Below, piece by piece: positions 1 to 64,000 of a DNA stretch of 64,000 bases; the stretch's first letter is position 1, and the number at the start of each line of letters is the position of its first letter. The stretch lies in the NCBI GenBank assembly GCA_001938485.1, contig MQRK01232195.1, positions 1 through 64,000 on the forward strand, written 5' to 3'. The translations under genes were made by a program, and so were the position numbers. The notes under the pieces are model-generated. The model was not told the origin of the DNA. It did not search any database and saw only the letters and a program-made list of their open reading frames with translations. The stretch comes from Girardia tigrina. Lineage: Eukaryota.

Positions 1-1109
1 GCCAAAATAATACATCTGTTTATTTTTCAAAATCGTTTGGTTATTTTATCTCTATTGACTCCAAATGAATATAAATTTACTTTATTAAAAACAATAAGCA
101 GAAAATACGTTATTTTTTTTAAAAATTAAAATATTATTTGTGATTGTTTTTTAAACATCTTATAATAAGTATTTTTATGTGCCAAATAATCATTAATATT
201 AAGTAAATTAAATTAGTTTATAAAAAAATATATCCATGCTTTATGAAGCCAAAACTCTACTTGGTCAACAGAATTTTTCATTATCTTTTAATAAATTTAG
301 TGAGTTATTAGTAACTATTTAAATCTTTTGCAGAATGGAAAGTTTCACAAAAAAATTTACAATTCCATTTTTTGCAATTAAATAATTACTAATAACAAAA
401 TAAATTTATTATAAAATTAACCAAAACATAATATAATTTAAAAGTTTATGTTTAATTAAAAATCACTTAATGCACTTTTACCTAAAAAAATTTTACAAAT
501 TTAAAAAAAATATATAAAAAATATATCATTCAAAGAAAGATGTTTTCCGCAGATTGTGTCAACGAAATTTTGTTGTAAAGATGAGACTATTTGTGTTAAT
601 AAATGTTTTTACGCAAATTGTGGTATTGCTAATATGTTAACCACTGCTTATGTGACAACGAAAATTATGGGTTATGAATTATTCAATGAATCAGAATTGG
701 ATTTAGAATTATAAGTATATCATTAGAGAAAAATACTTATATGAAGTGTGCTTATGACACCTTTAGCAAAAAATTTTTTGAGACAGATGGTAAAAATTAT
801 AAAGAAAAATTGAAGGCAGCAAAGAAAATTCATTGAATGAAAAATCAAATTCATTGAATCGGACAAAAAAATATGATGTGTTTAATGTAACTATACCATT
901 ATTTTCGAATTAAGGAGTCAACTGTTCGAATAAAATTGTTTGTTTATGAATTCCCTATAAACATTTTATACAAAAAAATTGAAGAAATTACATAGTCACG
1001 ATGTTTCTAAATGAAGATAGAGATCGTTTAAACGTTTTTAAAACGTTTTTTACACTAAACGAAGACCGTTTAAACGTTTAGAAAATTTTAAAACGTGCCC
1101 ACGTCTAGT

Positions 1110-1270
1110 CTTGATAAAGAAAGTTAAATCATCAAAAGATGATGACCGTTATATGGGACGTGCTAAAATTATAAAGCAAAGACACGAAAGAAGTTATGAG
1201 ATACAACTAGAGGACGGCAGGATCTTGATCAGAAATGCAGAATGGCTAAAGCCATTTAAACCGAGGGGAA
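1110..1270 (+). mobile_element. Gypsy integrase C-terminal fragment plus polypurine tract
   Basis: KDDDRYMGRAKIIKQRHERSYEIQLEDGRILIRNAEWLKPF; GAGGGGAA directly before the LTR. Confidence 0.75.
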
Positions 1271-1771
1271 TGTGAGGAATATTTTAAATTGTTTGAATGT
1301 GTAAATGTATGAATGCTATATGTTGATTTAAGTATGTTGAATTTAGAATGGTGATTCTCCCATCCAGATGGAAATTGGTATTTTTTATTAAGTTTAAAGT
1401 GATTGACTATTCGAACATAATTAAAATAATCATTTTATAAGTTCATATCTTTAATTTCAGAATTAAAATTAAGTTTAATAATTTTTAGTAAAATTTAAAT
1501 TAAATGCATTTTTAATAATTTAATCTCATTTTTATTATTTTGGGATTTATTAAAAAATGGTAAAAATTAATATTTTTAATTAATATTTTTTAGAGGTTAA
1601 ATATTTTAAAAAATAATTTAGAAAAATTGTTCGAATAATCATGATTAAAAACAGAAATAAGAAAACAAATTAGAACGATGGCAAACAATGAAAGACCTTC
1701 TGAGAGTCTTAATGACTCTAAATGTAATTACAATAAAGATTTAAACGAGACTTGTTTAAAAGTTCTTAATA
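1271..1771 (+). mobile_element. 3' LTR, Gypsy family 1 (TGTGAGGAAT...GTTCTTAATA)
   Basis: Follows the PPT; similar to copies at 29303, 31212, 33804, 36445, 45100. Confidence 0.8.
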
Positions 1772-1842
1772 CCAATAAAACTTTTTCGTGCTTTGAATAA
1801 CTTCTTTATACATTGACTGGTTATATATAACTTGCGATTTGT

Positions 1843-2665
1843 TGAGGTAATAAAATAAAAATTATTTTAGAAGTAAATTTTGTTTTAATTAATAAATAAA
1901 ATAAGAATTATTTATCTATCTATTATATTAAATATTAAACATATATAAATAGTAAAAAATAAAATTAAGAAAAATGTAAATAAATAAAATTAAAACAAAA
2001 GAAGTTTACACGAAAAAAATAAACGAAGGTTTAGAAAAATAAATAAGAACAATTTAAATTTAAAAGAACAGTATATAAAGGAGACGATTGTCAAGAAAAG
2101 ATGCCCTTCTTTATATAACTAAAAGTGAAAGCTGGAAAGAAAACCGTAATTGTCAGTTATCAATCTTAATTATTTAAAAGGAAAGCTAAAGAATAAAGTT
2201 CAGCTTGTGTTATATGAAGGATCGACTTACCTGATTAGATATTCAAACGGATTGATTATCTATTCAAATCAGTCGAATACTTAATTACAAACATCGAATA
2301 TAAAAAACTGAAGTCGACAAAAGCCGAAAAACAAATTGAATATTTGTCCGAGCACGAAACAGAATAATTACGAAAGATTTGACTCAAAATACTGCGTGAA
2401 AATTGGATCGAAAAGTCCGTATTGATCTATAATACAAAGAGCGAATATAGATAATTTATATATTTTATTTAATTATATTTTAAAATCACCCGGTGAAAAT
2501 ACAAGTACTTCACCACCTATCTAATTTCTAAATTCCTGAAATTTAAGATTTAAGCTCTTTTTACTTAATCTTGTAAATTGTAAATATTAAATACATATTT
2601 TTGAAAAATAATGTTGCGTTTTGTTTTCTTTTTCATAAAAAAATAATAAATCACCTCGATTTCTA
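1843..2665 (+). mobile_element. Probable solo LTR, family 2
   Basis: Similar to 40297-40965 (TATAAAAGG box, ...TCACCTCGAT end); boundaries approximate. Confidence 0.45.
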
Positions 2666-3327
2666 TTGAAATTATTGGATATTTATTTGAATAATTTGAA
2701 TTTTAAGCTTTGTTAAACATGCTGGTGAAAAATCTTAATTAACAAAAAACTCTATCTGCAAAAACCTACATTCACCATGTTAATTGTTGATTATTACAAT
2801 AGATGTCCCTGGAAACATTCATTTATTCTTTCCATTACTTGTTATATAGTTATAAATTCCGTTCATTTCTATAATAATATTTTAATTTCATACTTTAAAA
2901 TTTATTATATTGCATAAATAAAATTTTATACTTACGATTAATTGATAAATATTTATGTATACTAAATTTAGTCTATTACAGTGTCATTTAATAAAAATTC
3001 ATTAGACATTCAAAATTTTTATCGTAAGATAAAAAATTTGATAAATATTTGCATAAAATTAAGCAACTGAAAAACTGAACAAAAGAATTATAGATAATTT
3101 ACATATACGGGATAAAAGAAAATAATTTTAAAAGTAAAATAAGAAAATATATTTAAGTAAATAATCGAATTAGTCTTTTCACATTTGTTAATGTGACGTT
3201 TGTTTTAAACTTTCATTGAAATATTTGAATTTACAACTGTCATTATTCAACATTGTTTACAATCGAATATTAATTTATCGATTCAAAATTGTATCGAATC
3301 AAAAATTGTATTTTGAATTTAAATTAA

Positions 3328-3397
3328 ATGACATCTGAAAATAATAATATCAAATTTTCCATTTCGGATTTTATTAAAATTGAAAAGATCGGAGAAG
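3328..3397 (+). CDS. CDK1: Cyclin-dependent kinase 1, exon 1
   Basis: ATG 3328 reads MTSENNNIKFSISDFIKIEKIGEG; GT donor at 3398; 60-nt intron (contains in-frame TGA) ends with AG at 3457. Confidence 0.9.
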
Positions 3398-3457
3398 GTA
3401 AAAATTTTCGTCGATGTTGACATGTTTGGAATTAATAAAAATGATTGATTTCCAAAG

Positions 3458-3614
3458 GCACTTACGGAGTCGTTTACAAAGGCAGAAATAAAAAGACCGG
3501 GGATCTTGCTGCACTGAAAAAAATCCGTTTAGAAAACGACGAAGATGGTGTTCCATCTACTGCGATAAGAGAGATCTCCCTCCTCAAAGAACTGATCCAT
3601 CCAAATATCGTCAC
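3458..3614 (+). CDS. CDK1: Cyclin-dependent kinase 1, exon 2
   Basis: (G)[51 protein letters not shown]: Gly-loop with T14/Y15 equivalents and perfect PSTAIRE; GT at 3615. Confidence 0.95.
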
Positions 3615-5591
3615 GTAGTTTATGCACAATTAAATGCTGACATAAAATTCCGTTTGTTCGTCCAAACTAAAATTAAGTTTCTTATTTTGCCTATATTTCT
3701 GGTGTAAAATGATATTCTAAAATTAAAATTCTTTTTAAGGAATAATGTATTCGGTTGATAAGAAAGTTCTTATGCTTTTTATAAATGCTAAGGTTTTTCA
3801 AATTTTAAAGTGAAAGTTGAAAAATTCAAAAGGTGGTTGAAGAAGGTTACACGTTATCTTATTAGTATTAACAAAATCAATATGATTTTTCGAACATTTA
3901 TTAATATCACAAATCAAATTGTTATTTCAACAATTATTCAAACCACTTTCGCTATTCGATATTCTTTCTTGATTACTATTTCTTAGATTCATCCTAATTT
4001 TTGAAAACAATGTAAAATATTTATATTATTAATTAATTATCAAATTTCTAATTGGTTAAAATCAAATCTAAACATTAAAAAACTAGAATTAAATTAGTAT
4101 ATTAAGATTTTAAATTACATCAAAAATTAAAATTTTAAGTATTACTTTTAAATTATTTATTATTATTTTAAATTATTTATTAAATTATTATATTTATATT
4201 TAATAACTTTTAAATTATTTAAATAACTATACTTTAAAATTAAATTATTTTCAATTATTAAGAATCAAAGAAAATACCAAAGAAATCCAAATTAACATAC
4301 AACATTCAAAATATAAAACAAAAAAACAATTCAAAACATTCGTTACAGTCACAATATTGATTTCATTGCATAGCTCGCTCTCACTAAGGACTTCTACACA
4401 AAGAGATTTCTTTATCAAAATCGGTGATTCAAGCGCTTAGTCTTTACAAATTCAAGTCAGTATTAAATGCTTCAGAATCAACTTTGTAGAAAAAACCTTA
4501 TCATTTGGAAATGCCCCACATTGTTTGTAACGCTTTCGATCAGGTCGACTGTCGGATTTTGATGACGAAAGATTGCATCAACTTGATATAGAAGACTCAC
4601 ATGTTAATAAATAAATATGATGATGATTATTTTAATTAGTTTTGGTGATTCTTCATTAATACATAAGCTCTTGTTAATAAATACTTTTTTGTTTCACTTG
4701 TTTGATTAATCAAAAATTCCAAGTACTTTCTTATAAACCCAATACTACCTCTATTCAAAAATGATTGCTTCATTTGACATTTTTTGCTTATAGAGATTTT
4801 AAATATTTTGAACCGTCAGATTATTCAGGCAATTTTAAAATGTTAATAACAACTTCAAAATTCAATTAATCTATATTAATGAATAAATATATAATAATAT
4901 TTTAATAAAAATATTTTACATCTATTAGAAAGCGATTAAAAATATTTTAATAGTATATTATAACGTCAAGATTTATTTAATCATAAATAATATATTTAAA
5001 ATAATGACAGGTATTTTCGAAAATAATTTAAAATTATTTTAGTTAAAAATCATAATTTAAATTCTTTCAAATAATTAGAGATTTAGAAATTGAATTAAAA
5101 CATTTGTCAATCTAGAACTATGTCTAACTACGAAAGTTTTGTAGAGAATTGTCGTGGATGCAATTCGAGTTGTGATGTAAATAAAAGTATTTGAAATCAT
5201 ATTAGTGTTCTTAATTGTCTGTACATCAATAATGTATATCGTAAATCAGAATCAAGAATTCTTACTTTAAAATAAAAATTTTAATATAAAAAAATTAATA
5301 TAATATTAACAATATTTAATATTTATATTTAATATTTTTATATTTATTAATATTTAATATTTAATATAAAAAATTTAATATAAAAATTTTACTCTTCTGT
5401 CAATACAGTATTTAATCCTTAATACGGATACGGAGATAACGGTATGTATCTTTAACCATTCATAAGACAGAAAAAAATTTGCACTTAAGTTCGTGTGATT
5501 AAAATTGACCCAATAATTTTATGATTGAAATTATATACAAAACATGAAACAGATAGCATCAAGATGTAAACTATTTAATATAAACGTTTAA

Positions 5592-5824
5592 CCCTTAAAT
5601 GCATGATTTTTTATTTTTTCATGAAATATTTTTTTCTGTTTATATTATTTTGACGTTTATATCAATATTGGCGGGAGTTTTGACATGTTTTGTTATAATC
5701 GTCATAGACAAAAAATGTACAAAGATAATTTATTTACAAAGGACAGCAATTATTTACACAAACTGGATGCATGGCACTTTCAAACGTTTGTTGTATCATT
5801 TTTGATACAAGATGCATTCAAGGG
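5592..5824. mobile_element. piggyBac-type MITE
   Basis: TTAA TSD on both sides; TIRs CCCTTAAATGCAT / ATGCATTCAAGGG. Confidence 0.85.
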
Positions 5825-5859
5825 TTAATTGTCAATATTCAAGTAATTGACACAGAAAA

Positions 5860-6830
5860 TTTGACATGTTCGGGACAAAAAACTTTCACGATCTTTGACG
5901 GATATACATGCTTTTTTGTTTTATCTCTAGGCCATTTATCACAACTATAAAATTTTTTCAGAACTTCAGTTTTTCTCTGTACCTTTGAACTATTTTGCTT
6001 TTGTTAAATGATTACTCAAGGTATTTGGTTGAAATCGTAACTTCTGTAAATCTTGGCAAAGGCTTTTCTCATCTTTCATTGGATTATGTCAATCGGTAAT
6101 GAGATTTTTGTGGAGAACGAAAGATTTTATAAGATTCTTCACAACATCGTAAGAAAGATTTGTTGCACGATTATCACCATCATTCTCCTTTTAAAGATAC
6201 TTATTACATTTATTCACATACTTTGATTCTGCATCGTAACACATCCACAATTCGATTTCTCATATGGCGGGTTTAGACGGTAAATACTTAATAAAAACCA
6301 CACCACCATCTAAATGGAGATAACCTTTCATATATTTTCAAATGATAATCAGGCACTATTGTTCGTGCAGGGTTATAACAAATTAATTCCCAGAGTTCAT
6401 TGATTGGAGCCTCTTTGTCGAAACATCACCTTTAATGTCTTGATATCATATCATCAAAACGCAAAAATCTTCTGATAGATTTTATTTTGTTTAATGACGT
6501 CGTTGGTGGAAAATCAATACGCCCATTCCTACTCCATAGTTCCACCGTACCTTCACTTGACGCCCGGCACACACCACGGAGAATAAGTATTCCAAGTGCT
6601 CATTTCTACTGGAGTAATATCCATATATTTCTGATCAGTTCTTTGAGCTTCAAAATTGGTATACTGCATAACTATATCAAAGATTCTTGATAATGGTCTT
6701 GATAAACTAGACCATGAAAGTGTCTACGACGATGTGTTCTTCAGAAACATTATTGAACCTGGCTTTCGTCTAATTCTATTATGTAACAATGTTTGGCATG
6801 AAGCTGCTGAATAAGTGCTCGAATAAGTGA
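5860..6830 (-). mobile_element. Degenerate piggyBac transposase
   Basis: Minus-strand LRFDD and YLPSKPA...IELWMCYDA motifs; many stops and frameshifts. Confidence 0.7.
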
Positions 6831-7141
6831 TTCACTTACAGACATCTAGGCTTTACAATTATACATTGTTATTTACAATTAGCTATGAAATTTCTAGGAC
6901 TGGAATTTCTGGTTATTCAAAAAAGTTATTTAAGAATTATAATTTGGTTTATTAAATTTTATACGAACCTATTTACTAAGTTTAATTCAATAACTATTAT
7001 ATTTTTCCTAACTTAAAATATTAATTAAATTCTCAAATCTAATTTTAATTTAAGAAATAGTTATATGTTACTTCAAACGGGACTTTTGTCACAAGTGAAA
7101 AAATATATATTTTTAAAATCTCCAATTGTGAATATATTCAG

Positions 7142-7433
7142 TTTGAAACAAAGTATGATGCAAGACGGAAAATTGTTTCTCGTATTCGAGTACCTAAATA
7201 TGGATCTGCGGCGGTATCTTGACAATCTGGAGACCAATATGGACGCGATGGTTGTGAAATGTTTTGTTTATCAGATTCTCCAGGGACTATTGTTTTGCCA
7301 CTTGCGCCGGGTCATTCACAGAGATCTTAAACCACAAAATCTGTTGGTTGATTCAACTGGCACGATTATAAAATTGGCAGACTTTGGACTCGCTAGGACC
7401 TTTGGTGTGCCGGTGAAGGCTCTTACGCACGAG
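7142..7433 (+). CDS. CDK1: Cyclin-dependent kinase 1, exon 3
   Basis: AG at 7140-41, phase matches exon 2; [30 protein letters not shown]; GT at 7434. Confidence 0.95.
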
Positions 7434-7752
7434 GTTTATCATAATTATTGGAATTATCAATAACTTTTTAATCTCGTTTTGAATTTTTTTGAATTTATTT
7501 TTTCTATTTTCATGTTTTTACATGATTTTTATTAGTTTTCTAAAATAAATTAAATTAATTTACATTTACAAATAATTAATCTTGATTTTTCTTTTTTATA
7601 TCTATTTACTGTGTAAAAAATTACATTAACAAATTATGTTTTTTTTCTAAAAATCATGACAAAATATTTAAAATATAATTAAGGAATTTAAAAAACGATG
7701 GTAAATTATATTCTTCGTTTAAAAAATCCGAACGCCATTTTGTAAAATACAT

Positions 7753-7800
7753 TGTTATTTATTTCGGCGGATTACCGGCCATCTTCAGACTAAATTAACA
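7753..7800 (-). ncRNA. Degenerate Penelope-type hammerhead ribozyme
   Basis: CUGAAGA-U-GGC(C)GG/UAAU/CCGCC-GAAA with flanking stem I; stem III and cleavage triplet appear deleted. Confidence 0.45.
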
Positions 7801-10800
7801 TTAGTTTTTGACCTTATGAAAATGTTGCAAGGAATGTTTTAACATAGCTCCCAAATGGGTGCCCAGTCATTGATTAATAGATGAAGTGGGCACTCACCTA
7901 GAATATTCCGTGGTGTAGCTCCATCTTCCTCCACCTCCAGATGTAACTGATTTATCGGATAAGTAAACTTTAGAGATAAATTTTATCCTTCTTTATCGCT
8001 CGCTCCCCAATTTTGACTCTTACTTTTTGCAGCACGGCAAATAGACTGATTCATAAACTCATTATTATGATGATAATCACAGTCCCATTTTTATAGATCA
8101 AGTTGTGACTGTGCACGTATACAGTGGTCAACCAGAGTTATTAATTGAAGGGTATCAATACTAAAAGTTATTTCCCGTATGGTTTGAAAAAGATGCATTT
8201 CAGAAAAATAGGTTTCATTTTCACGACATTGTCAATTTTTTATTCTGTAAATCGATTTTATTTTTTAAACGATTGTTACGCATATAAATAGAAACCTTAA
8301 AACATATGTTGGGGCCAGTGAGTTTTTCATTCACCTCATCCTCGGACCTATTCATTGCACCGGCACCGTGGTGAGCAAAGGAAAAACTCTCAGAATCTAA
8401 AAAACTAAAAATAAAATATTATAATTTATAATTAATTAATTAAAAAAGAGATACTTTTAATTGGTTTTGACCTTTGGATCCTGTCGCTTTGAATATTTTC
8501 TTCTGAGAATTTGATGGCCTGATTTGTTGACGTGGGTTTGATCGGAATTTTGACCATCTCCAGGTTGTTTCGATTTGAGGAATGTTGACTTAGTGATGGT
8601 TGATTTAAGATTGATTGTGAGAATTGTCCGGTTATGTGTTTTGTGAAATTTTTGTGTAAAGGAAAACTGTATAAATTCATCCGAATTTGTGCACCTGATC
8701 AGACTTTTTCATTGAATAAATTTTATTAAAAAAATTTTTTTTTGAACTTAGGTATTTTTTAGATTTTATTTCTTTTTTTTGAAGTTGATGGAGGTTGGTG
8801 AACATCCTCAAGGCTGCCGATCTGTCGATAGATAACGGTAGGGGCTTATAGTTCCTGCCGAAACTATTGACGATCAGGTAGGGAATATGAAAATGATTCA
8901 TCCGAGGTTAAATGAATCATGAAAATGATTCAGGTTTTGAGGTAATTTGATGACTGCCGATCTGTTAATAGATTAACGACAGGTGCATATAGTGCCTGCC
9001 GAGACTATTGATGATCTGGTAGTTTGAGGAAGTCCTTTCCAAGTTTCATTTCTAGAAGACAATTCGTTTCTTTCAGCCTCCTTTTTGTGTATTTGTTTTT
9101 TTAATTTGTTTTTAATTATAATCCACTCATCGTCATTATTCAGCATGAATAGAAAAATTAATGAAAGCAAAGAGCAATGTATAAAACCTCCCACCTATCA
9201 AAATCAATTTTATGACAGAGGAGTTGTTTTACACGATAATAAAAAAAATTACCAAGCTGACTTAATGATTCAATTAGGTCAACTTAATAATCTCAAATAA
9301 AAAAGAATGAATATAATAAATAATCTGTATAATATTAGTAACGAAATTACAATACCGAAACTAACAATAAAACGTATGATTATCACAGTAAGGACAAATA
9401 AAATAAATATAGTTACTTTCCGACCGATAATTAACTAATAACGGAATATTATCTGTCTCTGTAGAAATGAAAGTTTCGGTTTACAATTAATTGGTATTGA
9501 TAAATTTTGCTTGAATAATCACAAGAAGTTATAGAGTTGAAAATTCTTTAGTTGATAATACTTTTTTGTTTTTTTTTTAATTAATAGGTGTTATATCTTT
9601 AACTCGTATGAATCGGATCTTGGATTTAAATTGAACTTGATTTGAACTCGAATTAATGTGAATATGAATTAAATCGGAGGGTAAAATTGAAATATTAGTG
9701 TTGTCGGTGGAATAATGTAATAATGTAGTTGGAGAAGTGGATAAATTAATTTAATTTCGTAGACAGGTAATTAATGCCAATTCGATTATCCAAATATTGA
9801 TTGCAAATTTCAATTAAATTCAAATCGCAATTATTTGGATGATCAAACTAACATAATATATAATTTTCTTTTTTTTGACATTATTTTAAATTTTCTTTAT
9901 TCTTTTTTTGACAGTTAAGTAATTTACTTCTTCAGTAATCTCGTAGACTACTCGACTTAAAGACAAATAAAAACAATGAAATAAAATAAAATAAAATCAC
10001 ATCAACTCATACCACGTCACCAGTGTTGTACAGCCGTATAAGATATGACACACACACACAAAAGAACATAAAAAATCGAAGAATATAAGTACAAACAAAA
10101 CCCGCTTCCTTTAACAAAAGTGAGGTATAACAAGCAACAAAGAGAACTGCTGCTAGAGTTGCAGAAATGGAAAGGAGAATGTGCCAAGCTGAATGACGAA
10201 CTGACGAAGAGGTCAACCGAATTTGAGTACTACAGAAAGCATTCAGTTCCTCTATCAATTCATAAACTGGTGTGGATAAATATTTTTTAGGACAACAAAA
10301 AATAAAGTCTTTACAAAACGAGGTCACTGAGATGAGAATTCAGCAAGAAGGTGATCGAAAAAGTCTCAGACGAGCAACCGGAGTTGATTCTAGTCACAGC
10401 AAACAAGATTGGGTTGATCGGAAAAGAAACCTCTGGTGATGAACCCAAACATTTATGGGTCAATTATGAAAGAAGATATGGCATCATCTTCCTCTGGAGT
10501 GCTCAGCAGATCCCAGAAGTGGCGTGAGCAGAGTAAGCGAAAAGCTCAAATGTTTCAACAGGTCAAGAGTGAGCTGCAAACTGTTTTTAAAACCAGTCGT
10601 ATTGAGGTTGACGTCCAAGATGGAAAGACTGTAATCAGAAATGACATCACTCAAAGAGAGTCTTCTGATTTTGATACCTCTAATCAAATTTCGTTGTTTT
10701 CCCCAACAAATAATTTCCAAGAGACTATAGAACAACAAGAATGGCTGGACCTCAAGTCAAAACTTGAAATTCATAAGGAGAATCGTGACCGTCTACAGTT

Positions 10801-11529
10801 CCGCTCTATCACAACTGGTAAAGGTGAAGAGTTTGTAAATCTATCAGATTTGGATGACTAAAGACGATGGGTGGATTGCTTTTGATTAGCATTTACTTTT
10901 GTTTTCTTGTTATATTTTAATAAAACAATGTCTACATATAATTTGTTCATGTTCTTTTAACTTTAATTTCTGGTTTGAAAATGATAAAATCATGATAAGA
11001 AATATAATAATCAAATCAAAAGAAGCATATTGAGAAAAAATAAGATAATCATTAATTAAATAGAAGTAGCATAAGTCAACTTTCATAGACCTAATATATT
11101 TAAATATAATGTAGAACCCAATAGGTACTTCATCAACTTCACTGGCGAGATCAAAGGGCCAGATGGGGTTGATTGGGTACGATATGGATCACTAATAAGT
11201 GTGAGTTAGAGACACTTAGCGGAGAGACATATCCAGATAATATGTTGGGTCAAATTGCAACACTCACAGTACAAAAATTAATAAAATTAAAATAATATAA
11301 AACCCAACACATATATAAATGAAAAATCATCATTTACATTATACAAAGCCGCGTGAGTTAATGCTAATTCATACACAATTTTATTCCTAAGAATTCACAG
11401 AAAGATCTGGTGAAGAATGCTGTAGAAAGAAAAGAAATTACGGAATAAAATAAATTATAAAACTATTCTTTATGGAATGTCGAGAATTGTCAGAGGTTAT
11501 AATATTTGCAAGTGTTGTTGTTGCCAAAC

Positions 11530-11770
11530 ATTGCTCGAGACTATTACAAGTTAAATGTAAGCCATTCCAAAATTAGAAGAAAATATTAAAAGACTAGAAG
11601 TCTTAAGTTGTAAAATAAGAATCACTACAGTTCAAAGAAAAAGAGACTTGTCTGGGAAAGGTAATACAAGAATTTCACATAGAAGACTGATCCAAGGTTA
11701 TCTTCTCCAATGAAACAAAAATTTATCCCTTTTCTCAAGATAAAAGGATAACGATTAAAGGGAGGAGTAA
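11530..11770 (+). mobile_element. Tc1-like transposase fragment
   Basis: QRKKRLVW...ED*SKVIFSNETKI resembles Tc1 RLxWA...W.KVIFSDE. Confidence 0.6.
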
Positions 11771-12191
11771 TCAAAATCCCCTTGATGTGTACCAAAACGC
11801 ATTAAAATTTACAACTTCAATTTCCAATTATTTATTAAATAATTTGGAAAATGATGATCAGTTAAATAATAATATTAATTAAGAGAATGAAAGGAAAATT
11901 GGATTGCTCTTAATAATAAAACAAGCGAAAAAATGGATTACATAATATTTATATTAAAAAATAAAAGTAGTTTTTTCATTGTCTTTCGTCTAGGGATGAC
12001 TGGTTATCCGTCGAAATTACTAACAAAAAAGTTGTGAATAATGTCATTGTTTTTTTAACTAGCTTATATAATAATATAGTAGAAAAAATATTAATTCATA
12101 TTTCTCAAAAACATACTTTAAAATATTTTAATGTTATTAAATGAATACTTTTCAAGTTTAAGCATGATTTATGATGCTTTATTAATTGTAG

Positions 12192-13237
12192 TACATTAAA
12201 AGAGCCAACTCAAAAGAGCCAAAGTCAAAAGATCCAACAAAAATAATATAAATAACTTGGAAATTTTTGCAATTTAAAGGAATAATTTATTTACTGGTGC
12301 AATTTGAAGGATCATTTTATTTACTTGACCAAATAAATTTTATTAAACAAAATTTTGTTTAAAGGCTACCTTTAAAAGCTACAGGTGCATGTAAGACAGA
12401 ATGATACTGTAGTAAATCCAAAACCACATGATCATGATCACGACGTAGCCAAAATTGAGATTCAAGAAGATAGCAATAACTGGCTTTACAAAGAAACTCA
12501 ATGTCACGATGCATTACGTCAGTTGATTGCAGAAACCTTGGTTGGTATGTCGGAAGCAGCAATGGGAAAGCTTTCGAACCGCTAGTTATACTCGTAATGT
12601 ACATAATACGAGAAAGTAAAATAATTCAAATCCAAGGATTCCATATAGTCTAGCGGATCTTGCAATAATTGCAACTCCTGGTGATTTAAAGAAAACTTTT
12701 GACGGAGCAGATGTTTTGCTCTACAGTAATATCAAAGAAGGAATAAGGATGTTCTCAACCCAGACCAGTCTCAGCTTACTTTCTCAAGCTGTAAACTGGT
12801 ACATGGATGTTAATTTTTGTAGTGACCCAGTCAATTATTATATATAAATTATATATAGTAAATTATATATAAAATTATATATACATTGCAAAGTAAAATC
12901 TATATAATAGGGATAAAAACAGGACGACGCGTTTCGAGATAATAAAAATCCCATCATCAGGTCACAAATTACACTACGCAAGTACACTATATGGNNNNNN
13001 NNNNNNNNNNNNNNNNNNNNNNNNNNNNNNNNNNNNNNNNNNNNNNNNNNNNNNNNNNNNNNNNNNNNNNNNNNNNNNNNNNNNNNNNNNNNNNNNNNNN
13101 NNNNNNNNNNNAATCTCATTCTCGCAAACCAACCATTGGCAGCTATCAATTGCCATTTGAGAAAACGATGTTTTCTCTATCGTTCCGTACTTTACAAGGT
13201 AACGGAGACATATGATAAAGATGACAACTATATAAAG

Positions 13238-13271
<34 letters not shown>

Positions 13272-14220
13272 TTATATATATATAAAACATTCGATAGAAA
13301 CAATCATTAATATTACTGTTTACAATTCTACTATATTGCCTACGGGGAGTTTTCTTATAAAATCAGTTCGTAAAGGAGTTTTCTACAACCCAATTTATCA
13401 ATATTCCCTCTGAAAGTGCTCCTCTTTATGTGATCTATTTTCTCAAAATCTCGTTGTACAACCGAATGATTCTCTGACGTTTCCATCGATATTGTTACAA
13501 CAGAAGATCATTCCTTGAAACCTTTGAACAACAAACACAAATCAAAATCGAGATTTATCTGTGCCATTCTCTCTCGTAAGTGTTTTTTTGTTATATATGT
13601 TTATTTATATTCTGTAAAAATAAAAGTTTTATACATATTTATCTTTATTTTTTTACGTTAAAGGAGTTCATTGAAACACGTTTTCAGTTAGCTCTTTTAC
13701 AATTTTAAGACTGTATACATTATTATACAATTTGTATACAATTTATGAAATACATAATTTATTTGTTCTATTAGTATACTTTCCTTTGTCGAGAATGAAT
13801 AAAGTTACATACAATCGTATGTTTTAAAATTTTTAAAAAATTTTGAAAGATTTCGTCCACAAATAAATATGTCCAACTAAGAGTTTGTACTATTTATGTA
13901 TCGATTCTATATTTCCCATTAGTTACTCATCAAGGATTTATGTTTCCTTTTGACCAGGTGGTTTGGAGAAAGATCCTAACTCTTAATAATATTTGTCAAC
14001 AATATGGCTATGATTACTACTTTAAATTGCCTTTTAAAATGTAATTGCTTTAAAATCCGGGACAACTTTTTGAAACACATGACTATTCCGGAAAATCAGG
14101 GACGGATGGGACGCCTGATTTAAACTGAATTTAGTACCATTTTATTACAATTATTACTGTGCAAATTTTATTCTGTTTTTATTGTTGGCTCTTTTTACTT
14201 AGCTCTTTTTGCATGGAACA
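12192..14220 (+). mobile_element. Mutator (MULE) element remnant, spans an assembly gap
   Basis: TIRs with AAAAGAGCCAA subrepeats at ~12197 and inverted at ~14185; transposase remnants HDH, LLYS...IRMFST...WYMD. Confidence 0.7.
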
Positions 14221-14877
14221 TTTATTAGCAATGCTTCGATAAAAATCCTTTCATAATTTGTGTGTAAATTATTTGAAATAACTTTAAAACCTTTATCATA
14301 ACCATCATAGTGTCTACCTTGATATATTTTAATATGGGTCAAATGTGAACCATTTATTTAGTATGTTCAGCAATTTATTTCTGATTTTACTTACATTTCA
14401 AATTCAAAAAATCAGTTTCTGGTTAAAAGAGTCGTTTTATTTTTGTTAGAGAAAAATTGAATTTTTTTCATTAATTCCTTTTAGTCTATGAACTTCACAG
14501 AAAATAAATTTTATAGGAGCAATAAATATTTATCGTCTCACAATTCTTACAGTAGTCGTTCAATCTAATAAACATTCCGAGATCGAGGAATTCTCTTACA
14601 ATAAGAGATTTATTCTTCAAAATATTAATTAAATTTAATGTTAATATTAATTAAATTGCTAGCAATCCTTTTAATAATTTATATAATATTAATCATCATA
14701 ATTATTTAGTGAAAATAATTATTTTAAATTTGTAAATACGCAAAAAAAATCAGCAATTTATTATTTCAAGCTATTTTGTGTATAAAATTACTTTTTGATA
14801 CAAATATTTGATTTACCTTGTCTTTTATGAGTTCAGAGATTTGTAAAATAGTGTTTATTTTATAGCTATAAATTTAA

Positions 14878-15670
14878 GGTACATATTGTTTTGACGCCGT
14901 TTATTTTGACACAGGCTGTTTTGACCCTAGTTTTAGTTGAATTTTTGATGGAAATGAATCAATTTTTTAATATTTATTTTTATGAATATTTTTAATTTGG
15001 ACGGCTTCAACCCCATTTTTCAAGATTTAATTCTATGAATACTTTTATTTTGATGGTTTTGTAACCATTTTTTAAAATGCAATTTTATGAATATTTTTTA
15101 TTTTTGATAATTTTGAACCTATTTTTTAGTTTAATTCAATTATTTTTTATTTTGATACGGTTTTGACGAGAATGAATAAAGTTATATACAATCGTATGTT
15201 TTAAAAATTTTGAAAGATTTCGTCCACTTACAAATATATGCAGGATTTCCGTCTTGGTCACCTCCAAACCTTTCGTTTGATTGACGATCATTACCTTTTT
15301 TAAAGATACGCGAGGGGTTCAAGGCGTACATTTCAACATTCGGCCTTTCCCTACTCACGTTGTAAGCTTCAATTCGTCTAGCTTTTTATACGAGATCATC
15401 AAAATCTTTGAAGTCTATTAGAACTATCTTCTAGTTTAATTTAATTACTTTTTTATTTTAGATGGTTTTCTATTTTTTTTTATTTGAACTTAATTCGGCA
15501 AGGGATCCAACGCACCACAAAATGCCTAAACGCAATACCGGTTCAGCCGATTAATCGCGAATCTATTGAATTACCAGAATCATATACTCTTTATGAGAAG
15601 TTTCCTAAAAATTTTGAGAAATTCCTATTGGTTGATTCTGGATTATGAGATCGTAATATAATTTCGATCC
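14878..15670 (+). mobile_element. MULE TIR and transposase scraps with an inserted gag-like fragment
   Basis: GTTTTGAC subrepeats; IELPESY...EKFLLVDSG. Confidence 0.45.
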
Positions 15671-15903
15671 AATCCTGATTTTTAAATGTAATTGTAAAAA
15701 ATTATTTCTGATTCTTTTCTGAATTATTAAAAAATATTTTGAAAATAGTATTGCATGTTTTTACTATTTAATGAAATTTCAGTAAATAATAATTTTCTGG
15801 TTTTATATAATGTTACATATCACAATTCTCGTGAAAATATTACTTTTGATCCTCAAGAATTCTGATTTCTGTGAACATTGAATTGATTGGATTTGTTTGA
15901 TAG

Positions 15904-16212
15904 GTCGTTACACTGTGGTATCGAGCACCCGAGATCTTAATGGGGTCCAAGCGATACTCTTGCGCGGTCGATGTATGGAGTGTGGCGTGTATATTTGCTG
16001 AGATGATCACTCGCAAACCACTCTTCCGTGGCGACAGTGAGATTGATCAGATATTCAAGATATTCCATTTGCTTGGTACTCCGACAGAGCGCGCGTGGCC
16101 AGGAGTGACACACCTTGCAAGTTGGAATTCAATGTTGCCCATATGGAGAAGTAACTGTCTTGGATCTGTTCTAAAGGACCAGATGACACCTGATGCACTT
16201 GATTTAATATCT
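15904..16212 (+). CDS. CDK1: Cyclin-dependent kinase 1, exon 4
   Basis: TAG acceptor; [28 protein letters not shown]; GTAAG donor at 16213. Confidence 0.95.
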
Positions 16213-16569
16213 GTAAGGCTTTTATAATTTGTAATTTGTTATCTTATTCTTTTATTTATAAGTAATTATTTTACTTCTATTTTTCCATTATTTTTCTTTT
16301 ATATGTATATATATATATATGTCCATGGAATTTAAAAACCTATTTTTGAAACATTTTTATTCAATCAAATTTCTTCAAACTTTGCACACTTACTTATTTT
16401 CGATTACAATAAATGATAATGTGAAAATTTGAATAAAATATCTATTTAAGGTCTTAGAATTGAAAAAAATGGCCAAATCCAGAGTTCCTAAGCAATATTA
16501 GTTTTTAAATTTAAAAAATTATTTGTTGCTTTAAGAATAGAATTCTTTAGATATTTGAATAATTGATAG

Positions 16570-16890
16570 AAAATACGATCATTTTGATACTGAAATTTAT
16601 CGTAAGAAAACTGATACTGGTTTATACACATCATAAGACATTTTTTGTGACTCTAGATATAAGAAGAATATGATAAAAGGTTGGCTTTGCCGTTCTTGAT
16701 CCCTTTCTTCTACTTTTGCTAAATCTAATAAAAGTATTGAAACATTGAGTAAATTGTTATAATTATATTCTAAGTCTTTTATTGAGAACTCACTCGTTAG
16801 ACTTTGGACAAAATAACTGAAAGAGAACGGATTAAGATTGCTCAGTCTAAAGAGACAATTAATTCGCCTGTGGATAAAGTCGAGGATTAT
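16570..16890 (+). mobile_element. Penelope-like RT C-terminal fragment
   Basis: EIYRKKTDTGLYT...RYKKNMIKGWLCRS*SLSS matches the PLE YRKxTxTGxY motif. Confidence 0.75.
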
Positions 16891-19800
16891 CTTAAGATTG
16901 AAATTCTTTCATACCGAGTTAGATTTTGGTTGGTAATTTCATACTTTTCTGCAATATATTTTGTCAATTTTTCCGCACCAGCGTTAGAAATCAACGTGTG
17001 TATCTGCATAATCATTTCTTCTCTGTTTGATTCCGGTATCCAAATTTTTTCTTTGTTCGTCTTTATTATACCATCTATAATCACTAAAAGGCACTGAACA
17101 TTTTTATCTTTTATACGAAATTCTACACTTGGCCGTCCTTTCAATTTTTTTATAATTTATGTCAAACTTTGCTATTTTTAATATATCTGTTGTAATATTT
17201 CTTTCCTTTCTTTCTTTTTCAAAATCCATGCTATCACATTTTTCATAACTTTCTTTATTCAAACTATCTAATTCACACATTTCTAGAGGAATATTTTCAT
17301 ACATACAATCACACACACATTCATATGTACAATCAAACATACATCTGCGTTGACTTTCTAATGAAGCACACTGATCACCTCTCTCTGTGATCGTGCATCC
17401 TCGTTTCCCGGATCATCTCTGAATTTTGATCGTTGGGCATATGAACCCGGTTGATACACAAATAAATTCGGTGCATATATCGGCCCGAAGGCGTCCTCTT
17501 TACCACCCCTGGTTTCCACTGGGGTTCTTTCACTAGCGGCCTCCCCCAGCACCCTTCAATTGAGTGAACGCTTCCACACACCGCACAGGCTTCCTCGATA
17601 GATTAGCGGTTAGATACCTTTTCCAACCCGCTTGTGTCTGTGTTCCTCACACAGACCCTTTCGCCACGCAGGCACACCCTCACTCCCTCATCAACCTCCC
17701 TTTCGGGAATCAAGTATTAGTCTACAAAAATTTATTTCAAAACAAGAGTTTTTTTCTGCCAGGACGGGACTTGAACTGATTTAGTTGGCCTGATTTTTCT
17801 TCAGCTTCATCGCTCGCCACTTCGTTGATGCTGGAAGCTGTCCGCGACAGCTACTTCATTGATTTCATCGTCTGTGTCTTCGAAAATTGGGCCTTCAGTC
17901 GCACGAGCTCTGGGATTGTGTACTGGATCGTCACGGAATTTAGCCAGGTTGGAGGAGTCTCTTCCGTCTTTGAATGCGATCCATTGACGCCCACTCCATT
18001 GGATATTGCTTCGGATGGTGGCGTGCGCAATGGCTTTCTCTCTGTGGAGGATGAAGATCGCATTGAGAGCTTTGATGTTGTCCGGGATCCAGGTGCCTAA
18101 AGCTCCTACAATGAATGTAAACAATGACACTTTATGATCGCTGAATTTTTCCTGAATGGATTCTTTTAGATGGTGATAATGTTCCAGATAATCATTATTC
18201 GCACGGGCTAAGTTATCTTTTTCATCGAAGGGACACTTGACGTCAATAAGAACAATTCGCCTCTTTTCAGGGAAGTAGACTTGCAAGTCTACACGGAGTG
18301 CAGAGTGAACAAATCGACACCGGTGATTGACATCGAGTTCGGCATTGCAGTGTTCCCTAATTTCGGAGGCCAGAATGTCAACGACAGTGTCATGACGAGC
18401 ATTAGTGTATGACATTAGTGTCGGACAGCAGCAGAGAACATGCATAAGAGTTTCAGCATTCTCTTGGCATCTCCTACAAATATCAGATTCCCCAAAACGG
18501 CAACTAACAGGCAAGGTGTAAGAGCGACTCTTCTGAATGAACTCCCACTCAAAGTTTGAGAGATTACTATTGTAAACAACAGAGGTCGTGTAAGAAGAGA
18601 GAGATAGGACAGACGCCGATCGGCCAACACTCTTCTGCTCAGTCCAGGAGTGGAGATAGTGGAGAGACAAACATTTCCTTAAGAACTCAGCAACTTTATC
18701 CTTTTCAGATGCTCGGATGGTGGAGGAGATCCGATAATCAGTATTTATGTCAGTCAGTGGATGGCTGATGATCTATTTATAGATTCATCAGCTTACCTGG
18801 CGGACTTACACTTCACCGATACGTACGTCCATTTCATTTATATCCCGATTACATCACTGCACTCCCGTTTCTATAGCCTCCAACCCACCTTTGTGTATCG
18901 GAGTCGTATAGAGGTCGCTCCCTGGGACCAGTTGCACAGATCATTTGTAGCCGGTGCTGCACCCCTGCCAGTACACGATTCCACCCATTTCCATGTATGG
19001 AATCATATTAGGCAGTGTACAGCCTCTCTTCTCTTCACCTTTCGAACCAAATTTACCACACCACCGTTTCTACAGCTTCCAACCCACTTCCATGTATCAG
19101 AATCTGTAGAGGTCGCTCACTGGGACCAGTGATGTAATATCCCAGGCTTCTCGCACCATACCCTTTCACACTATTGGGGATATTCACAATGCAGATTGAG
19201 CATATCCCTGAAAATCTCCAGGGATATGGGTACTTCTGACACTTTAGTGAACACGCCTGTCAAGATTAGACAGTGTGAACCAACGGGTCGCCGGCCCGTT
19301 GGAGGCCGGATTTACCGACTCCCTCATATAATATTCCTAAGAACGACCGATGTATCACAGAGTAATCTGAAGTCTAGCTGGTGTGGTCCCGAATGGGATC
19401 ATATAACCTCACAAGTTTCGTTATGCTTTTGGCTGATGTCATTCTGTTTTGTACTCCACCAGGTTGGAGTCTAAGTCCCGTTTTACTCCAGATCTCTCAT
19501 AATGATACTCAATCATTTCGTTCCAATTTTATTATATGAGAAGCCGAAGCTCCTCATCTGGGATATTCCTGTCTTTTAGATTCTTCTTTTCTATTGGTTT
19601 CGTCGGTATAGCCCCGTCTTGAAGAGTTATCTCCTTCATACAATTCATCGTCTAATTCGTCCAATTCCGCTACTGAATATTTCCTGTGTACGTCGGCCGG
19701 TCTCTATATTGTTGATTCGAGTAATTTTTCCTATCATTTTCCCATCGATATCTTCCATTATCCCGTTTCCATTGCTCGCGTTCCTTAAACCTATTTGGGT

Positions 19801-20860
19801 TTTCATAACATTGTGTTCTTATGTGTCCTTTTTATTGCAATGATTACATGTCACATTTGGACAATCTCTTCTAACATGTACTTCTTCATGACATGCCAAA
19901 CAAGTAATTTTCCTGACTTTAAAATTTCTTCTTGTATCTTCTGGAATTTCTCTATTCCGCGATCCTGTTGTTCTCTTTTTATTTTCCACTGTTTTCCATT
20001 CATTTTCTCTTTTTGTATTATATGCTGCCACTGGTGCGTTTTTTTCATGTTCGAACATTCTTGTTTGTATTTCTTCAATCTCATCAGATTTCGTGATACC
20101 TTGAATGGCTATTTGCTTTTGTACATCATCATCATCATCTATCAAGTTAGCGTATACTAAATTCGATAGTTCTTTCTTACCAAACTTTTTCTCTATTAGT
20201 TCGTCTGCCTTTCTAAATATTATTGTGGGATCGCTGGAGTCAATTCTCAAATCTAACATTTCTTTCATTAAATCTAGTACGGCTTTTTCCTTGGAGAACG
20301 CTGCTCTTAATTTTTCTTCACATGTTTCACCGGGTGCTGTTTCATACTTAATTATTGCCTCCAGAGTCATGTATGGCTTGACTAAAAGGATTTTCCTTTC
20401 CTCCGAAAATCCCATTATCTTCGCGTATCTGTTAAAATTCTTTATAAATGCTTCTACTTTTGTCTCTGATGCGTCGAATGTTTCTGGACCTTTGATATTC
20501 GGAGTCACGTGGTCGTGTGTCGCCATATTAAGAACACCAATTTGAGTTTTCATATTTTTATTTAAACAACAATTTTGATTGTCCTTAAGACATTTTTTGT
20601 CAAAGCTTTCGTACGATTGCATTCTAAACTAATTGATTAATGAATTAATTCTTATTATTTTTTAGCAAATGGGGAAATAAATATTTTAATAAAATATTTA
20701 CTAAAAACTTATTGGATAGAAATTAAAATGATTATTAATTATTTAAAAAATATTAATTTGATTTATTTAATAAAAATCGTAAAACCTAATTTAACTTATT
20801 TAAAATTGTAAAATTATTTGAAATAATAAATGAATTATTAAGAAATTTGTTTAAATATGT
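16890..20860 (-). mobile_element. Gypsy family 1 element (partial LTR, PBS, gag, frameshift site, internally deleted pol), interrupted by a non-LTR element
   Basis: LTR end GTTCTTAATA then TGGCGAC PBS at 20525; gag with two CCHC knuckles; protease QCLL fused to the integrase Zn-finger region. Confidence 0.85.
17440..19615 (-). mobile_element. RLE-type non-LTR retrotransposon (NeSL/R2-like group), internally deleted
   Basis: CRRC..ETLMHVLCCC knuckle, RHDTVV, RVDL...LIDVKCPFD restriction-like endonuclease, FIVGALGTW; GC-rich structured 3' UTR. Confidence 0.85.
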
Positions 20861-23418
20861 GGATTTTTGATATTAATCAAGTTTGTGGTGTTAAATTATG
20901 ATTTCGGAATTTGATAATACTGAAAGTGGCATAAACGCTACTTACATGGCGAACAACGCTGCTTTGAACAACTTCACGAACCAATTACTACCTGAAAAGT
21001 TCAGGAAAGGTTTCAGGAACTATTGTGATGACATGGATATCAAGAAAGAAGTTCGGATGAATAATGTAAAAGGAGTAGAACAAATAAATGTAAAGATCAA
21101 AATGATACACGATATTAAGAATATAGAGGATCAGATAAACGTAGTGAGAGAGAATGGAACGCAGAACAGCTACAAGGATGCTGTGACTCAAAATAATAAT
21201 AGATTTGAACAAAAGCATACAAGAGTCGGGGGCACAGAAAAGAACAGATATACTAATGATCAAAAGTGGGAGAGAAACCAATACTCGAGCGTAACAAATA
21301 GACAACGGGAGACTAGGAAATGCTTCGGATGTTGAATGGAGGGATATAATAGAAAAAACTGTACAGAAAGGAGACAAATCAAATGCCATGGTTGTGGACA
21401 GTAGGGACATGTAAGAAGAAACTGTCCGAATATCGAATGTAAACGGTGTCATAATAGAGGTCATCGGGAGGACAAATGTTACACCAACTTAAACGGGAGA
21501 AGAAACCAACAAAGATCAACGAATAACATATATCAAGGAGGGGGTTACAATCAACGACAAAATAGAGATAGAGAAAACAGGAGAAGAGGAGACAATAGAG
21601 GATTAGTAGCGAACATTGAAGAGAATATGAAGAATCGGTAATGGAGGAAGATCACCCAAAAGACAGAGCCTCGACAGAAGTGGAGCCAGTCGGGACAATA
21701 AACTAATAAATATAAAGGATTCCCAAAATATCGGTATTTATAGTAAAAGTAGTATAACAGAAATTACAGACGTAATGAGTGACAAATCAGAAAATATGAA
21801 AGCAGTAGAATGGAACGTAAATGATAAAGTTTGGAAGTTTTTAAAAAAAGATGTATACGGAGATAATTGTGTAAAATGTTTAGTTGAACCAGTAGAGGAC
21901 AGAAATACTAGCGAAGAAACCAGGATTTTAACCATAGAAGAATGGAAAGCTGAAAATATCGTAAACAACAAAATGCAAGGTCGACCAAGTGTAAAAGTAA
22001 TGATACAACGTATCAAGGAGGACTGTTTATTAGACACTGGGGCTATAGTGAACGTCATGAGCAAAACAATTTTTGACAAACTAAAGGATGTGAAATTAGA
22101 AGCAGCAGATATTAAATTACACTGTGCTAATAACAGTCCACTAGAATGTATTGGTAAGATATCAGTAATATGTAAATATCAAAGACAAACAGAGAAATAT
22201 AACGTTTATAGTTGTAACTGACATTAAACCAGACATAATAGACGGGATAAATTTTCAAAGTGAGTTCGAAATTGAGTTATGTTGGAAAAAGAAAAACGAT
22301 GAAATACTCGATCAAAATTTTCAGGTATGTAATTTAGAACCAAGATTCGGCCGGAAAGGGACAGACGAGGAACGATTTCAGATAGCCAAAAATACGATGC
22401 ATATTGCTGATAAACCAAAGATAATCAATATCGTAGAGAGGCATAAAAGAGTCTTCATGGCGGATAAATGGGATATAGGATGCACGACGCTGATAAAACA
22501 CAGAATAGATACAAAAGGACCGCCAATTAATTTGAAACCACATAGACAGCCAATCAATCTAGAAGAGAAAATCAATGAAACTATAAAAAACTTGTGGGAA
22601 AACAACATTATAAAGAAGTGTAACTCTCAATGGAATACTCCGATGACATGCGTGTTGAAAAAAGAAAAAAATGATATCAGACTTTGCTTAGATTTTAGAC
22701 AACTGAGTCTAGTTACGGAGAGACAGGCATTTCCAATGCCAAATATGATAGAGATGATGGACAAGTTGTATGGATCTAGATATTTTACTTCGATTGATTT
22801 GGGTAATGCATATTAACCAGGTAGAACTAGAAGAAGAATCAAAGCTGTAACGGCGTTTTCGACGAAAGTGGGTCAATTTTGTTTTAATAGAATACCGTTT
22901 TGTATTGCAGCGGCACCGGAGACGTTTCAAGAAGGTATGACAAGGATATTGGGGATATAGAACAGACAGTAGTTTATTTGGACGATATCCTAATCTTCTC
23001 AAAATCATTAAAAAAGCATTACGAGATTTTAGACAGAGTATTGGATAGAATTGAAAAGGCAAGTCTAAGAATTAATCCAGAAAAATGTCATATTTTAAAG
23101 ACAGAAGTCTAATTCCTGGGGTATGTAATCAACGAAAAAGGGATTCAAACAGATCCGTCCAAATTGGAAGCTATTAAATCTTTTGAAAAACCAAAATGTA
23201 TAAAGAATCTATGAAGTTTCCTAGGGACCTGTAACTATTATAGAAGATTCAACAAAGATTATGCAACGAAAGCAAATACATTACAGCAATTGTGTGGATT
23301 GGACAAGAAGAAATTATTATGGACAGAGGCGTGTGATATAGTATTTGCTGAGATGAAGGAAGCCTTGACTACACCCCCAATTCTTGGATTCCCAGATGTG
23401 GAGAAGGAATTTATTCTA
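20860..23418 (+). mobile_element. Gypsy family 3 element (LTR end, PBS, gag, protease, RT), truncated
   Basis: TTACA|TGGCGAAC; CCHC knuckles; LLDTGA; RLCLDFR, YLDDIL; stops and frameshifts. Confidence 0.9.
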
Positions 23419-24520
23419 GAGCTTCCAATCTCAACAACTGGAAAGGAAATCTCCCGTGTAACAAATGATTTCTTCGAAATTTATGAAATTCAATGGAGCA
23501 ATTACATTAGCGTTTGCATTGATGGAGCTGCAGCAATGATGAGCAATAAAAAGGGGTTTGTCTCATGTATAAAACGACAAAATCTGACAATGCAATTTAC
23601 ACATTGCTGCACTGATGGCTAGGAACTATTTCAATTATCAATTTTCGAAGCATGGGATCAGAATATAAATCCTTGTTGTACTACACGGAAGTACGCTGGC
23701 TATCCCGAGGTAAAGTTTTGGTCAGATTATTTGAGCTTCTTCACGAGGTTAGTCAGTTTCTACTTAATCAAAATATGTCAGAACTTCATCAGTTCTTCGA
23801 AAATAATCATTGGATTGTCAAAATAGCATACATGGCTGATATATTCGAACACATGAACGAACTTAATAAAAAAATGCCGGATCCGAATGAAAATTTATTG
23901 AAATGCTCTGACAAATTAAACGGATTCGAATCGAAACTGGAACTTTGGCAGACAGTGTTAAAACAAGCATCACTAGGAATGTTTCAAAGGATTGAAAACA
24001 GACGAATAATGTTGGATTTGGCTCAACAACATTTACCATTCCTGCAACACAAATTTGAGTACTACTTTCATGCAATCAACACAGAGCAATATGATTGGTT
24101 TCGAAATCTTTTTGGTACAAATGTGGCAAAATCTACAGAAGGATTATCCCTGAAAATTAGAGAGGACTTTCTCGAATTGCAGAACGACAGAACCTTAAAA
24201 ATAAAATTCATGGAAATGCCATTAGATGTTTTCTGTATTAAATTAAAGAATGAATATCCTCTGATATCCGACAAAGCTATCGAAATCTTGCTGTTATTTT
24301 ACACCACATATTTATATGAACTGAGTTTTTCCACCTTAGTGTTAATTAAAAATGAAAAACACTCCTGTTTGAAAAGTCTTGATGAAGAACTTCGGGTTGT
24401 TCTTTCAAATATTGAGCCAAATATAAAACATTTGTGTTCCCTGAAACAAGTGCAAATATCCCATTAACAATTTAAAAGTAAATTATAATATGTATATTGT
24501 GGTGCTCTGACTTTGATCAA
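23419..24520 (+). mobile_element. hAT (Buster/Charlie, ZBED5/SCAND3-like) transposase 3' part
   Basis: VCIDGAAAM, THCC, TEVRWLSRG, ELSFSTL, hATC dimerisation region. Confidence 0.9.
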
Positions 24521-25126
24521 AATATTTATTAATAAAATATTTCAAAATCTAATAAATAAATGTGTCAATAAAAAATTTTGTTGTTTTAACTCTTGTAAAA
24601 AAGGCAAACATTTGACAAATAAAGAATTTAATTGCTTCTTCATTTTTCTTCACTGCATGTTGATTTTATGAGTTTTATAAAAGTGCGTATTACTTCAAAC
24701 GAAGTCTGTGATGGATCTAAAATGACGTGGTCGGGTGTTATTACTTTCGGGCGTTTGGGGGAGATTGAGAGCAGCTGCACCGCCGTCCCAGCGGTCACGT
24801 GGGAGATCAGTGATTTTTTATTACTAAAGAATTTAGAAATATGTTTTAAAATTTAAATTCAATCATTGATTTAGAACTTGTAAACTCAAACTGTTAAGAT
24901 TGTCTATGTTTTTATTTGTAAAGCCTTCGAAATATAAAAGAAAATAATATTGAAAAACAAAAAAAATCTGTCAAAAAATAAACATTATATGTATTTGACG
25001 CATTGTGTCTCTGAAAAAGGTTTATGCAGAATGACTTCTTACAAACATCAAATTCCAACGTTGTTTGTGCTCTCTTGTTCTACGCATGTGATCTTCCAAA
25101 TTCTTTGCAGTTATGCTCGTAACATA

Positions 25127-26640
25127 CAGTGCGTTCAGAAAGTCACTGTGCACCTTTCATTGTCTGGTTTATTTTTAGATAATCAGCGTTGTAGCAGACT
25201 TTTTAAATGCAAATTTCTATGAAATCGAACTATGAAATAGATTCGTGAACAAAAAACATACCTACACACTTTGACCTTGACACTGAGCGTTTTAAATTTT
25301 TAAAAAAATATCATTTTGATATTCAATCTAATCATTGACGAAAGTCAATTTATTCTTAAAGTTAATTCCAATTGAAAATGGTTTTGTCAACGGAGGAGAG
25401 AATATTTTTGATTGAACATGTCTTTCGGGCGAATGATGAATACACAGAAGCAGTGAAGGAAAAATTTGCCGAAAAGTNNNNNNNNNNNNNNNNNNNNNNN
25501 NNNNNNNNNNNNNNNNNNNNNNNNNNNNNNNNNNNNNNNNNNNNNNNNNNNNNNNNNNNNNNNNNNNNNNNNNNNNNNNNNNNNNNNNNNNNNNNNNNNN
25601 NNNNNNNNNNNNNNNNNNNNNNNNNNNNNNNNNNNNNNNNNNNNNNNNNNNNNNNNNNNNNNNNNNNNNNNNNNNNNNNNNNNNNNNNNNNNNNNNNNNN
25701 NNNNNNNNNNNNNNNNNNNNNNNNNNNNNNNNNNNNNNNNNNNNNNNNNNNNNNNNNNNNNNNNNNNNNNNNNNNNNNNNNNNNNNNNNNNNNNNNNNNN
25801 NNNNNNNNNNNNNNNNNNNNNNNNNNNNNNNNNNNNNNNNNNNNNNNNNNNNNNNNNNNNNNNNNNNNNNNNNNNNNNNNNNNNNNNNNNNNNNNNNNNN
25901 NNNNNNNNNNNNNNNNNNNNNNNNNNNNNNNNNNNNNNNNNNNNNNNNNNNNNNNNNNNNNNNNNNNNNNNNNNNNNNNNNNNNNNNNNNNNNNNNNNNN
26001 NNNNNNNNNNNNNNNNNNNNNNNNNNNNNNNNNNNNNNNNNNNNNNNNNNNNNNNNNNNNNNNNNNNNNNNNNNNNNNNNNNNNNNNNNNNNNNNNNNNN
26101 NNNNNNNNNNNNNNNNNNNNNNNNNNNNNNNNNNNNNNNNNNNNNNNNNNNNNNNNNNNNNNNNNNNNNNNNNNNNNNNNNNNNNNNNNNNNNNNNNNNN
26201 NNNNNNNNNNNNNNNNNNNNNNNNNNNNNNNNNNNNNNNNNNNNNNNNNNNNNNNNNNNNNNNNCAAGATCCCCAGATCTAAGTGTTTTGGACTTTTACC
26301 TGTGGGGAGCGATAAAGCAAAAGGTTTACCGAAACAAACCACAAACTTTGCAAGACCTACGTGATAACATCCTACACCAAATTTAAGCCATCACCCAAGA
26401 GGACATTCATCGAGTGTTCGAAAACTTGAAACGTCGAATTAACGTTTGTATTCACGAACTTGGTGGGCATTTCCAGCAGTTGTTGTGACTCTATTCTTGT
26501 TATTTTTAATAAATTAAGAGACGGTCATTGTTCTTCAAATAAAATTGACTATTCAAAATATTTTGTTATTGATTTTTAGAACACAGGATATCGTTCTTGT
26601 TTTAAAATTGCAGGTGCACAGTTACTTTTTGAACGCACTG
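25127..26640 (+). mobile_element. Full-length Tc1/mariner-superfamily element (maT/DD37D-like), centre in N-gap
   Basis: TA TSDs; ~29-bp TIRs CAGTGCGTTCAGAAAGTCACTGTGCACCT; RSPDLSVLDFYLWG...GGHFQQLL; one stop visible. Confidence 0.9.
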
Positions 26641-26649
26641 TATAATACA

Positions 26650-27300
26650 GCTTCGACGGTTTCTGGTATTCTGAAGTTCATGATGTATTTCTAGGCCAAC
26701 AATATTTTTTGCGAATGTACTTTTCTCTGAATAATGGTTTTAAATACCTCCTCTAAATTGTGTTATACTAATTTTATTTTGTGTCACTTTTGCCTTCTTA
26801 TATTTAGAGACTTCAAAACCTGATATTATTGTCCTGAAATCTTTCTCTCAGCATTCTGAGTAGAGGACTTAATTTTCTCAGTTTGTCTTCTTTGTTGGCT
26901 TCCATTACCAAGAGTAATTCGAAACGATTTCTGGATATAAATTGTGTCATTTTGTTTTATAAAATAGTTTATTTGACTAATAAGTAGCTATTCTAGGAAA
27001 ACGAATTAAACCAACCTCATTAAGAAATCAAAAAGTAACTCCATTGATATCACTCCATTCTGAATTCCAGAATTTGGTTTGATTACTTCTTCCCTTAGTT
27101 GTCCTGCGTATTTGTTGATATATAAAATTATGTGATTGATTATTATGAAAATTTTATAAAGTCATAAAGCTTTAAGTTTGGTAAATCTATCAATTTGTTT
27201 CCATTTAAGTTCTGTATTTTCATTTTCACTTCTTTGTTTTCATCTATTCCTTAATAATAATTTTAAATGTTCACGTTTTTCCACATCTAGCTTACAATAT
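26650..27300 (-). mobile_element. piggyBac transposase fragment
   Basis: ISRNRFELLL...DKLRKLSPLL...RF. Confidence 0.6.
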
Positions 27301-27749
27301 CAAAAGTTTGTCGATTCCTGATTTTAGCCATTTAATTTTTAAATTTTAATATTTTTTACATATACAGTTTAAATAAGGTTATCATCAAATAATTGTAACA
27401 CATCAATCAACCAACCTAAAAAAAACCACAATATAAATCGTATGAAACACCTCATTTTAAATTATTCATCACATGTATATTTCAAATAATTTGAAGGAAG
27501 ACTGATTCCATCAACCTTTTCATTTGATTTTATATTTATTTTACTACTCAAGGTAGATATTTTTAATCTGAACAATACAAGATTATTTTATTTTGTGTCC
27601 ACCACATTTTTAGAAATTCATCTAACCACATTCTTTCAATTTTTTTAATGTTTGTCAATATGTGGAATATTCGTTTTATTCCAAGATATCCGTTTTGTTT
27701 CCATAGTTTTCTTTCAAATAATTGCCGTCCAACGTTAAATACATGCAAA

Positions 27750-27950
27750 CAATACATACCAGTTTCATTCTTAATGACATCTTCAGTTTAATAAAGTAAT
27801 GAATATGAAAATTGTGGATCTAAAAATTACTTTAACATTTTTTATGTTCAACAATTTTACTATAAGTTCGACTGTGTTTTTGGAGTCGTTTGGACAGATT
27901 GATTGACATTCTCCAATATATGTGGCATCGCACCCATTTATATGACTCGT
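27750..27950 (-). mobile_element. Penelope GIY-YIG fragment followed by a degenerate hammerhead
   Basis: GCDATYIGE..NLSKRLQKH; downstream CUGAAGAUGUC...GAAACUGGUA. Confidence 0.6.
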
Positions 27951-29302
27951 ACGTATCAATATAAAGTAGGTAAATATTTGGATTCAAAGTTAAAAGCCCT
28001 TTATAATATGAAACTACTGCATTATGCATCTCAAAAATATGCTTTTAAATACTTTAATGTGATTTAATGAATCACATTACTTCGGTAACGATTCTTTTTA
28101 ATTTATGTCAAAATTATTTAAAATCACTTTCAGACCTTTCTCAAGACCATCATTATATACACCTTAAAATTTTTAATATGGGTCCAATTTGAACCAATTT
28201 CCATCGATTGAGTATGTTAAACTCTTTCAGTACAAAAATGACGACTTATTTCTTCAATTTACAAAGCATCGCACATGTGACAATTGAATCGATAAACTAA
28301 ATTTACCTTAATACACAAAGGAGTTTTTTATTAATTATAAAAATAGTTTATTAACCATTTAAACAATTGACTTTTTATTATGTTCTTGATTCTCGTAGTT
28401 TTTGCGTTGCTATTTTTTAAGTTATTTCAAAAAGTGTCTTCACTATTTACTCTGTAATAAAGAATTTTTCTGAAGTTTCTCGCATTTGAAAGTGAATTTT
28501 CTGAGTTGATAATTTCATCATCTCTGTTTCCTAAAAACGGTATGCTTCGCTCCTGAAAAATAAGGTGGTTCCAAAATTGATAAACTTTCACTGTTTTCTT
28601 GAACCTATTGGGCGAATATCACATGTATTTCTGGTATTCTATCAATTAATTCTTTAAAAAGGTCGAAATTTCTTTTAAAGTGTCAAGCGTTTCAATTTTC
28701 AAATAAAATTTTTGGAATAAGTTAAAAGCCTTTCTACATACGGTATAGCTTAAACATCTCCGAATTTTAATTTTAATTATCTGTTTTATGAAATTGAATT
28801 TAATTTTTACATAATTTATTGCACATTCATTGTGTTTTTATTAATCTTGTTATCAATAGCTTTCAAAGTCATTTTATCTACTATCGATATTTTAATAAAT
28901 ATTATCTCTTGCAATAAAACTTTGATTTAATGAAATGTGTGATAGCAGAATACTGTCTTTAATGAACTTTTTTTAATTTTAGACTCAGTATTAATAATTT
29001 AGCAAATCTTCTTTGTATCGAAACTTGTTAATACGAGTTTATTGTGATAGTCTATAAAGGTTTATTAAGGCAAATGTTTTGTATTAGTTTAGTCAATTTA
29101 TCATAAATAATAACTAAAATTTGATTTTATTAAAATTAATATTATACAGTGTGTTTCGTTCTATTACGTCGTTTTTGCAACTAAAAGCATAGCTGTTCCA
29201 AACAATTACGACAATGTATAAATGCGAAATCGTACTAAAAACAAAATATTTTTAAACCTTTATACCTTTATATACCTTTAAATCAAAATGCTCAATAAGC
29301 TC

Positions 29303-29560
29303 TGTGAGGAATATTTTAAATTTGGTATGTTGAGTTTAGTATTTAGAAATGTGCTTCTCCCACTCAGATGGAAAATTGGTATTTTGGATGTTTGCGATGA
29401 ATAGTTTGCATTTTAAATTTCAACATAAGATATTAAACAAACTTAAAAATTATTTAATATTCAAGTTTTAAACGATTTGATATATTTTAACTTATTTTTA
29501 AATTCAATAAATAAATGCTTTTCGTTTAATAAAATTGTTTTAAAATTAAATTAATTTTTA
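29303..29560 (+). mobile_element. Partial LTR, family 1
   Basis: Starts TGTGAGGAATATTTTAAA; contains TTCTCCCACTCAGATGGAAA. Confidence 0.75.
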
Positions 29561-29869
29561 GATCAAATTAATTTTTAGATCAAAATTATGAATTTGATTT
29601 TTTTACACTTTTGATGCAGTTAATATTAAAAATATATATTTGTTTTAATATTTAATCAATTGTGATTAAACAAATATAAAATAAGGCAAAAAAAATCAAA
29701 TTTAAGAAATTCTTTTATAATATTCTGATATATTATAATTCATGAAATATTTACATTTGATATTTATTTTGATTTATGTTTTCATATTTATATTTTCGTG
29801 AAATTGATTTTCATTAATGTGAAATTGATTTTCATTTGTGTGAAATTGAATTGTAAAATGTATAGTTCT

Positions 29870-30821
29870 TTGATTAAGTATTTTGTAGAAGGTATTCTCA
29901 ACCGTTAGTTCACAGGATTAAGCTACTTCGATCAGAGAAATTATTACACCAAGCAATCAATATTATGAGCAACTAGAAAATAATAATTGGTTATTTGATA
30001 ATTCCTTTCTTACTGATATAGTGGAAAAACTTAATGAGCTGAATTGAAGTTTACAGTGAAAGAACCAACATATTGCTGATATGTTGGACTCAGTTAAAGC
30101 ATTTACCAGCAAATTAACACTATGGAAGTCTCATCTGATGAAAAATTCTTTGGTACATTTTCCAAATATAAAAATTTTTTTTTGAAAATTTAGATGACAA
30201 AAATTGTAGAACAACTACAATTGCTTCACTGGCATTACATCTCGATATACTTATGGAAGAGTTTTGTTCGCTATTCACAGATTTTTCCACATTGGAACCA
30301 ATCATATGCTACTTCCTTAACCCATTTGATTCTACAGATAGTGACATTGCTGAAATTATTACAATATATTTTAAAAGTAGTATTACAATATATTTTGAAG
30401 CATAATGATAAAAAATGATATAATTTTAAAAGCACATAAGAATGACGAAATATTTTGGAAATTAGTCGATGAAAATAAGTATCCATTATTGAGGATTTAT
30501 TCTTTGAAAATTTATTCATATTGTGCTTCGAAAAATTATTGTGAAAGTATTTTTTCCAATATGAAAGTCTAAATATCGTTCAAGACTCACTGATTCTCAC
30601 CTTGATAAATGCATAAGAGCCGGAACTTCGAAGTATATTCTGAATTATGATGAGTTTGTCGAAAATGTACATTGCCAAGCGGCACTTAAATTTTTATATT
30701 TTGTATAGTTCATGAATTAATTTGGATTTTTTTACAAAGATAAAATATTTTTAAATATGCGCCCTCCGAAAGTTTATTTGATAATTGGCGCTCTTGAGTA
30801 TTGAAAGGTCACCGATATCTG
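29870..30821 (+). mobile_element. hAT (Buster/GTF2IRD2-like) transposase 3' half with right TIR
   Basis: FLTDIVEKLNELN, VKAFTSKLTLW, YCESIFSNMK, RSRLTDSHL; TIR ...CCGATATCTG followed by CTCTAGA. Confidence 0.8.
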
Positions 30822-31211
30822 CTCTAGAAAACTCATTCCCATTAATATCAATCAAATTTGCATTGACGTAATAATACTCTTGCTTTTCTTATATAAGAAA
30901 TGAATCATACCGTGATATTACACGTCTTCCAGAGACATTTTAAAATATACGCTAAAGTAACTAATACAAAAAGTAGTTAGGTAAAACAAACTGGATAATA
31001 TTTACCCAGACACATGCGGGCATATATTTTTAGTTTGTTTGTTTGTTCATTTGTTTCTTTAAGAATCTCCATATTTATTTGACTCACTCCGTATGCTAAG
31101 CATGTTTTAACCAGTCAAAGTAAGAAAAGGTACTTTTCATCAATAATTAACAATATTGATCATGAAATTTGTTGAAGTTTATTTAAAAGAAAAGTTTTCC
31201 ATAATAGTGAC

Positions 31212-31737
31212 TATTAAGAACACCAACATGGCTTTTCAAACTTTTATTTTCATTACAATCAGAATTGTCTTTTGGACAACTCTCAGAAAAACTCTCGTCA
31301 TTCGACATCGTTCTAAATTGATAATTTTTTGTTAATGTTTGTTAATAAACAAATATTTCATTATTTTCTGATTTTATTTTTAAAGTTCATTTTTGTAGTT
31401 TTTGTATTAATTTTTATTTACATATTAATTTTATTTAAAAATTATTTTATGTAAAGAAAGAACATTTAATTAATTCAAAACTTAGTTACAACTATTTATT
31501 TTATTTAAATTTTAATATGAAGNNNNNNNNNNNNNNNNNNNNNNNNNNNNNNNNNNNNNNNNNNNNNNNNNNNNNNNNNNNNNNNNNNNNNNNNNNNNNN
31601 NNNNNNNNNNNNNNNNNNNNNNNNNNNNNATATCAATTTTCCATCTGGGTGGGAGAAACACATTTCCAAATACTAAACTCAACATACAAAATTCAACAAA
31701 CCAATTTCAACATACCAAATTTAAAATATTCCTCACA
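31212..31737 (-). mobile_element. Solo LTR, family 1, with 5-bp TSD GTGAC
   Basis: GTGAC at 31207-11 and 31738-42; termini TG...TA; N-gap inside. Confidence 0.9.
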
Positions 31738-31877
31738 GTGACAATTTTCTTTTCACCTACTTTATTAATTTTTATTTTCACTCATCATGTTTTTAGAAAT
31801 AAAAAACTTGGATATTATTTATGTACTTGAATAAGAAAGCTGTCTAATTTTTTGATAAGAAATTTCTTTCATTTTAG

Positions 31878-32075
31878 GACATGCTTCTCTACAATCCACC
31901 AGATAGAATCAATTCTCGAGATGCACTTTTACACTCATATTTCTCTAATCTCAATAAAAGCCAATTACCTGCCAGTGGAGAAGAATATAGAACTTCTCCG
32001 TTTGAAAATCCTCATAAAGCTAGAAACTATTCAATCAAAGAAAACAGTTTAATGGATACTTCTTCAATCAAATGA
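31878..32075 (+). CDS. CDK1: Cyclin-dependent kinase 1, exon 5 (terminal)
   Basis: ttttag acceptor; DMLLYNPPDRINSRDALLHSYF (kinase subdomain XI) then C-terminal tail and TGA; joined CDS 1026 nt. Confidence 0.9.
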   Translation, partial: DMLLYNPPDRINSRDALLHSYFSNLNKSQLPASGEEYRTSPFENPHKARNYSIKENSLMDTSSIK

Positions 32076-32344
32076 CTTTAAAATACGTTATTAGGTGTGT
32101 TCAGTTCTACGTTTTTGTTCGTTCTTTGTGTTTTATTTCAAAGAAAGCTCTGACTTAAAGATTTTTGGTTTTTAAAAATTTATTTAACTTTTGATAATAA
32201 TTGAGTCTCAAAAGTTATGAAATCTTTAAAACATGATCGATTTTTTTAATTGCTGATAATACTTTAAACGTAATTCTTCTATTTTCTGAAATATATTTTT
32301 AATTCATTAATTAAAATATTATTTATATTAAATTTTATATTTTT

Positions 32345-32389
32345 ATCGACAATTAATTACGATGGTATAACCGCCATCCTCAAGTCGTC
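32345..32389 (-). ncRNA. Degenerate minimal (Penelope-type) hammerhead ribozyme
   Basis: CGAC-UUGAGGA-U-GGCGG/CCAUC-GUAA-UUAAUU-GUCG: stems I, II and palindromic stem III present; two core deviations. Confidence 0.5.
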
Positions 32390-33803
32390 AAGAAAAAATA
32401 TGAATCTTAAATCTTCTTATATTTAAAAATTGTGTTATCAGTGAATGATTATGTCATCAAAACAAATTGAATAAGGATGATCAGTAACAGTATCCGGGAA
32501 TCTCAACACATGACATTTCATCAGATTCACTTCATCTTTGGTACATTTTCATGACATTTTTATAGAAAAGAAATAAAAGTATTTCTATTTTGTAGATGAT
32601 TGATAAAAAATTAAACTAAAAATAATTTAAATGTTATAAGCTACCAAAGAAAGTAAATATTTTTTGAAATTTGATATTATAATATATTTATAATAATACT
32701 ATATTTATATATTTTATAATTTTTATATTTTATAATATTTATTTGATAAATATTATGAAAAAACAAAATATTTGTAAGAAGAACTGAAATTGATTTGAAA
32801 GTTTTATTTTCTTTTAAATTAATACATCCATTAATGTACATCATCACACTTCTCTTTATCGTATATACTGAAAACAATTAGCAAAATCTTTAAATTAAAT
32901 ATCAAAATGACACTAATATTATATACATTTTCATATTTCATGCCATTGCACATGTGAAACGACTTTTTAAAATGCCAATCAGTTTAATGTTTTATAGTGA
33001 TTTATCATGGCATTCAGTTGACGATACTTTTTCTTTGACTGTATTTCTTGTCCGTATCAAAATTGAAGATATAAGGCATATTTAAATTCAATTTCTTTAA
33101 TAAGAACCTCGAGAAAATTCCAGATTGTTTGTTGGATGTGAGAACCGAAGTAAAGATTGTAAACTAAATGGTCAACCTTCTAATGTGTTTGTTGTTCTCA
33201 CTAAATTATCAAATGCGGTTTCATGATGATTCGATAACTTCGGTTGAAATAAAATATTTTTTCGACTACCACTTATCATTTGATGTCCCTCATAACTGAG
33301 CAGTTGCAGCACTCGTGTGACCGTGACACTTTGGCGTCTGGGGGAGGACTTTGGGTCGAGGGGAAGGACCAATCATATTCTCAGCTAATAGAGTTTCCGC
33401 TCCTCGGTCAATCGGTTCGCTGTTGTTCAAGTAATAGTTTAAGTCGCATCAGTTTTGTTTTAAAAGTAATTTATCAAAAATCTAGAGCTTCTTCTAAATA
33501 TTTTATAGCATTTTTGAAGTCTTTCTGTTGAATAAGGCATCGACTAAGATTTCTGAAAACTGTAACTTTATGATCATTATTCGATATAAAGTGAAATAAT
33601 CGTTTGAAAAATCGATATTAGGAAATGTAGAGAGGTAAATTTGAATTCTTAGAGTGAATCTGAGCCTTATTCATCAATACTTGGAACAAATTCTCTATTT
33701 GAAAATTAATGAGCGAGTTTATGCAAGGAAACAGATGTTCCGAGGTAGAATTGAAACCATCTAAGTGTTCAAAAATTATAAAAAGTTTTATCAAAATTAT
33801 ATC

Positions 33804-36800
33804 TGTGATGAATATTTTGAATGGTGCTTATTGTATGTTGTTTGGTATGTTGTTTTAGGATTGTGTTTCTCCCACCCACATGGAAGATTAATATTTTAAA
33901 TATTTTAAAACGTCGAATTATTTCTTCTATTTTAAAATTTGAATAACTTACTTTAAAATTTAATTAACATATAAATAATATATCTAAAATATTTTTTAAA
34001 TAATTAAAATTATTTTTGTAATTTATACTATAAATTATTTTGAAAGCGAATTTTAAATAAATTGTAATTTAAATTTGTTTAAATAATAATACGTTGAGAA
34101 ATATAATTAAATTTATTAATCAAGAACGATGATGAGCTACGAAAGTTTTATGGAGAATTGTCATTGAGACAATTCAAGTTGTGATGCAAATAAATGTATT
34201 AAAAATCCAATCAGTGTTCTTAATATGGCGACCAACGACCATGTGACTCCGCACATCAAAGGTCCAGAGATATTCGACAGATCTGAGTCAAAAGTAGAGG
34301 AATTCTTAAAGAGCTTCGGCAGATATGCGAAGATCATGGGATCCTAAGAAGAAAGAAGAGTCTTGCTGGTGACAGCATTCATAACTCTAGAATCAATAAA
34401 TAAGTACTAGAATGCACAAGGAGATACCTGGGAAACAATAATGAGATCCGCATTCACCAGAGAAAAGAAAATCCTTGAGATAATAATGGAACTTGTCGAA
34501 ATAAAAGTTGGATCGAACGACCCTTACAAATAGACGAACTAGTTTGGAAAACTAGTAGAAAAGAAATTAGGAAAAAATAGATATCAGACCTGGTATATGC
34601 AAACGTGGTAGATGATAGAAAAAAGAAAAAAAAAAGAGAGAGATAGCCGTGAGAGATGTCGAATGTATACAGAAGAAAATATACGAATTAGAATCTAAGA
34701 GCAGAGATATAAGAGTGGACACTTACTCGACAAAGAGGGACAATGAAAGGAGAACAGTCAAACATAAGAGACGATGGCCAAGACCACGAAACGAAGAAAG
34801 AATAGTAGAAGAAACAATGAGAAATTTTAAAACGAGAAGAATTTCTTGTTGGGCATGCAACGACGAAGGTCATGTGAGAAGAGAATGCCCAAACATTAGG
34901 TGCAACCACTGTAACAGGAAAGGACACGTAAGAACACAGTGCTATGAAAATCCGAATAGATTCAGAGAACGGAAGCAATGGAAACGAGACAAAAAAACGC
35001 TGGAAGAGATAACAGAAGAAATTATTTGCATGTGAAATATGGAGAACGAAGGACAAAGACAAATAGAAAATATCCAGTGGCTGAATTAGGAGAACGAAGT
35101 GAGGACTGGACAGAATGTCCGAAAGAATAGATATAAGGGGAGGTGTGACAAGAAGAGATTGCTTCACGATGAATAGGAAATTTAGAGACGAACAGGGAAA
35201 CGAAGACGCACGATCACAGGAAGAAGTGATTAGTGAGCTATAATAGAAAGTAAATGTAGGTGTATAATAGATTTTATGTGTGAATGTGTATGTGATTGTA
35301 TGTTTCATGATGTGTATAAAAATATTCCTCTAGAGGTGTGTATATTAGATGGTGAACATGATGAAAATGATGAAAAAGTTGATAGTATGAAAACTGAAAA
35401 AGAGAAGAAGAGAAAAAGAATGTAGATGTATTGAGAATACCAATGTTTAACATAAATTATAAAGAATTGAAAGAACGATCAAGTATAGAGTTTCACATAA
35501 AGAATAAAAATGTACAGTGCCTGTTAGACACAGGAACCCGAGTCAACGTTATGAAAGCAGAGATTATCAAAGATATGAAAGATGTCAACATCAAAGAAAC
35601 AAAACGACGCATACACTGTGCAAATGATTCGGAACTTATGAAGTATGGCATTATGCAACTACAAGTGATAATTGAAAAGGAAGAGAAAATGATTGATTTT
35701 TTGTAGTCAAAGATCTAGATCCGGAAATGATAGCAGGGATAGATGTTTTGGACAAATTGAGAATAGTTGAAGAAAGAACCACCTCAAACTGAGAAGGTAC
35801 TAGCAATACGAGACAACCCCTCTGATAGTATAGACTAAAAAGAATAAAAGAGCTGTGCGAAAAGAAAATCGACGACCAACTCATGAAACTTTAAAGAGCA
35901 TATAAATCAATATTTATGGTCGACAAATGGGATATTGGAAGAACTTTATTAAGAAAACAGAAAATCGAAACACATGGAGAACCGGTATTAGTTAAACCTT
36001 GTCAACAACCGAAAAATTTTAAAGAAAAATTGGACGACATCATTAGAAATTATGAAGAAAACGATATTATCGAAAAGTACAGTTCCCCGTGGAAGTTTCC
36101 TCTGGTATGTGTTTGGAAAAAAGAGAAACAGGACATAAAGTATAGATTTTTTGACAATCGAACAAAATCACGGTCAGACCTGCATTTTCAATGCCAAGCG
36201 TAGAGTAGATGCTAAACACTCTAAATGGAGCAAAGTACTTCAGCACGATCGACTTTGGAAGCGCATACTATAAAATTGAGAGGGAAGATGAATCAAAAAT
36301 CAAAACAGTATTCTCGACAAAAAATGGCCAATAGTGTTTCAAGAGAATGCCGTTCGGAATTGCGGCGGCACCAGCAACGTTCCAAAAACTAACGATAAAA
36401 GTTTTGGGCGAATTGAACTGGATAGAGGCAGTTGTATATTTCTTTATTAAGAACAACAACATGGCTTTTCGAACTTTTATTTTCAATACAATTAGAATTG
36501 TCTTTTGGACAACTCTCAGCAAAGCTTTCGTAATTCGACATCGTTCTAAATTGTTGAATTTTAGTCAATGTTTTTTAATAAACAATTATTCGAACAAATT
36601 TTTCATTATTTTCAGATTTTATTTTTAAAGTTCAAATTTTGTAATTTTAGTAATAATTTTATCTACATATTAATTTTATTGAAAAAAATGATTTTATGGA
36701 AAGAAAGAACATTTATTTAATTTAAAACTTAGTTAAAGTTATTTACTTTATTTAAATTTTTAATATGAAAATTTGAAACGATTTAATATTTTTAAAGTTT

Positions 36801-37860
36801 TTTAAATATATTATGCTGTACTTTAAAATGCAAATTATACACGAATAATTATTTATCGTGAACATCCAAAATATCAATTTTGCATTTGGGTGGGAGAAAC
36901 ACATTTCCAAAGTACTAAACTCAATATACAAAATTCAATAAACCAATCTCAACATACCAAATTTAAAATATTCCTCACAGGGCAATAATCTGATTTTTGC
37001 GAAAGATAAAAAGAACATCTCAAACGAATTGAACACGTATTTAGTAAAATAAAGGAATCAGCTCTAAGAATAAACCCGGAGAAATGCCACTTCTTGATTG
37101 AAAGGACAAAGTTTTTCGAATACATGATCAGCAACAATGGCATAGAAACAGATCAGACAAAGAACAATGTGATCAGTAAGTTTCATAACCCTTCATGTGT
37201 TAAGCACTTGAGGAGTTTTTTTGGGTTTAACAAACTATTACAGAAAATTTCTAAAAGTCTACGCAAAATATTCAAAAGTATTGGAAGGGCTATGTGGAAA
37301 GAATAAAGATAAAAAAATAATATGGACGGAAGAATGTAACGAGGCGTTTCAGAAATTAAAGGAAAAAATTATCAAAGCACAAATGCTATCGTACCCAGAC
37401 TTTGGAAATGAGTTCATACACCAGCTTTGACACAATTGGCGCAGTGTTTTCACAAAAAGACTTATATGGAAGAGAAAGAGTGATTGTGTATGGATCCCAC
37501 AAAATGAACAAACATGAATTCGGATACTGTATTAAGAGAAAAGAATTTTTGGTAATCTACTATTTTACACAACACTTTAAACACTATCTTTACGAAAAGA
37601 AATTTTTATTAAGAACGGATCACAAAGATATCATATTTATGTAGACGACAAAGAATCCAATAACTCCACAGTTTCAAACTTGGATAAATTTCCTTTGTGG
37701 GTTAGATATGAAAGTAGAATACTGAAAAGGTGAAAAACACTCTAACACCGATGCAATGTCGAGAAATTCCTGTGAAATGTGTGTACAATGTCAGACGATG
37801 CACGAAGAAGCTAAGGAAGGAAAAATTAAAACAAGGATCTTATCCCTAGACGATGAATCA
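33804..37860 (+). mobile_element. Gypsy family 1 element (5' LTR 33804-34225, PBS, gag, PR, RT, RNase H), decayed and 3'-truncated
   Basis: TGGCGACC PBS; CCHC x2; CLLDTG; MPFGI..APATFQ; FDTIGAVFSQ; LRTDH. Confidence 0.9.
36445..36979 (-). mobile_element. Solo LTR, family 1, nested in the RT YxDD region
   Basis: Near-identical to 31212-31737; no TSD visible. Confidence 0.85.
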
Positions 37861-37931
37861 AAAGATTTTCATAATAATTTAGTTTTCCATAATAACTGAA
37901 CATTAATAAAAAGTTAAAGAATCTTTTATTT

Positions 37932-38352
37932 GAAAAATATTTCCAGTAAACTCGATGTAATTAAATATTTTGTATTTTTGTTCAATATTCTGAAATTTTC
38001 AATTTACTAAATTTTTATTTACCCAAAGAAATGATGAATTGTGAATGAAGAAATTTTAAATAGATTTCCAGGAAGAACTGTCAAAGTTATGAAAAGTATT
38101 GCATTGAAACATAAGCAGTTATTTACATAAAGATGTTAAATACTAGAAAAATATTTCCAGTAAACTCGATGTAATTAAATATTTTGTATTTTTGATTCAA
38201 TATTCTGAAATTTTCAATTAACTAAATTTTTATTTACCCAAAGAAATGATGAATTGTGAATGAAGAAATTTTAAATAGATTTCCAGGAAGAACTGTCAAA
38301 GTTATGAAAAGTATTGCATTGAAACATAAGCAGTTATTTACATAAAGATGTT
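37932..38352 (+). repeat. Tandem duplication (~210 bp x2) of a Helitron PIF1-like helicase fragment
   Basis: Copies 37932-38137 and 38146-38352; TQRNDE..VNEEILNRFPGRTVKVMKSI resembles the Helitron helicase. Confidence 0.65.
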
Positions 38353-39104
38353 TAGTAAAGGGGAACAATTTCATTCTCCTTCTCCAAACTTTCAGAGACA
38401 ACAGCACGAATGTTAACTGAACAATTATCTAATGAGCCTCTAGTCAAACACATATTGGAGATGTATGTAAATTAGAATAAATCATTATTTTACTTCAATT
38501 TAATTTCTAGCTTGTAACAACTTTACTTGATGTATTAAAATGATGAAATACGTGTGAAATACGGACAAAATACTAATTTTTTAATTCAATCGAATAATTG
38601 TTATAAAAATGTAATCTAATTTTCATTCGAAATTCAATAAACAAGAATAAATTTAGTGCAGGGGTTCCCAACCTTTTGGTAGCTTAGACTCCCTAAACTT
38701 TTTTAGTTTCTCAGTATTTCCAAAAAAGGACACTTTGAATTCAATTATTATTTCAAAAATTTCAAAAATTTTTATTCAGTTTATAAAGAAAAGATATTAT
38801 AATTCAATTATTAATATTATTTTTTAATTTTATTTTCTTTAATTCTTAATTTAATTCTATAATTGATTTATAGATATTTGCGCTCATTTTCGATTGGTAA
38901 AAAAATACTTTATAAACCGGTTATTCAAAGTCGACCGTCTGCACAACTATATCCAGATAATTACCATCCCAACTAATTTTTTTCTTCTCTCTCAAATAAA
39001 GATGTCCAACGAATAGAAATTATTCACATGTACAGAATATGAACAGTAAATATTTACTCACATCGAATGTCATAGAATTATTTTAAACTCATTCTAAATT
39101 CGAA

Positions 39105-39513
39105 ATGAAGAAAAAACTTGTTTTTTATTTTTTCTGTTTTATATTTTTTGCACTTCTAATTCTACAATGGATAGTAAAGAAAGATACTGTCAGTAAATCA
39201 GCCATTTCTATAGTATTTTTAAATTATTCAGAAATTTATCGAAATATTACCAAACCTTATCAAAATATTTCCAAACAAAATATTACTCCAACGATAAGAT
39301 ACTTAATAACAACAAAGAAAGCTGAAAATATAAGTTTAAAGCTTATTTACTTCAAAAGAAAATTGTCGACTCTTCAAATTAAGCATACTTTGGAATTAAT
39401 TGAAGTATTCATTAAACAGCTTGATAAACATAATGTCACTTATTTCGCATATGGTGGAACTCTGATTGGAATTCATCGACATCATGGACTGATTCCTTGG
39501 GACGATGATATTG
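39105..39513 (+). CDS. LicD/fukutin-related nucleotidyltransferase (type II membrane), exon 1
   Basis: N-terminal TM segment; YFAYGGTLIGIHRHHGLIPWDDDI(D) LicD signature; GT at 39514. Confidence 0.9.
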
Positions 39514-39855
39514 GTAAACTATTTAATATATATTTGATATTTCTCTTTTTTATAAATGATAAAATAGTTTAGTTCAGATCCTGTAGATTTCAATTTCTAC
39601 ATGAATAGAAAATATTAGCCCTATTGGGAAAAAATTTTGCTGGAAATTTGAAATTGAAATTTCACTTAAAAACAATCAAATTGTTCCGTAATTAATTATA
39701 AATTAACATTAAATTATTCACATAAATAATTAAAAAATGACGATAAATTATTTTTTAAATTCAAAAAACGTTCGTCATAATGTATTGTAATCAATTTCGA
39801 CGAATCAACAGTTATCATCAGTCTAAATTAACAATGATATATTCGCATTTATATA

Positions 39856-40297
39856 TTAGGTTGGTTGAAAAATAATGGCAGCTTTTGAGCTTTATATTTT
39901 GTTTATCTACTTTGATATGTATATAAGTTTAAATGCATTAGTGTTAGATATTATTTGAAATCTTATGCCTAACTGTATATTCCTATAGCCATTATTAACA
40001 TATTGCTGTTATTTTTTATAATATTTACGGTGCTAAATTAATAATGGAAAAGATTAAAATTCGAGCAATTTTCTTCTACGAATTTAAACTGGGTCGTAAA
40101 GCAGCAGAAACGGCTCGCAATATCAATAAAGCGTTTGGCAATGGAACAGCTTCTGAGCGCACAGTGCAACGAAGGTTCCGAAAATTTTCTGATGGAGATG
40201 AAAACCTTGAAAATAAAGAAGGTCGTGGTCGTCCAGTTGCTGTTAACAACGGCAATTTGAAGACAATGGTGGAAACAGATCCCCGTACAACAAACAC
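39856..40297 (+). mobile_element. mariner element 5' part (TIR plus transposase HTH)
   Basis: TA|TTAGGTTGG TIR; IRAIFFYEFKLGRKAAETARNINKAFG...GRGRP. Confidence 0.9.
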
Positions 40298-40965
40298 GTA
40301 GAAATAGATAAATAGAAATTATTTATCTATTTATCATAATAAATATAAATTGTATATAAATAATAAAAATAAAATTTAATATAAAGATAAACAAAAGAAA
40401 TAAAATAGAAGAAAGTTTATGACGGAAAAGAAAGCATTATATTTTAAAAGGTAAATAAAAATAAATTATATTTAAAGAAGACTATAAAAGGAAAGAGTTT
40501 TAAAAGAAAGTTCGACAAATAAGAACCTTAATTATATATTAAGCGTTAATTAAGAAGATCAAGATAAGCCTTTATCGAATTGATCTTAATTATTCCGAGA
40601 ATTTACCGATTTACATAATTGTGATCTCACGCAGAGATAATTTAATCTAGCAAGAATTATAAAAGGCGTTTGTATTAGAAGTTTGAAAACTTATGGCAGA
40701 ATCAGAAACAAATTGAATTCTATCAAAGTGCGAATTAATATAATTTATATATTTTCTTAATTATATTTTTATATATTTAAAATAATTCGAGTAAGAGAAT
40801 ACTCATCTCGTATTATCCAAAATCCAAAATCAGCTTATAGGATTTAAGTTTTGTTTTAAAATATTTTTGTAATTACTGTAATAAAATGAATAAATATTTA
40901 TAAAGAAATCTTTGATTTTTTACATTTCGTTTTACATTTTATTAAGTCACCTCGATACGCCAACA
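40297..40965 (+). mobile_element. Probable solo LTR, family 2
   Basis: Interrupts the mariner ORF; ends ...GCCAACA; similar to 1843-2665. Confidence 0.5.
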
Positions 40966-41395
40966 TATGTAACCACTCTCGACAGATTTTATTAAGCGCA
41001 GTACTCGACGCAACTCTCCATCTGACATCTACGAATAGTACCAGATTTCAAGTTACCTTCGGGTCTAAGCTGACACGAGTATTCCCCTGACAGTAGCAGC
41101 ATGGTCTATTGGGTATGATTCCTATTTAAAGTCTATTTACACGGAAGATCTCATTCAAGTTCACGCTCAAGGCAAATGAATGTTATGCCGTATAGGCACA
41201 CCATGCATGATGCATCGTCCTCGAGACATTCATTATAATCATAACGTTTATTTTACTTATACATATAACTGAAGTTGATTATTCGTACCAACTATGCTGT
41301 TCGGTTTCGTTAATATATTTTCGTTAAAATAAATTTGTTTAAATATTTTTTTTATAAAAGTAAAGAAAAAAAGGTAAATTTAATTTTAATATTAA

Positions 41396-41399
<4 letters not shown>

Positions 41400-41447
<48 letters not shown>

Positions 41448-41452
41448 GGAGA
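41400..41452. repeat. (TA)n(GA)n microsatellite
   Basis: Seen directly. Confidence 0.95.
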
Positions 41453-41649
41453 GTTCGAATTTGATTTGGAACTACAGAATCTGAAAGATGGAAACATAAT
41501 TTGTCGAAGAATTGAGTGAATTAAGAAAGTAAATAACGAATTATAAAAGAGGGGAAAGTTGTGATTATTAATTTGTTTAAGTATTCTAAAAAGATTGTAA
41601 ATATTAAATAAAATCTACTTGTTGATGTTATGAATCCTGAAGTGAAACC

Positions 41650-42611
41650 TGGAGATTTAACTATGCCAGATTACAATCCTTGTAATTAACCGAATATATC
41701 AAAACAGATTATCCAGTTTGACAACTGTTTGTTCGATAATTACAGAATGGGTGGGATTGTAACTTTCCTGTAATATCATCAAAAATTCCATCAAATTCTC
41801 TTTATTCTGGCTGATACTCCTCAGAAATCATAATTTTATCGTATATCTTGTTTCCCAATTTTACTGATTCACCTTTGCATTCACCGTCAGTATCCATTGT
41901 TCCCTTTCGCAATACTGATTCTCTCATTATTTATCCTACTTTTGCTGCTAACTTCAAATTAGAATCAATTTTTAGTTCTTTAGTTTGAAAAGCTGCTTCA
42001 CAAATTCCTTAGTAGTATTTCCACTGATCTTGGTATTGAATCAATTTTTATAATAGAAGTATTTCAGCTCTTCGAAATCCTGATCCGTGGTACAAGTGAT
42101 ACATAACATTTGTTTCTTCTTTGATTTGTAAAGGATAGGCTTCTGTACCTTCCGCAACATCCATTAATGAATATACTTTACCAAGCTCTGTTTACGAACA
42201 ATCATACGCAACAAGAGATGAAATTGGTACGATGCAGAAAAGAAAAATTTGAATTAGTGCTAACCACCACATTTTTGAATTCACTCTAGAGTGTTTTCCA
42301 TTATTAATTTCCTCATTCATTGTTTGTTCCTTGGTTAACACTTTCTTTCTCACTTTTTTATTCTTTTTAGGCACAATATCTATAAAATTAATACTTGTAT
42401 TTACCTCTGCATTATTTTGAAATATTAAATTATCATCCTTATCTTGTAATTCATTTTTAATTTCAACTTTTAAATTCTCTTTAAGTATACTAGTATTCAC
42501 ATTATCATTAAAATCTTCAACAAAATATACTGTTATTTTATTAATTTCACTTTCATGACATCCATAATCATATAAATTCTTGATCAAAGAGAAGTTGATA
42601 TAAGAAATCAA
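41650..42611 (-). pseudogene. Decayed chuvirus (Jingchuvirales)-like fusion glycoprotein / env-like gene
   Basis: Signal peptide MWWLALIQIFLFCIVPISS then LVAYDCS*TELGKVYSLMDVAE, CEAAF, GTMDTDGECKG, CNYRTNSCQTG, YKDC; several in-frame stops. Confidence 0.7.
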
Positions 42612-42619
42612 TGTGGTTT

Positions 42620-43140
42620 ACCAAGTAATTATGTTTTTGCTGTAAGAACTAAATTCGGTAAAAGATTAACAATAACTGTTTTATTAAATGATAGATATAT
42701 TACAGCTTTAGTTGATACTGGTTCAGCAGTCACAATTGTTGATGAAAAGATGCTTCTGGCATCTGAAAAATTAAATCTGGCACCTTGTATTGAAAGATTA
42801 CAATCAGTTACGGGTCATTATCTCGCTATTGAAGGAACTGTACCAGTGTCAATAAAAATTGGTGGCAAGACTATTACAACAAATGTATTAATTTCAAAAA
42901 GTTGCCCAGAATCATTACTGCTTGGTATGGATGTTTTGCAACAGTTAGAAGGTGTTTCTCTAGATTTAAAAAGCGGAAATTTGGTATCCATACCTGATGG
43001 AAAAATCTTACATAAAGTAACCGATGTGTTTATCAGCGAAAATTTATAAATTCCTTATCAAGCAGAATTAGTATATCATGCAGATGTAGTCAGTCACATC
43101 AAAGGAAATCTACTTTTTCAACCAAATGAAGAGTTTATAT
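42620..43140 (+). mobile_element. LTR-retrotransposon aspartic protease fragment
   Basis: ALVDTGSAVTIV...LLLGMDVL. Confidence 0.85.
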
Positions 43141-44137
43141 CAATTTTTAACAAATTTTTTAAGGTAAATTAAAACAATTATTTATTTTAGCCAAATATTA
43201 TATTGAATGTTAAGTCAATTAAGGTAGACTTTAAAATATTCTAATTAATTGAATATTAAGAATTTAATAATATTTGCTTTTAACTTTATTCATTTTACTG
43301 TTCGAAAATCGTAAAAATACATGATCATTTTGTAGTCTTAATATTTTTGAAGAATATATGTTACTTATTACTATTATATATTTTGTTTTAATGGACGGTC
43401 AGAAATTCGCGATTTCTTTCAAGGGGTTTTGTTTTAACAGTATAACGTTTTTGAAAAATCTCTTTTAACTTTTATATTTTGAAAAGGTGTAATGATAACT
43501 TATTGATATTAATATTATTATTGTTTAACTGTCGTCTAAATATCGATGACGATATTTTTTATTGGGGAGAGATTTGTTAGGATTTTGGAAAATGCATATG
43601 AACACTTCTTGATAAAATGTTATATAAGTAAAAATTTAAAATAATTCTTTTGGTAAAATTATTAATTTCAAACAAAATAATATTTAGTTTAACAAAACTT
43701 GGAATTAAAAATTATAAATGTTTGTTTTACTTCATCAAAAATTATAAATATTTTAGTCTTTGTTTTATCTCATCATTTTTCAAGAAATTTACTAAAAGAA
43801 GAAGTCTCTGTAACAAGTAACGTAAATACAAAATTTATTTTATTTTTATTTTATTCTTTTAAAATATTGTTAAACCATAAGTATCCTGTATGGGAGAAAA
43901 AAGTTTATTCTAAAAAGTACAATATCGTTCGTTTTGGGAGATTCACAGTCTTTACTGTAATCTGTTAACTCGCACGAAAGTATTGATTTGTGTTGGTATT
44001 CTGTCATCAAGAATTGAATTATTATTATTATTTTTGAATTGTTAATTTTTGTTATTTGAAATAAAGTTTTATAAAAGAATTTGTGTTCATTATTCATATA
44101 TTTATATTGGAAATCCTTTCTGATTAATGGGAGTCAG

Positions 44138-44240
44138 ATCAAAGATTAAAGATTTCAGATTAAAGATTACTGATTAAAGATTATTGATTAAAGAATAAAG
44201 AATAGAGATTTACGATTAAAGATTAAGATTTAAGATTTGT
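44138..44240 (+). repeat. Degenerate 7-bp minisatellite (GATTAAA)n
   Basis: Seen directly. Confidence 0.8.
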
Positions 44241-44709
44241 GTTTTAAAAGTAAATAATTATATTAAAGATAATTTAATACCAAACAAAGTGATTGATTAA
44301 TCCAGCGCGGCCGTCGAGTGTAGAGGTACGGCCTCCGTATTCGACCAATCGGAACCGTGTGAGCGCCATAATTTGATATCGATCAATCGAGTAGCAGAAA
44401 TCGACCGACAATAAATCGACAACGGTCGGTGGCGGCTTGTTGTTGACAATTTACGTTAAATAATGACGATAGCGCTTGATGGCATCGTAAGTAATGTTTT
44501 TTAAAGGTTAAATAAAGAACATAAGAAAAAAAACAAAAATTTCGAAATATCGCAAAAATTTATTGATTAATTAAAAAATGATATTTCAATGATATTATTT
44601 ACATTTATTTTTTTATATAGTAAGATATGTGATTTTTGATGTAAATAATAATATTAGTATTTTTATGATAATAACGATTTTTTTTATTGTTAGTTTTTTT
44701 ATTTAATTA

Positions 44710-47368
44710 AAAGTGGTCCCTACAAATGGTAATTATGGAAAAATTCAAAGACAACCCAAAGTCTGACAAATGTCATAAAATAAAGAAAACAGAAATGAAA
44801 AAATTAATAGTTTAACTTGAGCTGGTTTTTGAAGATATGTGCGAGGAATATATCAAATTCTGGGCCAATGATTTAGACTTCTGCTTTAAAATTTACCCAA
44901 GAAAAAGAAAGAATCAATTTTTTGCATCTAGTGGATGACTGGACAGTTTCAAAACATCACACAATATCAAAACGAAAACTATCTGCTGCGAATTCGCTGA
45001 TGTTGATGCAAATGTTGTTGCTAATTGGAAAAAGAAATTGGTGTAACTATGTACAGGATATGATAAGATAGACATTTATAATGCTGATGAAACGTCACTT
45101 GCGTGACGAATATTTTAAATTGTATGAATCTATTAATGCTGTATGTTGATTTGAATATTTTGAACCTAGAATGGTTATTCTCCTACGAGATGGAAATGTT
45201 TATTTATTATAATTACACTGATTGACAATTCGAACATAATTAAAATAATAATTTGATATTTTTAAAATTAACAATTAAAATGAAGTTTAATATTTTTTTA
45301 GAAAAACAAAAAGAAAAGCATTTAAATAGATTTAAATTAAATTCATTTTTAACAATTTAAAAAAAATTATTATTTTGAGTTTTTATAAAGAAATGGTTAA
45401 ACTTATTATTTTTAATTAATATTTTTAGAAATTAAATATTTTAAAAAGATTTAGAAAAATTGTTTGAATAAGCATGATTGAAAATAGAAAATAAAGAATC
45501 AATTATAGCAATATCAAACGGTGGAAAATCTTCCGAGAGCTTTGACGACTCTAAATGTGATAATAATAAAAATTCTAATAAAAACTGTCTCAACAACTTG
45601 TGTACTGAGTATTTTCATATAAAACAATTGCAGCAGCGGATGAAACTGTTATTTTTGTTGTGTGTAAGTAGCATTATTGCCACTTTCATTTTCACTAGAT
45701 TCAAGGTTCATAATTTAACACCAAAATTTTATTAATGACAATAATTCACATAATTAAACAAATTTCTTGTTAATTCATTTATTTCGCCAAAATCAATCTA
45801 TTAAATTTTTCTTTCTCTTCAATTTGTAAAATTTAATAAATTTTAAAACTTAAAATTAATAGAATTAATTTTTAAATTATAAATAAAACTTTTTATAAAA
45901 TTTTATCCTAAAACTAATTAATTTAAATTTATCCTGTCTTTTATTTAAAAAATTATTTTCTGATTTATTATAAAATTTAATCCGTTTTTATTTATTTTAA
46001 AATTCTTATTTCAAAACTTTTATTAAAATATAACAATTGTTTTTACTATTGTTTTTAATTGTTTTTACATTTTTAATTTTTAAATAAGTATTTAATTTTT
46101 GATGGTTTTCTTTATAAGATCATTTTTAATTTTAAAATATTTGAATTTATTTACTTTTTTTTAAACTTTCAAATTAAAAAAATAAGAAACTATTTGGCGA
46201 AATGCAAATTAAAATTAACTCCTCACAATGTTAATTTGCTAAGAGGGAAAATTTTAAACCACTATGATTGGGAAAGCTCAAGACCAAGATGTTTCGTGAA
46301 TATCAAGATTAAGAATTTTCTTGTCACCTGGAAACACAGCAAGAAGAGCTCTATAAAAATTGCAATATATTATACTTGGGTTAAGGTCTTCAATGATTAT
46401 ATTCTTAATATTCTTCCGTTCATTGGCAAATGTTTAACGCACCTAAGTTTGGTATTATCAAATGTCAAGATTACTTTTTGCCACCAAACATAACTCCTGA
46501 AATTCAACCGTTAGATCAAGGAGTTATTTGTTGATTGAAAAAAAGAATACCGCAAACTGTTCCTAAAGTCTATTGTAGTGTAAACTGGGAATCACAATTC
46601 AAGTATACAAATTGGTCAAAGCGATCTCCGTTTTGGATTCGTGTACTAGATTTCTGAAGCTTAGCAGAAAGGGAATCCTGGTAATATAAAAACACTTTAT
46701 GAAGTCCGCTTTTTCGGATCAAGAATTAAACTATGCACGCGAGTTGTAAGATGAAGAATCAAAGCAAGAAATCCTTGACACAACAGGGATTACTTTGGGA
46801 ATTCAATGTTTAGTGAATGACAATGATTTGATTGGATTTGACGATTATTCCGAATTTTTCGAGAATTGCAGTGAGGAAAATAGTTTTCAGTTGGTACTGG
46901 ATGAAATTCGGGTAATCTATAAAAGGTATTTCGGTTGAAGTAGCTTACAAGATTGAATCTTAGGTTGCAGGTGAGGCTAAAAGTGAAAAAGTGCCATCCA
47001 TAAATGAAGTTTTGGATATGATAAAGAAACTAAAATTTGTAGCCTTGCAGGAAAAATCCGAAGAGATAGGGTCCGGAAATGCTTAGGAAAGGAAAAACAA
47101 AAAGAAGCAAACTTTAATCACAAGCTAGTTAAAAAAAAGACTTATAAAACATAAATCGTACTGTTGACTGATGACGCTGATGTTGTTGGTTGACTCTTAA
47201 ACGTGAGAGATTGAAGATTAATAATAAATATATTTTTGTTCATACTTTGATCATATTTACAACTTTTAGTAGTTACAACGATGATTTGCGTGTCATATGT
47301 TTGGCACCCGTATAAGTAGGCCACCTTTTGACTCCACGACCGGTGTCAAACTTAGACAAGTAGCACTG
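44710..47368 (+). mobile_element. Tigger/pogo element, decayed, interrupted by a family-1 LTR (~45100-45590) and AT-rich DNA
   Basis: FASSG*LDSFK, IYNADETSL, IQPLDQGVI; 3' TIR ...CACTG|TA. Confidence 0.8.
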
Positions 47369-48852
47369 TAGTTTTACTTTCATTACAAAAACCTATTTTT
47401 CAAGTTTTTCGTGTGTTGAGTGTTTAATGTGTTTGTTAAAATAAATAAAGAACGCACAATAGTTTTTGTTTTATAAAATATATTTCTATATTACAATTTA
47501 ATTACAAAAATGATATTTGTATGTAAGGAGTGATATTTGGTTGGCCCCTGACCGATTTTATATTTATGGTCTGAGAGCCTTTAGCGACAACTCAGAAATG
47601 GCTAAATATTTTAAGGTTTAGTCTCACACTTTGCAGTGTGTTTATATAAAAGATATATACTTTTTAATAATAATTATTTTTAAATAACTTTTAATAATTG
47701 TTTTTAAATAATAATCGTTTTCTATTAATTACTTATTTCTTCTCTATGAGTTGATATAGATAGCACTATTACAGTGTGGTTTAATAATCTTCGTTTCTCT
47801 TTTCTATCCGAATTCGATCACTTAATTTATAGCGATACTTTATACTCCAGGAGGTGATCGTTTTTGAATAGTTAATATAGAATCAACGCTGGAGGTAGAT
47901 TTGTTTTCAGGTGGAACTTAGAAATCTTCAAACAAACTTTTAACTCTAATTAACTCCAATTTATAATGACCTTTTATACTGGTCATTTATTAATTAATTG
48001 ATTTTATTTTTTAATTTAAATTTATTATTTATTATTTTCTTTTAAATATTTATTTTTCTTATTCTTTTGTTTATTTAGACTTTTCTTAATATCTCGTTTA
48101 TTTATATAAAATATATAATTTAAAGGATTAAAATCATAAACATTTTCAGTTTATAAGAAATTTAAAAAATAATGGCAAAATTTTATAATTAAGAACGCCA
48201 TTAAAATCAAATTTTATTTTCAGTTTATGTTTTCAATTTCAAACAATTAAACAATTATCAAAATATTATTAAAATATAACTAAATACATATTATACATTT
48301 TAAAGTATTCCCTCAACACGTATATTAGAACTCTCAGATCTATTCAAGAGGACTTCTACGAATTTTTCAAATGGATAATACTCCTGTCATAATGCTTGCT
48401 TTGTTCAGCAATTTTTTTGTAACCAACAATGTTGAAACCATGAACTGACCAACTTAGAGGCCAAACCTGACTCTGATTTTAAGTGTGTGATCTGTTCTAA
48501 AACAGAATTTAGTCTTATCTTAATTAAATAAGTAAGAACTCTTTGAAACTGTGCAGTAAATTCGGAGAAATTCAGCTATACTAGTTAATGCTTATTTTAA
48601 AGTATATTAAACATGTTAGTGTCACCTCAATGCCAAAGGCAATTACCCCCAATTATGACTCCGATTATGGGTTAATTTATAATTAATTTTGTAAAATTAA
48701 AATTTTTAAATGAAATTTCAATTTCAAATTTTCATCAAACTTTTTAAAGTATATTTTCTTGTAAGATATATTTTTTTATATTCATCAGACTTGAATCGGC
48801 AGGAGACGAATAGAACTATACTCTTGTGAAATATTGCAACTATTTTTTACAG

Positions 48853-49457
48853 ATATTCTTGTCGACACACATCAGAAAAGCATTTTAATCACAGCTCTCA
48901 AGGAAAAAAATGAGACTCACAAATTAATTAGCTATGCTGGGAATCCCACAGGAAAATGGAAATTTTATAAGTTGGATGGTTCATCAATTTCTGGAAGATC
49001 TTTTAAATATCCTTACATTGACATATTCTTTTTCAGAAATCAAACTTCGAATCAGGTTTACGTAGAACTAGAGTCATACATTAAACTGAATGTTTCACTT
49101 TTATTTCCTATTATTAAAAGACTGTTTAATGGAATTCCTATCAATACACCTTGTAATGTCAATGAAACTTTAAGCACCATGTATGGTAATTTAGATTACT
49201 GCCAAAGTTCTACGTATGATCATGTTAGAGAAACATTAATATACCATAAAGCCCGAATTCCTTGCTATCTATTAGAACCATATTTCCCTTTTGTTAAAAG
49301 AGAAATTCAAAACAACACTGATAAAATTCTTATATCAGAAGTGCTCATAACAAATCAGACAATACGTCAATATGTGACATATCTGATACCCAAACAGTGT
49401 ACCGATCAACCTTCATTATTTAAATCTGAATTCCAATTACATATCATAAAGAAATGA
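48853..49457 (+). CDS. LicD/fukutin-related nucleotidyltransferase, exon 2
   Basis: ttttacag acceptor completes DDDIDILV; KYPYIDIFFF motif; TGA at 49455-57; AATAAA downstream. Confidence 0.9.
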
Positions 49458-49759
49458 ATTCGCTATATATTTTAATTTTTATAATTATTAGTTATTGTCT
49501 CTTTATGAAGTAAGGTTTATGTTGAATTATCGCATATTGTAATCTTAATGTACTTAGTGGTATAAAATAAAATTTCTAAATTATCAACATTTAAAAAGTG
49601 TCATTTGACATTATTTGTCATACTTGTCTCAAATTCAAATTCGCGTCTCCGGAATTCTAATTTGGATTTTTAGCAGCTTTTCTCATATAAAAATTAAGGC
49701 GCTATTGTATTAAGAGTTTTTAACCTATTAAATCTCTAAAAATATTGCAAACGCATTTT

Positions 49760-50460
49760 TTAAAGAAAAATAAAAAATTCTAAAATCTTTAAGATTAAAG
49801 TTTTTCATGCATCGGGGATTTTTGTGTTTTGCAATAGTAAGTGGTTCAATCTTTTAGCCTTCTAAACCACAACACTAAAAAGTATTTTTTTTCTGTTATT
49901 TGTTTGACTTTATTACAAGTGTTACTTTTTTCAACAAAAGATTTAAAAGATTTTTTATATAACACAGTTTCATAACAATTAAATATGTTATGTTTCCCAT
50001 ATTCTAAAACGTATTCATCATATACAGAGTAAAATTCCTCGAAACCGGATTTGTCTGCAGATTTAGTTTCCCCAAATCTGTTTTTGAACAACAAATTATG
50101 TCTTGATTTAAGTCTATCTAACCAACTGCCAGACACTCAAAAGTGTTTAATATACATATTTGAAGCCACTTTTTGAAATCATTTTAAGTACTGCTCCATT
50201 TACACAAAAATCATCTTCTTTTAATTTTACAAAAGTTCCATATACTAATTTATTAAAATCACTAAAATTGTTTGATGAATTATTATTTACCTCATTCTTC
50301 ATCATTAATATTTATTTTTCTGTTGTTTTCTAAGAGTGGAACAATATTTTTTTCGAATTCATGAAATATTTCATTTACTAGTTTGATATTTAATGCAAAA
50401 CTTCCTTTAATGACATCTTTCCTTCTTTGAGAAAATTTTCGATTTGTAACCTGCTTTCAT
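49760..50460 (-). mobile_element. Tigger/pogo transposase fragment
   Basis: SGSWLDRLKSRH, IFNCYETVLY. Confidence 0.75.
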
Positions 50461-51448
50461 AAGTGAGTTTCTTATGGTTATACAAAAATTCAGAAAAAAA
50501 TACCAAGAAACCTTATTTTTAATTTTCTAAAATAAATGTACGTGGAGAGGAGATAGACGCCACCAGGTTCCTTACACACTGAAACACTCAAAAATATGCA
50601 AAAACCAAGCCATAATGCTTGTGCATAATTGACTGCAACCATGGCCAAACGACTACGGTACCAAAAAAATAAATACCTCAAAGTGGGGTTCTTTAAAATC
50701 ATAAAATAGAATAGAAAAATCAACTTTTTTAATTTTTGTCCCAAAATAACGGGACAAATACTGTATTTTTATAACTTCATGAATTTTCGCTATTTTTTTG
50801 TAATAAATACATTTTTGTATTTATTATTGATAGTTTATTTGGTTAAATCTTTGTCATGGGCAATTCAAAAAAATTGTGATTTTGTGAACTCAGGGTATTT
50901 CACTCTTTTCCATAATTTTCCGGTGTTGAAAAACAACTTTTTGATGGTTTAAGATGTGGAAACGGCGCTCAGAAAACCATACTACTCAAATCAGACATCG
51001 GCACAATTTGGTCAATATTTTTCAAGCTGGGCCGATTATTTTGGAATTTCCCCATGATCCAACAGTTATACTGCACTGAAACACATCACCGGACCCGATC
51101 AGCAAACAGACGCCGTCAGACTGACACGGCGATCTCTTCGGGCACCAAGTCCCGGCACGTCTGAGAGGTAGCATCTCATATCTTTGTATTCATGTTTTGT
51201 TGCCGCATTTTATATTAATTGTTGCAAAATGGTTTACCTTTTGTTTTGATCAATCGGTAGCATATCTGGGCATTTGATGGTTCCTGTTCTGATACATCTT
51301 TTCAATTTAAAAAAGAGATCTCAATGAGATTGAGAAAAATAGTCAGTGTATGATATGATATGATCTGTATATTGTCATAATTTAGGAAATTATGATTTCC
51401 TGACTTTTTTCATGACATGATTTGGTTTCTGCACTGTACTCTGACATG

Positions 51449-51654
51449 CACTTCGGTCTTCAAGGATCTCACTTGAATAATTGTTACTACTACCAAGATC
51501 TGTACCCGTGGCCGCTCCACACCAACTCACGCTAATGCTTCTTTGCAACCACAGCACCCTCCTACACGACATCGTTTACTCGTTTTGTAAACTTACGATA
51601 TCGATCCGGTATAGGTCTTACGCTACAGCGCCATCCATTTTCAGAGCTTGTTGA

Positions 51655-51688
<34 letters not shown>

Positions 51689-51830
51689 ATGATGACTTCC
51701 ATGTCCACCGTCCTGCTGTCTTAATCAACCAACGACTTTTGTGGTTTCTTATGAGCGTAATGTTAGGCACCTTAACCGGATGTTTGGTTCATCCAACATC
51801 GCCAGTTCTGCTTACCAAAAATGGCCCACT
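51449..51830 (-). rRNA. 28S rRNA fragment (pseudogene, ~380 nt)
   Basis: Reverse complement contains conserved LSU tracts AGTGGGCCATTTTTGGTAAGCAGAACTGGCG, GACAGCAGGACGGTG and CTAAGGAGTGTGTAACAACTCACCTGCCG. Confidence 0.92.
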
Positions 51831-52277
51831 GACAAAAATGGCCCATAACAAAATTTATCAATAAAAATTTTCACTTCAATGTCGTTAGCACTGTGTAATG
51901 GGCAATTTTGAAAAGTTTCACATATTTTTATTAAAATTTGTTTTTACTAAATTAAATGCAATAGAATGTAGTGTATATTACCTTATGTATACTTGTATTT
52001 TATGTACATGTATGTATATAGGGTGAGGAATTATTGTTTATATAGTAAGTTGTGTTTAAATGAAATGGCATGTTATTAAAGGGATTTTAAAAATGAAGTA
52101 GTAGTTATTTTGGTACTTATTCCTAGATTTAGATATTTAATATAAAATTGGTAATTCAATGTCTATATTTTTTAATTAACATAAATTGACTGTAATATTG
52201 TAATACTGAAATGGATGTAATTAATTATATTATTGATTATTAAGTTAATAATTTCACAAAAATAAAGCATTATAGAA

Positions 52278-52882
52278 ATGATAAAAATTATTATAATAAT
52301 TTGTTTTCTTTCTACAGCATTTGGATTCAGTGACATTTCTTTCCTTGATGAATTATTCGGTAATTGGACCATCATTAGCTTATTTCAGATATATAATGAT
52401 ATTTGTTTATTTTTCCCTTATTAAGATGTCCCTCATTCTCCTGATCCTAACCCTCCACAAGTAAAGATGGACTGTTTCTCTGATACTTTTAATAGAATTG
52501 AATCAGGCTGTTACTATTGTGGGGTTAAGTTTGGTTCATGTGTATAAATATTAATAAACAATACGAATAGATTTATATGGAGTTTAACTTTATAAATGGA
52601 GGAATTATTCAAAAATTTCCCGTTTGTATCAATGATACGATTCGGAGACACCAAATTTTTATTATAAGATCTGAAGAATTTATTGGCATTTATTTTCGAT
52701 GTGACAACAGTCGTTGTAATTCAGATGGAAATTATATTCTAGATAGACTATCAAGAAGGTGTGAAATGACTGAAGGCTCTATATATTCCGATCTTTATTC
52801 AGGAACACCTAATAGAACCAGAATTCCTGCAATATTATTAATTATTTACACAACATTTTGTTTTATTTCATCATTGCAGTAA
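52278..52882 (+). CDS. Small secreted/GPI-anchored Ly6/uPAR (three-finger)-like protein; exons 52278-52359, 52426-52523, 52571-52882
   Basis: Signal peptide MIKIIIIICFLSTAFG; GT-AG introns of 66 and 47 nt keep frame; Cys pattern ending CDNSRCN; hydrophobic C-terminus; AATAAA after stop. Confidence 0.75.
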
Positions 52883-53229
52883 AAAAATATCCTTTTTAAT
52901 AAATGAAAGGAAATAGAATTTATTTTAAAAATTAAAATATTAGAGTAATTTATATTTGTGATATTGTTTTTTAAAATAGCGAATTATAAATAAAAAGAAT
53001 AATTATAAAGAAATGAATAACAAATTACCAGACGATAAACCGCACTCTTTCAAGACTTTAAAATTAAACATGCCCCTTCATCTTTCTTGTGTGTCTTTTG
53101 TATAAATTTTGTCGTCAAGTATGAAATTTGTAGAACTAAAGTCAAAGTTTTTTGATAATTTACAAATACAAATATTTATGTCCTTAATCAAAGTATTTAC
53201 CCATATTATAGACACACTTTTTAAATTTG

Positions 53230-53810
53230 AATAAAAATTTGAAGCCGAGAATCTAAAAATTCCTGGACGGCCATTTTTACGGCATTTTCGGAATTAATTT
53301 GTTTCGAATTGAGGAAGAAATGTTAGTCAGTTTGGGCTAGATCTGGTGAGTATGGAAGATGATTCAGAAGTTCCAAAACAAGTTCCTGTAGTTTTGTTAC
53401 TGTCTTAAATGTACTGTGTAGTTTTTCATTGTCGTGGAGTGAGATTGGAGTCGACTTGTTTATCAACAACGGCTCTTTTTCTTTGAATTTTCGCATCATA
53501 TCTTCCAGTTGATTGCAGTAGACATCTTCTGTGATCTATGAACCAGGTTTCATGGAGTCATAATGGATTACACCTGCGGCAGACCACCAAACACTCACCA
53601 TCAGCTTTTTGATGTGCTTTGTACTGAGTTTTGGTGCTTCATTCGTGTGTCCCCAACTTGTTAAAATTTGATCTACTTCTCATCATAAGTGACGATTTTA
53701 TACAAAAATTTATCACTTTTATAACGACAAAGCATCATCAAGCAAGCATCTAAAGGCTTTTGTTTCTACTTTTCATTCAACTCATGTGGAATTTACTTAT
53801 CTGTTAGGGC
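53230..53810 (-). mobile_element. mariner DD34D transposase fragment
   Basis: IVTYDEK and YSPDLA motifs on the minus strand. Confidence 0.8.
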
Positions 53811-54039
53811 ATTGGCGTGATTAAATAAATTTAAAAAGAAATCAAAACAAGATTTTTATTTGAAATATGTTTATTTATTATTCACAATTCGTTACAATTT
53901 ATTAAAAGATAAAGTCTAATTATTGATTTTGGATATTAGGTTAGGCACTTAGTGTCTTCACTGAAGATTTTAAATATATAAAAGAATATAATATTTAATA
54001 TATGAATTATATTTTATTATTATATTCTATTATTTCTTG

Positions 54040-55313
54040 TAAAGATATTTCGACATGGTATAAGCGACAAAAATGTAGCAAAAGTGTTGAAAATATTGAA
54101 TCCCTCCACAATAGCAGATGCTTTAACAATAGTTAGAGAAGAAGACTGCGAAAAAGTTGATAATAAGGATCATGAATTCTATAAAATGAACAAAAATATA
54201 GAAGTATCAGAGTTATTGCAAGAAATTAAGAAGTTAAAGCAAGAAAATAAACAACTAAGAGATGAGATATCAAAACTGAAAGATCGAAGTTTTCCGAAAA
54301 CTAACAATTTTGAAAGAAATAACAAATGCGAAAACGTTAAATGCTACAAATGCAATAAAACTGGGCATATTAAGAGATTTTGCAGAATAATAATATGTTA
54401 TGAATGCGGCGGAAATCACAAAAAAAATCACTGTGCGAACCTCAAGACGGTGAAAGTGATGCAGGAAGAAGAACTATCGGATATCAAGAGCATTAACTCG
54501 ACATCTCACTCTTCAAGATCAGAGACTAGGCAGTTTATTGCAATTTCAAAATGTAAACTAGAAAAAATGGGATTTGATCAACCAGTATGTGGATTACATC
54601 AATGGCACAACCAAAAAGCCTAAAAGGCTACTATACAAAGAGGTACTGATGAAAAAATTATCAAAATGAACAAACACGTTGTTCAATGTACTATTGATAA
54701 CAGAAAATAAATGTTGTTCGACACTGGAGCCGATTTAAACGTGATAAGCGAGAGTCTTGTAAAATGTTTAACGGAAGAATCGGGAATAAGGATACATCCA
54801 TTAGAAACAAAATTCAGATGTGCCAACGGTCAAACAGTAATTTACAAAGGAAAAATTAAACTTTCGGTAAATGTAGGTCCCATAGCAACGAAACATGTTT
54901 TTGATATCATGCCAGATATATCACCAGATATTTTTATTGGATTGAGAAGCATAAAAAAAATATGGTATAAGCGTCAGGCCAGAGATTGATTCTGTCGAAA
55001 TTCAAAATGTTATTGTTCCATTCGTTTCAGCCACCAAAGCTGCGACGACTTTAAACTAATCCCTACCGTATTTAAGGGTTCGGATGCGGATGAAGGGGCA
55101 AAAAGAGCTCAGAAGTTTTTAATTAAGCGCGTGATTTTATGTAATAATGTAGAATTATCCGGCTCTCGAGAATTATTTGTGAAAGGTGCTGTGTTAGATA
55201 AAAATATACAGAAGTTATTAATATTCGATGATTTATTATTTATTTTGGATAAACTGAAAATGACAGAGAAAGATTTATTAATTTGTGATTCCTTAGTTAC
55301 TGCACATGAATGA
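54040..55313 (+). mobile_element. Gypsy family 4 gag-protease fragment with -1 frameshift into pol
   Basis: Two CCHC knuckles; LFDTGAD; T_TTA_AAC TAA at 55050-59. Confidence 0.85.
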
Positions 55314-55829
55314 TTTATATGGGTGATTTATATTTTTGTAAATTACTGTAAAATACTGTAAATTATTTTTTGTATTTAAATATATCTAAAACAAATTGTA
55401 TTTAAAATTGTATATTTTGTATTTAAAATAATTTTAGGTAATAAAAAATTTTAAACTGAAATATTGATAATAAATAAGTCGTTAAAATCTTTTATTAAAA
55501 AACATTTTCATAAATAAAAGAAAATAACATTAAACTAATTCTAAAATAATAAAAAATCATTTTGTTAATTTAGTAAAAATATGACTACAATAAATTATGT
55601 TTGTTTTAAATTAAATTAAATTGCAAAATAGTGGAATGTAAATTTTCAAAATAAAGAGAATAAAAAATTTCAATTTTAAAATAGCTTATCAGTATTTATA
55701 ATTCTATATTTTTATATAAAAATCGGGTCATAAAGAAAACAAAGAAAAGTTCCTCGACAAAAAATTGTTTGAATAATTGTTATTTGTGATAGAAATAAAA
55801 TTTGGTGTTAATGAGTTATAATTTTGATC

Positions 55830-55990
55830 AAGAACCCAACAATATGAAAATAGAATACCGGAAAGGAAAAGATCACGCAAATGCCGACACTCTATCAAGA
55901 TTTGGTTATTGTAAACAATGCACTCTAAATCATAAAGAACCACTGAAAAGACGAAACGTTAAATTTTTCGAAAACAGTTCAAACGATTAA
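55830..55990 (+). mobile_element. Gypsy RNase H C-terminal scrap
   Basis: IEYRKGKDHANADTLSR. Confidence 0.75.
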
Positions 55991-58044
55991 AGCAATGAAA
56001 AAGCTATATGCAAATTGTTACGAAAACGAGCTAAATCGGTTAATGAAACTTATTTATTCGTCTGCGTAACTTTTTGATATTACACAAAACCAAAAAAAAT
56101 TGACGACTCGAATATGTATAACGAAATTGTATTCAACCAAAAATAATTATATAACGGAAGGATCAAGACAAAAATCCGAAGTCGTTATTATTACGGAAAC
56201 GAGCTAATGAGTCAAAGATCGTCACTAGCTCGTCTACGCAATCTCGTTTTGTACGATAAATAAAATAAAAAGAATATAAATAATTAAATAAAAATTATAA
56301 TTGTATGAATAAACGGTATAACAACGTGAGGTAAAGTTAAACACAGAGGTCAATTGATCACGAAAGGAATAACGTACGTAGTTTATGGAATAATAAAAAA
56401 AATAAATCACTGGATTAGAAACCTGAGATCTCGATGCTATCGAATCTGTTTCTGTTCGGGGGATAAATCGGAATTGAAAATCGTTGATTTGGTTTGAAAT
56501 ACAGCCTGGAATAGAACTGTTTCGGTATGGAGAAAATGTTCCCGTATTCGAATTTGTCAAGTGAATAAGCCGATTCACTAACCTTATCTCGGACACGGGT
56601 ATTTGATTTATCGATGATAATTGCGAAAACGCCGAAAAAAAACGTCAATCGTTGCTTTCTTAAAAGTTTGGCGAATTGACTTGACCTTGTTCAATATAAT
56701 ATTTTCAATCTTCTCGATCAATTTTTTTATCGATCCCTTTTAACTTTATTATTGCCATAGGCAATAATGTCCATAATGCATATTATTAAACTTATGCATA
56801 TTATACAAATTTTTCTTTTTGAAATAAATTTTTGTCTCTTGTTTTTTTTTTGATAAGTTCGATTCCATGATCTCACTGTGTCTAATGACCAAATCCAAAT
56901 TGCACTATCGATACTCACGACTTCACTCACGAATAATTTCAACATAAAGATCGCCAAAATCGGTTCTTTTCTTTTCTGGAATAACCGGGGACTCCGTAAC
57001 CACGAATAATAATTGACATATTGATACAATTCACAACAAATTAACGTTAAAATAGAAGTAATATGAATTATTGAAAATAAACTAACTTAAAGTTTCACAA
57101 GTACATACGCATTCGTACATCATCACCCCGTCAAAATACAAATGACCAAATATTCATCATCAGTAGTGTTAGATGGTATCAATCAAAGGAACAAAAATTT
57201 TCTAAACAGGGCACACTACTGATCCAAAATTCACAATACTGTAGAGAAGAAAATCAAAGTCCGCAACAGTTATATCATACAAAAACGAGAAGTTGTTTCC
57301 AGAGGGATGTCAAAATAAAACAAAAGTATACCAATTATTTTTGATTAGATCTGGTACTGAAAACGCCCGAGCAAATGTTTTATTTAATTGATTCTGTGAA
57401 GATACTATATAACACGACGAAATGTTCTTTTTCCCGCTTCTTTTGATAGAAATTCACTCGATGTCGTTGGATTGAAGTTTTGGGATAGACTAGAGAAAAT
57501 AGGAATTCGGAATCGTATGAATTTGTTTCCGTATCGGTAATAATCAGTGAGATAGATAGCTCATTGATAAATTTTGAGATACGGAGTTTTTCTTTTTCGA
57601 TTTACGTAGGTCAAATCAAACAATTTTCTGGTTGAAACTTGCTGTTGAGTGGAAACTAATTCCCAAATTTAATTTTGTGATCCATCTTTTAATCGATTTT
57701 TTTATCGTTTCAGTATTTTATTAAATTCATTTCTGATTTAGGGCTGTTATGTGTTAAAATTAGTTCTTCCGTTGATTTAAGCATAATAAAATGAGAATAT
57801 GATTACAAAAATTATTGATAACAAGAATAAAAAAAATCCACACAAGGAGCAATAAAAAAAATCAAACAGCAAACCATGCCACAAAGACAATAAACATCAC
57901 ACACGCGCAAAAAAATACACTATTGTTAGACACAATGAAGACGAAAAAAAATATTAACATGAGAAAAAAATAAAAACAAATGTACACGCATTGTTTCGTG
58001 AGTTTTAACAATAGTCCCCCTGATGTTAAGTGGAAGGTTAGAAA

Positions 58045-58880
58045 AAAAAGAATTTTTTGTTTTGTCAATGCTTGTGTTTATCCTCGCATATTTCGGTCTT
58101 TATTTGAAGTAATTTGCACAAAATCGTTTTGCTTCCTTTTTCTTCTATTTTACTACTAAAACAGTTTCCTTCACATTCTTCTTTCCAACAATCTAATTTA
58201 CAAACTTCGAGGGGGTTATTTCCAGTCATACAATTACATACACAATCACACATACATTCACATACACAATCACACACACCATCATACTTACTTTTATCAC
58301 TTAATGAAGCACATTGATCACCTCTCCTTGCGATCGTGCCTCCTCGTTTCCCTGATCATTTTCATACCTTTGTCTCTTATCTGCGAAGACCCTTTTAGTT
58401 AACTTTTCTTGATTTGATCTAGTCTCTTCGTATTCGCTGTCCTCATTGCATTCATCAATTTCCGCAACTGGGTATTGACGATTTTGAGGTCTATTATGGT
58501 ATCCTGCATTATTTTGTCTCTTCCAATCGCTGTTTCTACTGTACTGTTTTCTTTCCTTAAATCTATTCTTGTTGAGATAACATTGAGTTCTATAATGGTC
58601 ATTTCTGTTGCAGTGAGTACACTTCACATTTGAGCAATCTCTTCTTATGTGCCTTCTTCTTGACATGGATAACATTTTACAGTTCTGTAATAATTGTTTT
58701 TCGGTTTGAATCCATTATTTCCTTGGTTCCTATTGTTGTGCTCGTAATTTCCATGTGCGTTTCTTTCTTCGTGTACAGCTTTGCGTCAAGTTACGGTGTT
58801 CCAATTATCTTGTTTATTTACCGTTGTATATGCTGCCACTGTTTCCTCACTTTCCATTTTACGTAGTTCGTACATATTGG
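58045..58880 (-). mobile_element. Gypsy family 1 gag C-terminus and transframe fragment
   Basis: CCHC knuckles; QGNEEARSQGEVINVLH*; Cys-rich transframe peptide. Confidence 0.8.
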
Positions 58881-59559
58881 TAACTACGCTTGGTGATGCG
58901 AGAGCGAGCGCAGCTTGGTGGCCGCGGTGTCTTGGCGCTGGGGGATGGACTGCGAGTCCTGGGGGGCTTAAATTATCAATCTCACGGACGTCAGGTGAGC
59001 CCCAACGTTTGTCGTCCAATATTTTGTCATTGTCGTTGGCTGATCAGGATCCGATGAGGGTTTCATCACGGCTTCTTCTTCCGACAGTCCGCCACAACGA
59101 TCGATATGACCTCGTGATCTTCCAATCGACGTCGCTTCGGGCTTGAGATTCGATGAGAGAATTCGTGATTCTTGAGTCCGATCATTACCTCTCGTGAATT
59201 TATCACCACCATCGTTTGACACTTCGATTCTCAACATCGGACTCGCAGTGACAATTTCCTCATTGATCGGTAGACAAGTTGAATTCGAAATCATCATTAC
59301 AGTCGTTACGAAATTCATTTTGTTCGATTCAAATTGTTGAGTTTCATTCACCAACATAGACATTCAACTCTTTTTTATTTCACGTTTTATCAATTCACAC
59401 TTTAAAAAAATGTCAACCATCAAACAAACAATAAAAGAAATTCGCGCCAAATTTTTATTTATTTTGTCAAATTAATTAATTTAAACAAGAATCGAAATCA
59501 CCGAATATTTTTCGGAAAAGTCAAATTTCAATAAATCATTTTTCACAAAAAAAATTAAC

Positions 59560-60903
59560 GTCATTCCCAGATTGGCCAATCTATTTTTAGATCTACTTTT
59601 AGATCACCCTGGCAGTTCCATCTCATACAAATTACTCCAGACAAGAGTCATATGACCAAACATGACAAAAGACGTCAAACTATGGACAGCACAATGCTTT
59701 CAATGCCAGAAATTTAAACATCTAAGAAAATCAACCCTTTGATATATCACTTTCCTACTAGTTCACGCTTTGAAACAGTACACATCGATTTAGTCGGTCC
59801 ACTGACACCAGACAGAGGTTATCAATACATCCTCACCATGCTTGATAGATCTACCAGATGGACAGATGCAGTCCCTTTAAAACAAATAGACGCAGAAACA
59901 ATATCATAGATATTTCTTTCAACATGTATTTGCCGATACGGAGCTCCAAAATATATAATATCAGATCGAGGAAGACAATTTGAGGCAGAAATTTTCAAAT
60001 CACTGAACATTCGATTCGGAACAACACATATACACACTTCAGCATATCATCCTCAATCAAATGGCGGTTTAGAAAGATTCCACCGAATTTTCAAAACATC
60101 TTTAAAAATTTTAGCAGACGGCAATTCACGTTGGTTAAATTCAATGCCATACGTACTTTTAGGTTGGAGCAATACGCCTAACACCTCCACATCAACCACA
60201 CCTAGTCAAGCTCTTTTGGGTTCACAAATACGTTTTATAGTCGAATTAACAGACTGTGACTCAACTCCATCTGATCAAACAATACTTACAGCACGCGAGC
60301 ATTTTGAAAAATCACAGAAAGATAATTTTTTCAGAATATTAAACAATTTTAAAGATTTTATTCCGAAAACTATCTTTGAAGCAAAATTTCTTTGGTTAAA
60401 AAAACCATTCAGCACATGGACTACAACCAACATATATCGGTCCATTTAAAATCATCGAGATCTATTCACATAACGCAAAAATTTTAAAAACGATGTAGAA
60501 GAAATAGTTTATTTGTATAACGTTAAACCCGCTTTCTTTATTACTGATGACAACACACAGGATAATATCAAAATCAGTCATATTAGATTTATTATCTCCA
60601 AACAACTACAATATCAGTGAGGAAATACCTTCAAATAAAAATAATTACGATAATTCAATTCACAACTTGGATTACGAATTTACAAATTCTGAAAAACCTT
60701 CCTCAAATAATAAAAAAACTACACATTTCACAGAATTTAGACAAGCACTTTCACATCCACGGAAATGGAAAAGCATAAAAACCAGCGAAAGTCAAAACAA
60801 ATTAATTAGCACATAAGATTAAACTTAATAACAAAATCTTAATTATTTTTTTTATCTCTGTATCATATTTTTCCATATACGTTTGAATCTCAAGATCGGG
60901 GGC
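59560..60903 (+). mobile_element. Gypsy integrase fragment ending in a PPT; LTR probably starts at 60904
   Basis: HPG..C..CQ, VHIDLVGPL, ISDRGRQF, YHPQSNG..ERFHR; GGGGG then TGTG. Confidence 0.85.
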
Positions 60904-61427
60904 TGTGTTGTGTTGTGTTATATGTATTTTTTATACTCAATCAATATTTCGTATTCAAACAACTAACAATTCGATGAAAATCCAAATATGAAATATTCGA
61001 AACAAGAAATTCTCTAAATCAAATAAAAAAATTAAATTAGAATTGGAAATATTTGTGTGGTGTTCAAAAAAAACACAAAAAACAATTTAATTTAAAATTC
61101 AAAAATTAACATAATAATGTTTTGTTTTACTAATCAAAAATTGGCGAAAAACTCAAAAACATACGAATCCACAAGAACACCAACCAGAATCGCAATCAAT
61201 ATGCTCAACGGACTGTCAATCGTCAACCCAACTATGCCCAGACGAGACTCGTGGATCTATTCCAATTATTTCGTGTCTTATTTTTTCCCGTTCCAACGAC
61301 GGAAGTTGGTGGTGCAAATTGCACTCGCCAAAATTTGAAATTAATATATTTTCATATCTAGGTTTTCTCAAAATTAAAAAACAATTTGAATTCTAAAAAA
61401 ATTGTAAATATTTTAATTATGTAAATA

Positions 61428-62389
61428 AAACAGTACTGAGATATCATTAACTTTTTATTGAATTAACTAAATTGAAGATAATTAATGCAGCTTCCTTTAA
61501 CAAAGAATTTGTAGAGGTAACTAATCACTACAAAATTGGTATCAGAATCATTTCAGTATCTTTGGCAGAACAGTTATATCGGGATTGCTTTGTGCATCCT
61601 GAACTTGAAAGATTGATATCTTCAAGAAAAATTTAGAACAGAATTTATCAGTATTGTACAAGGAAATACTAGAAATCGTTGACAATTTGCTGAACAATTT
61701 ACAGAGCATTCTTATTGACAATATGAACAAATACGAAATCGTGAAAAACTTTGATTTTTTAATAAATTCAATTTTTTCTGAGGTTGTGCATTTTATTATG
61801 AAAACTGTTAGACAGTTCGAAATTCATTGATGCAATTGAAAATAAATGTACAGATCTCAATCAATTGACGCATCTTAGAGACTTGAAACCTTATAAATAT
61901 TTCCAAAACAAATGGATAGTTCTCGTTTATTTTCAAATTAGGTATCAAGAGATTACATCTCTATTTGATCACAAATCGTTCAAAGATGTTTCTCTTGTGC
62001 CAACAGGCGGCTATAACTTTTCAATAATCGGCATCACGGCTAGTTCTATTAGTCGGTGTTGGCAAGAAGGTATTTATTTGGATGTCTTCAGACACAGATT
62101 CTGGAAGTTAAATTTACCCGAAATAAGTTAAATGACCCGAAACAAGACGATGAAACTGCAAAAACATTGAAATTAATTAATGTTAAAATAAAATTATGGA
62201 TCGATTTATATAAATTGATCGATAGTACAAATCAATTTATAAAACAGATGTCCAGCATTATCGCTTCTGTACAGTCAATTCTAAACAGTACTGAGATATC
62301 GTTGACTTTTTATTGAATTAACTAAATTGAAGATAATGAATGCAGCCTCCTTTGACAAAGAATTTGTAGAGGTACCTAATCACTACAAA
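61428..62389 (+). pseudogene. COG2: Intronless, permuted COG2 (conserved oligomeric Golgi complex subunit 2) pseudogene fragment
   Basis: FDFLINSIFSEVV, KFIDAIENKC, LRDLKPYKYFQNKWIVLVYFQIRYQEI, SSISRCWQEGIYL..FRHRFWKL and EVPNHYK recall COG2 motifs; frameshifts and deletion. Confidence 0.8.
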
Positions 62390-62820
62390 GTCCATACGAC
62401 TTCGTATCACCCACAATAGAACGATCTTGTCGAGCGTTTCCATCGAACCTTAAAGACTTAGTTACCACTTCAAACTGGCATGATTCTCTTCCACTCATGT
62501 TATTAGGTTGGCAAAATACTTTTCATTCATCTACAGGAACTTCTCCTAGCGTTATGTTATTCGGAGCTGGAACAGCTTTCCTTGATGAACTTTTTCGAGA
62601 AACGATTGATACTGATCTCGAAGCTCTACATGTCGCCAGAAAACACTTCCTCTCCTCTGATAGGAACCCATCTTGTGGAAACTCTGTCCAAAAATTAACT
62701 CATGTGCCAAGTTCAGTGCTATCAGCCAAATATGTCTGGATCCGTGAAAAAGGTACCCCCATATGAAGCCTCGTTCTACTGGACCATTTACGGTTATTTC
62801 TATTAAAGGAAATTGTTTAG
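62390..62820 (+). mobile_element. Gypsy integrase fragment
   Basis: VHTTSYHPQ*NDLVERFHRTLK...PRSTGPF. Confidence 0.8.
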
Positions 62821-63794
62821 CTCACTCTTTGTTCTCTAACAGATACCGAACAAAGATGGAGTTTTAACAAGTAACTTTAGTTATTTAGACTTTTCTTGAT
62901 AATAAGAATATTGAATCCAGTTACCACCAGTGCAGTTTACAAAGATGTATTACAGATGTTAGTCTTGCTGGAGGTAACTCAAATCGAAATCTCAAAATCG
63001 TTTAGAATAATAAAAAAAATAATTAAACTCTGAATAAATGATTGAACAAGCTGATCAAACTATGTAGGGCTATATGCCGTTTGATTAACTTGTCGAAAAT
63101 GTCAACCAAACAAATTTTAATAAAAAAATAACCGTTCTTAAACCACGTATTTGAAAAAATGTAATTAGAGAATCGGAATAAATGTCAATCGAGATTAAAT
63201 TTGTCAAAAATGTTTGTTGGAATCGGTTATTAGTAGTGAATCGGTAAATAAGCAAATAGGATAATACACGTCAAATACGAAGTTGGTATTTAGTAATTTG
63301 CGTTACCACTATTGTAAGCAGAATTTCAGTTAATATTAACAATATTTCTGAATCTGACAATCAATAATTTCATATTTGAATTCAAAATTCAAAATTTGTC
63401 ATTATATAATTAAAATTCCAAACTTGACATTATATAATTAATCCACTTCTCTTTTCTTTTTCTTCATAGAATACCTTCTTTTTTTAACCAAGTCTCTCTT
63501 TTTCTTTTAATTTCTTTCATTTTTATACAATTGATTCACAAGACAAATAAAGCATATTGTTAAGGTCCTGAAATTAAAAAAAATATTTTAAAAAACAAAT
63601 TTTAAAAATAAATAAATAAGTAACCTTACTCTCCTAAAAAACAAAAATATATAAATTATAAAAAATAATAAATTATAATTAAAATAAAATGTGTTGATTA
63701 ATCCCTTTTTAACTTCCCTTTTGTTTGAGCTCAGTGCTCAGGGACTCCAGGTAGTTAATAGGGATAACTTTTACTTGTAAGAAATAGTACCAAT

Positions 63795-64000
63795 ATAAAT
63801 AATATTATTTTAGTATTATTATTTTTATTATTATATTAATTTATTTTATTTTTATTATTATTTTATCATCAATATTATTATTATTATTTATTAATATTAT
63901 TTTATTTTATTATTATTATTATTATTTTAACATTATTATTATTTTTATTCTGTCATTATTATTATTTTTTTAAAGAAAAAAAATTAATAAAAAATTATTA
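63795..64000. repeat. Degenerate (TAT)n low-complexity tract
   Basis: Seen directly. Confidence 0.9.

What the first reader, a model, noticed from the sequence alone, without database searches (positions are those of the whole stretch)
3615..7141. CDK1 intron 2 ends are also complementary, with an unrelated sequence
Seen: TGACATAAAATTCCGTTTG (3638-3656) pairs with CAAACGGGACTTTTGTCA (7074-7091) with one G-U, one mismatch and one bulge. CACAATT (3625-31) pairs with AATTGTG (7124-30), and 3664-3680 with ~7035-7051. The blocks are nested and colinear, and the outermost lies about 10 nt from each splice site. The donor (GTAGTT) is weak. The sequence shares nothing obvious with the LicD arms, which argues for independent per-intron stems rather than one TE family.
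Basis: partly seen in the sequence, partly recalled or inferred. Interest (0 to 1): 0.8.

Follow-up and report, generated by a model that had tools for sequence, protein, structure and literature searches.

The report
Self-pairing ends of long flatworm introns
The two ends of this 3.5-kb intron in a flatworm CDK1 gene can base-pair, and about a quarter of the long introns sampled in this genome show the same trait, each with its own sequence, which may help a splicing machinery tuned to ~47-nt introns cope with introns swollen by transposons.

Summary
The pairings are at the stated coordinates. The 18-bp core (3638-3656 / 7074-7091) beats shuffles (p 0.004-0.015). It is only in the top 1-9% of pairings between ends of unrelated real introns, and it is not recovered when exon flanks or the whole intron are folded, so this intron alone is a modest case (~70% real).

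The trait itself is real in this genome. Of 33 long introns delimited by protein homology and not chosen for pairing, 7-10 pair with their own far end in the top 5% (1.7 expected; permutation p<1e-4). The excess is absent in direct, mirror, inward-shifted and across-exon controls, and in 0.3-1.5 kb introns.

The CDK1 paralogue has an unrelated stem at the same intron with similar geometry. Another flatworm's orthologous intron is 82 nt. Six of seven arms tested are single-locus; one is a high-copy repeat.

Best reading: yeast-type 'zipper' stems, possibly seeded by transposon inverted repeats. Function is unshown; neutral relics remain possible, and G.U bias is only suggestive. The scan noted similar arms before (LicD here; another contig, unchecked).

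The parts
3328..3397 (+). CDK1 exon 1
   Evidence: spliced model, 341 aa without stops
3398..3457 (+). CDK1 intron 1, 60 nt, short class
3458..3614 (+). CDK1 exon 2
3615..7141 (+). CDK1 intron 2, 3,527 nt (82 nt in the orthologue L048)
3625..3631 (+). outer 7-bp helix, 5' strand; pairs with 7124-7130; weak
3638..3656 (+). core helix, 5' arm (+24 to +42); single-locus
3664..3676 (+). inner A/T-only block (partner about 7035-7047); not significant
3859..4189 (+). high-copy interspersed repeat inside the intron (2,710 candidates, about 84% identity)
4796..5219 (.). fragments of other repeats, also found near window 31.2-31.3 kb and 33.9-34.2 kb
5588..5828 (.). small element with TTAA flanks and about 13-nt terminal inverted repeats (piggyBac-type MITE by anatomy)
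   Evidence: sequence
6090..6700 (-). decayed coding remnant with many stops; looks piggyBac-transposase-like by eye, but stop-free pieces gave no Pfam hit
7074..7091 (+). core helix, 3' arm (-68 to -51); no family excess in the genome
7092..7123 (+). stretch between core and outer helix; presumed branch-point region, not mapped
   Evidence: inference from sequence
7124..7130 (+). outer 7-bp helix, 3' strand
7142..7433 (+). CDK1 exon 3 (Pkinase)
15904..16212 (+). CDK1 exon 4; intron 3 (7434-15903) has no detectable end stem
31878..32076 (+). CDK1 exon 5 region; intron 4 (16213-31877) weak or no end stem
39514..48852 (+). LicD-family gene intron with a much stronger end stem (about 145 nt, +51..+194 / -34..-182); unrelated sequence; arm nearly single-locus

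Best explanation
The CDK1 intron 2 helix is one instance of a genome-wide minority class of intron-bridging ('zipper'-like) stems. SHOWN: short introns here cluster at 41-60 nt (mode 47) with weak signals. This intron is 82 nt in another flatworm, and here it is 3.5 kb and holds transposon-derived sequence. Long introns pair with their own far end more often than chance, each with unrelated sequence, and strong stems sit closer to the splice sites than chance matches do. INFERRED: closing the helix loops out about 3.4 kb and leaves about 73 nt outside, close to short-intron size. This would bring U1 at the donor near the branch region and help cross-intron definition. The arms may start as terminal inverted repeats or inverted copies of an early insertion (one clear case) and then be kept paired as they diverge. 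The stem would be an aid, not a requirement, since about three quarters of long introns lack a detectable one.
For: Enrichment in 25 independent long introns. Replication in 8 more, 2 of them strong. Over all 33, 7-10 fall in the top 5%, binomial p 1e-3 to 3e-6, and 6-7 of 31 would still give p<0.004. Direct, mirror, parallel-complement and 300/500-nt inward controls are null at 70-120 nt windows. Across-exon pairs give mean z about 0.1 against 1.4-1.5 for own ends, and 0 of 12 introns of 0.3-1.5 kb reach z>2. Paralogue CDK1b intron 2 has an unrelated stem, rank 0.023 by duplex energy, leaving 70 nt outside against 73 here. Strong cognate stems hug the splice sites (median about 92 nt outside against 151; p 0.013). 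Arms are single-locus in 6 of 7 tests. Short-intron sizes. Precedent: yeast zipper stems (PMC12350175) and fish AC/GT bridging introns (PMC4691745).
Against: The helix is small (about -17 kcal/mol, matched by random sites in 64 kb). With exon flanks, or folding the whole intron, both arms prefer local or exonic partners. Whole-intron MFE recovered an end-to-end helix in only 3 of 17 introns, not in CDK1 intron 2 nor in four other strong cases, although MFE at 2-4 kb is unreliable. There is no sense-over-antisense advantage (Wilcoxon p 0.25; for this intron the antisense duplex scores better). G.U exceeds A.C in all eight unbiased settings but reaches p 0.02 in only one. No excess among the 10 introns over 4.6 kb, where a bridge should matter most. 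No orthologue with a long intron was obtained, so no compensatory changes were seen.
Confidence: 0.45

Rival explanations
1. Neutral relic. The arms are the decayed terminal inverted repeats (or two inverted copies) of the first element that entered a ~60-nt intron. Later elements nested inside. The ends lie near both splice sites simply because the ancestral intron was short, and the pairing does nothing for splicing.
For: The kinesin intron arm (L042) is a repeat with 711 candidates, and its two arms are 93% identical. The geometry is the same as under the functional model. No significant strand asymmetry. The genome is rich in DNA transposons. A CACAA direct repeat at 3625-29 / 7090-94 would leave a 62-nt intron if it were a target-site duplication, though it is out of register with the helix and expected by chance.
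Against: Six of seven arms have no family in 1.43 Gb. The CDK1 arm has fewer near matches (32) than its reversed control (140). The LicD arms resemble each other more than any other locus. No clean target-site duplication. Several stems are G.U-rich and gapped. 0.3-1.5 kb introns, which should often be one young insertion, show no excess.
Confidence: 0.28
2. For this particular intron the match is chance: an 18-nt complement in A/T-rich DNA, noticed after inspecting several long introns, even though other introns in the genome have real stems.
For: Rank only 0.008-0.085 among non-cognate pairs. p 0.058 against GC-matched natural windows and nothing at 200/200 nt. An interior window of the same intron scores equally. 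Not in the MFE. The window offers four long introns to choose from.
Against: With about 20% of long introns carrying real stems, a rank in this range is more likely real than not (rough posterior about 0.7, inference). The paralogous intron has a stem at nearly the same offsets. The core holds several G-C pairs in 25%-GC DNA (shuffle p 0.004).
Confidence: 0.25

Closest known systems
Yeast zipper stems (RPS17B/RP51B type; PMC12350175, PMC2536676)
   Same: Sequence-unique helix between a segment just after the 5' splice site and a segment before the presumed branch region, in the long class of a bimodal intron set; arms poorly conserved in sequence; present in a fraction of introns.
   Different: Yeast long introns are 400-500 nt; here the loop is 3.4 kb and full of transposon debris. 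Yeast stems are probed in vivo and some tested by mutation; these are only predicted, and the branch point is unmapped.
Fish (AC)m-(GT)n bridging introns (PMC4691745)
   Same: Complementarity across introns and not across exons, close to both splice sites, in an animal, in a minority of introns.
   Different: Fish arms are one shared simple repeat and replace U2AF2 dependence; here each intron has its own non-repetitive arms and U2AF dependence is untested.
Inverted SINE/LINE stems in large vertebrate introns (PMC2773006)
   Same: Proposed shortening of long introns by repeat-derived stems; one case here is repeat-derived.
   Different: Those stems are scattered through the intron and come from abundant families; here the excess is confined to about 150 nt at the ends and is mostly single-copy.
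Introner / transposon-derived structured introns (euglenid non-conventional introns, PMC3935182; introners from own knowledge)
   Same: Pairing brings the intron ends together.
   Different: Those introns are the element itself, often with non-canonical ends. This is an old canonical GT-AG intron at a position shared with paralogues and an orthologue, and the core helix starts 23 and 50 nt inside.

Membership tests
Zipper stem (yeast definition, PMC12350175) | stem of at least 6 bp linking the 5' and 3' parts of the intron | tested here: met
   16 WC + 1 G.U pairs
Zipper stem (yeast definition, PMC12350175) | [quoted passage not shown] | tested here: met
   core begins at +24
Zipper stem (yeast definition, PMC12350175) | ends at least 20 nt before the branch point; total linker 42-85 nt | tested here: inconclusive
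   met (about 48 nt) if the branch A is near -25; no clear branch consensus in 7092-7141 or in short introns
Zipper stem (yeast definition, PMC12350175) | helix is present in the predicted or probed structure with high confidence | tested here: not met
   absent from the fold with exon flanks and from whole-intron MFE; no probing data; prediction at this length is unreliable
Zipper stem (yeast definition, PMC12350175) | affects splicing; rescued by compensatory change | not testable with these tools
   needs minigene or probing experiments
(AC)m-(GT)n bridging introns | AC repeats near the donor and GT repeats near the acceptor | tested here: not met
   no such repeats at either end
(AC)m-(GT)n bridging introns | complementarity across introns, not across exons | tested here: met
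   mean z 1.4-1.5 against about 0.1
DNA transposon terminal inverted repeats | arms belong to a multi-copy family | tested here: not met
   CDK1 arms single-locus; 32 near matches against 140 for the control; very old or short TIRs would be missed
DNA transposon terminal inverted repeats | target-site duplication flush with the arms | tested here: inconclusive
   only an out-of-register 5-mer, at chance level
Known structured RNA (Rfam) hosted in the intron | match at gathering score | tested here: not met
   no hits in 3400-5300 or 5400-7500

The most novel reading that the evidence does not exclude
Planarians keep an intron-definition splicing system built for ~47-nt introns and tolerate transposon-driven expansion to kilobases partly by holding intron-specific, sequence-unique RNA stems at intron ends. 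The stems are domesticated from inverted repeats and restore a near-minimal effective intron length in a fifth to a third of long introns.
Probability: 0.3. Interest if true: 0.75.

Novelty: new variant of a known kind. Interest (0 to 1): 0.55.

Why it matters
How distant splice sites find each other in long introns is an open question, and clear genome-wide cases of RNA bridging are few (yeast zipper stems, fish dinucleotide repeats). Planarian introns are sharply bimodal (about 57 nt against 1-10 kb in Schmidtea, PMC4978528), several related genomes exist, and RNAi and RNA-seq are routine. The claim that end stems license intron expansion could therefore be tested directly. I found no paper reporting such stems in flatworms; that library omits most subscription journals. 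If the stems are neutral relics, they still date the first insertion into an intron.

Tried and rejected
Local scripts did read the intron whole from the window file, for a BLAST against already-held loci and for folding; nothing was reported from those places. The spliced CDK1 model was searched exon by exon only; the joined protein was used only inside scripts. N stretches were left as they are. Protein searches gave one orthologue, and it has a short intron, so compensatory changes could not be tested. The costly representative search was not used. Rejected: a single shared element family; compositional artefact (direct, mirror and parallel controls, double-centred scores; the low-complexity CCT3 case flagged); exon-looping or circular-RNA pairing; piggyBac termini as the source of the core helix (no TTAA flush with it). 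A first G.U/A.C count (46 against 14) was discarded as biased by selection with G.U-friendly scores; the unbiased repeat is only suggestive.

Full report
Setting. The window is contig C232195 of a 1.43-Gb, A/T-rich, repeat-rich animal assembly in 255,254 pieces. From size and gene content I take it for a planarian, probably Girardia tigrina. That is my inference from memory; a preprint gives 1.40-1.88 Gb for that species. The gene is a five-exon CDK1-like kinase of 341 aa without internal stops. Intron 2 runs from 3615 to 7141. Its position and phase are matched by paralogues (4.5 kb in L008, 48 nt in L024) and by an orthologue from another sequencing run, 91% identical over the matched part, where it is 82 nt. 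The interior holds a high-copy repeat, a TTAA-flanked small inverted-repeat element and a decayed coding remnant. So the intron is most likely an old short intron swollen by insertions.

The observation. The core helix 3638-3656 / 7074-7091 is exactly as described. The outer 7-mer pair is present; the inner block is A/T noise. Against dinucleotide shuffles the ends give p 0.015 by duplex energy and p 0.004 by a log-odds alignment that down-weights A-T pairs. Against GC-matched natural windows p is 0.058 and the signal fades with larger windows. Against about 1,200 pairings of unrelated real intron ends it ranks 0.008-0.085. When exon flanks are included, or the whole intron is folded, both arms prefer other partners. 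Taken alone, it is a modest signal. The LicD intron in the same window is far stronger (z -10). CDK1 introns 3 and 4 show little or nothing.

Genome-wide test. I located exons of myosins, CCT chaperonins, SNF transporters, kinesins, tRNA synthetases and CDKs and fetched about 240 kb. Splice sites were fixed from reading frame, model position and junction peptide, without looking at pairing. They are homology-based, not confirmed by RNA reads, and several introns come from the same gene. In 25 introns of 1.5 kb or more, own-end inverted complementarity exceeded permuted pairs in every scoring (p 1e-3 to <1e-4). Direct, mirror and parallel-complement controls were null at 70-120 nt windows, with borderline values (p about 0.03-0.08) at 150 nt. 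Windows moved 300 or 500 nt inward were essentially null. Eight further introns defined afterwards replicated the result through two strong cases. Over all 33, 7-10 fall in the top 5% (binomial p 1e-3 to 3e-6). Pairing across exons is null, and no intron of 0.3-1.5 kb reaches z>2. Neither does any of the ten above 4.6 kb, LicD excluded. The effect is carried by a minority: the median intron is barely shifted in duplex energy.

Anatomy of the class. The arms share no sequence family. The CDK1a, CDK1b, LicD, two myosin and one kinesin arm are single-locus in the assembly. The CDK1 18-mer has fewer near matches than its reversed control. The search tool warns that it can miss common words, and it cannot see an 18-nt family by alignment. 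One kinesin intron has an 82-nt, 93% identical inverted pair that is a high-copy repeat. Strong stems lie nearer the splice sites than chance matches (p 0.013). The CDK1 paralogue, with an unrelated sequence, leaves 70 nt outside its helix against 73 here. Short introns in the same genes are 41-60 nt with a mode of 47 and weak donors and acceptors, in line with the bimodal distribution published for Schmidtea.

Mechanism. The most likely reading is a zipper-like stem that loops out the insertions and presents the spliceosome with a near-short intron (0.45). The enrichment, its position and its length dependence are shown. Formation in vivo and any effect on splicing are inferred. The neutral rival is old terminal inverted repeats of the first insertion (0.28). 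It predicts the same geometry and is demonstrably the origin in one case; the two are not exclusive, since a relic could be kept by selection. The test that would separate them, RNA-strand bias, is only suggestive: G.U exceeds A.C in all eight unbiased settings but is significant in one, and sense and antisense duplex energies do not differ. Whole-intron MFE recovered end pairing in 3 of 17 introns. Chance for this one intron keeps 0.25.

Comparison. It works like yeast zipper stems and like fish AC/GT bridging introns. It is not a member of the latter (no repeats). It meets the positional part of the former's definition but not the requirement of a confidently folded helix, so I do not file it as one. 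Rfam gives nothing. No paper in the searchable library describes such stems in flatworms. Earlier notes of this scan mention the LicD arms, which I tested, and a similar case on another contig, which I did not.

Limits. The joined CDK1 protein was not searched, only its exons. No orthologue with a long intron was found. Verdict: observation confirmed; the genome-level trait is real but partial and its function is unproven; new variant of a known kind; interest 0.55.

Noticed in passing
genome-wide hits to window 7143-7433 and 3460-3612; L003-L007: At least 150 CDK1-like fragments, many with stops and several with exon 2 fused directly to exon 3: a large family of processed or transposon-carried CDK1 pseudogene pieces.
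   Followed up: partly
L013 (C195778:14010-14072 and 15810-15874): Muscle myosin heavy chain has two alternative loop-2 exons in tandem, probably mutually exclusive.
   Followed up: no
L042 (C214754:73872-76413): Kinesin-1 intron bounded by an 82-nt near-perfect inverted pair from a high-copy repeat; identity is highest at the inner end and decays toward the splice sites, the reverse of a typical transposon end. The LicD arms show a similar gradient.
   Followed up: partly
window 3610-3641 and 7072-7147: Each arm has a competing local hairpin that would cover its own splice site (donor and acceptor); the long-range helix and these hairpins exclude each other, a possible switch.
   Followed up: partly
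window 51560-51830: By eye, a fragment of large-subunit rRNA on the minus strand.
   Followed up: no
window 52319-52882: Small cysteine-rich multi-exon gene, possibly Ly6/three-finger-like; last exon has no Pfam hit.
   Followed up: partly
window 17807-24467: CDK1 intron 4 holds a non-LTR element remnant with a restriction-like endonuclease region, Gypsy-type gag/pol remnants and a hAT-like transposase fragment, all identified by eye from ORFs.
   Followed up: no
window 3859-4189 and L008:4810-5125: The same repeat family sits in intron 2 of both CDK1 paralogues in the same orientation; with thousands of copies this is probably coincidence.
   Followed up: yes

What the first reader, a model, noticed from the sequence alone, without database searches (positions are those of the whole stretch)
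41650..42611. Chuvirus-type fusion glycoprotein fossil, probably env of an enveloped retroelement
Seen on the minus strand: a charged ~110-aa reading frame runs directly into an internal signal peptide, followed by LVAYDC..YSLMDV, DGECKG and CNY..SC motifs. Known: this AYDC/SLxDV pattern is typical of Jingchuvirales glycoproteins, which LTR retroelements have captured in insects. Inference: an in-frame pol-tail/env layout, with an LTR protease immediately adjacent in inverted orientation (42620-43140), suggests an env-bearing retroelement in a probable flatworm, or else a standalone EVE.
Basis: partly seen in the sequence, partly recalled or inferred. Interest (0 to 1): 0.75.

Follow-up and report, generated by a model that had tools for sequence, protein, structure and literature searches.

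The report
Scrambled retrotransposon envelope gene relic
This is a dead, partly inverted scrap of a jumping element whose relatives carry a virus-like membrane-fusion gene between gag and pol, a kind already described in planarian flatworms, so it is an ordinary genomic fossil and not a new virus insertion.

Summary
42272-41655 (-) is the first third of a class III (herpes-gB-like, Pfam Monjiviricetes_fusion) glycoprotein gene, broken by five stops and two frameshifts. Its relatives are not free chuviruses. Of 13 long hits, 8 are single polyproteins with env followed by protease, 4 of them continuing RT-RNaseH-integrase, and none has pol before env. So the charged frame is the gag-side spacer, not a pol tail. 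By hand count the env is 53% identical to Schmidtea mediterranea errantivirus 1 and 2, published GAG-ENV-POL elements with gB-type env; planarian Burro elements share this layout. The adjacent protease (42585-43136, +) scores better against these polyproteins than the window's two other proteases do. A 91%-identical relative has a different sequence upstream. So the head-to-head arrangement is most likely a local inversion with loss of the last two thirds of env. The relic has no gag core, RT, integrase or LTR, and lies in a 9.3-kb intron of a LicD-family host gene. The junction was not checked in reads. Verdict: a new decayed member of a known kind; low interest.

The parts
41655..42272 (-). 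N-terminal third (about 205 codons) of a gB-type env: hydrophobic signal-peptide-like stretch, then domain I region. Stops in the homologous frame at 42194, 41933, 41804, 41711, 41663. Truncated near 41655. Keeps 6 of the 9 family cysteines of this region.
   Evidence: PF24664 E 7.5e-5, 21.3 bits, below the 27-bit cut-off; 45 homologs, best E 3e-29; 59% identical to P0048 over 227 aa; family profile 129 bits on 42002-41655 and 60 bits on 42458-42060; stops; cysteine columns read against the alignment
42003..42059 (-). Tract between two compensating frameshifts; about 19-20 codons shorter than the relative P0048 here. Two conserved cysteines are absent.
   Evidence: Homologous residues appear in frame -3 (tblastn E 3e-7; translation); limits approximate
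42273..42584 (-). Charged spacer that lies between gag and env in the relatives: 104 codons, no stop, no Pfam family
   Evidence: P0048 aligns up to 42452; the pre-env region of polyprotein P0007 aligns weakly up to 42581 (E 7e-4); no Pfam hit at E<=1; composition
42528..42575 (-). Probable last strand of the ubiquitin-like stretch found before env in several relatives (inferred, weak)
   Evidence: Best of all matches in 3150 six-frame tiles of the window with a profile of five stretches picked by eye, but only 7.9 bits (next 6.8); leave-one-out scores -2 to 4 bits
42580..42587 (.). Junction where the minus-strand spacer and the plus-strand protease segment meet head to head; contains an 8-bp palindrome
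   Evidence: Homology on the two sides ends at 42581 and 42585; such a palindrome has about 7% chance within 8 positions (563 in the window)
42585..43136 (+). Pre-protease linker, retroviral-type aspartyl protease (DTG at 42714-42722) and the start of the following domain; one stop at 43047-43049; truncated near 43136, no RT follows
   Evidence: PF13975 E 6e-9; 91% identical to P0049 over 103 aa; aligns to P0017 and P0007 up to 43133-43136; no homolog match in 43131-44000 at E<=0.05
39514..48852 (+). Context: 9,339-nt phase-1 GT-AG intron of a LicD-family host gene (exons 39105-39513 and 48853-49457) that contains the relic. Env is antisense and the protease sense to this gene.
   Evidence: LicD Pfam matches on both exons (E 7e-9 and 0.024); splice sites; the joined exons give one open frame of 337 aa with the LicD motif across the join; further exons within the intron not excluded

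Best explanation
The stretch is a dead 1.5-kb fragment of a GAG-ENV-POL Ty3/gypsy retroelement (errantivirus with gB-type env, as in planarians). Shown: in intact relatives one polyprotein runs gag, spacer, env, protease, RT, RNaseH, integrase. Inferred from established retrovirus biology and PMC6431247/PMC13524379: the internal hydrophobic segment threads env through the ER membrane, the C-terminal transmembrane helix returns the chain to the cytoplasm for the protease and pol part, and the trimeric class III protein would let particles fuse with another cell. Shown for this copy: spacer plus first third of env on one strand, flush against linker plus protease on the other; the rest of env, gag core, RT, integrase and LTRs are absent. 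Inferred: an inversion with deletion, within one element or between two neighbouring copies, put the start of the spacer next to the protease linker. The scrap then decayed neutrally in a host intron and makes no protein.
For: Domain order in long hits: 8 of 13 hits of >=700 aa have env then protease, 4 of 13 continue RT-RH-IN, 3 of 13 show a Pfam zinc knuckle before env, 0 of 13 have pol before env. The model of the full-length relative P0004 matches herpesvirus gB (Foldseek E 5e-12; all 37 listed rows are gB). The fossil's own model matches chu-like glycoproteins (4 at E<=0.001). Codons 91-205 are identical at 61 of 115 positions to each of Smed_errantivirus_1 and _2 ENV as printed in the supplement of PMC13524379 (hand count, ungapped). 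The adjacent protease scores 12-50 bits against 8 of 8 env polyproteins, while the two other window proteases tested reach at most 8.7 bits. P0049 is 91% identical from 42585 on, but its 50 upstream residues do not match the window and carry the YP motif seen 28-90 residues before the protease in 8 of 8 env polyproteins (background 234 of 1696 60-residue windows).
Against: No single contig was found that links a close relative of this env with a close relative of this protease: P0048 and P0049 come from contigs of 1003 and 592 nt, and five locus scans found nothing. Protease kinship rests on low scores and two controls, one of them a 102-residue fragment, with no env-less gypsy proteases as targets. 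Lesions are unevenly spread: 5 stops in 187 env codons against 1 in 287 spacer and protease codons (binomial P 0.04; 0.008 with the frameshifts; post hoc), which fits two sources better than one. The fossil's Pfam score is below cut-off and its own model found no significant match in the PDB. The junction was not seen in reads, and the assembly has N gaps. The host is not identified.
Confidence: 0.8

Rival explanations
1. Same element family, but the head-to-head junction is an assembly chimera joining two repeat fragments; neither piece is inverted in the animal.
For: Repeat-rich, gapped assembly (N runs at three places). The best sequencing run holds only half of the sampled words of 41400-43400. 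Uneven decay of the two sides. Palindrome at the junction.
Against: The flanking LicD exons join cleanly across the interval, so the wider locus is coherent. No N gap lies within 10 kb of the junction. Such a palindrome is not rare (about 7%).
Confidence: 0.08
2. The env fragment and the protease fragment come from unrelated elements that lie side by side by chance in a transposon graveyard.
For: The window is full of retroelement and DNA-transposon scraps. Env is more decayed than the protease. No contig links the two close relatives.
Against: The pieces abut within 0-7 nt with no LTR or spacer DNA. This protease, unlike two others in the window, resembles those of env polyproteins. Its 91% relative has the linker motif of env polyproteins.
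Confidence: 0.07
3. In this lineage env is natively antisense to pol, or the inverted form is a replicated non-autonomous subfamily.
For: The arrangement in the window itself; the spacer frame has no stop in 104 codons.
Against: The 91% relative P0049 continues in the protease frame for 50 more residues that do not match the antisense of the spacer. All 8 long relatives holding both domains have them in one frame. The junction cuts the spacer inside a region conserved in relatives.
Confidence: 0.03
4. Standalone endogenous viral element: the glycoprotein gene of a jingchuvirus reverse-transcribed and inserted next to an unrelated retrotransposon piece.
For: PF24664 match; the structural neighbours in the viral library are chu-like glycoproteins; such EVEs flanked by gypsy fragments are common in arthropods (PMC10084718, passages).
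Against: Viral matches are at 13-16% identity, against 78% to P0048 and 26-39% to retroelement polyproteins over codons 91-205. None of 45 hits is 550-700 aa long. The in-frame upstream spacer is shared with P0048 and weakly with polyprotein P0007.
Confidence: 0.02

Closest known systems
Schmidtea mediterranea errantiviruses 1 and 2 (GAG-ENV-POL Ty3/gypsy, HSV/gB-type ENV, cysteine group C1a; Chary and Hayashi, PMC13524379)
   Same: gB-type env; 61 of 115 identical residues to each (hand count from the supplement); same cysteine spacing; relatives share the GAG-ENV-POL order reported for Platyhelminthes, Nematoda and Bryozoa.
   Different: Those are intact and multicopy (45 and 215 copies). 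This is a sister family at about 53% identity, present here only as a broken, rearranged 1.5-kb scrap.
Burro giant gypsy-like LTR retrotransposons of dugesiid planarians (Arkhipova and Yushenova, PMC6431247, passages)
   Same: Env in frame between gag and protease, with hits to mononegavirus fusion glycoproteins; ubiquitin/SUMO-like and BCL2-like domains before env (also seen in several hits here); decaying fragments reported in Dugesia japonica.
   Different: No BCL2-like domain fits between the probable ubiquitin-like tail and env in this relic (about 85 charged codons; no Pfam hit). Giant size and LTRs cannot be seen. That Smed errantivirus 1/2 are Burro elements is my inference from their ~14.8-kb span against Burro's 4,873-aa ORF; the main text of PMC13524379 does not use the word Burro.
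Anakin, BEL/Pao elements of mosquitoes with a captured chuvirus glycoprotein (Dezordi et al., PMC7642597, abstract)
   Same: LTR retroelement carrying a Jingchuvirales-like class III glycoprotein.
   Different: Different superfamily and host. The relatives here give gypsy-type RT/RNaseH/integrase Pfam matches, with env inside the polyprotein before the protease.
Jingchuvirales / Monjiviricetes glycoprotein (Pfam PF24664) and herpesvirus gB
   Same: Same fold class and N-terminal AYDC...YSL pattern.
   Different: Only 9-16% identity by structure; free-standing viral genes, not polyprotein domains.

Membership tests
gB-type (class III) fusion glycoprotein, PF24664 | Profile match above the curated cut-off | tested here: inconclusive
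   Fossil 21.3 bits against cut-off 27, E 7.5e-5; its 59% relative P0048 scores 84.3 and long relatives 215-320
gB-type (class III) fusion glycoprotein, PF24664 | Class III fold | tested here: met
   Full-length relative P0004 to HSV gB, E 5e-12; fossil model (mean pLDDT 62.5) to chu-like glycoproteins, E 2e-4
gB-type (class III) fusion glycoprotein, PF24664 | Complete ectodomain, central helix and transmembrane anchor (needed for a working protein) | tested here: not met
   Homology stops near 41655; the family profile finds no other env piece in the window. It is a pseudogene fragment.
GAG-ENV-POL errantivirus (PMC13524379) | HSV/gB-type ENV related to described members | tested here: met
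   61 of 115 identical to Smed_errantivirus_1 and _2 (hand count); 6 of 9 conserved cysteines kept
GAG-ENV-POL errantivirus (PMC13524379) | Order gag, env, pol | tested here: inconclusive
   Met in relatives (8 of 13 env then protease, 0 of 13 pol then env); in the window itself the pieces are head to head, so the order is inferred
GAG-ENV-POL errantivirus (PMC13524379) | Ty3/gypsy RT and integrase in the element itself | not testable with these tools
   The relic holds no RT or integrase; 4 of 13 long relatives show PR-RT-RH-IN with gypsy-type Pfam families. Filed as a relic of the family, not as an intact member.
GAG-ENV-POL errantivirus (PMC13524379) | LTRs, primer-binding site, multiple intact copies | not testable with these tools
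   No whole genome held; no LTR-like repeat pair around the relic
Burro | BCL2-like domain between the ubiquitin-like domain and env | tested here: not met
   Spacer 42273-42584 has no Pfam match at E<=1 and is too short and charged after the probable ubiquitin-like tail; Bcl-2 matches do appear in hits P0004 and P0043. Not filed as Burro.
Burro | Giant polyprotein and >30-kb element | not testable with these tools
   Only 1.5 kb survives here
Standalone Jingchuvirales EVE | Closest relatives are viral glycoproteins, with no retroelement polyprotein context | tested here: not met
   no tree with viral sequences was built

The most novel reading that the evidence does not exclude
The inverted spacer-env/protease join is not a one-off scar but a replicated defective subfamily, or a retained intronic source of antisense env RNA: the host LicD pre-mRNA carries env in antisense and could feed small-RNA silencing of active envelope-bearing relatives. 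Copy number, reads and small RNA could not be examined, so this is not excluded.
Probability: 0.06. Interest if true: 0.5.

Novelty: new member of a known kind. Interest (0 to 1): 0.2.

Why it matters
Little by itself. It adds one more family, about 53% identical to the nearest named one, to the record of envelope-bearing gypsy elements with env between gag and pol, and suggests that the host genome once had such elements. Whether these elements form infectious particles is an open question, but intact multicopy members in S. mediterranea are the material to test it; this broken copy is not. The practical lesson for scans: chuvirus-like glycoprotein fossils in flatworm-like genomes should first be read as retroelement env, not as traces of chuvirus infection.

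Tried and rejected
Word-index protein search with the fossil among longer proteins: nothing; with P0048: 1 hit. Sequence search of the PDB: 1 chance hit, E 0.71. Fold search of the fossil model in the PDB: nothing at E<=0.001, HSV gB only at E 3-6; wide VIA search best Z 2.7. Locus scans with P0048 (metagenomes; viral) and with the protease (metagenomes; viral; genomes): no relative confirmed; alignments had no stretch conserved enough to serve as query. Earlier findings of the scan: nothing. Sequencing runs: two DNA runs of one organism hold 0.50 and 0.45 of the words, 18 rows hold small shares of 0.08-0.14; none was laid, so no evidence on the junction, expression or habitat. No language-model atlas result was obtained. 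Idea that the purine-rich + strand flank 41447-41656 is the first half of the ubiquitin-like domain, which would have fixed both inversion ends: it looked plausible by eye but was not supported (score 64; 158 of 250 random stretches scored as high; positive controls only 64-140), and the profile search and Pfam did not find it either. Palindrome at the junction: chance about 7%, not used as evidence. Tree of 32 rows (of 42 hits, those covering >=85 of 115 residues, plus the window): the window sits next to P0048, but no starred clade holds it and no viral or named sequences were included, so it says nothing on origin. P0039 among the 45 hits is repetitive and probably a chance hit. No target-site duplication or terminal repeat found. 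The join translation was out of frame by my indexing and was redone.

Full report
Observation. On the minus strand an open frame of 141 codons (42617-42192) ends in a hydrophobic stretch and AYDCS, and the same frame continues through stops with YSLMDV, DGECKG and CNY-xxx-SC. Read with X at stops from 42272 (P0001), it matches Pfam PF24664 Monjiviricetes_fusion at E 7.5e-5, below the curated cut-off. A search of 1.84 billion cluster representatives gave 45 hits at E<=0.001, best 3e-29; 200 shuffles of P0001 reach at most 31 bits against 8 homologs where the real sequence reaches 111. The feature is real.

State of the gene. Against its closest relative P0048 (59% over 227 aa; 90 of 115 identical over codons 91-205), the relic covers only the first ~205 codons of a ~650-residue domain. 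It has five stops in the homologous frame (42194, 41933, 41804, 41711, 41663), two more inside a frameshifted tract at about 42059-42003 that is also some 19-20 codons short, and it ends near 41655. Of nine cysteines conserved in the family over this region, six remain. A family profile finds no other env piece in the window. It cannot encode a working glycoprotein.

What the relatives are. Thirteen of the 45 hits are 700 aa or longer. Eight have the fusion domain followed by a retroviral-type protease in the same chain, four of these continue with RT, RNaseH and integrase, three of the thirteen show a Pfam zinc knuckle before env, and none has a pol domain before env. Of the other five, P0003 and P0004 end in or just after env, P0032 ends with env and has no Pfam match before it, P0029 holds a 55-residue piece, and P0039 is repetitive and probably a chance hit. 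No hit has the 550-700 aa of a free viral glycoprotein. A model of the complete relative P0004 (mean pLDDT 69.4) matches herpesvirus gB at E 5e-12. The fossil's own weaker model (62.5) matches chu-like glycoproteins at E 2e-4 and 13-16% identity but nothing significant in the PDB. So the protein is a class III fusogen domain of GAG-ENV-POL polyproteins, and the charged frame before it is the gag-side spacer, not a pol tail: P0048 aligns into it up to 42452, and the pre-env region of P0007 weakly up to 42581. Its first residues score best in the window with a small profile of ubiquitin-like stretches that I picked by eye from five relatives, but only at 7.9 bits.

The protease and the junction. 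The + strand segment 42585-43136 is a gag-asp protease with linker and the beginning of the next domain. It scores 12-50 bits against the proteases of 8 of 8 env polyproteins; two other proteases of the window reach at most 8.7. This is suggestive, not conclusive: scores are low and controls few. The one close relative, P0049, is 91% identical from 42585 onward, but its 50 upstream residues are unlike the window and contain the YP motif that lies 28-90 residues before the catalytic motif in 8 of 8 env polyproteins (background 234 of 1696 windows). The window therefore switches, within about 7 nt at 42580-42587, from the protease linker to the antisense of the gag-env spacer. If the native order is spacer, env, protease, an inversion of the spacer-env block puts the spacer's start against the protease linker, which is what is seen; the rest of env is lost. 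A deletion between two oppositely oriented copies would look the same. Against a single event: env holds 5 stops in 187 codons, spacer and protease 1 in 287 (P 0.04, post hoc). My attempt to identify the far end of the inversion in 41447-41656 failed (158 of 250 random stretches scored as well). No contig linking close relatives of both parts was found, no whole genome is held, and the junction was not seen in reads, so mis-assembly stays open.

Setting. The relic lies inside a 9,339-nt GT-AG intron (39514-48852) of a LicD-family gene whose two exons join into a 337-aa frame. The same intron holds a mariner fragment. No LTR pair or target-site duplication flanks the relic. The window is AT-rich and strewn with gypsy, non-LTR and DNA-transposon debris.

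How it works. Shown: domain order in relatives, fold class, decay and geometry here. Inferred: in the living element a single polyprotein is threaded through the ER at the internal hydrophobic segment, so that env is luminal and gag and pol are cytoplasmic; it is cut by host and element proteases, and the gB-like trimer would give particles a way into other cells. That such elements are infectious was not shown in the passages I read. The present copy is inert.

Comparison with print. Arkhipova and Yushenova (PMC6431247; passages seen) describe planarian Burro elements with ubiquitin/SUMO-like and BCL2-like domains, then an env with hits to mononegavirus fusion glycoproteins, in frame between gag and pol, and report decaying fragments in Dugesia japonica; Grohme et al. 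2018 is known to me only through them. Chary and Hayashi (PMC13524379; abstract, passages, section 14 whole, first parts of sections 5 and 6, and searches of the supplementary tables seen) report GAG-ENV-POL elements with gB-type env in Platyhelminthes, Nematoda and Bryozoa, including six in Schmidtea mediterranea. Their printed ENV for Smed_errantivirus_1 and _2 each match codons 91-205 of the relic at 61 of 115 positions by my hand count. Their figure supplements and full bait sequences could not be seen and may hold a closer relative. Anakin (PMC7642597, abstract only) is a BEL/Pao parallel. PMC10084718 (passages) covers standalone jingchuvirus EVEs in arthropods. PMC11410931 (passages) only confirms abundant gypsy elements and long introns in Schmidtea. 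I file the relic as a fragment of the GAG-ENV-POL errantivirus kind, not as Burro, because no BCL2-like domain precedes env here. The host is probably a planarian; this is inferred from the env's nearest named relatives only. I make no claim that this family or this inversion is absent from print; the five answered paper searches were aimed at the kind of element.

Verdict. New member of a known kind, dead and rearranged; interest 0.2.

Noticed in passing
proteins P0005, P0007, P0008, P0012, P0017, P0018, P0037, P0038, P0049: All 9 have Tyr-Pro 28-90 residues before the first protease motif, YPxL in 5 of 9 (background 234 of 1696). From memory this resembles either a retroviral aromatic-proline cleavage site or an ALIX-binding late domain; neither was tested or searched in print.
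   Followed up: partly
proteins P0004, P0043 (Pfam), P0003, P0012, P0032 (by eye): Bcl-2-like helical stretch just before env (PF00452 E 0.001 and 0.012, below cut-off), as described for Burro.
   Followed up: partly
proteins P0005, P0008, P0012, P0017: Several protease-like repeats in one polyprotein: four in P0005, two or three in the others.
   Followed up: no
protein P0007 (HBK71150.1): Labelled as a Flavobacteriaceae MAG hypothetical protein, but it is an env-PR-RT-RH-IN retroelement polyprotein: probable animal contamination in that MAG.
   Followed up: no
window 39105-39513 and 48853-49457 (+): Apparently intact two-exon LicD/fukutin-family host gene, 337 aa, with a 9.3-kb intron.
   Followed up: partly
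window 7029-7463 and 15904-16227 (+): Exons of a cyclin-dependent-kinase-like gene about 8.4 kb apart (read from the ORF list); another coding-like ORF at 10418-10861 between them has no Pfam match.
   Followed up: no
window 21631-23622 and 34619-37791 (+): Two decayed gypsy elements (protease, RT, RNaseH pieces) whose proteases differ from the env-associated one; no env piece near them.
   Followed up: partly
window 41447-41656 (+): Purine-rich stretch (64-66% purine in 41401-41600) between a TA/GA microsatellite and the end of env; looks like coding debris but matched nothing.
   Followed up: yes
window 44136-44226: Short degenerate tandem array of about 7-14 nt units 1 kb from the protease (family D10); origin unknown.
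   Followed up: no
window 17807-18772 (-), 23616-24467 (+), 39999-40301 (+), 59724-60449 (+): Non-LTR-like endonuclease fragment (by eye, weak zf-RVT match), hAT-like fragment, mariner HTH fragment and an integrase fragment.
   Followed up: no
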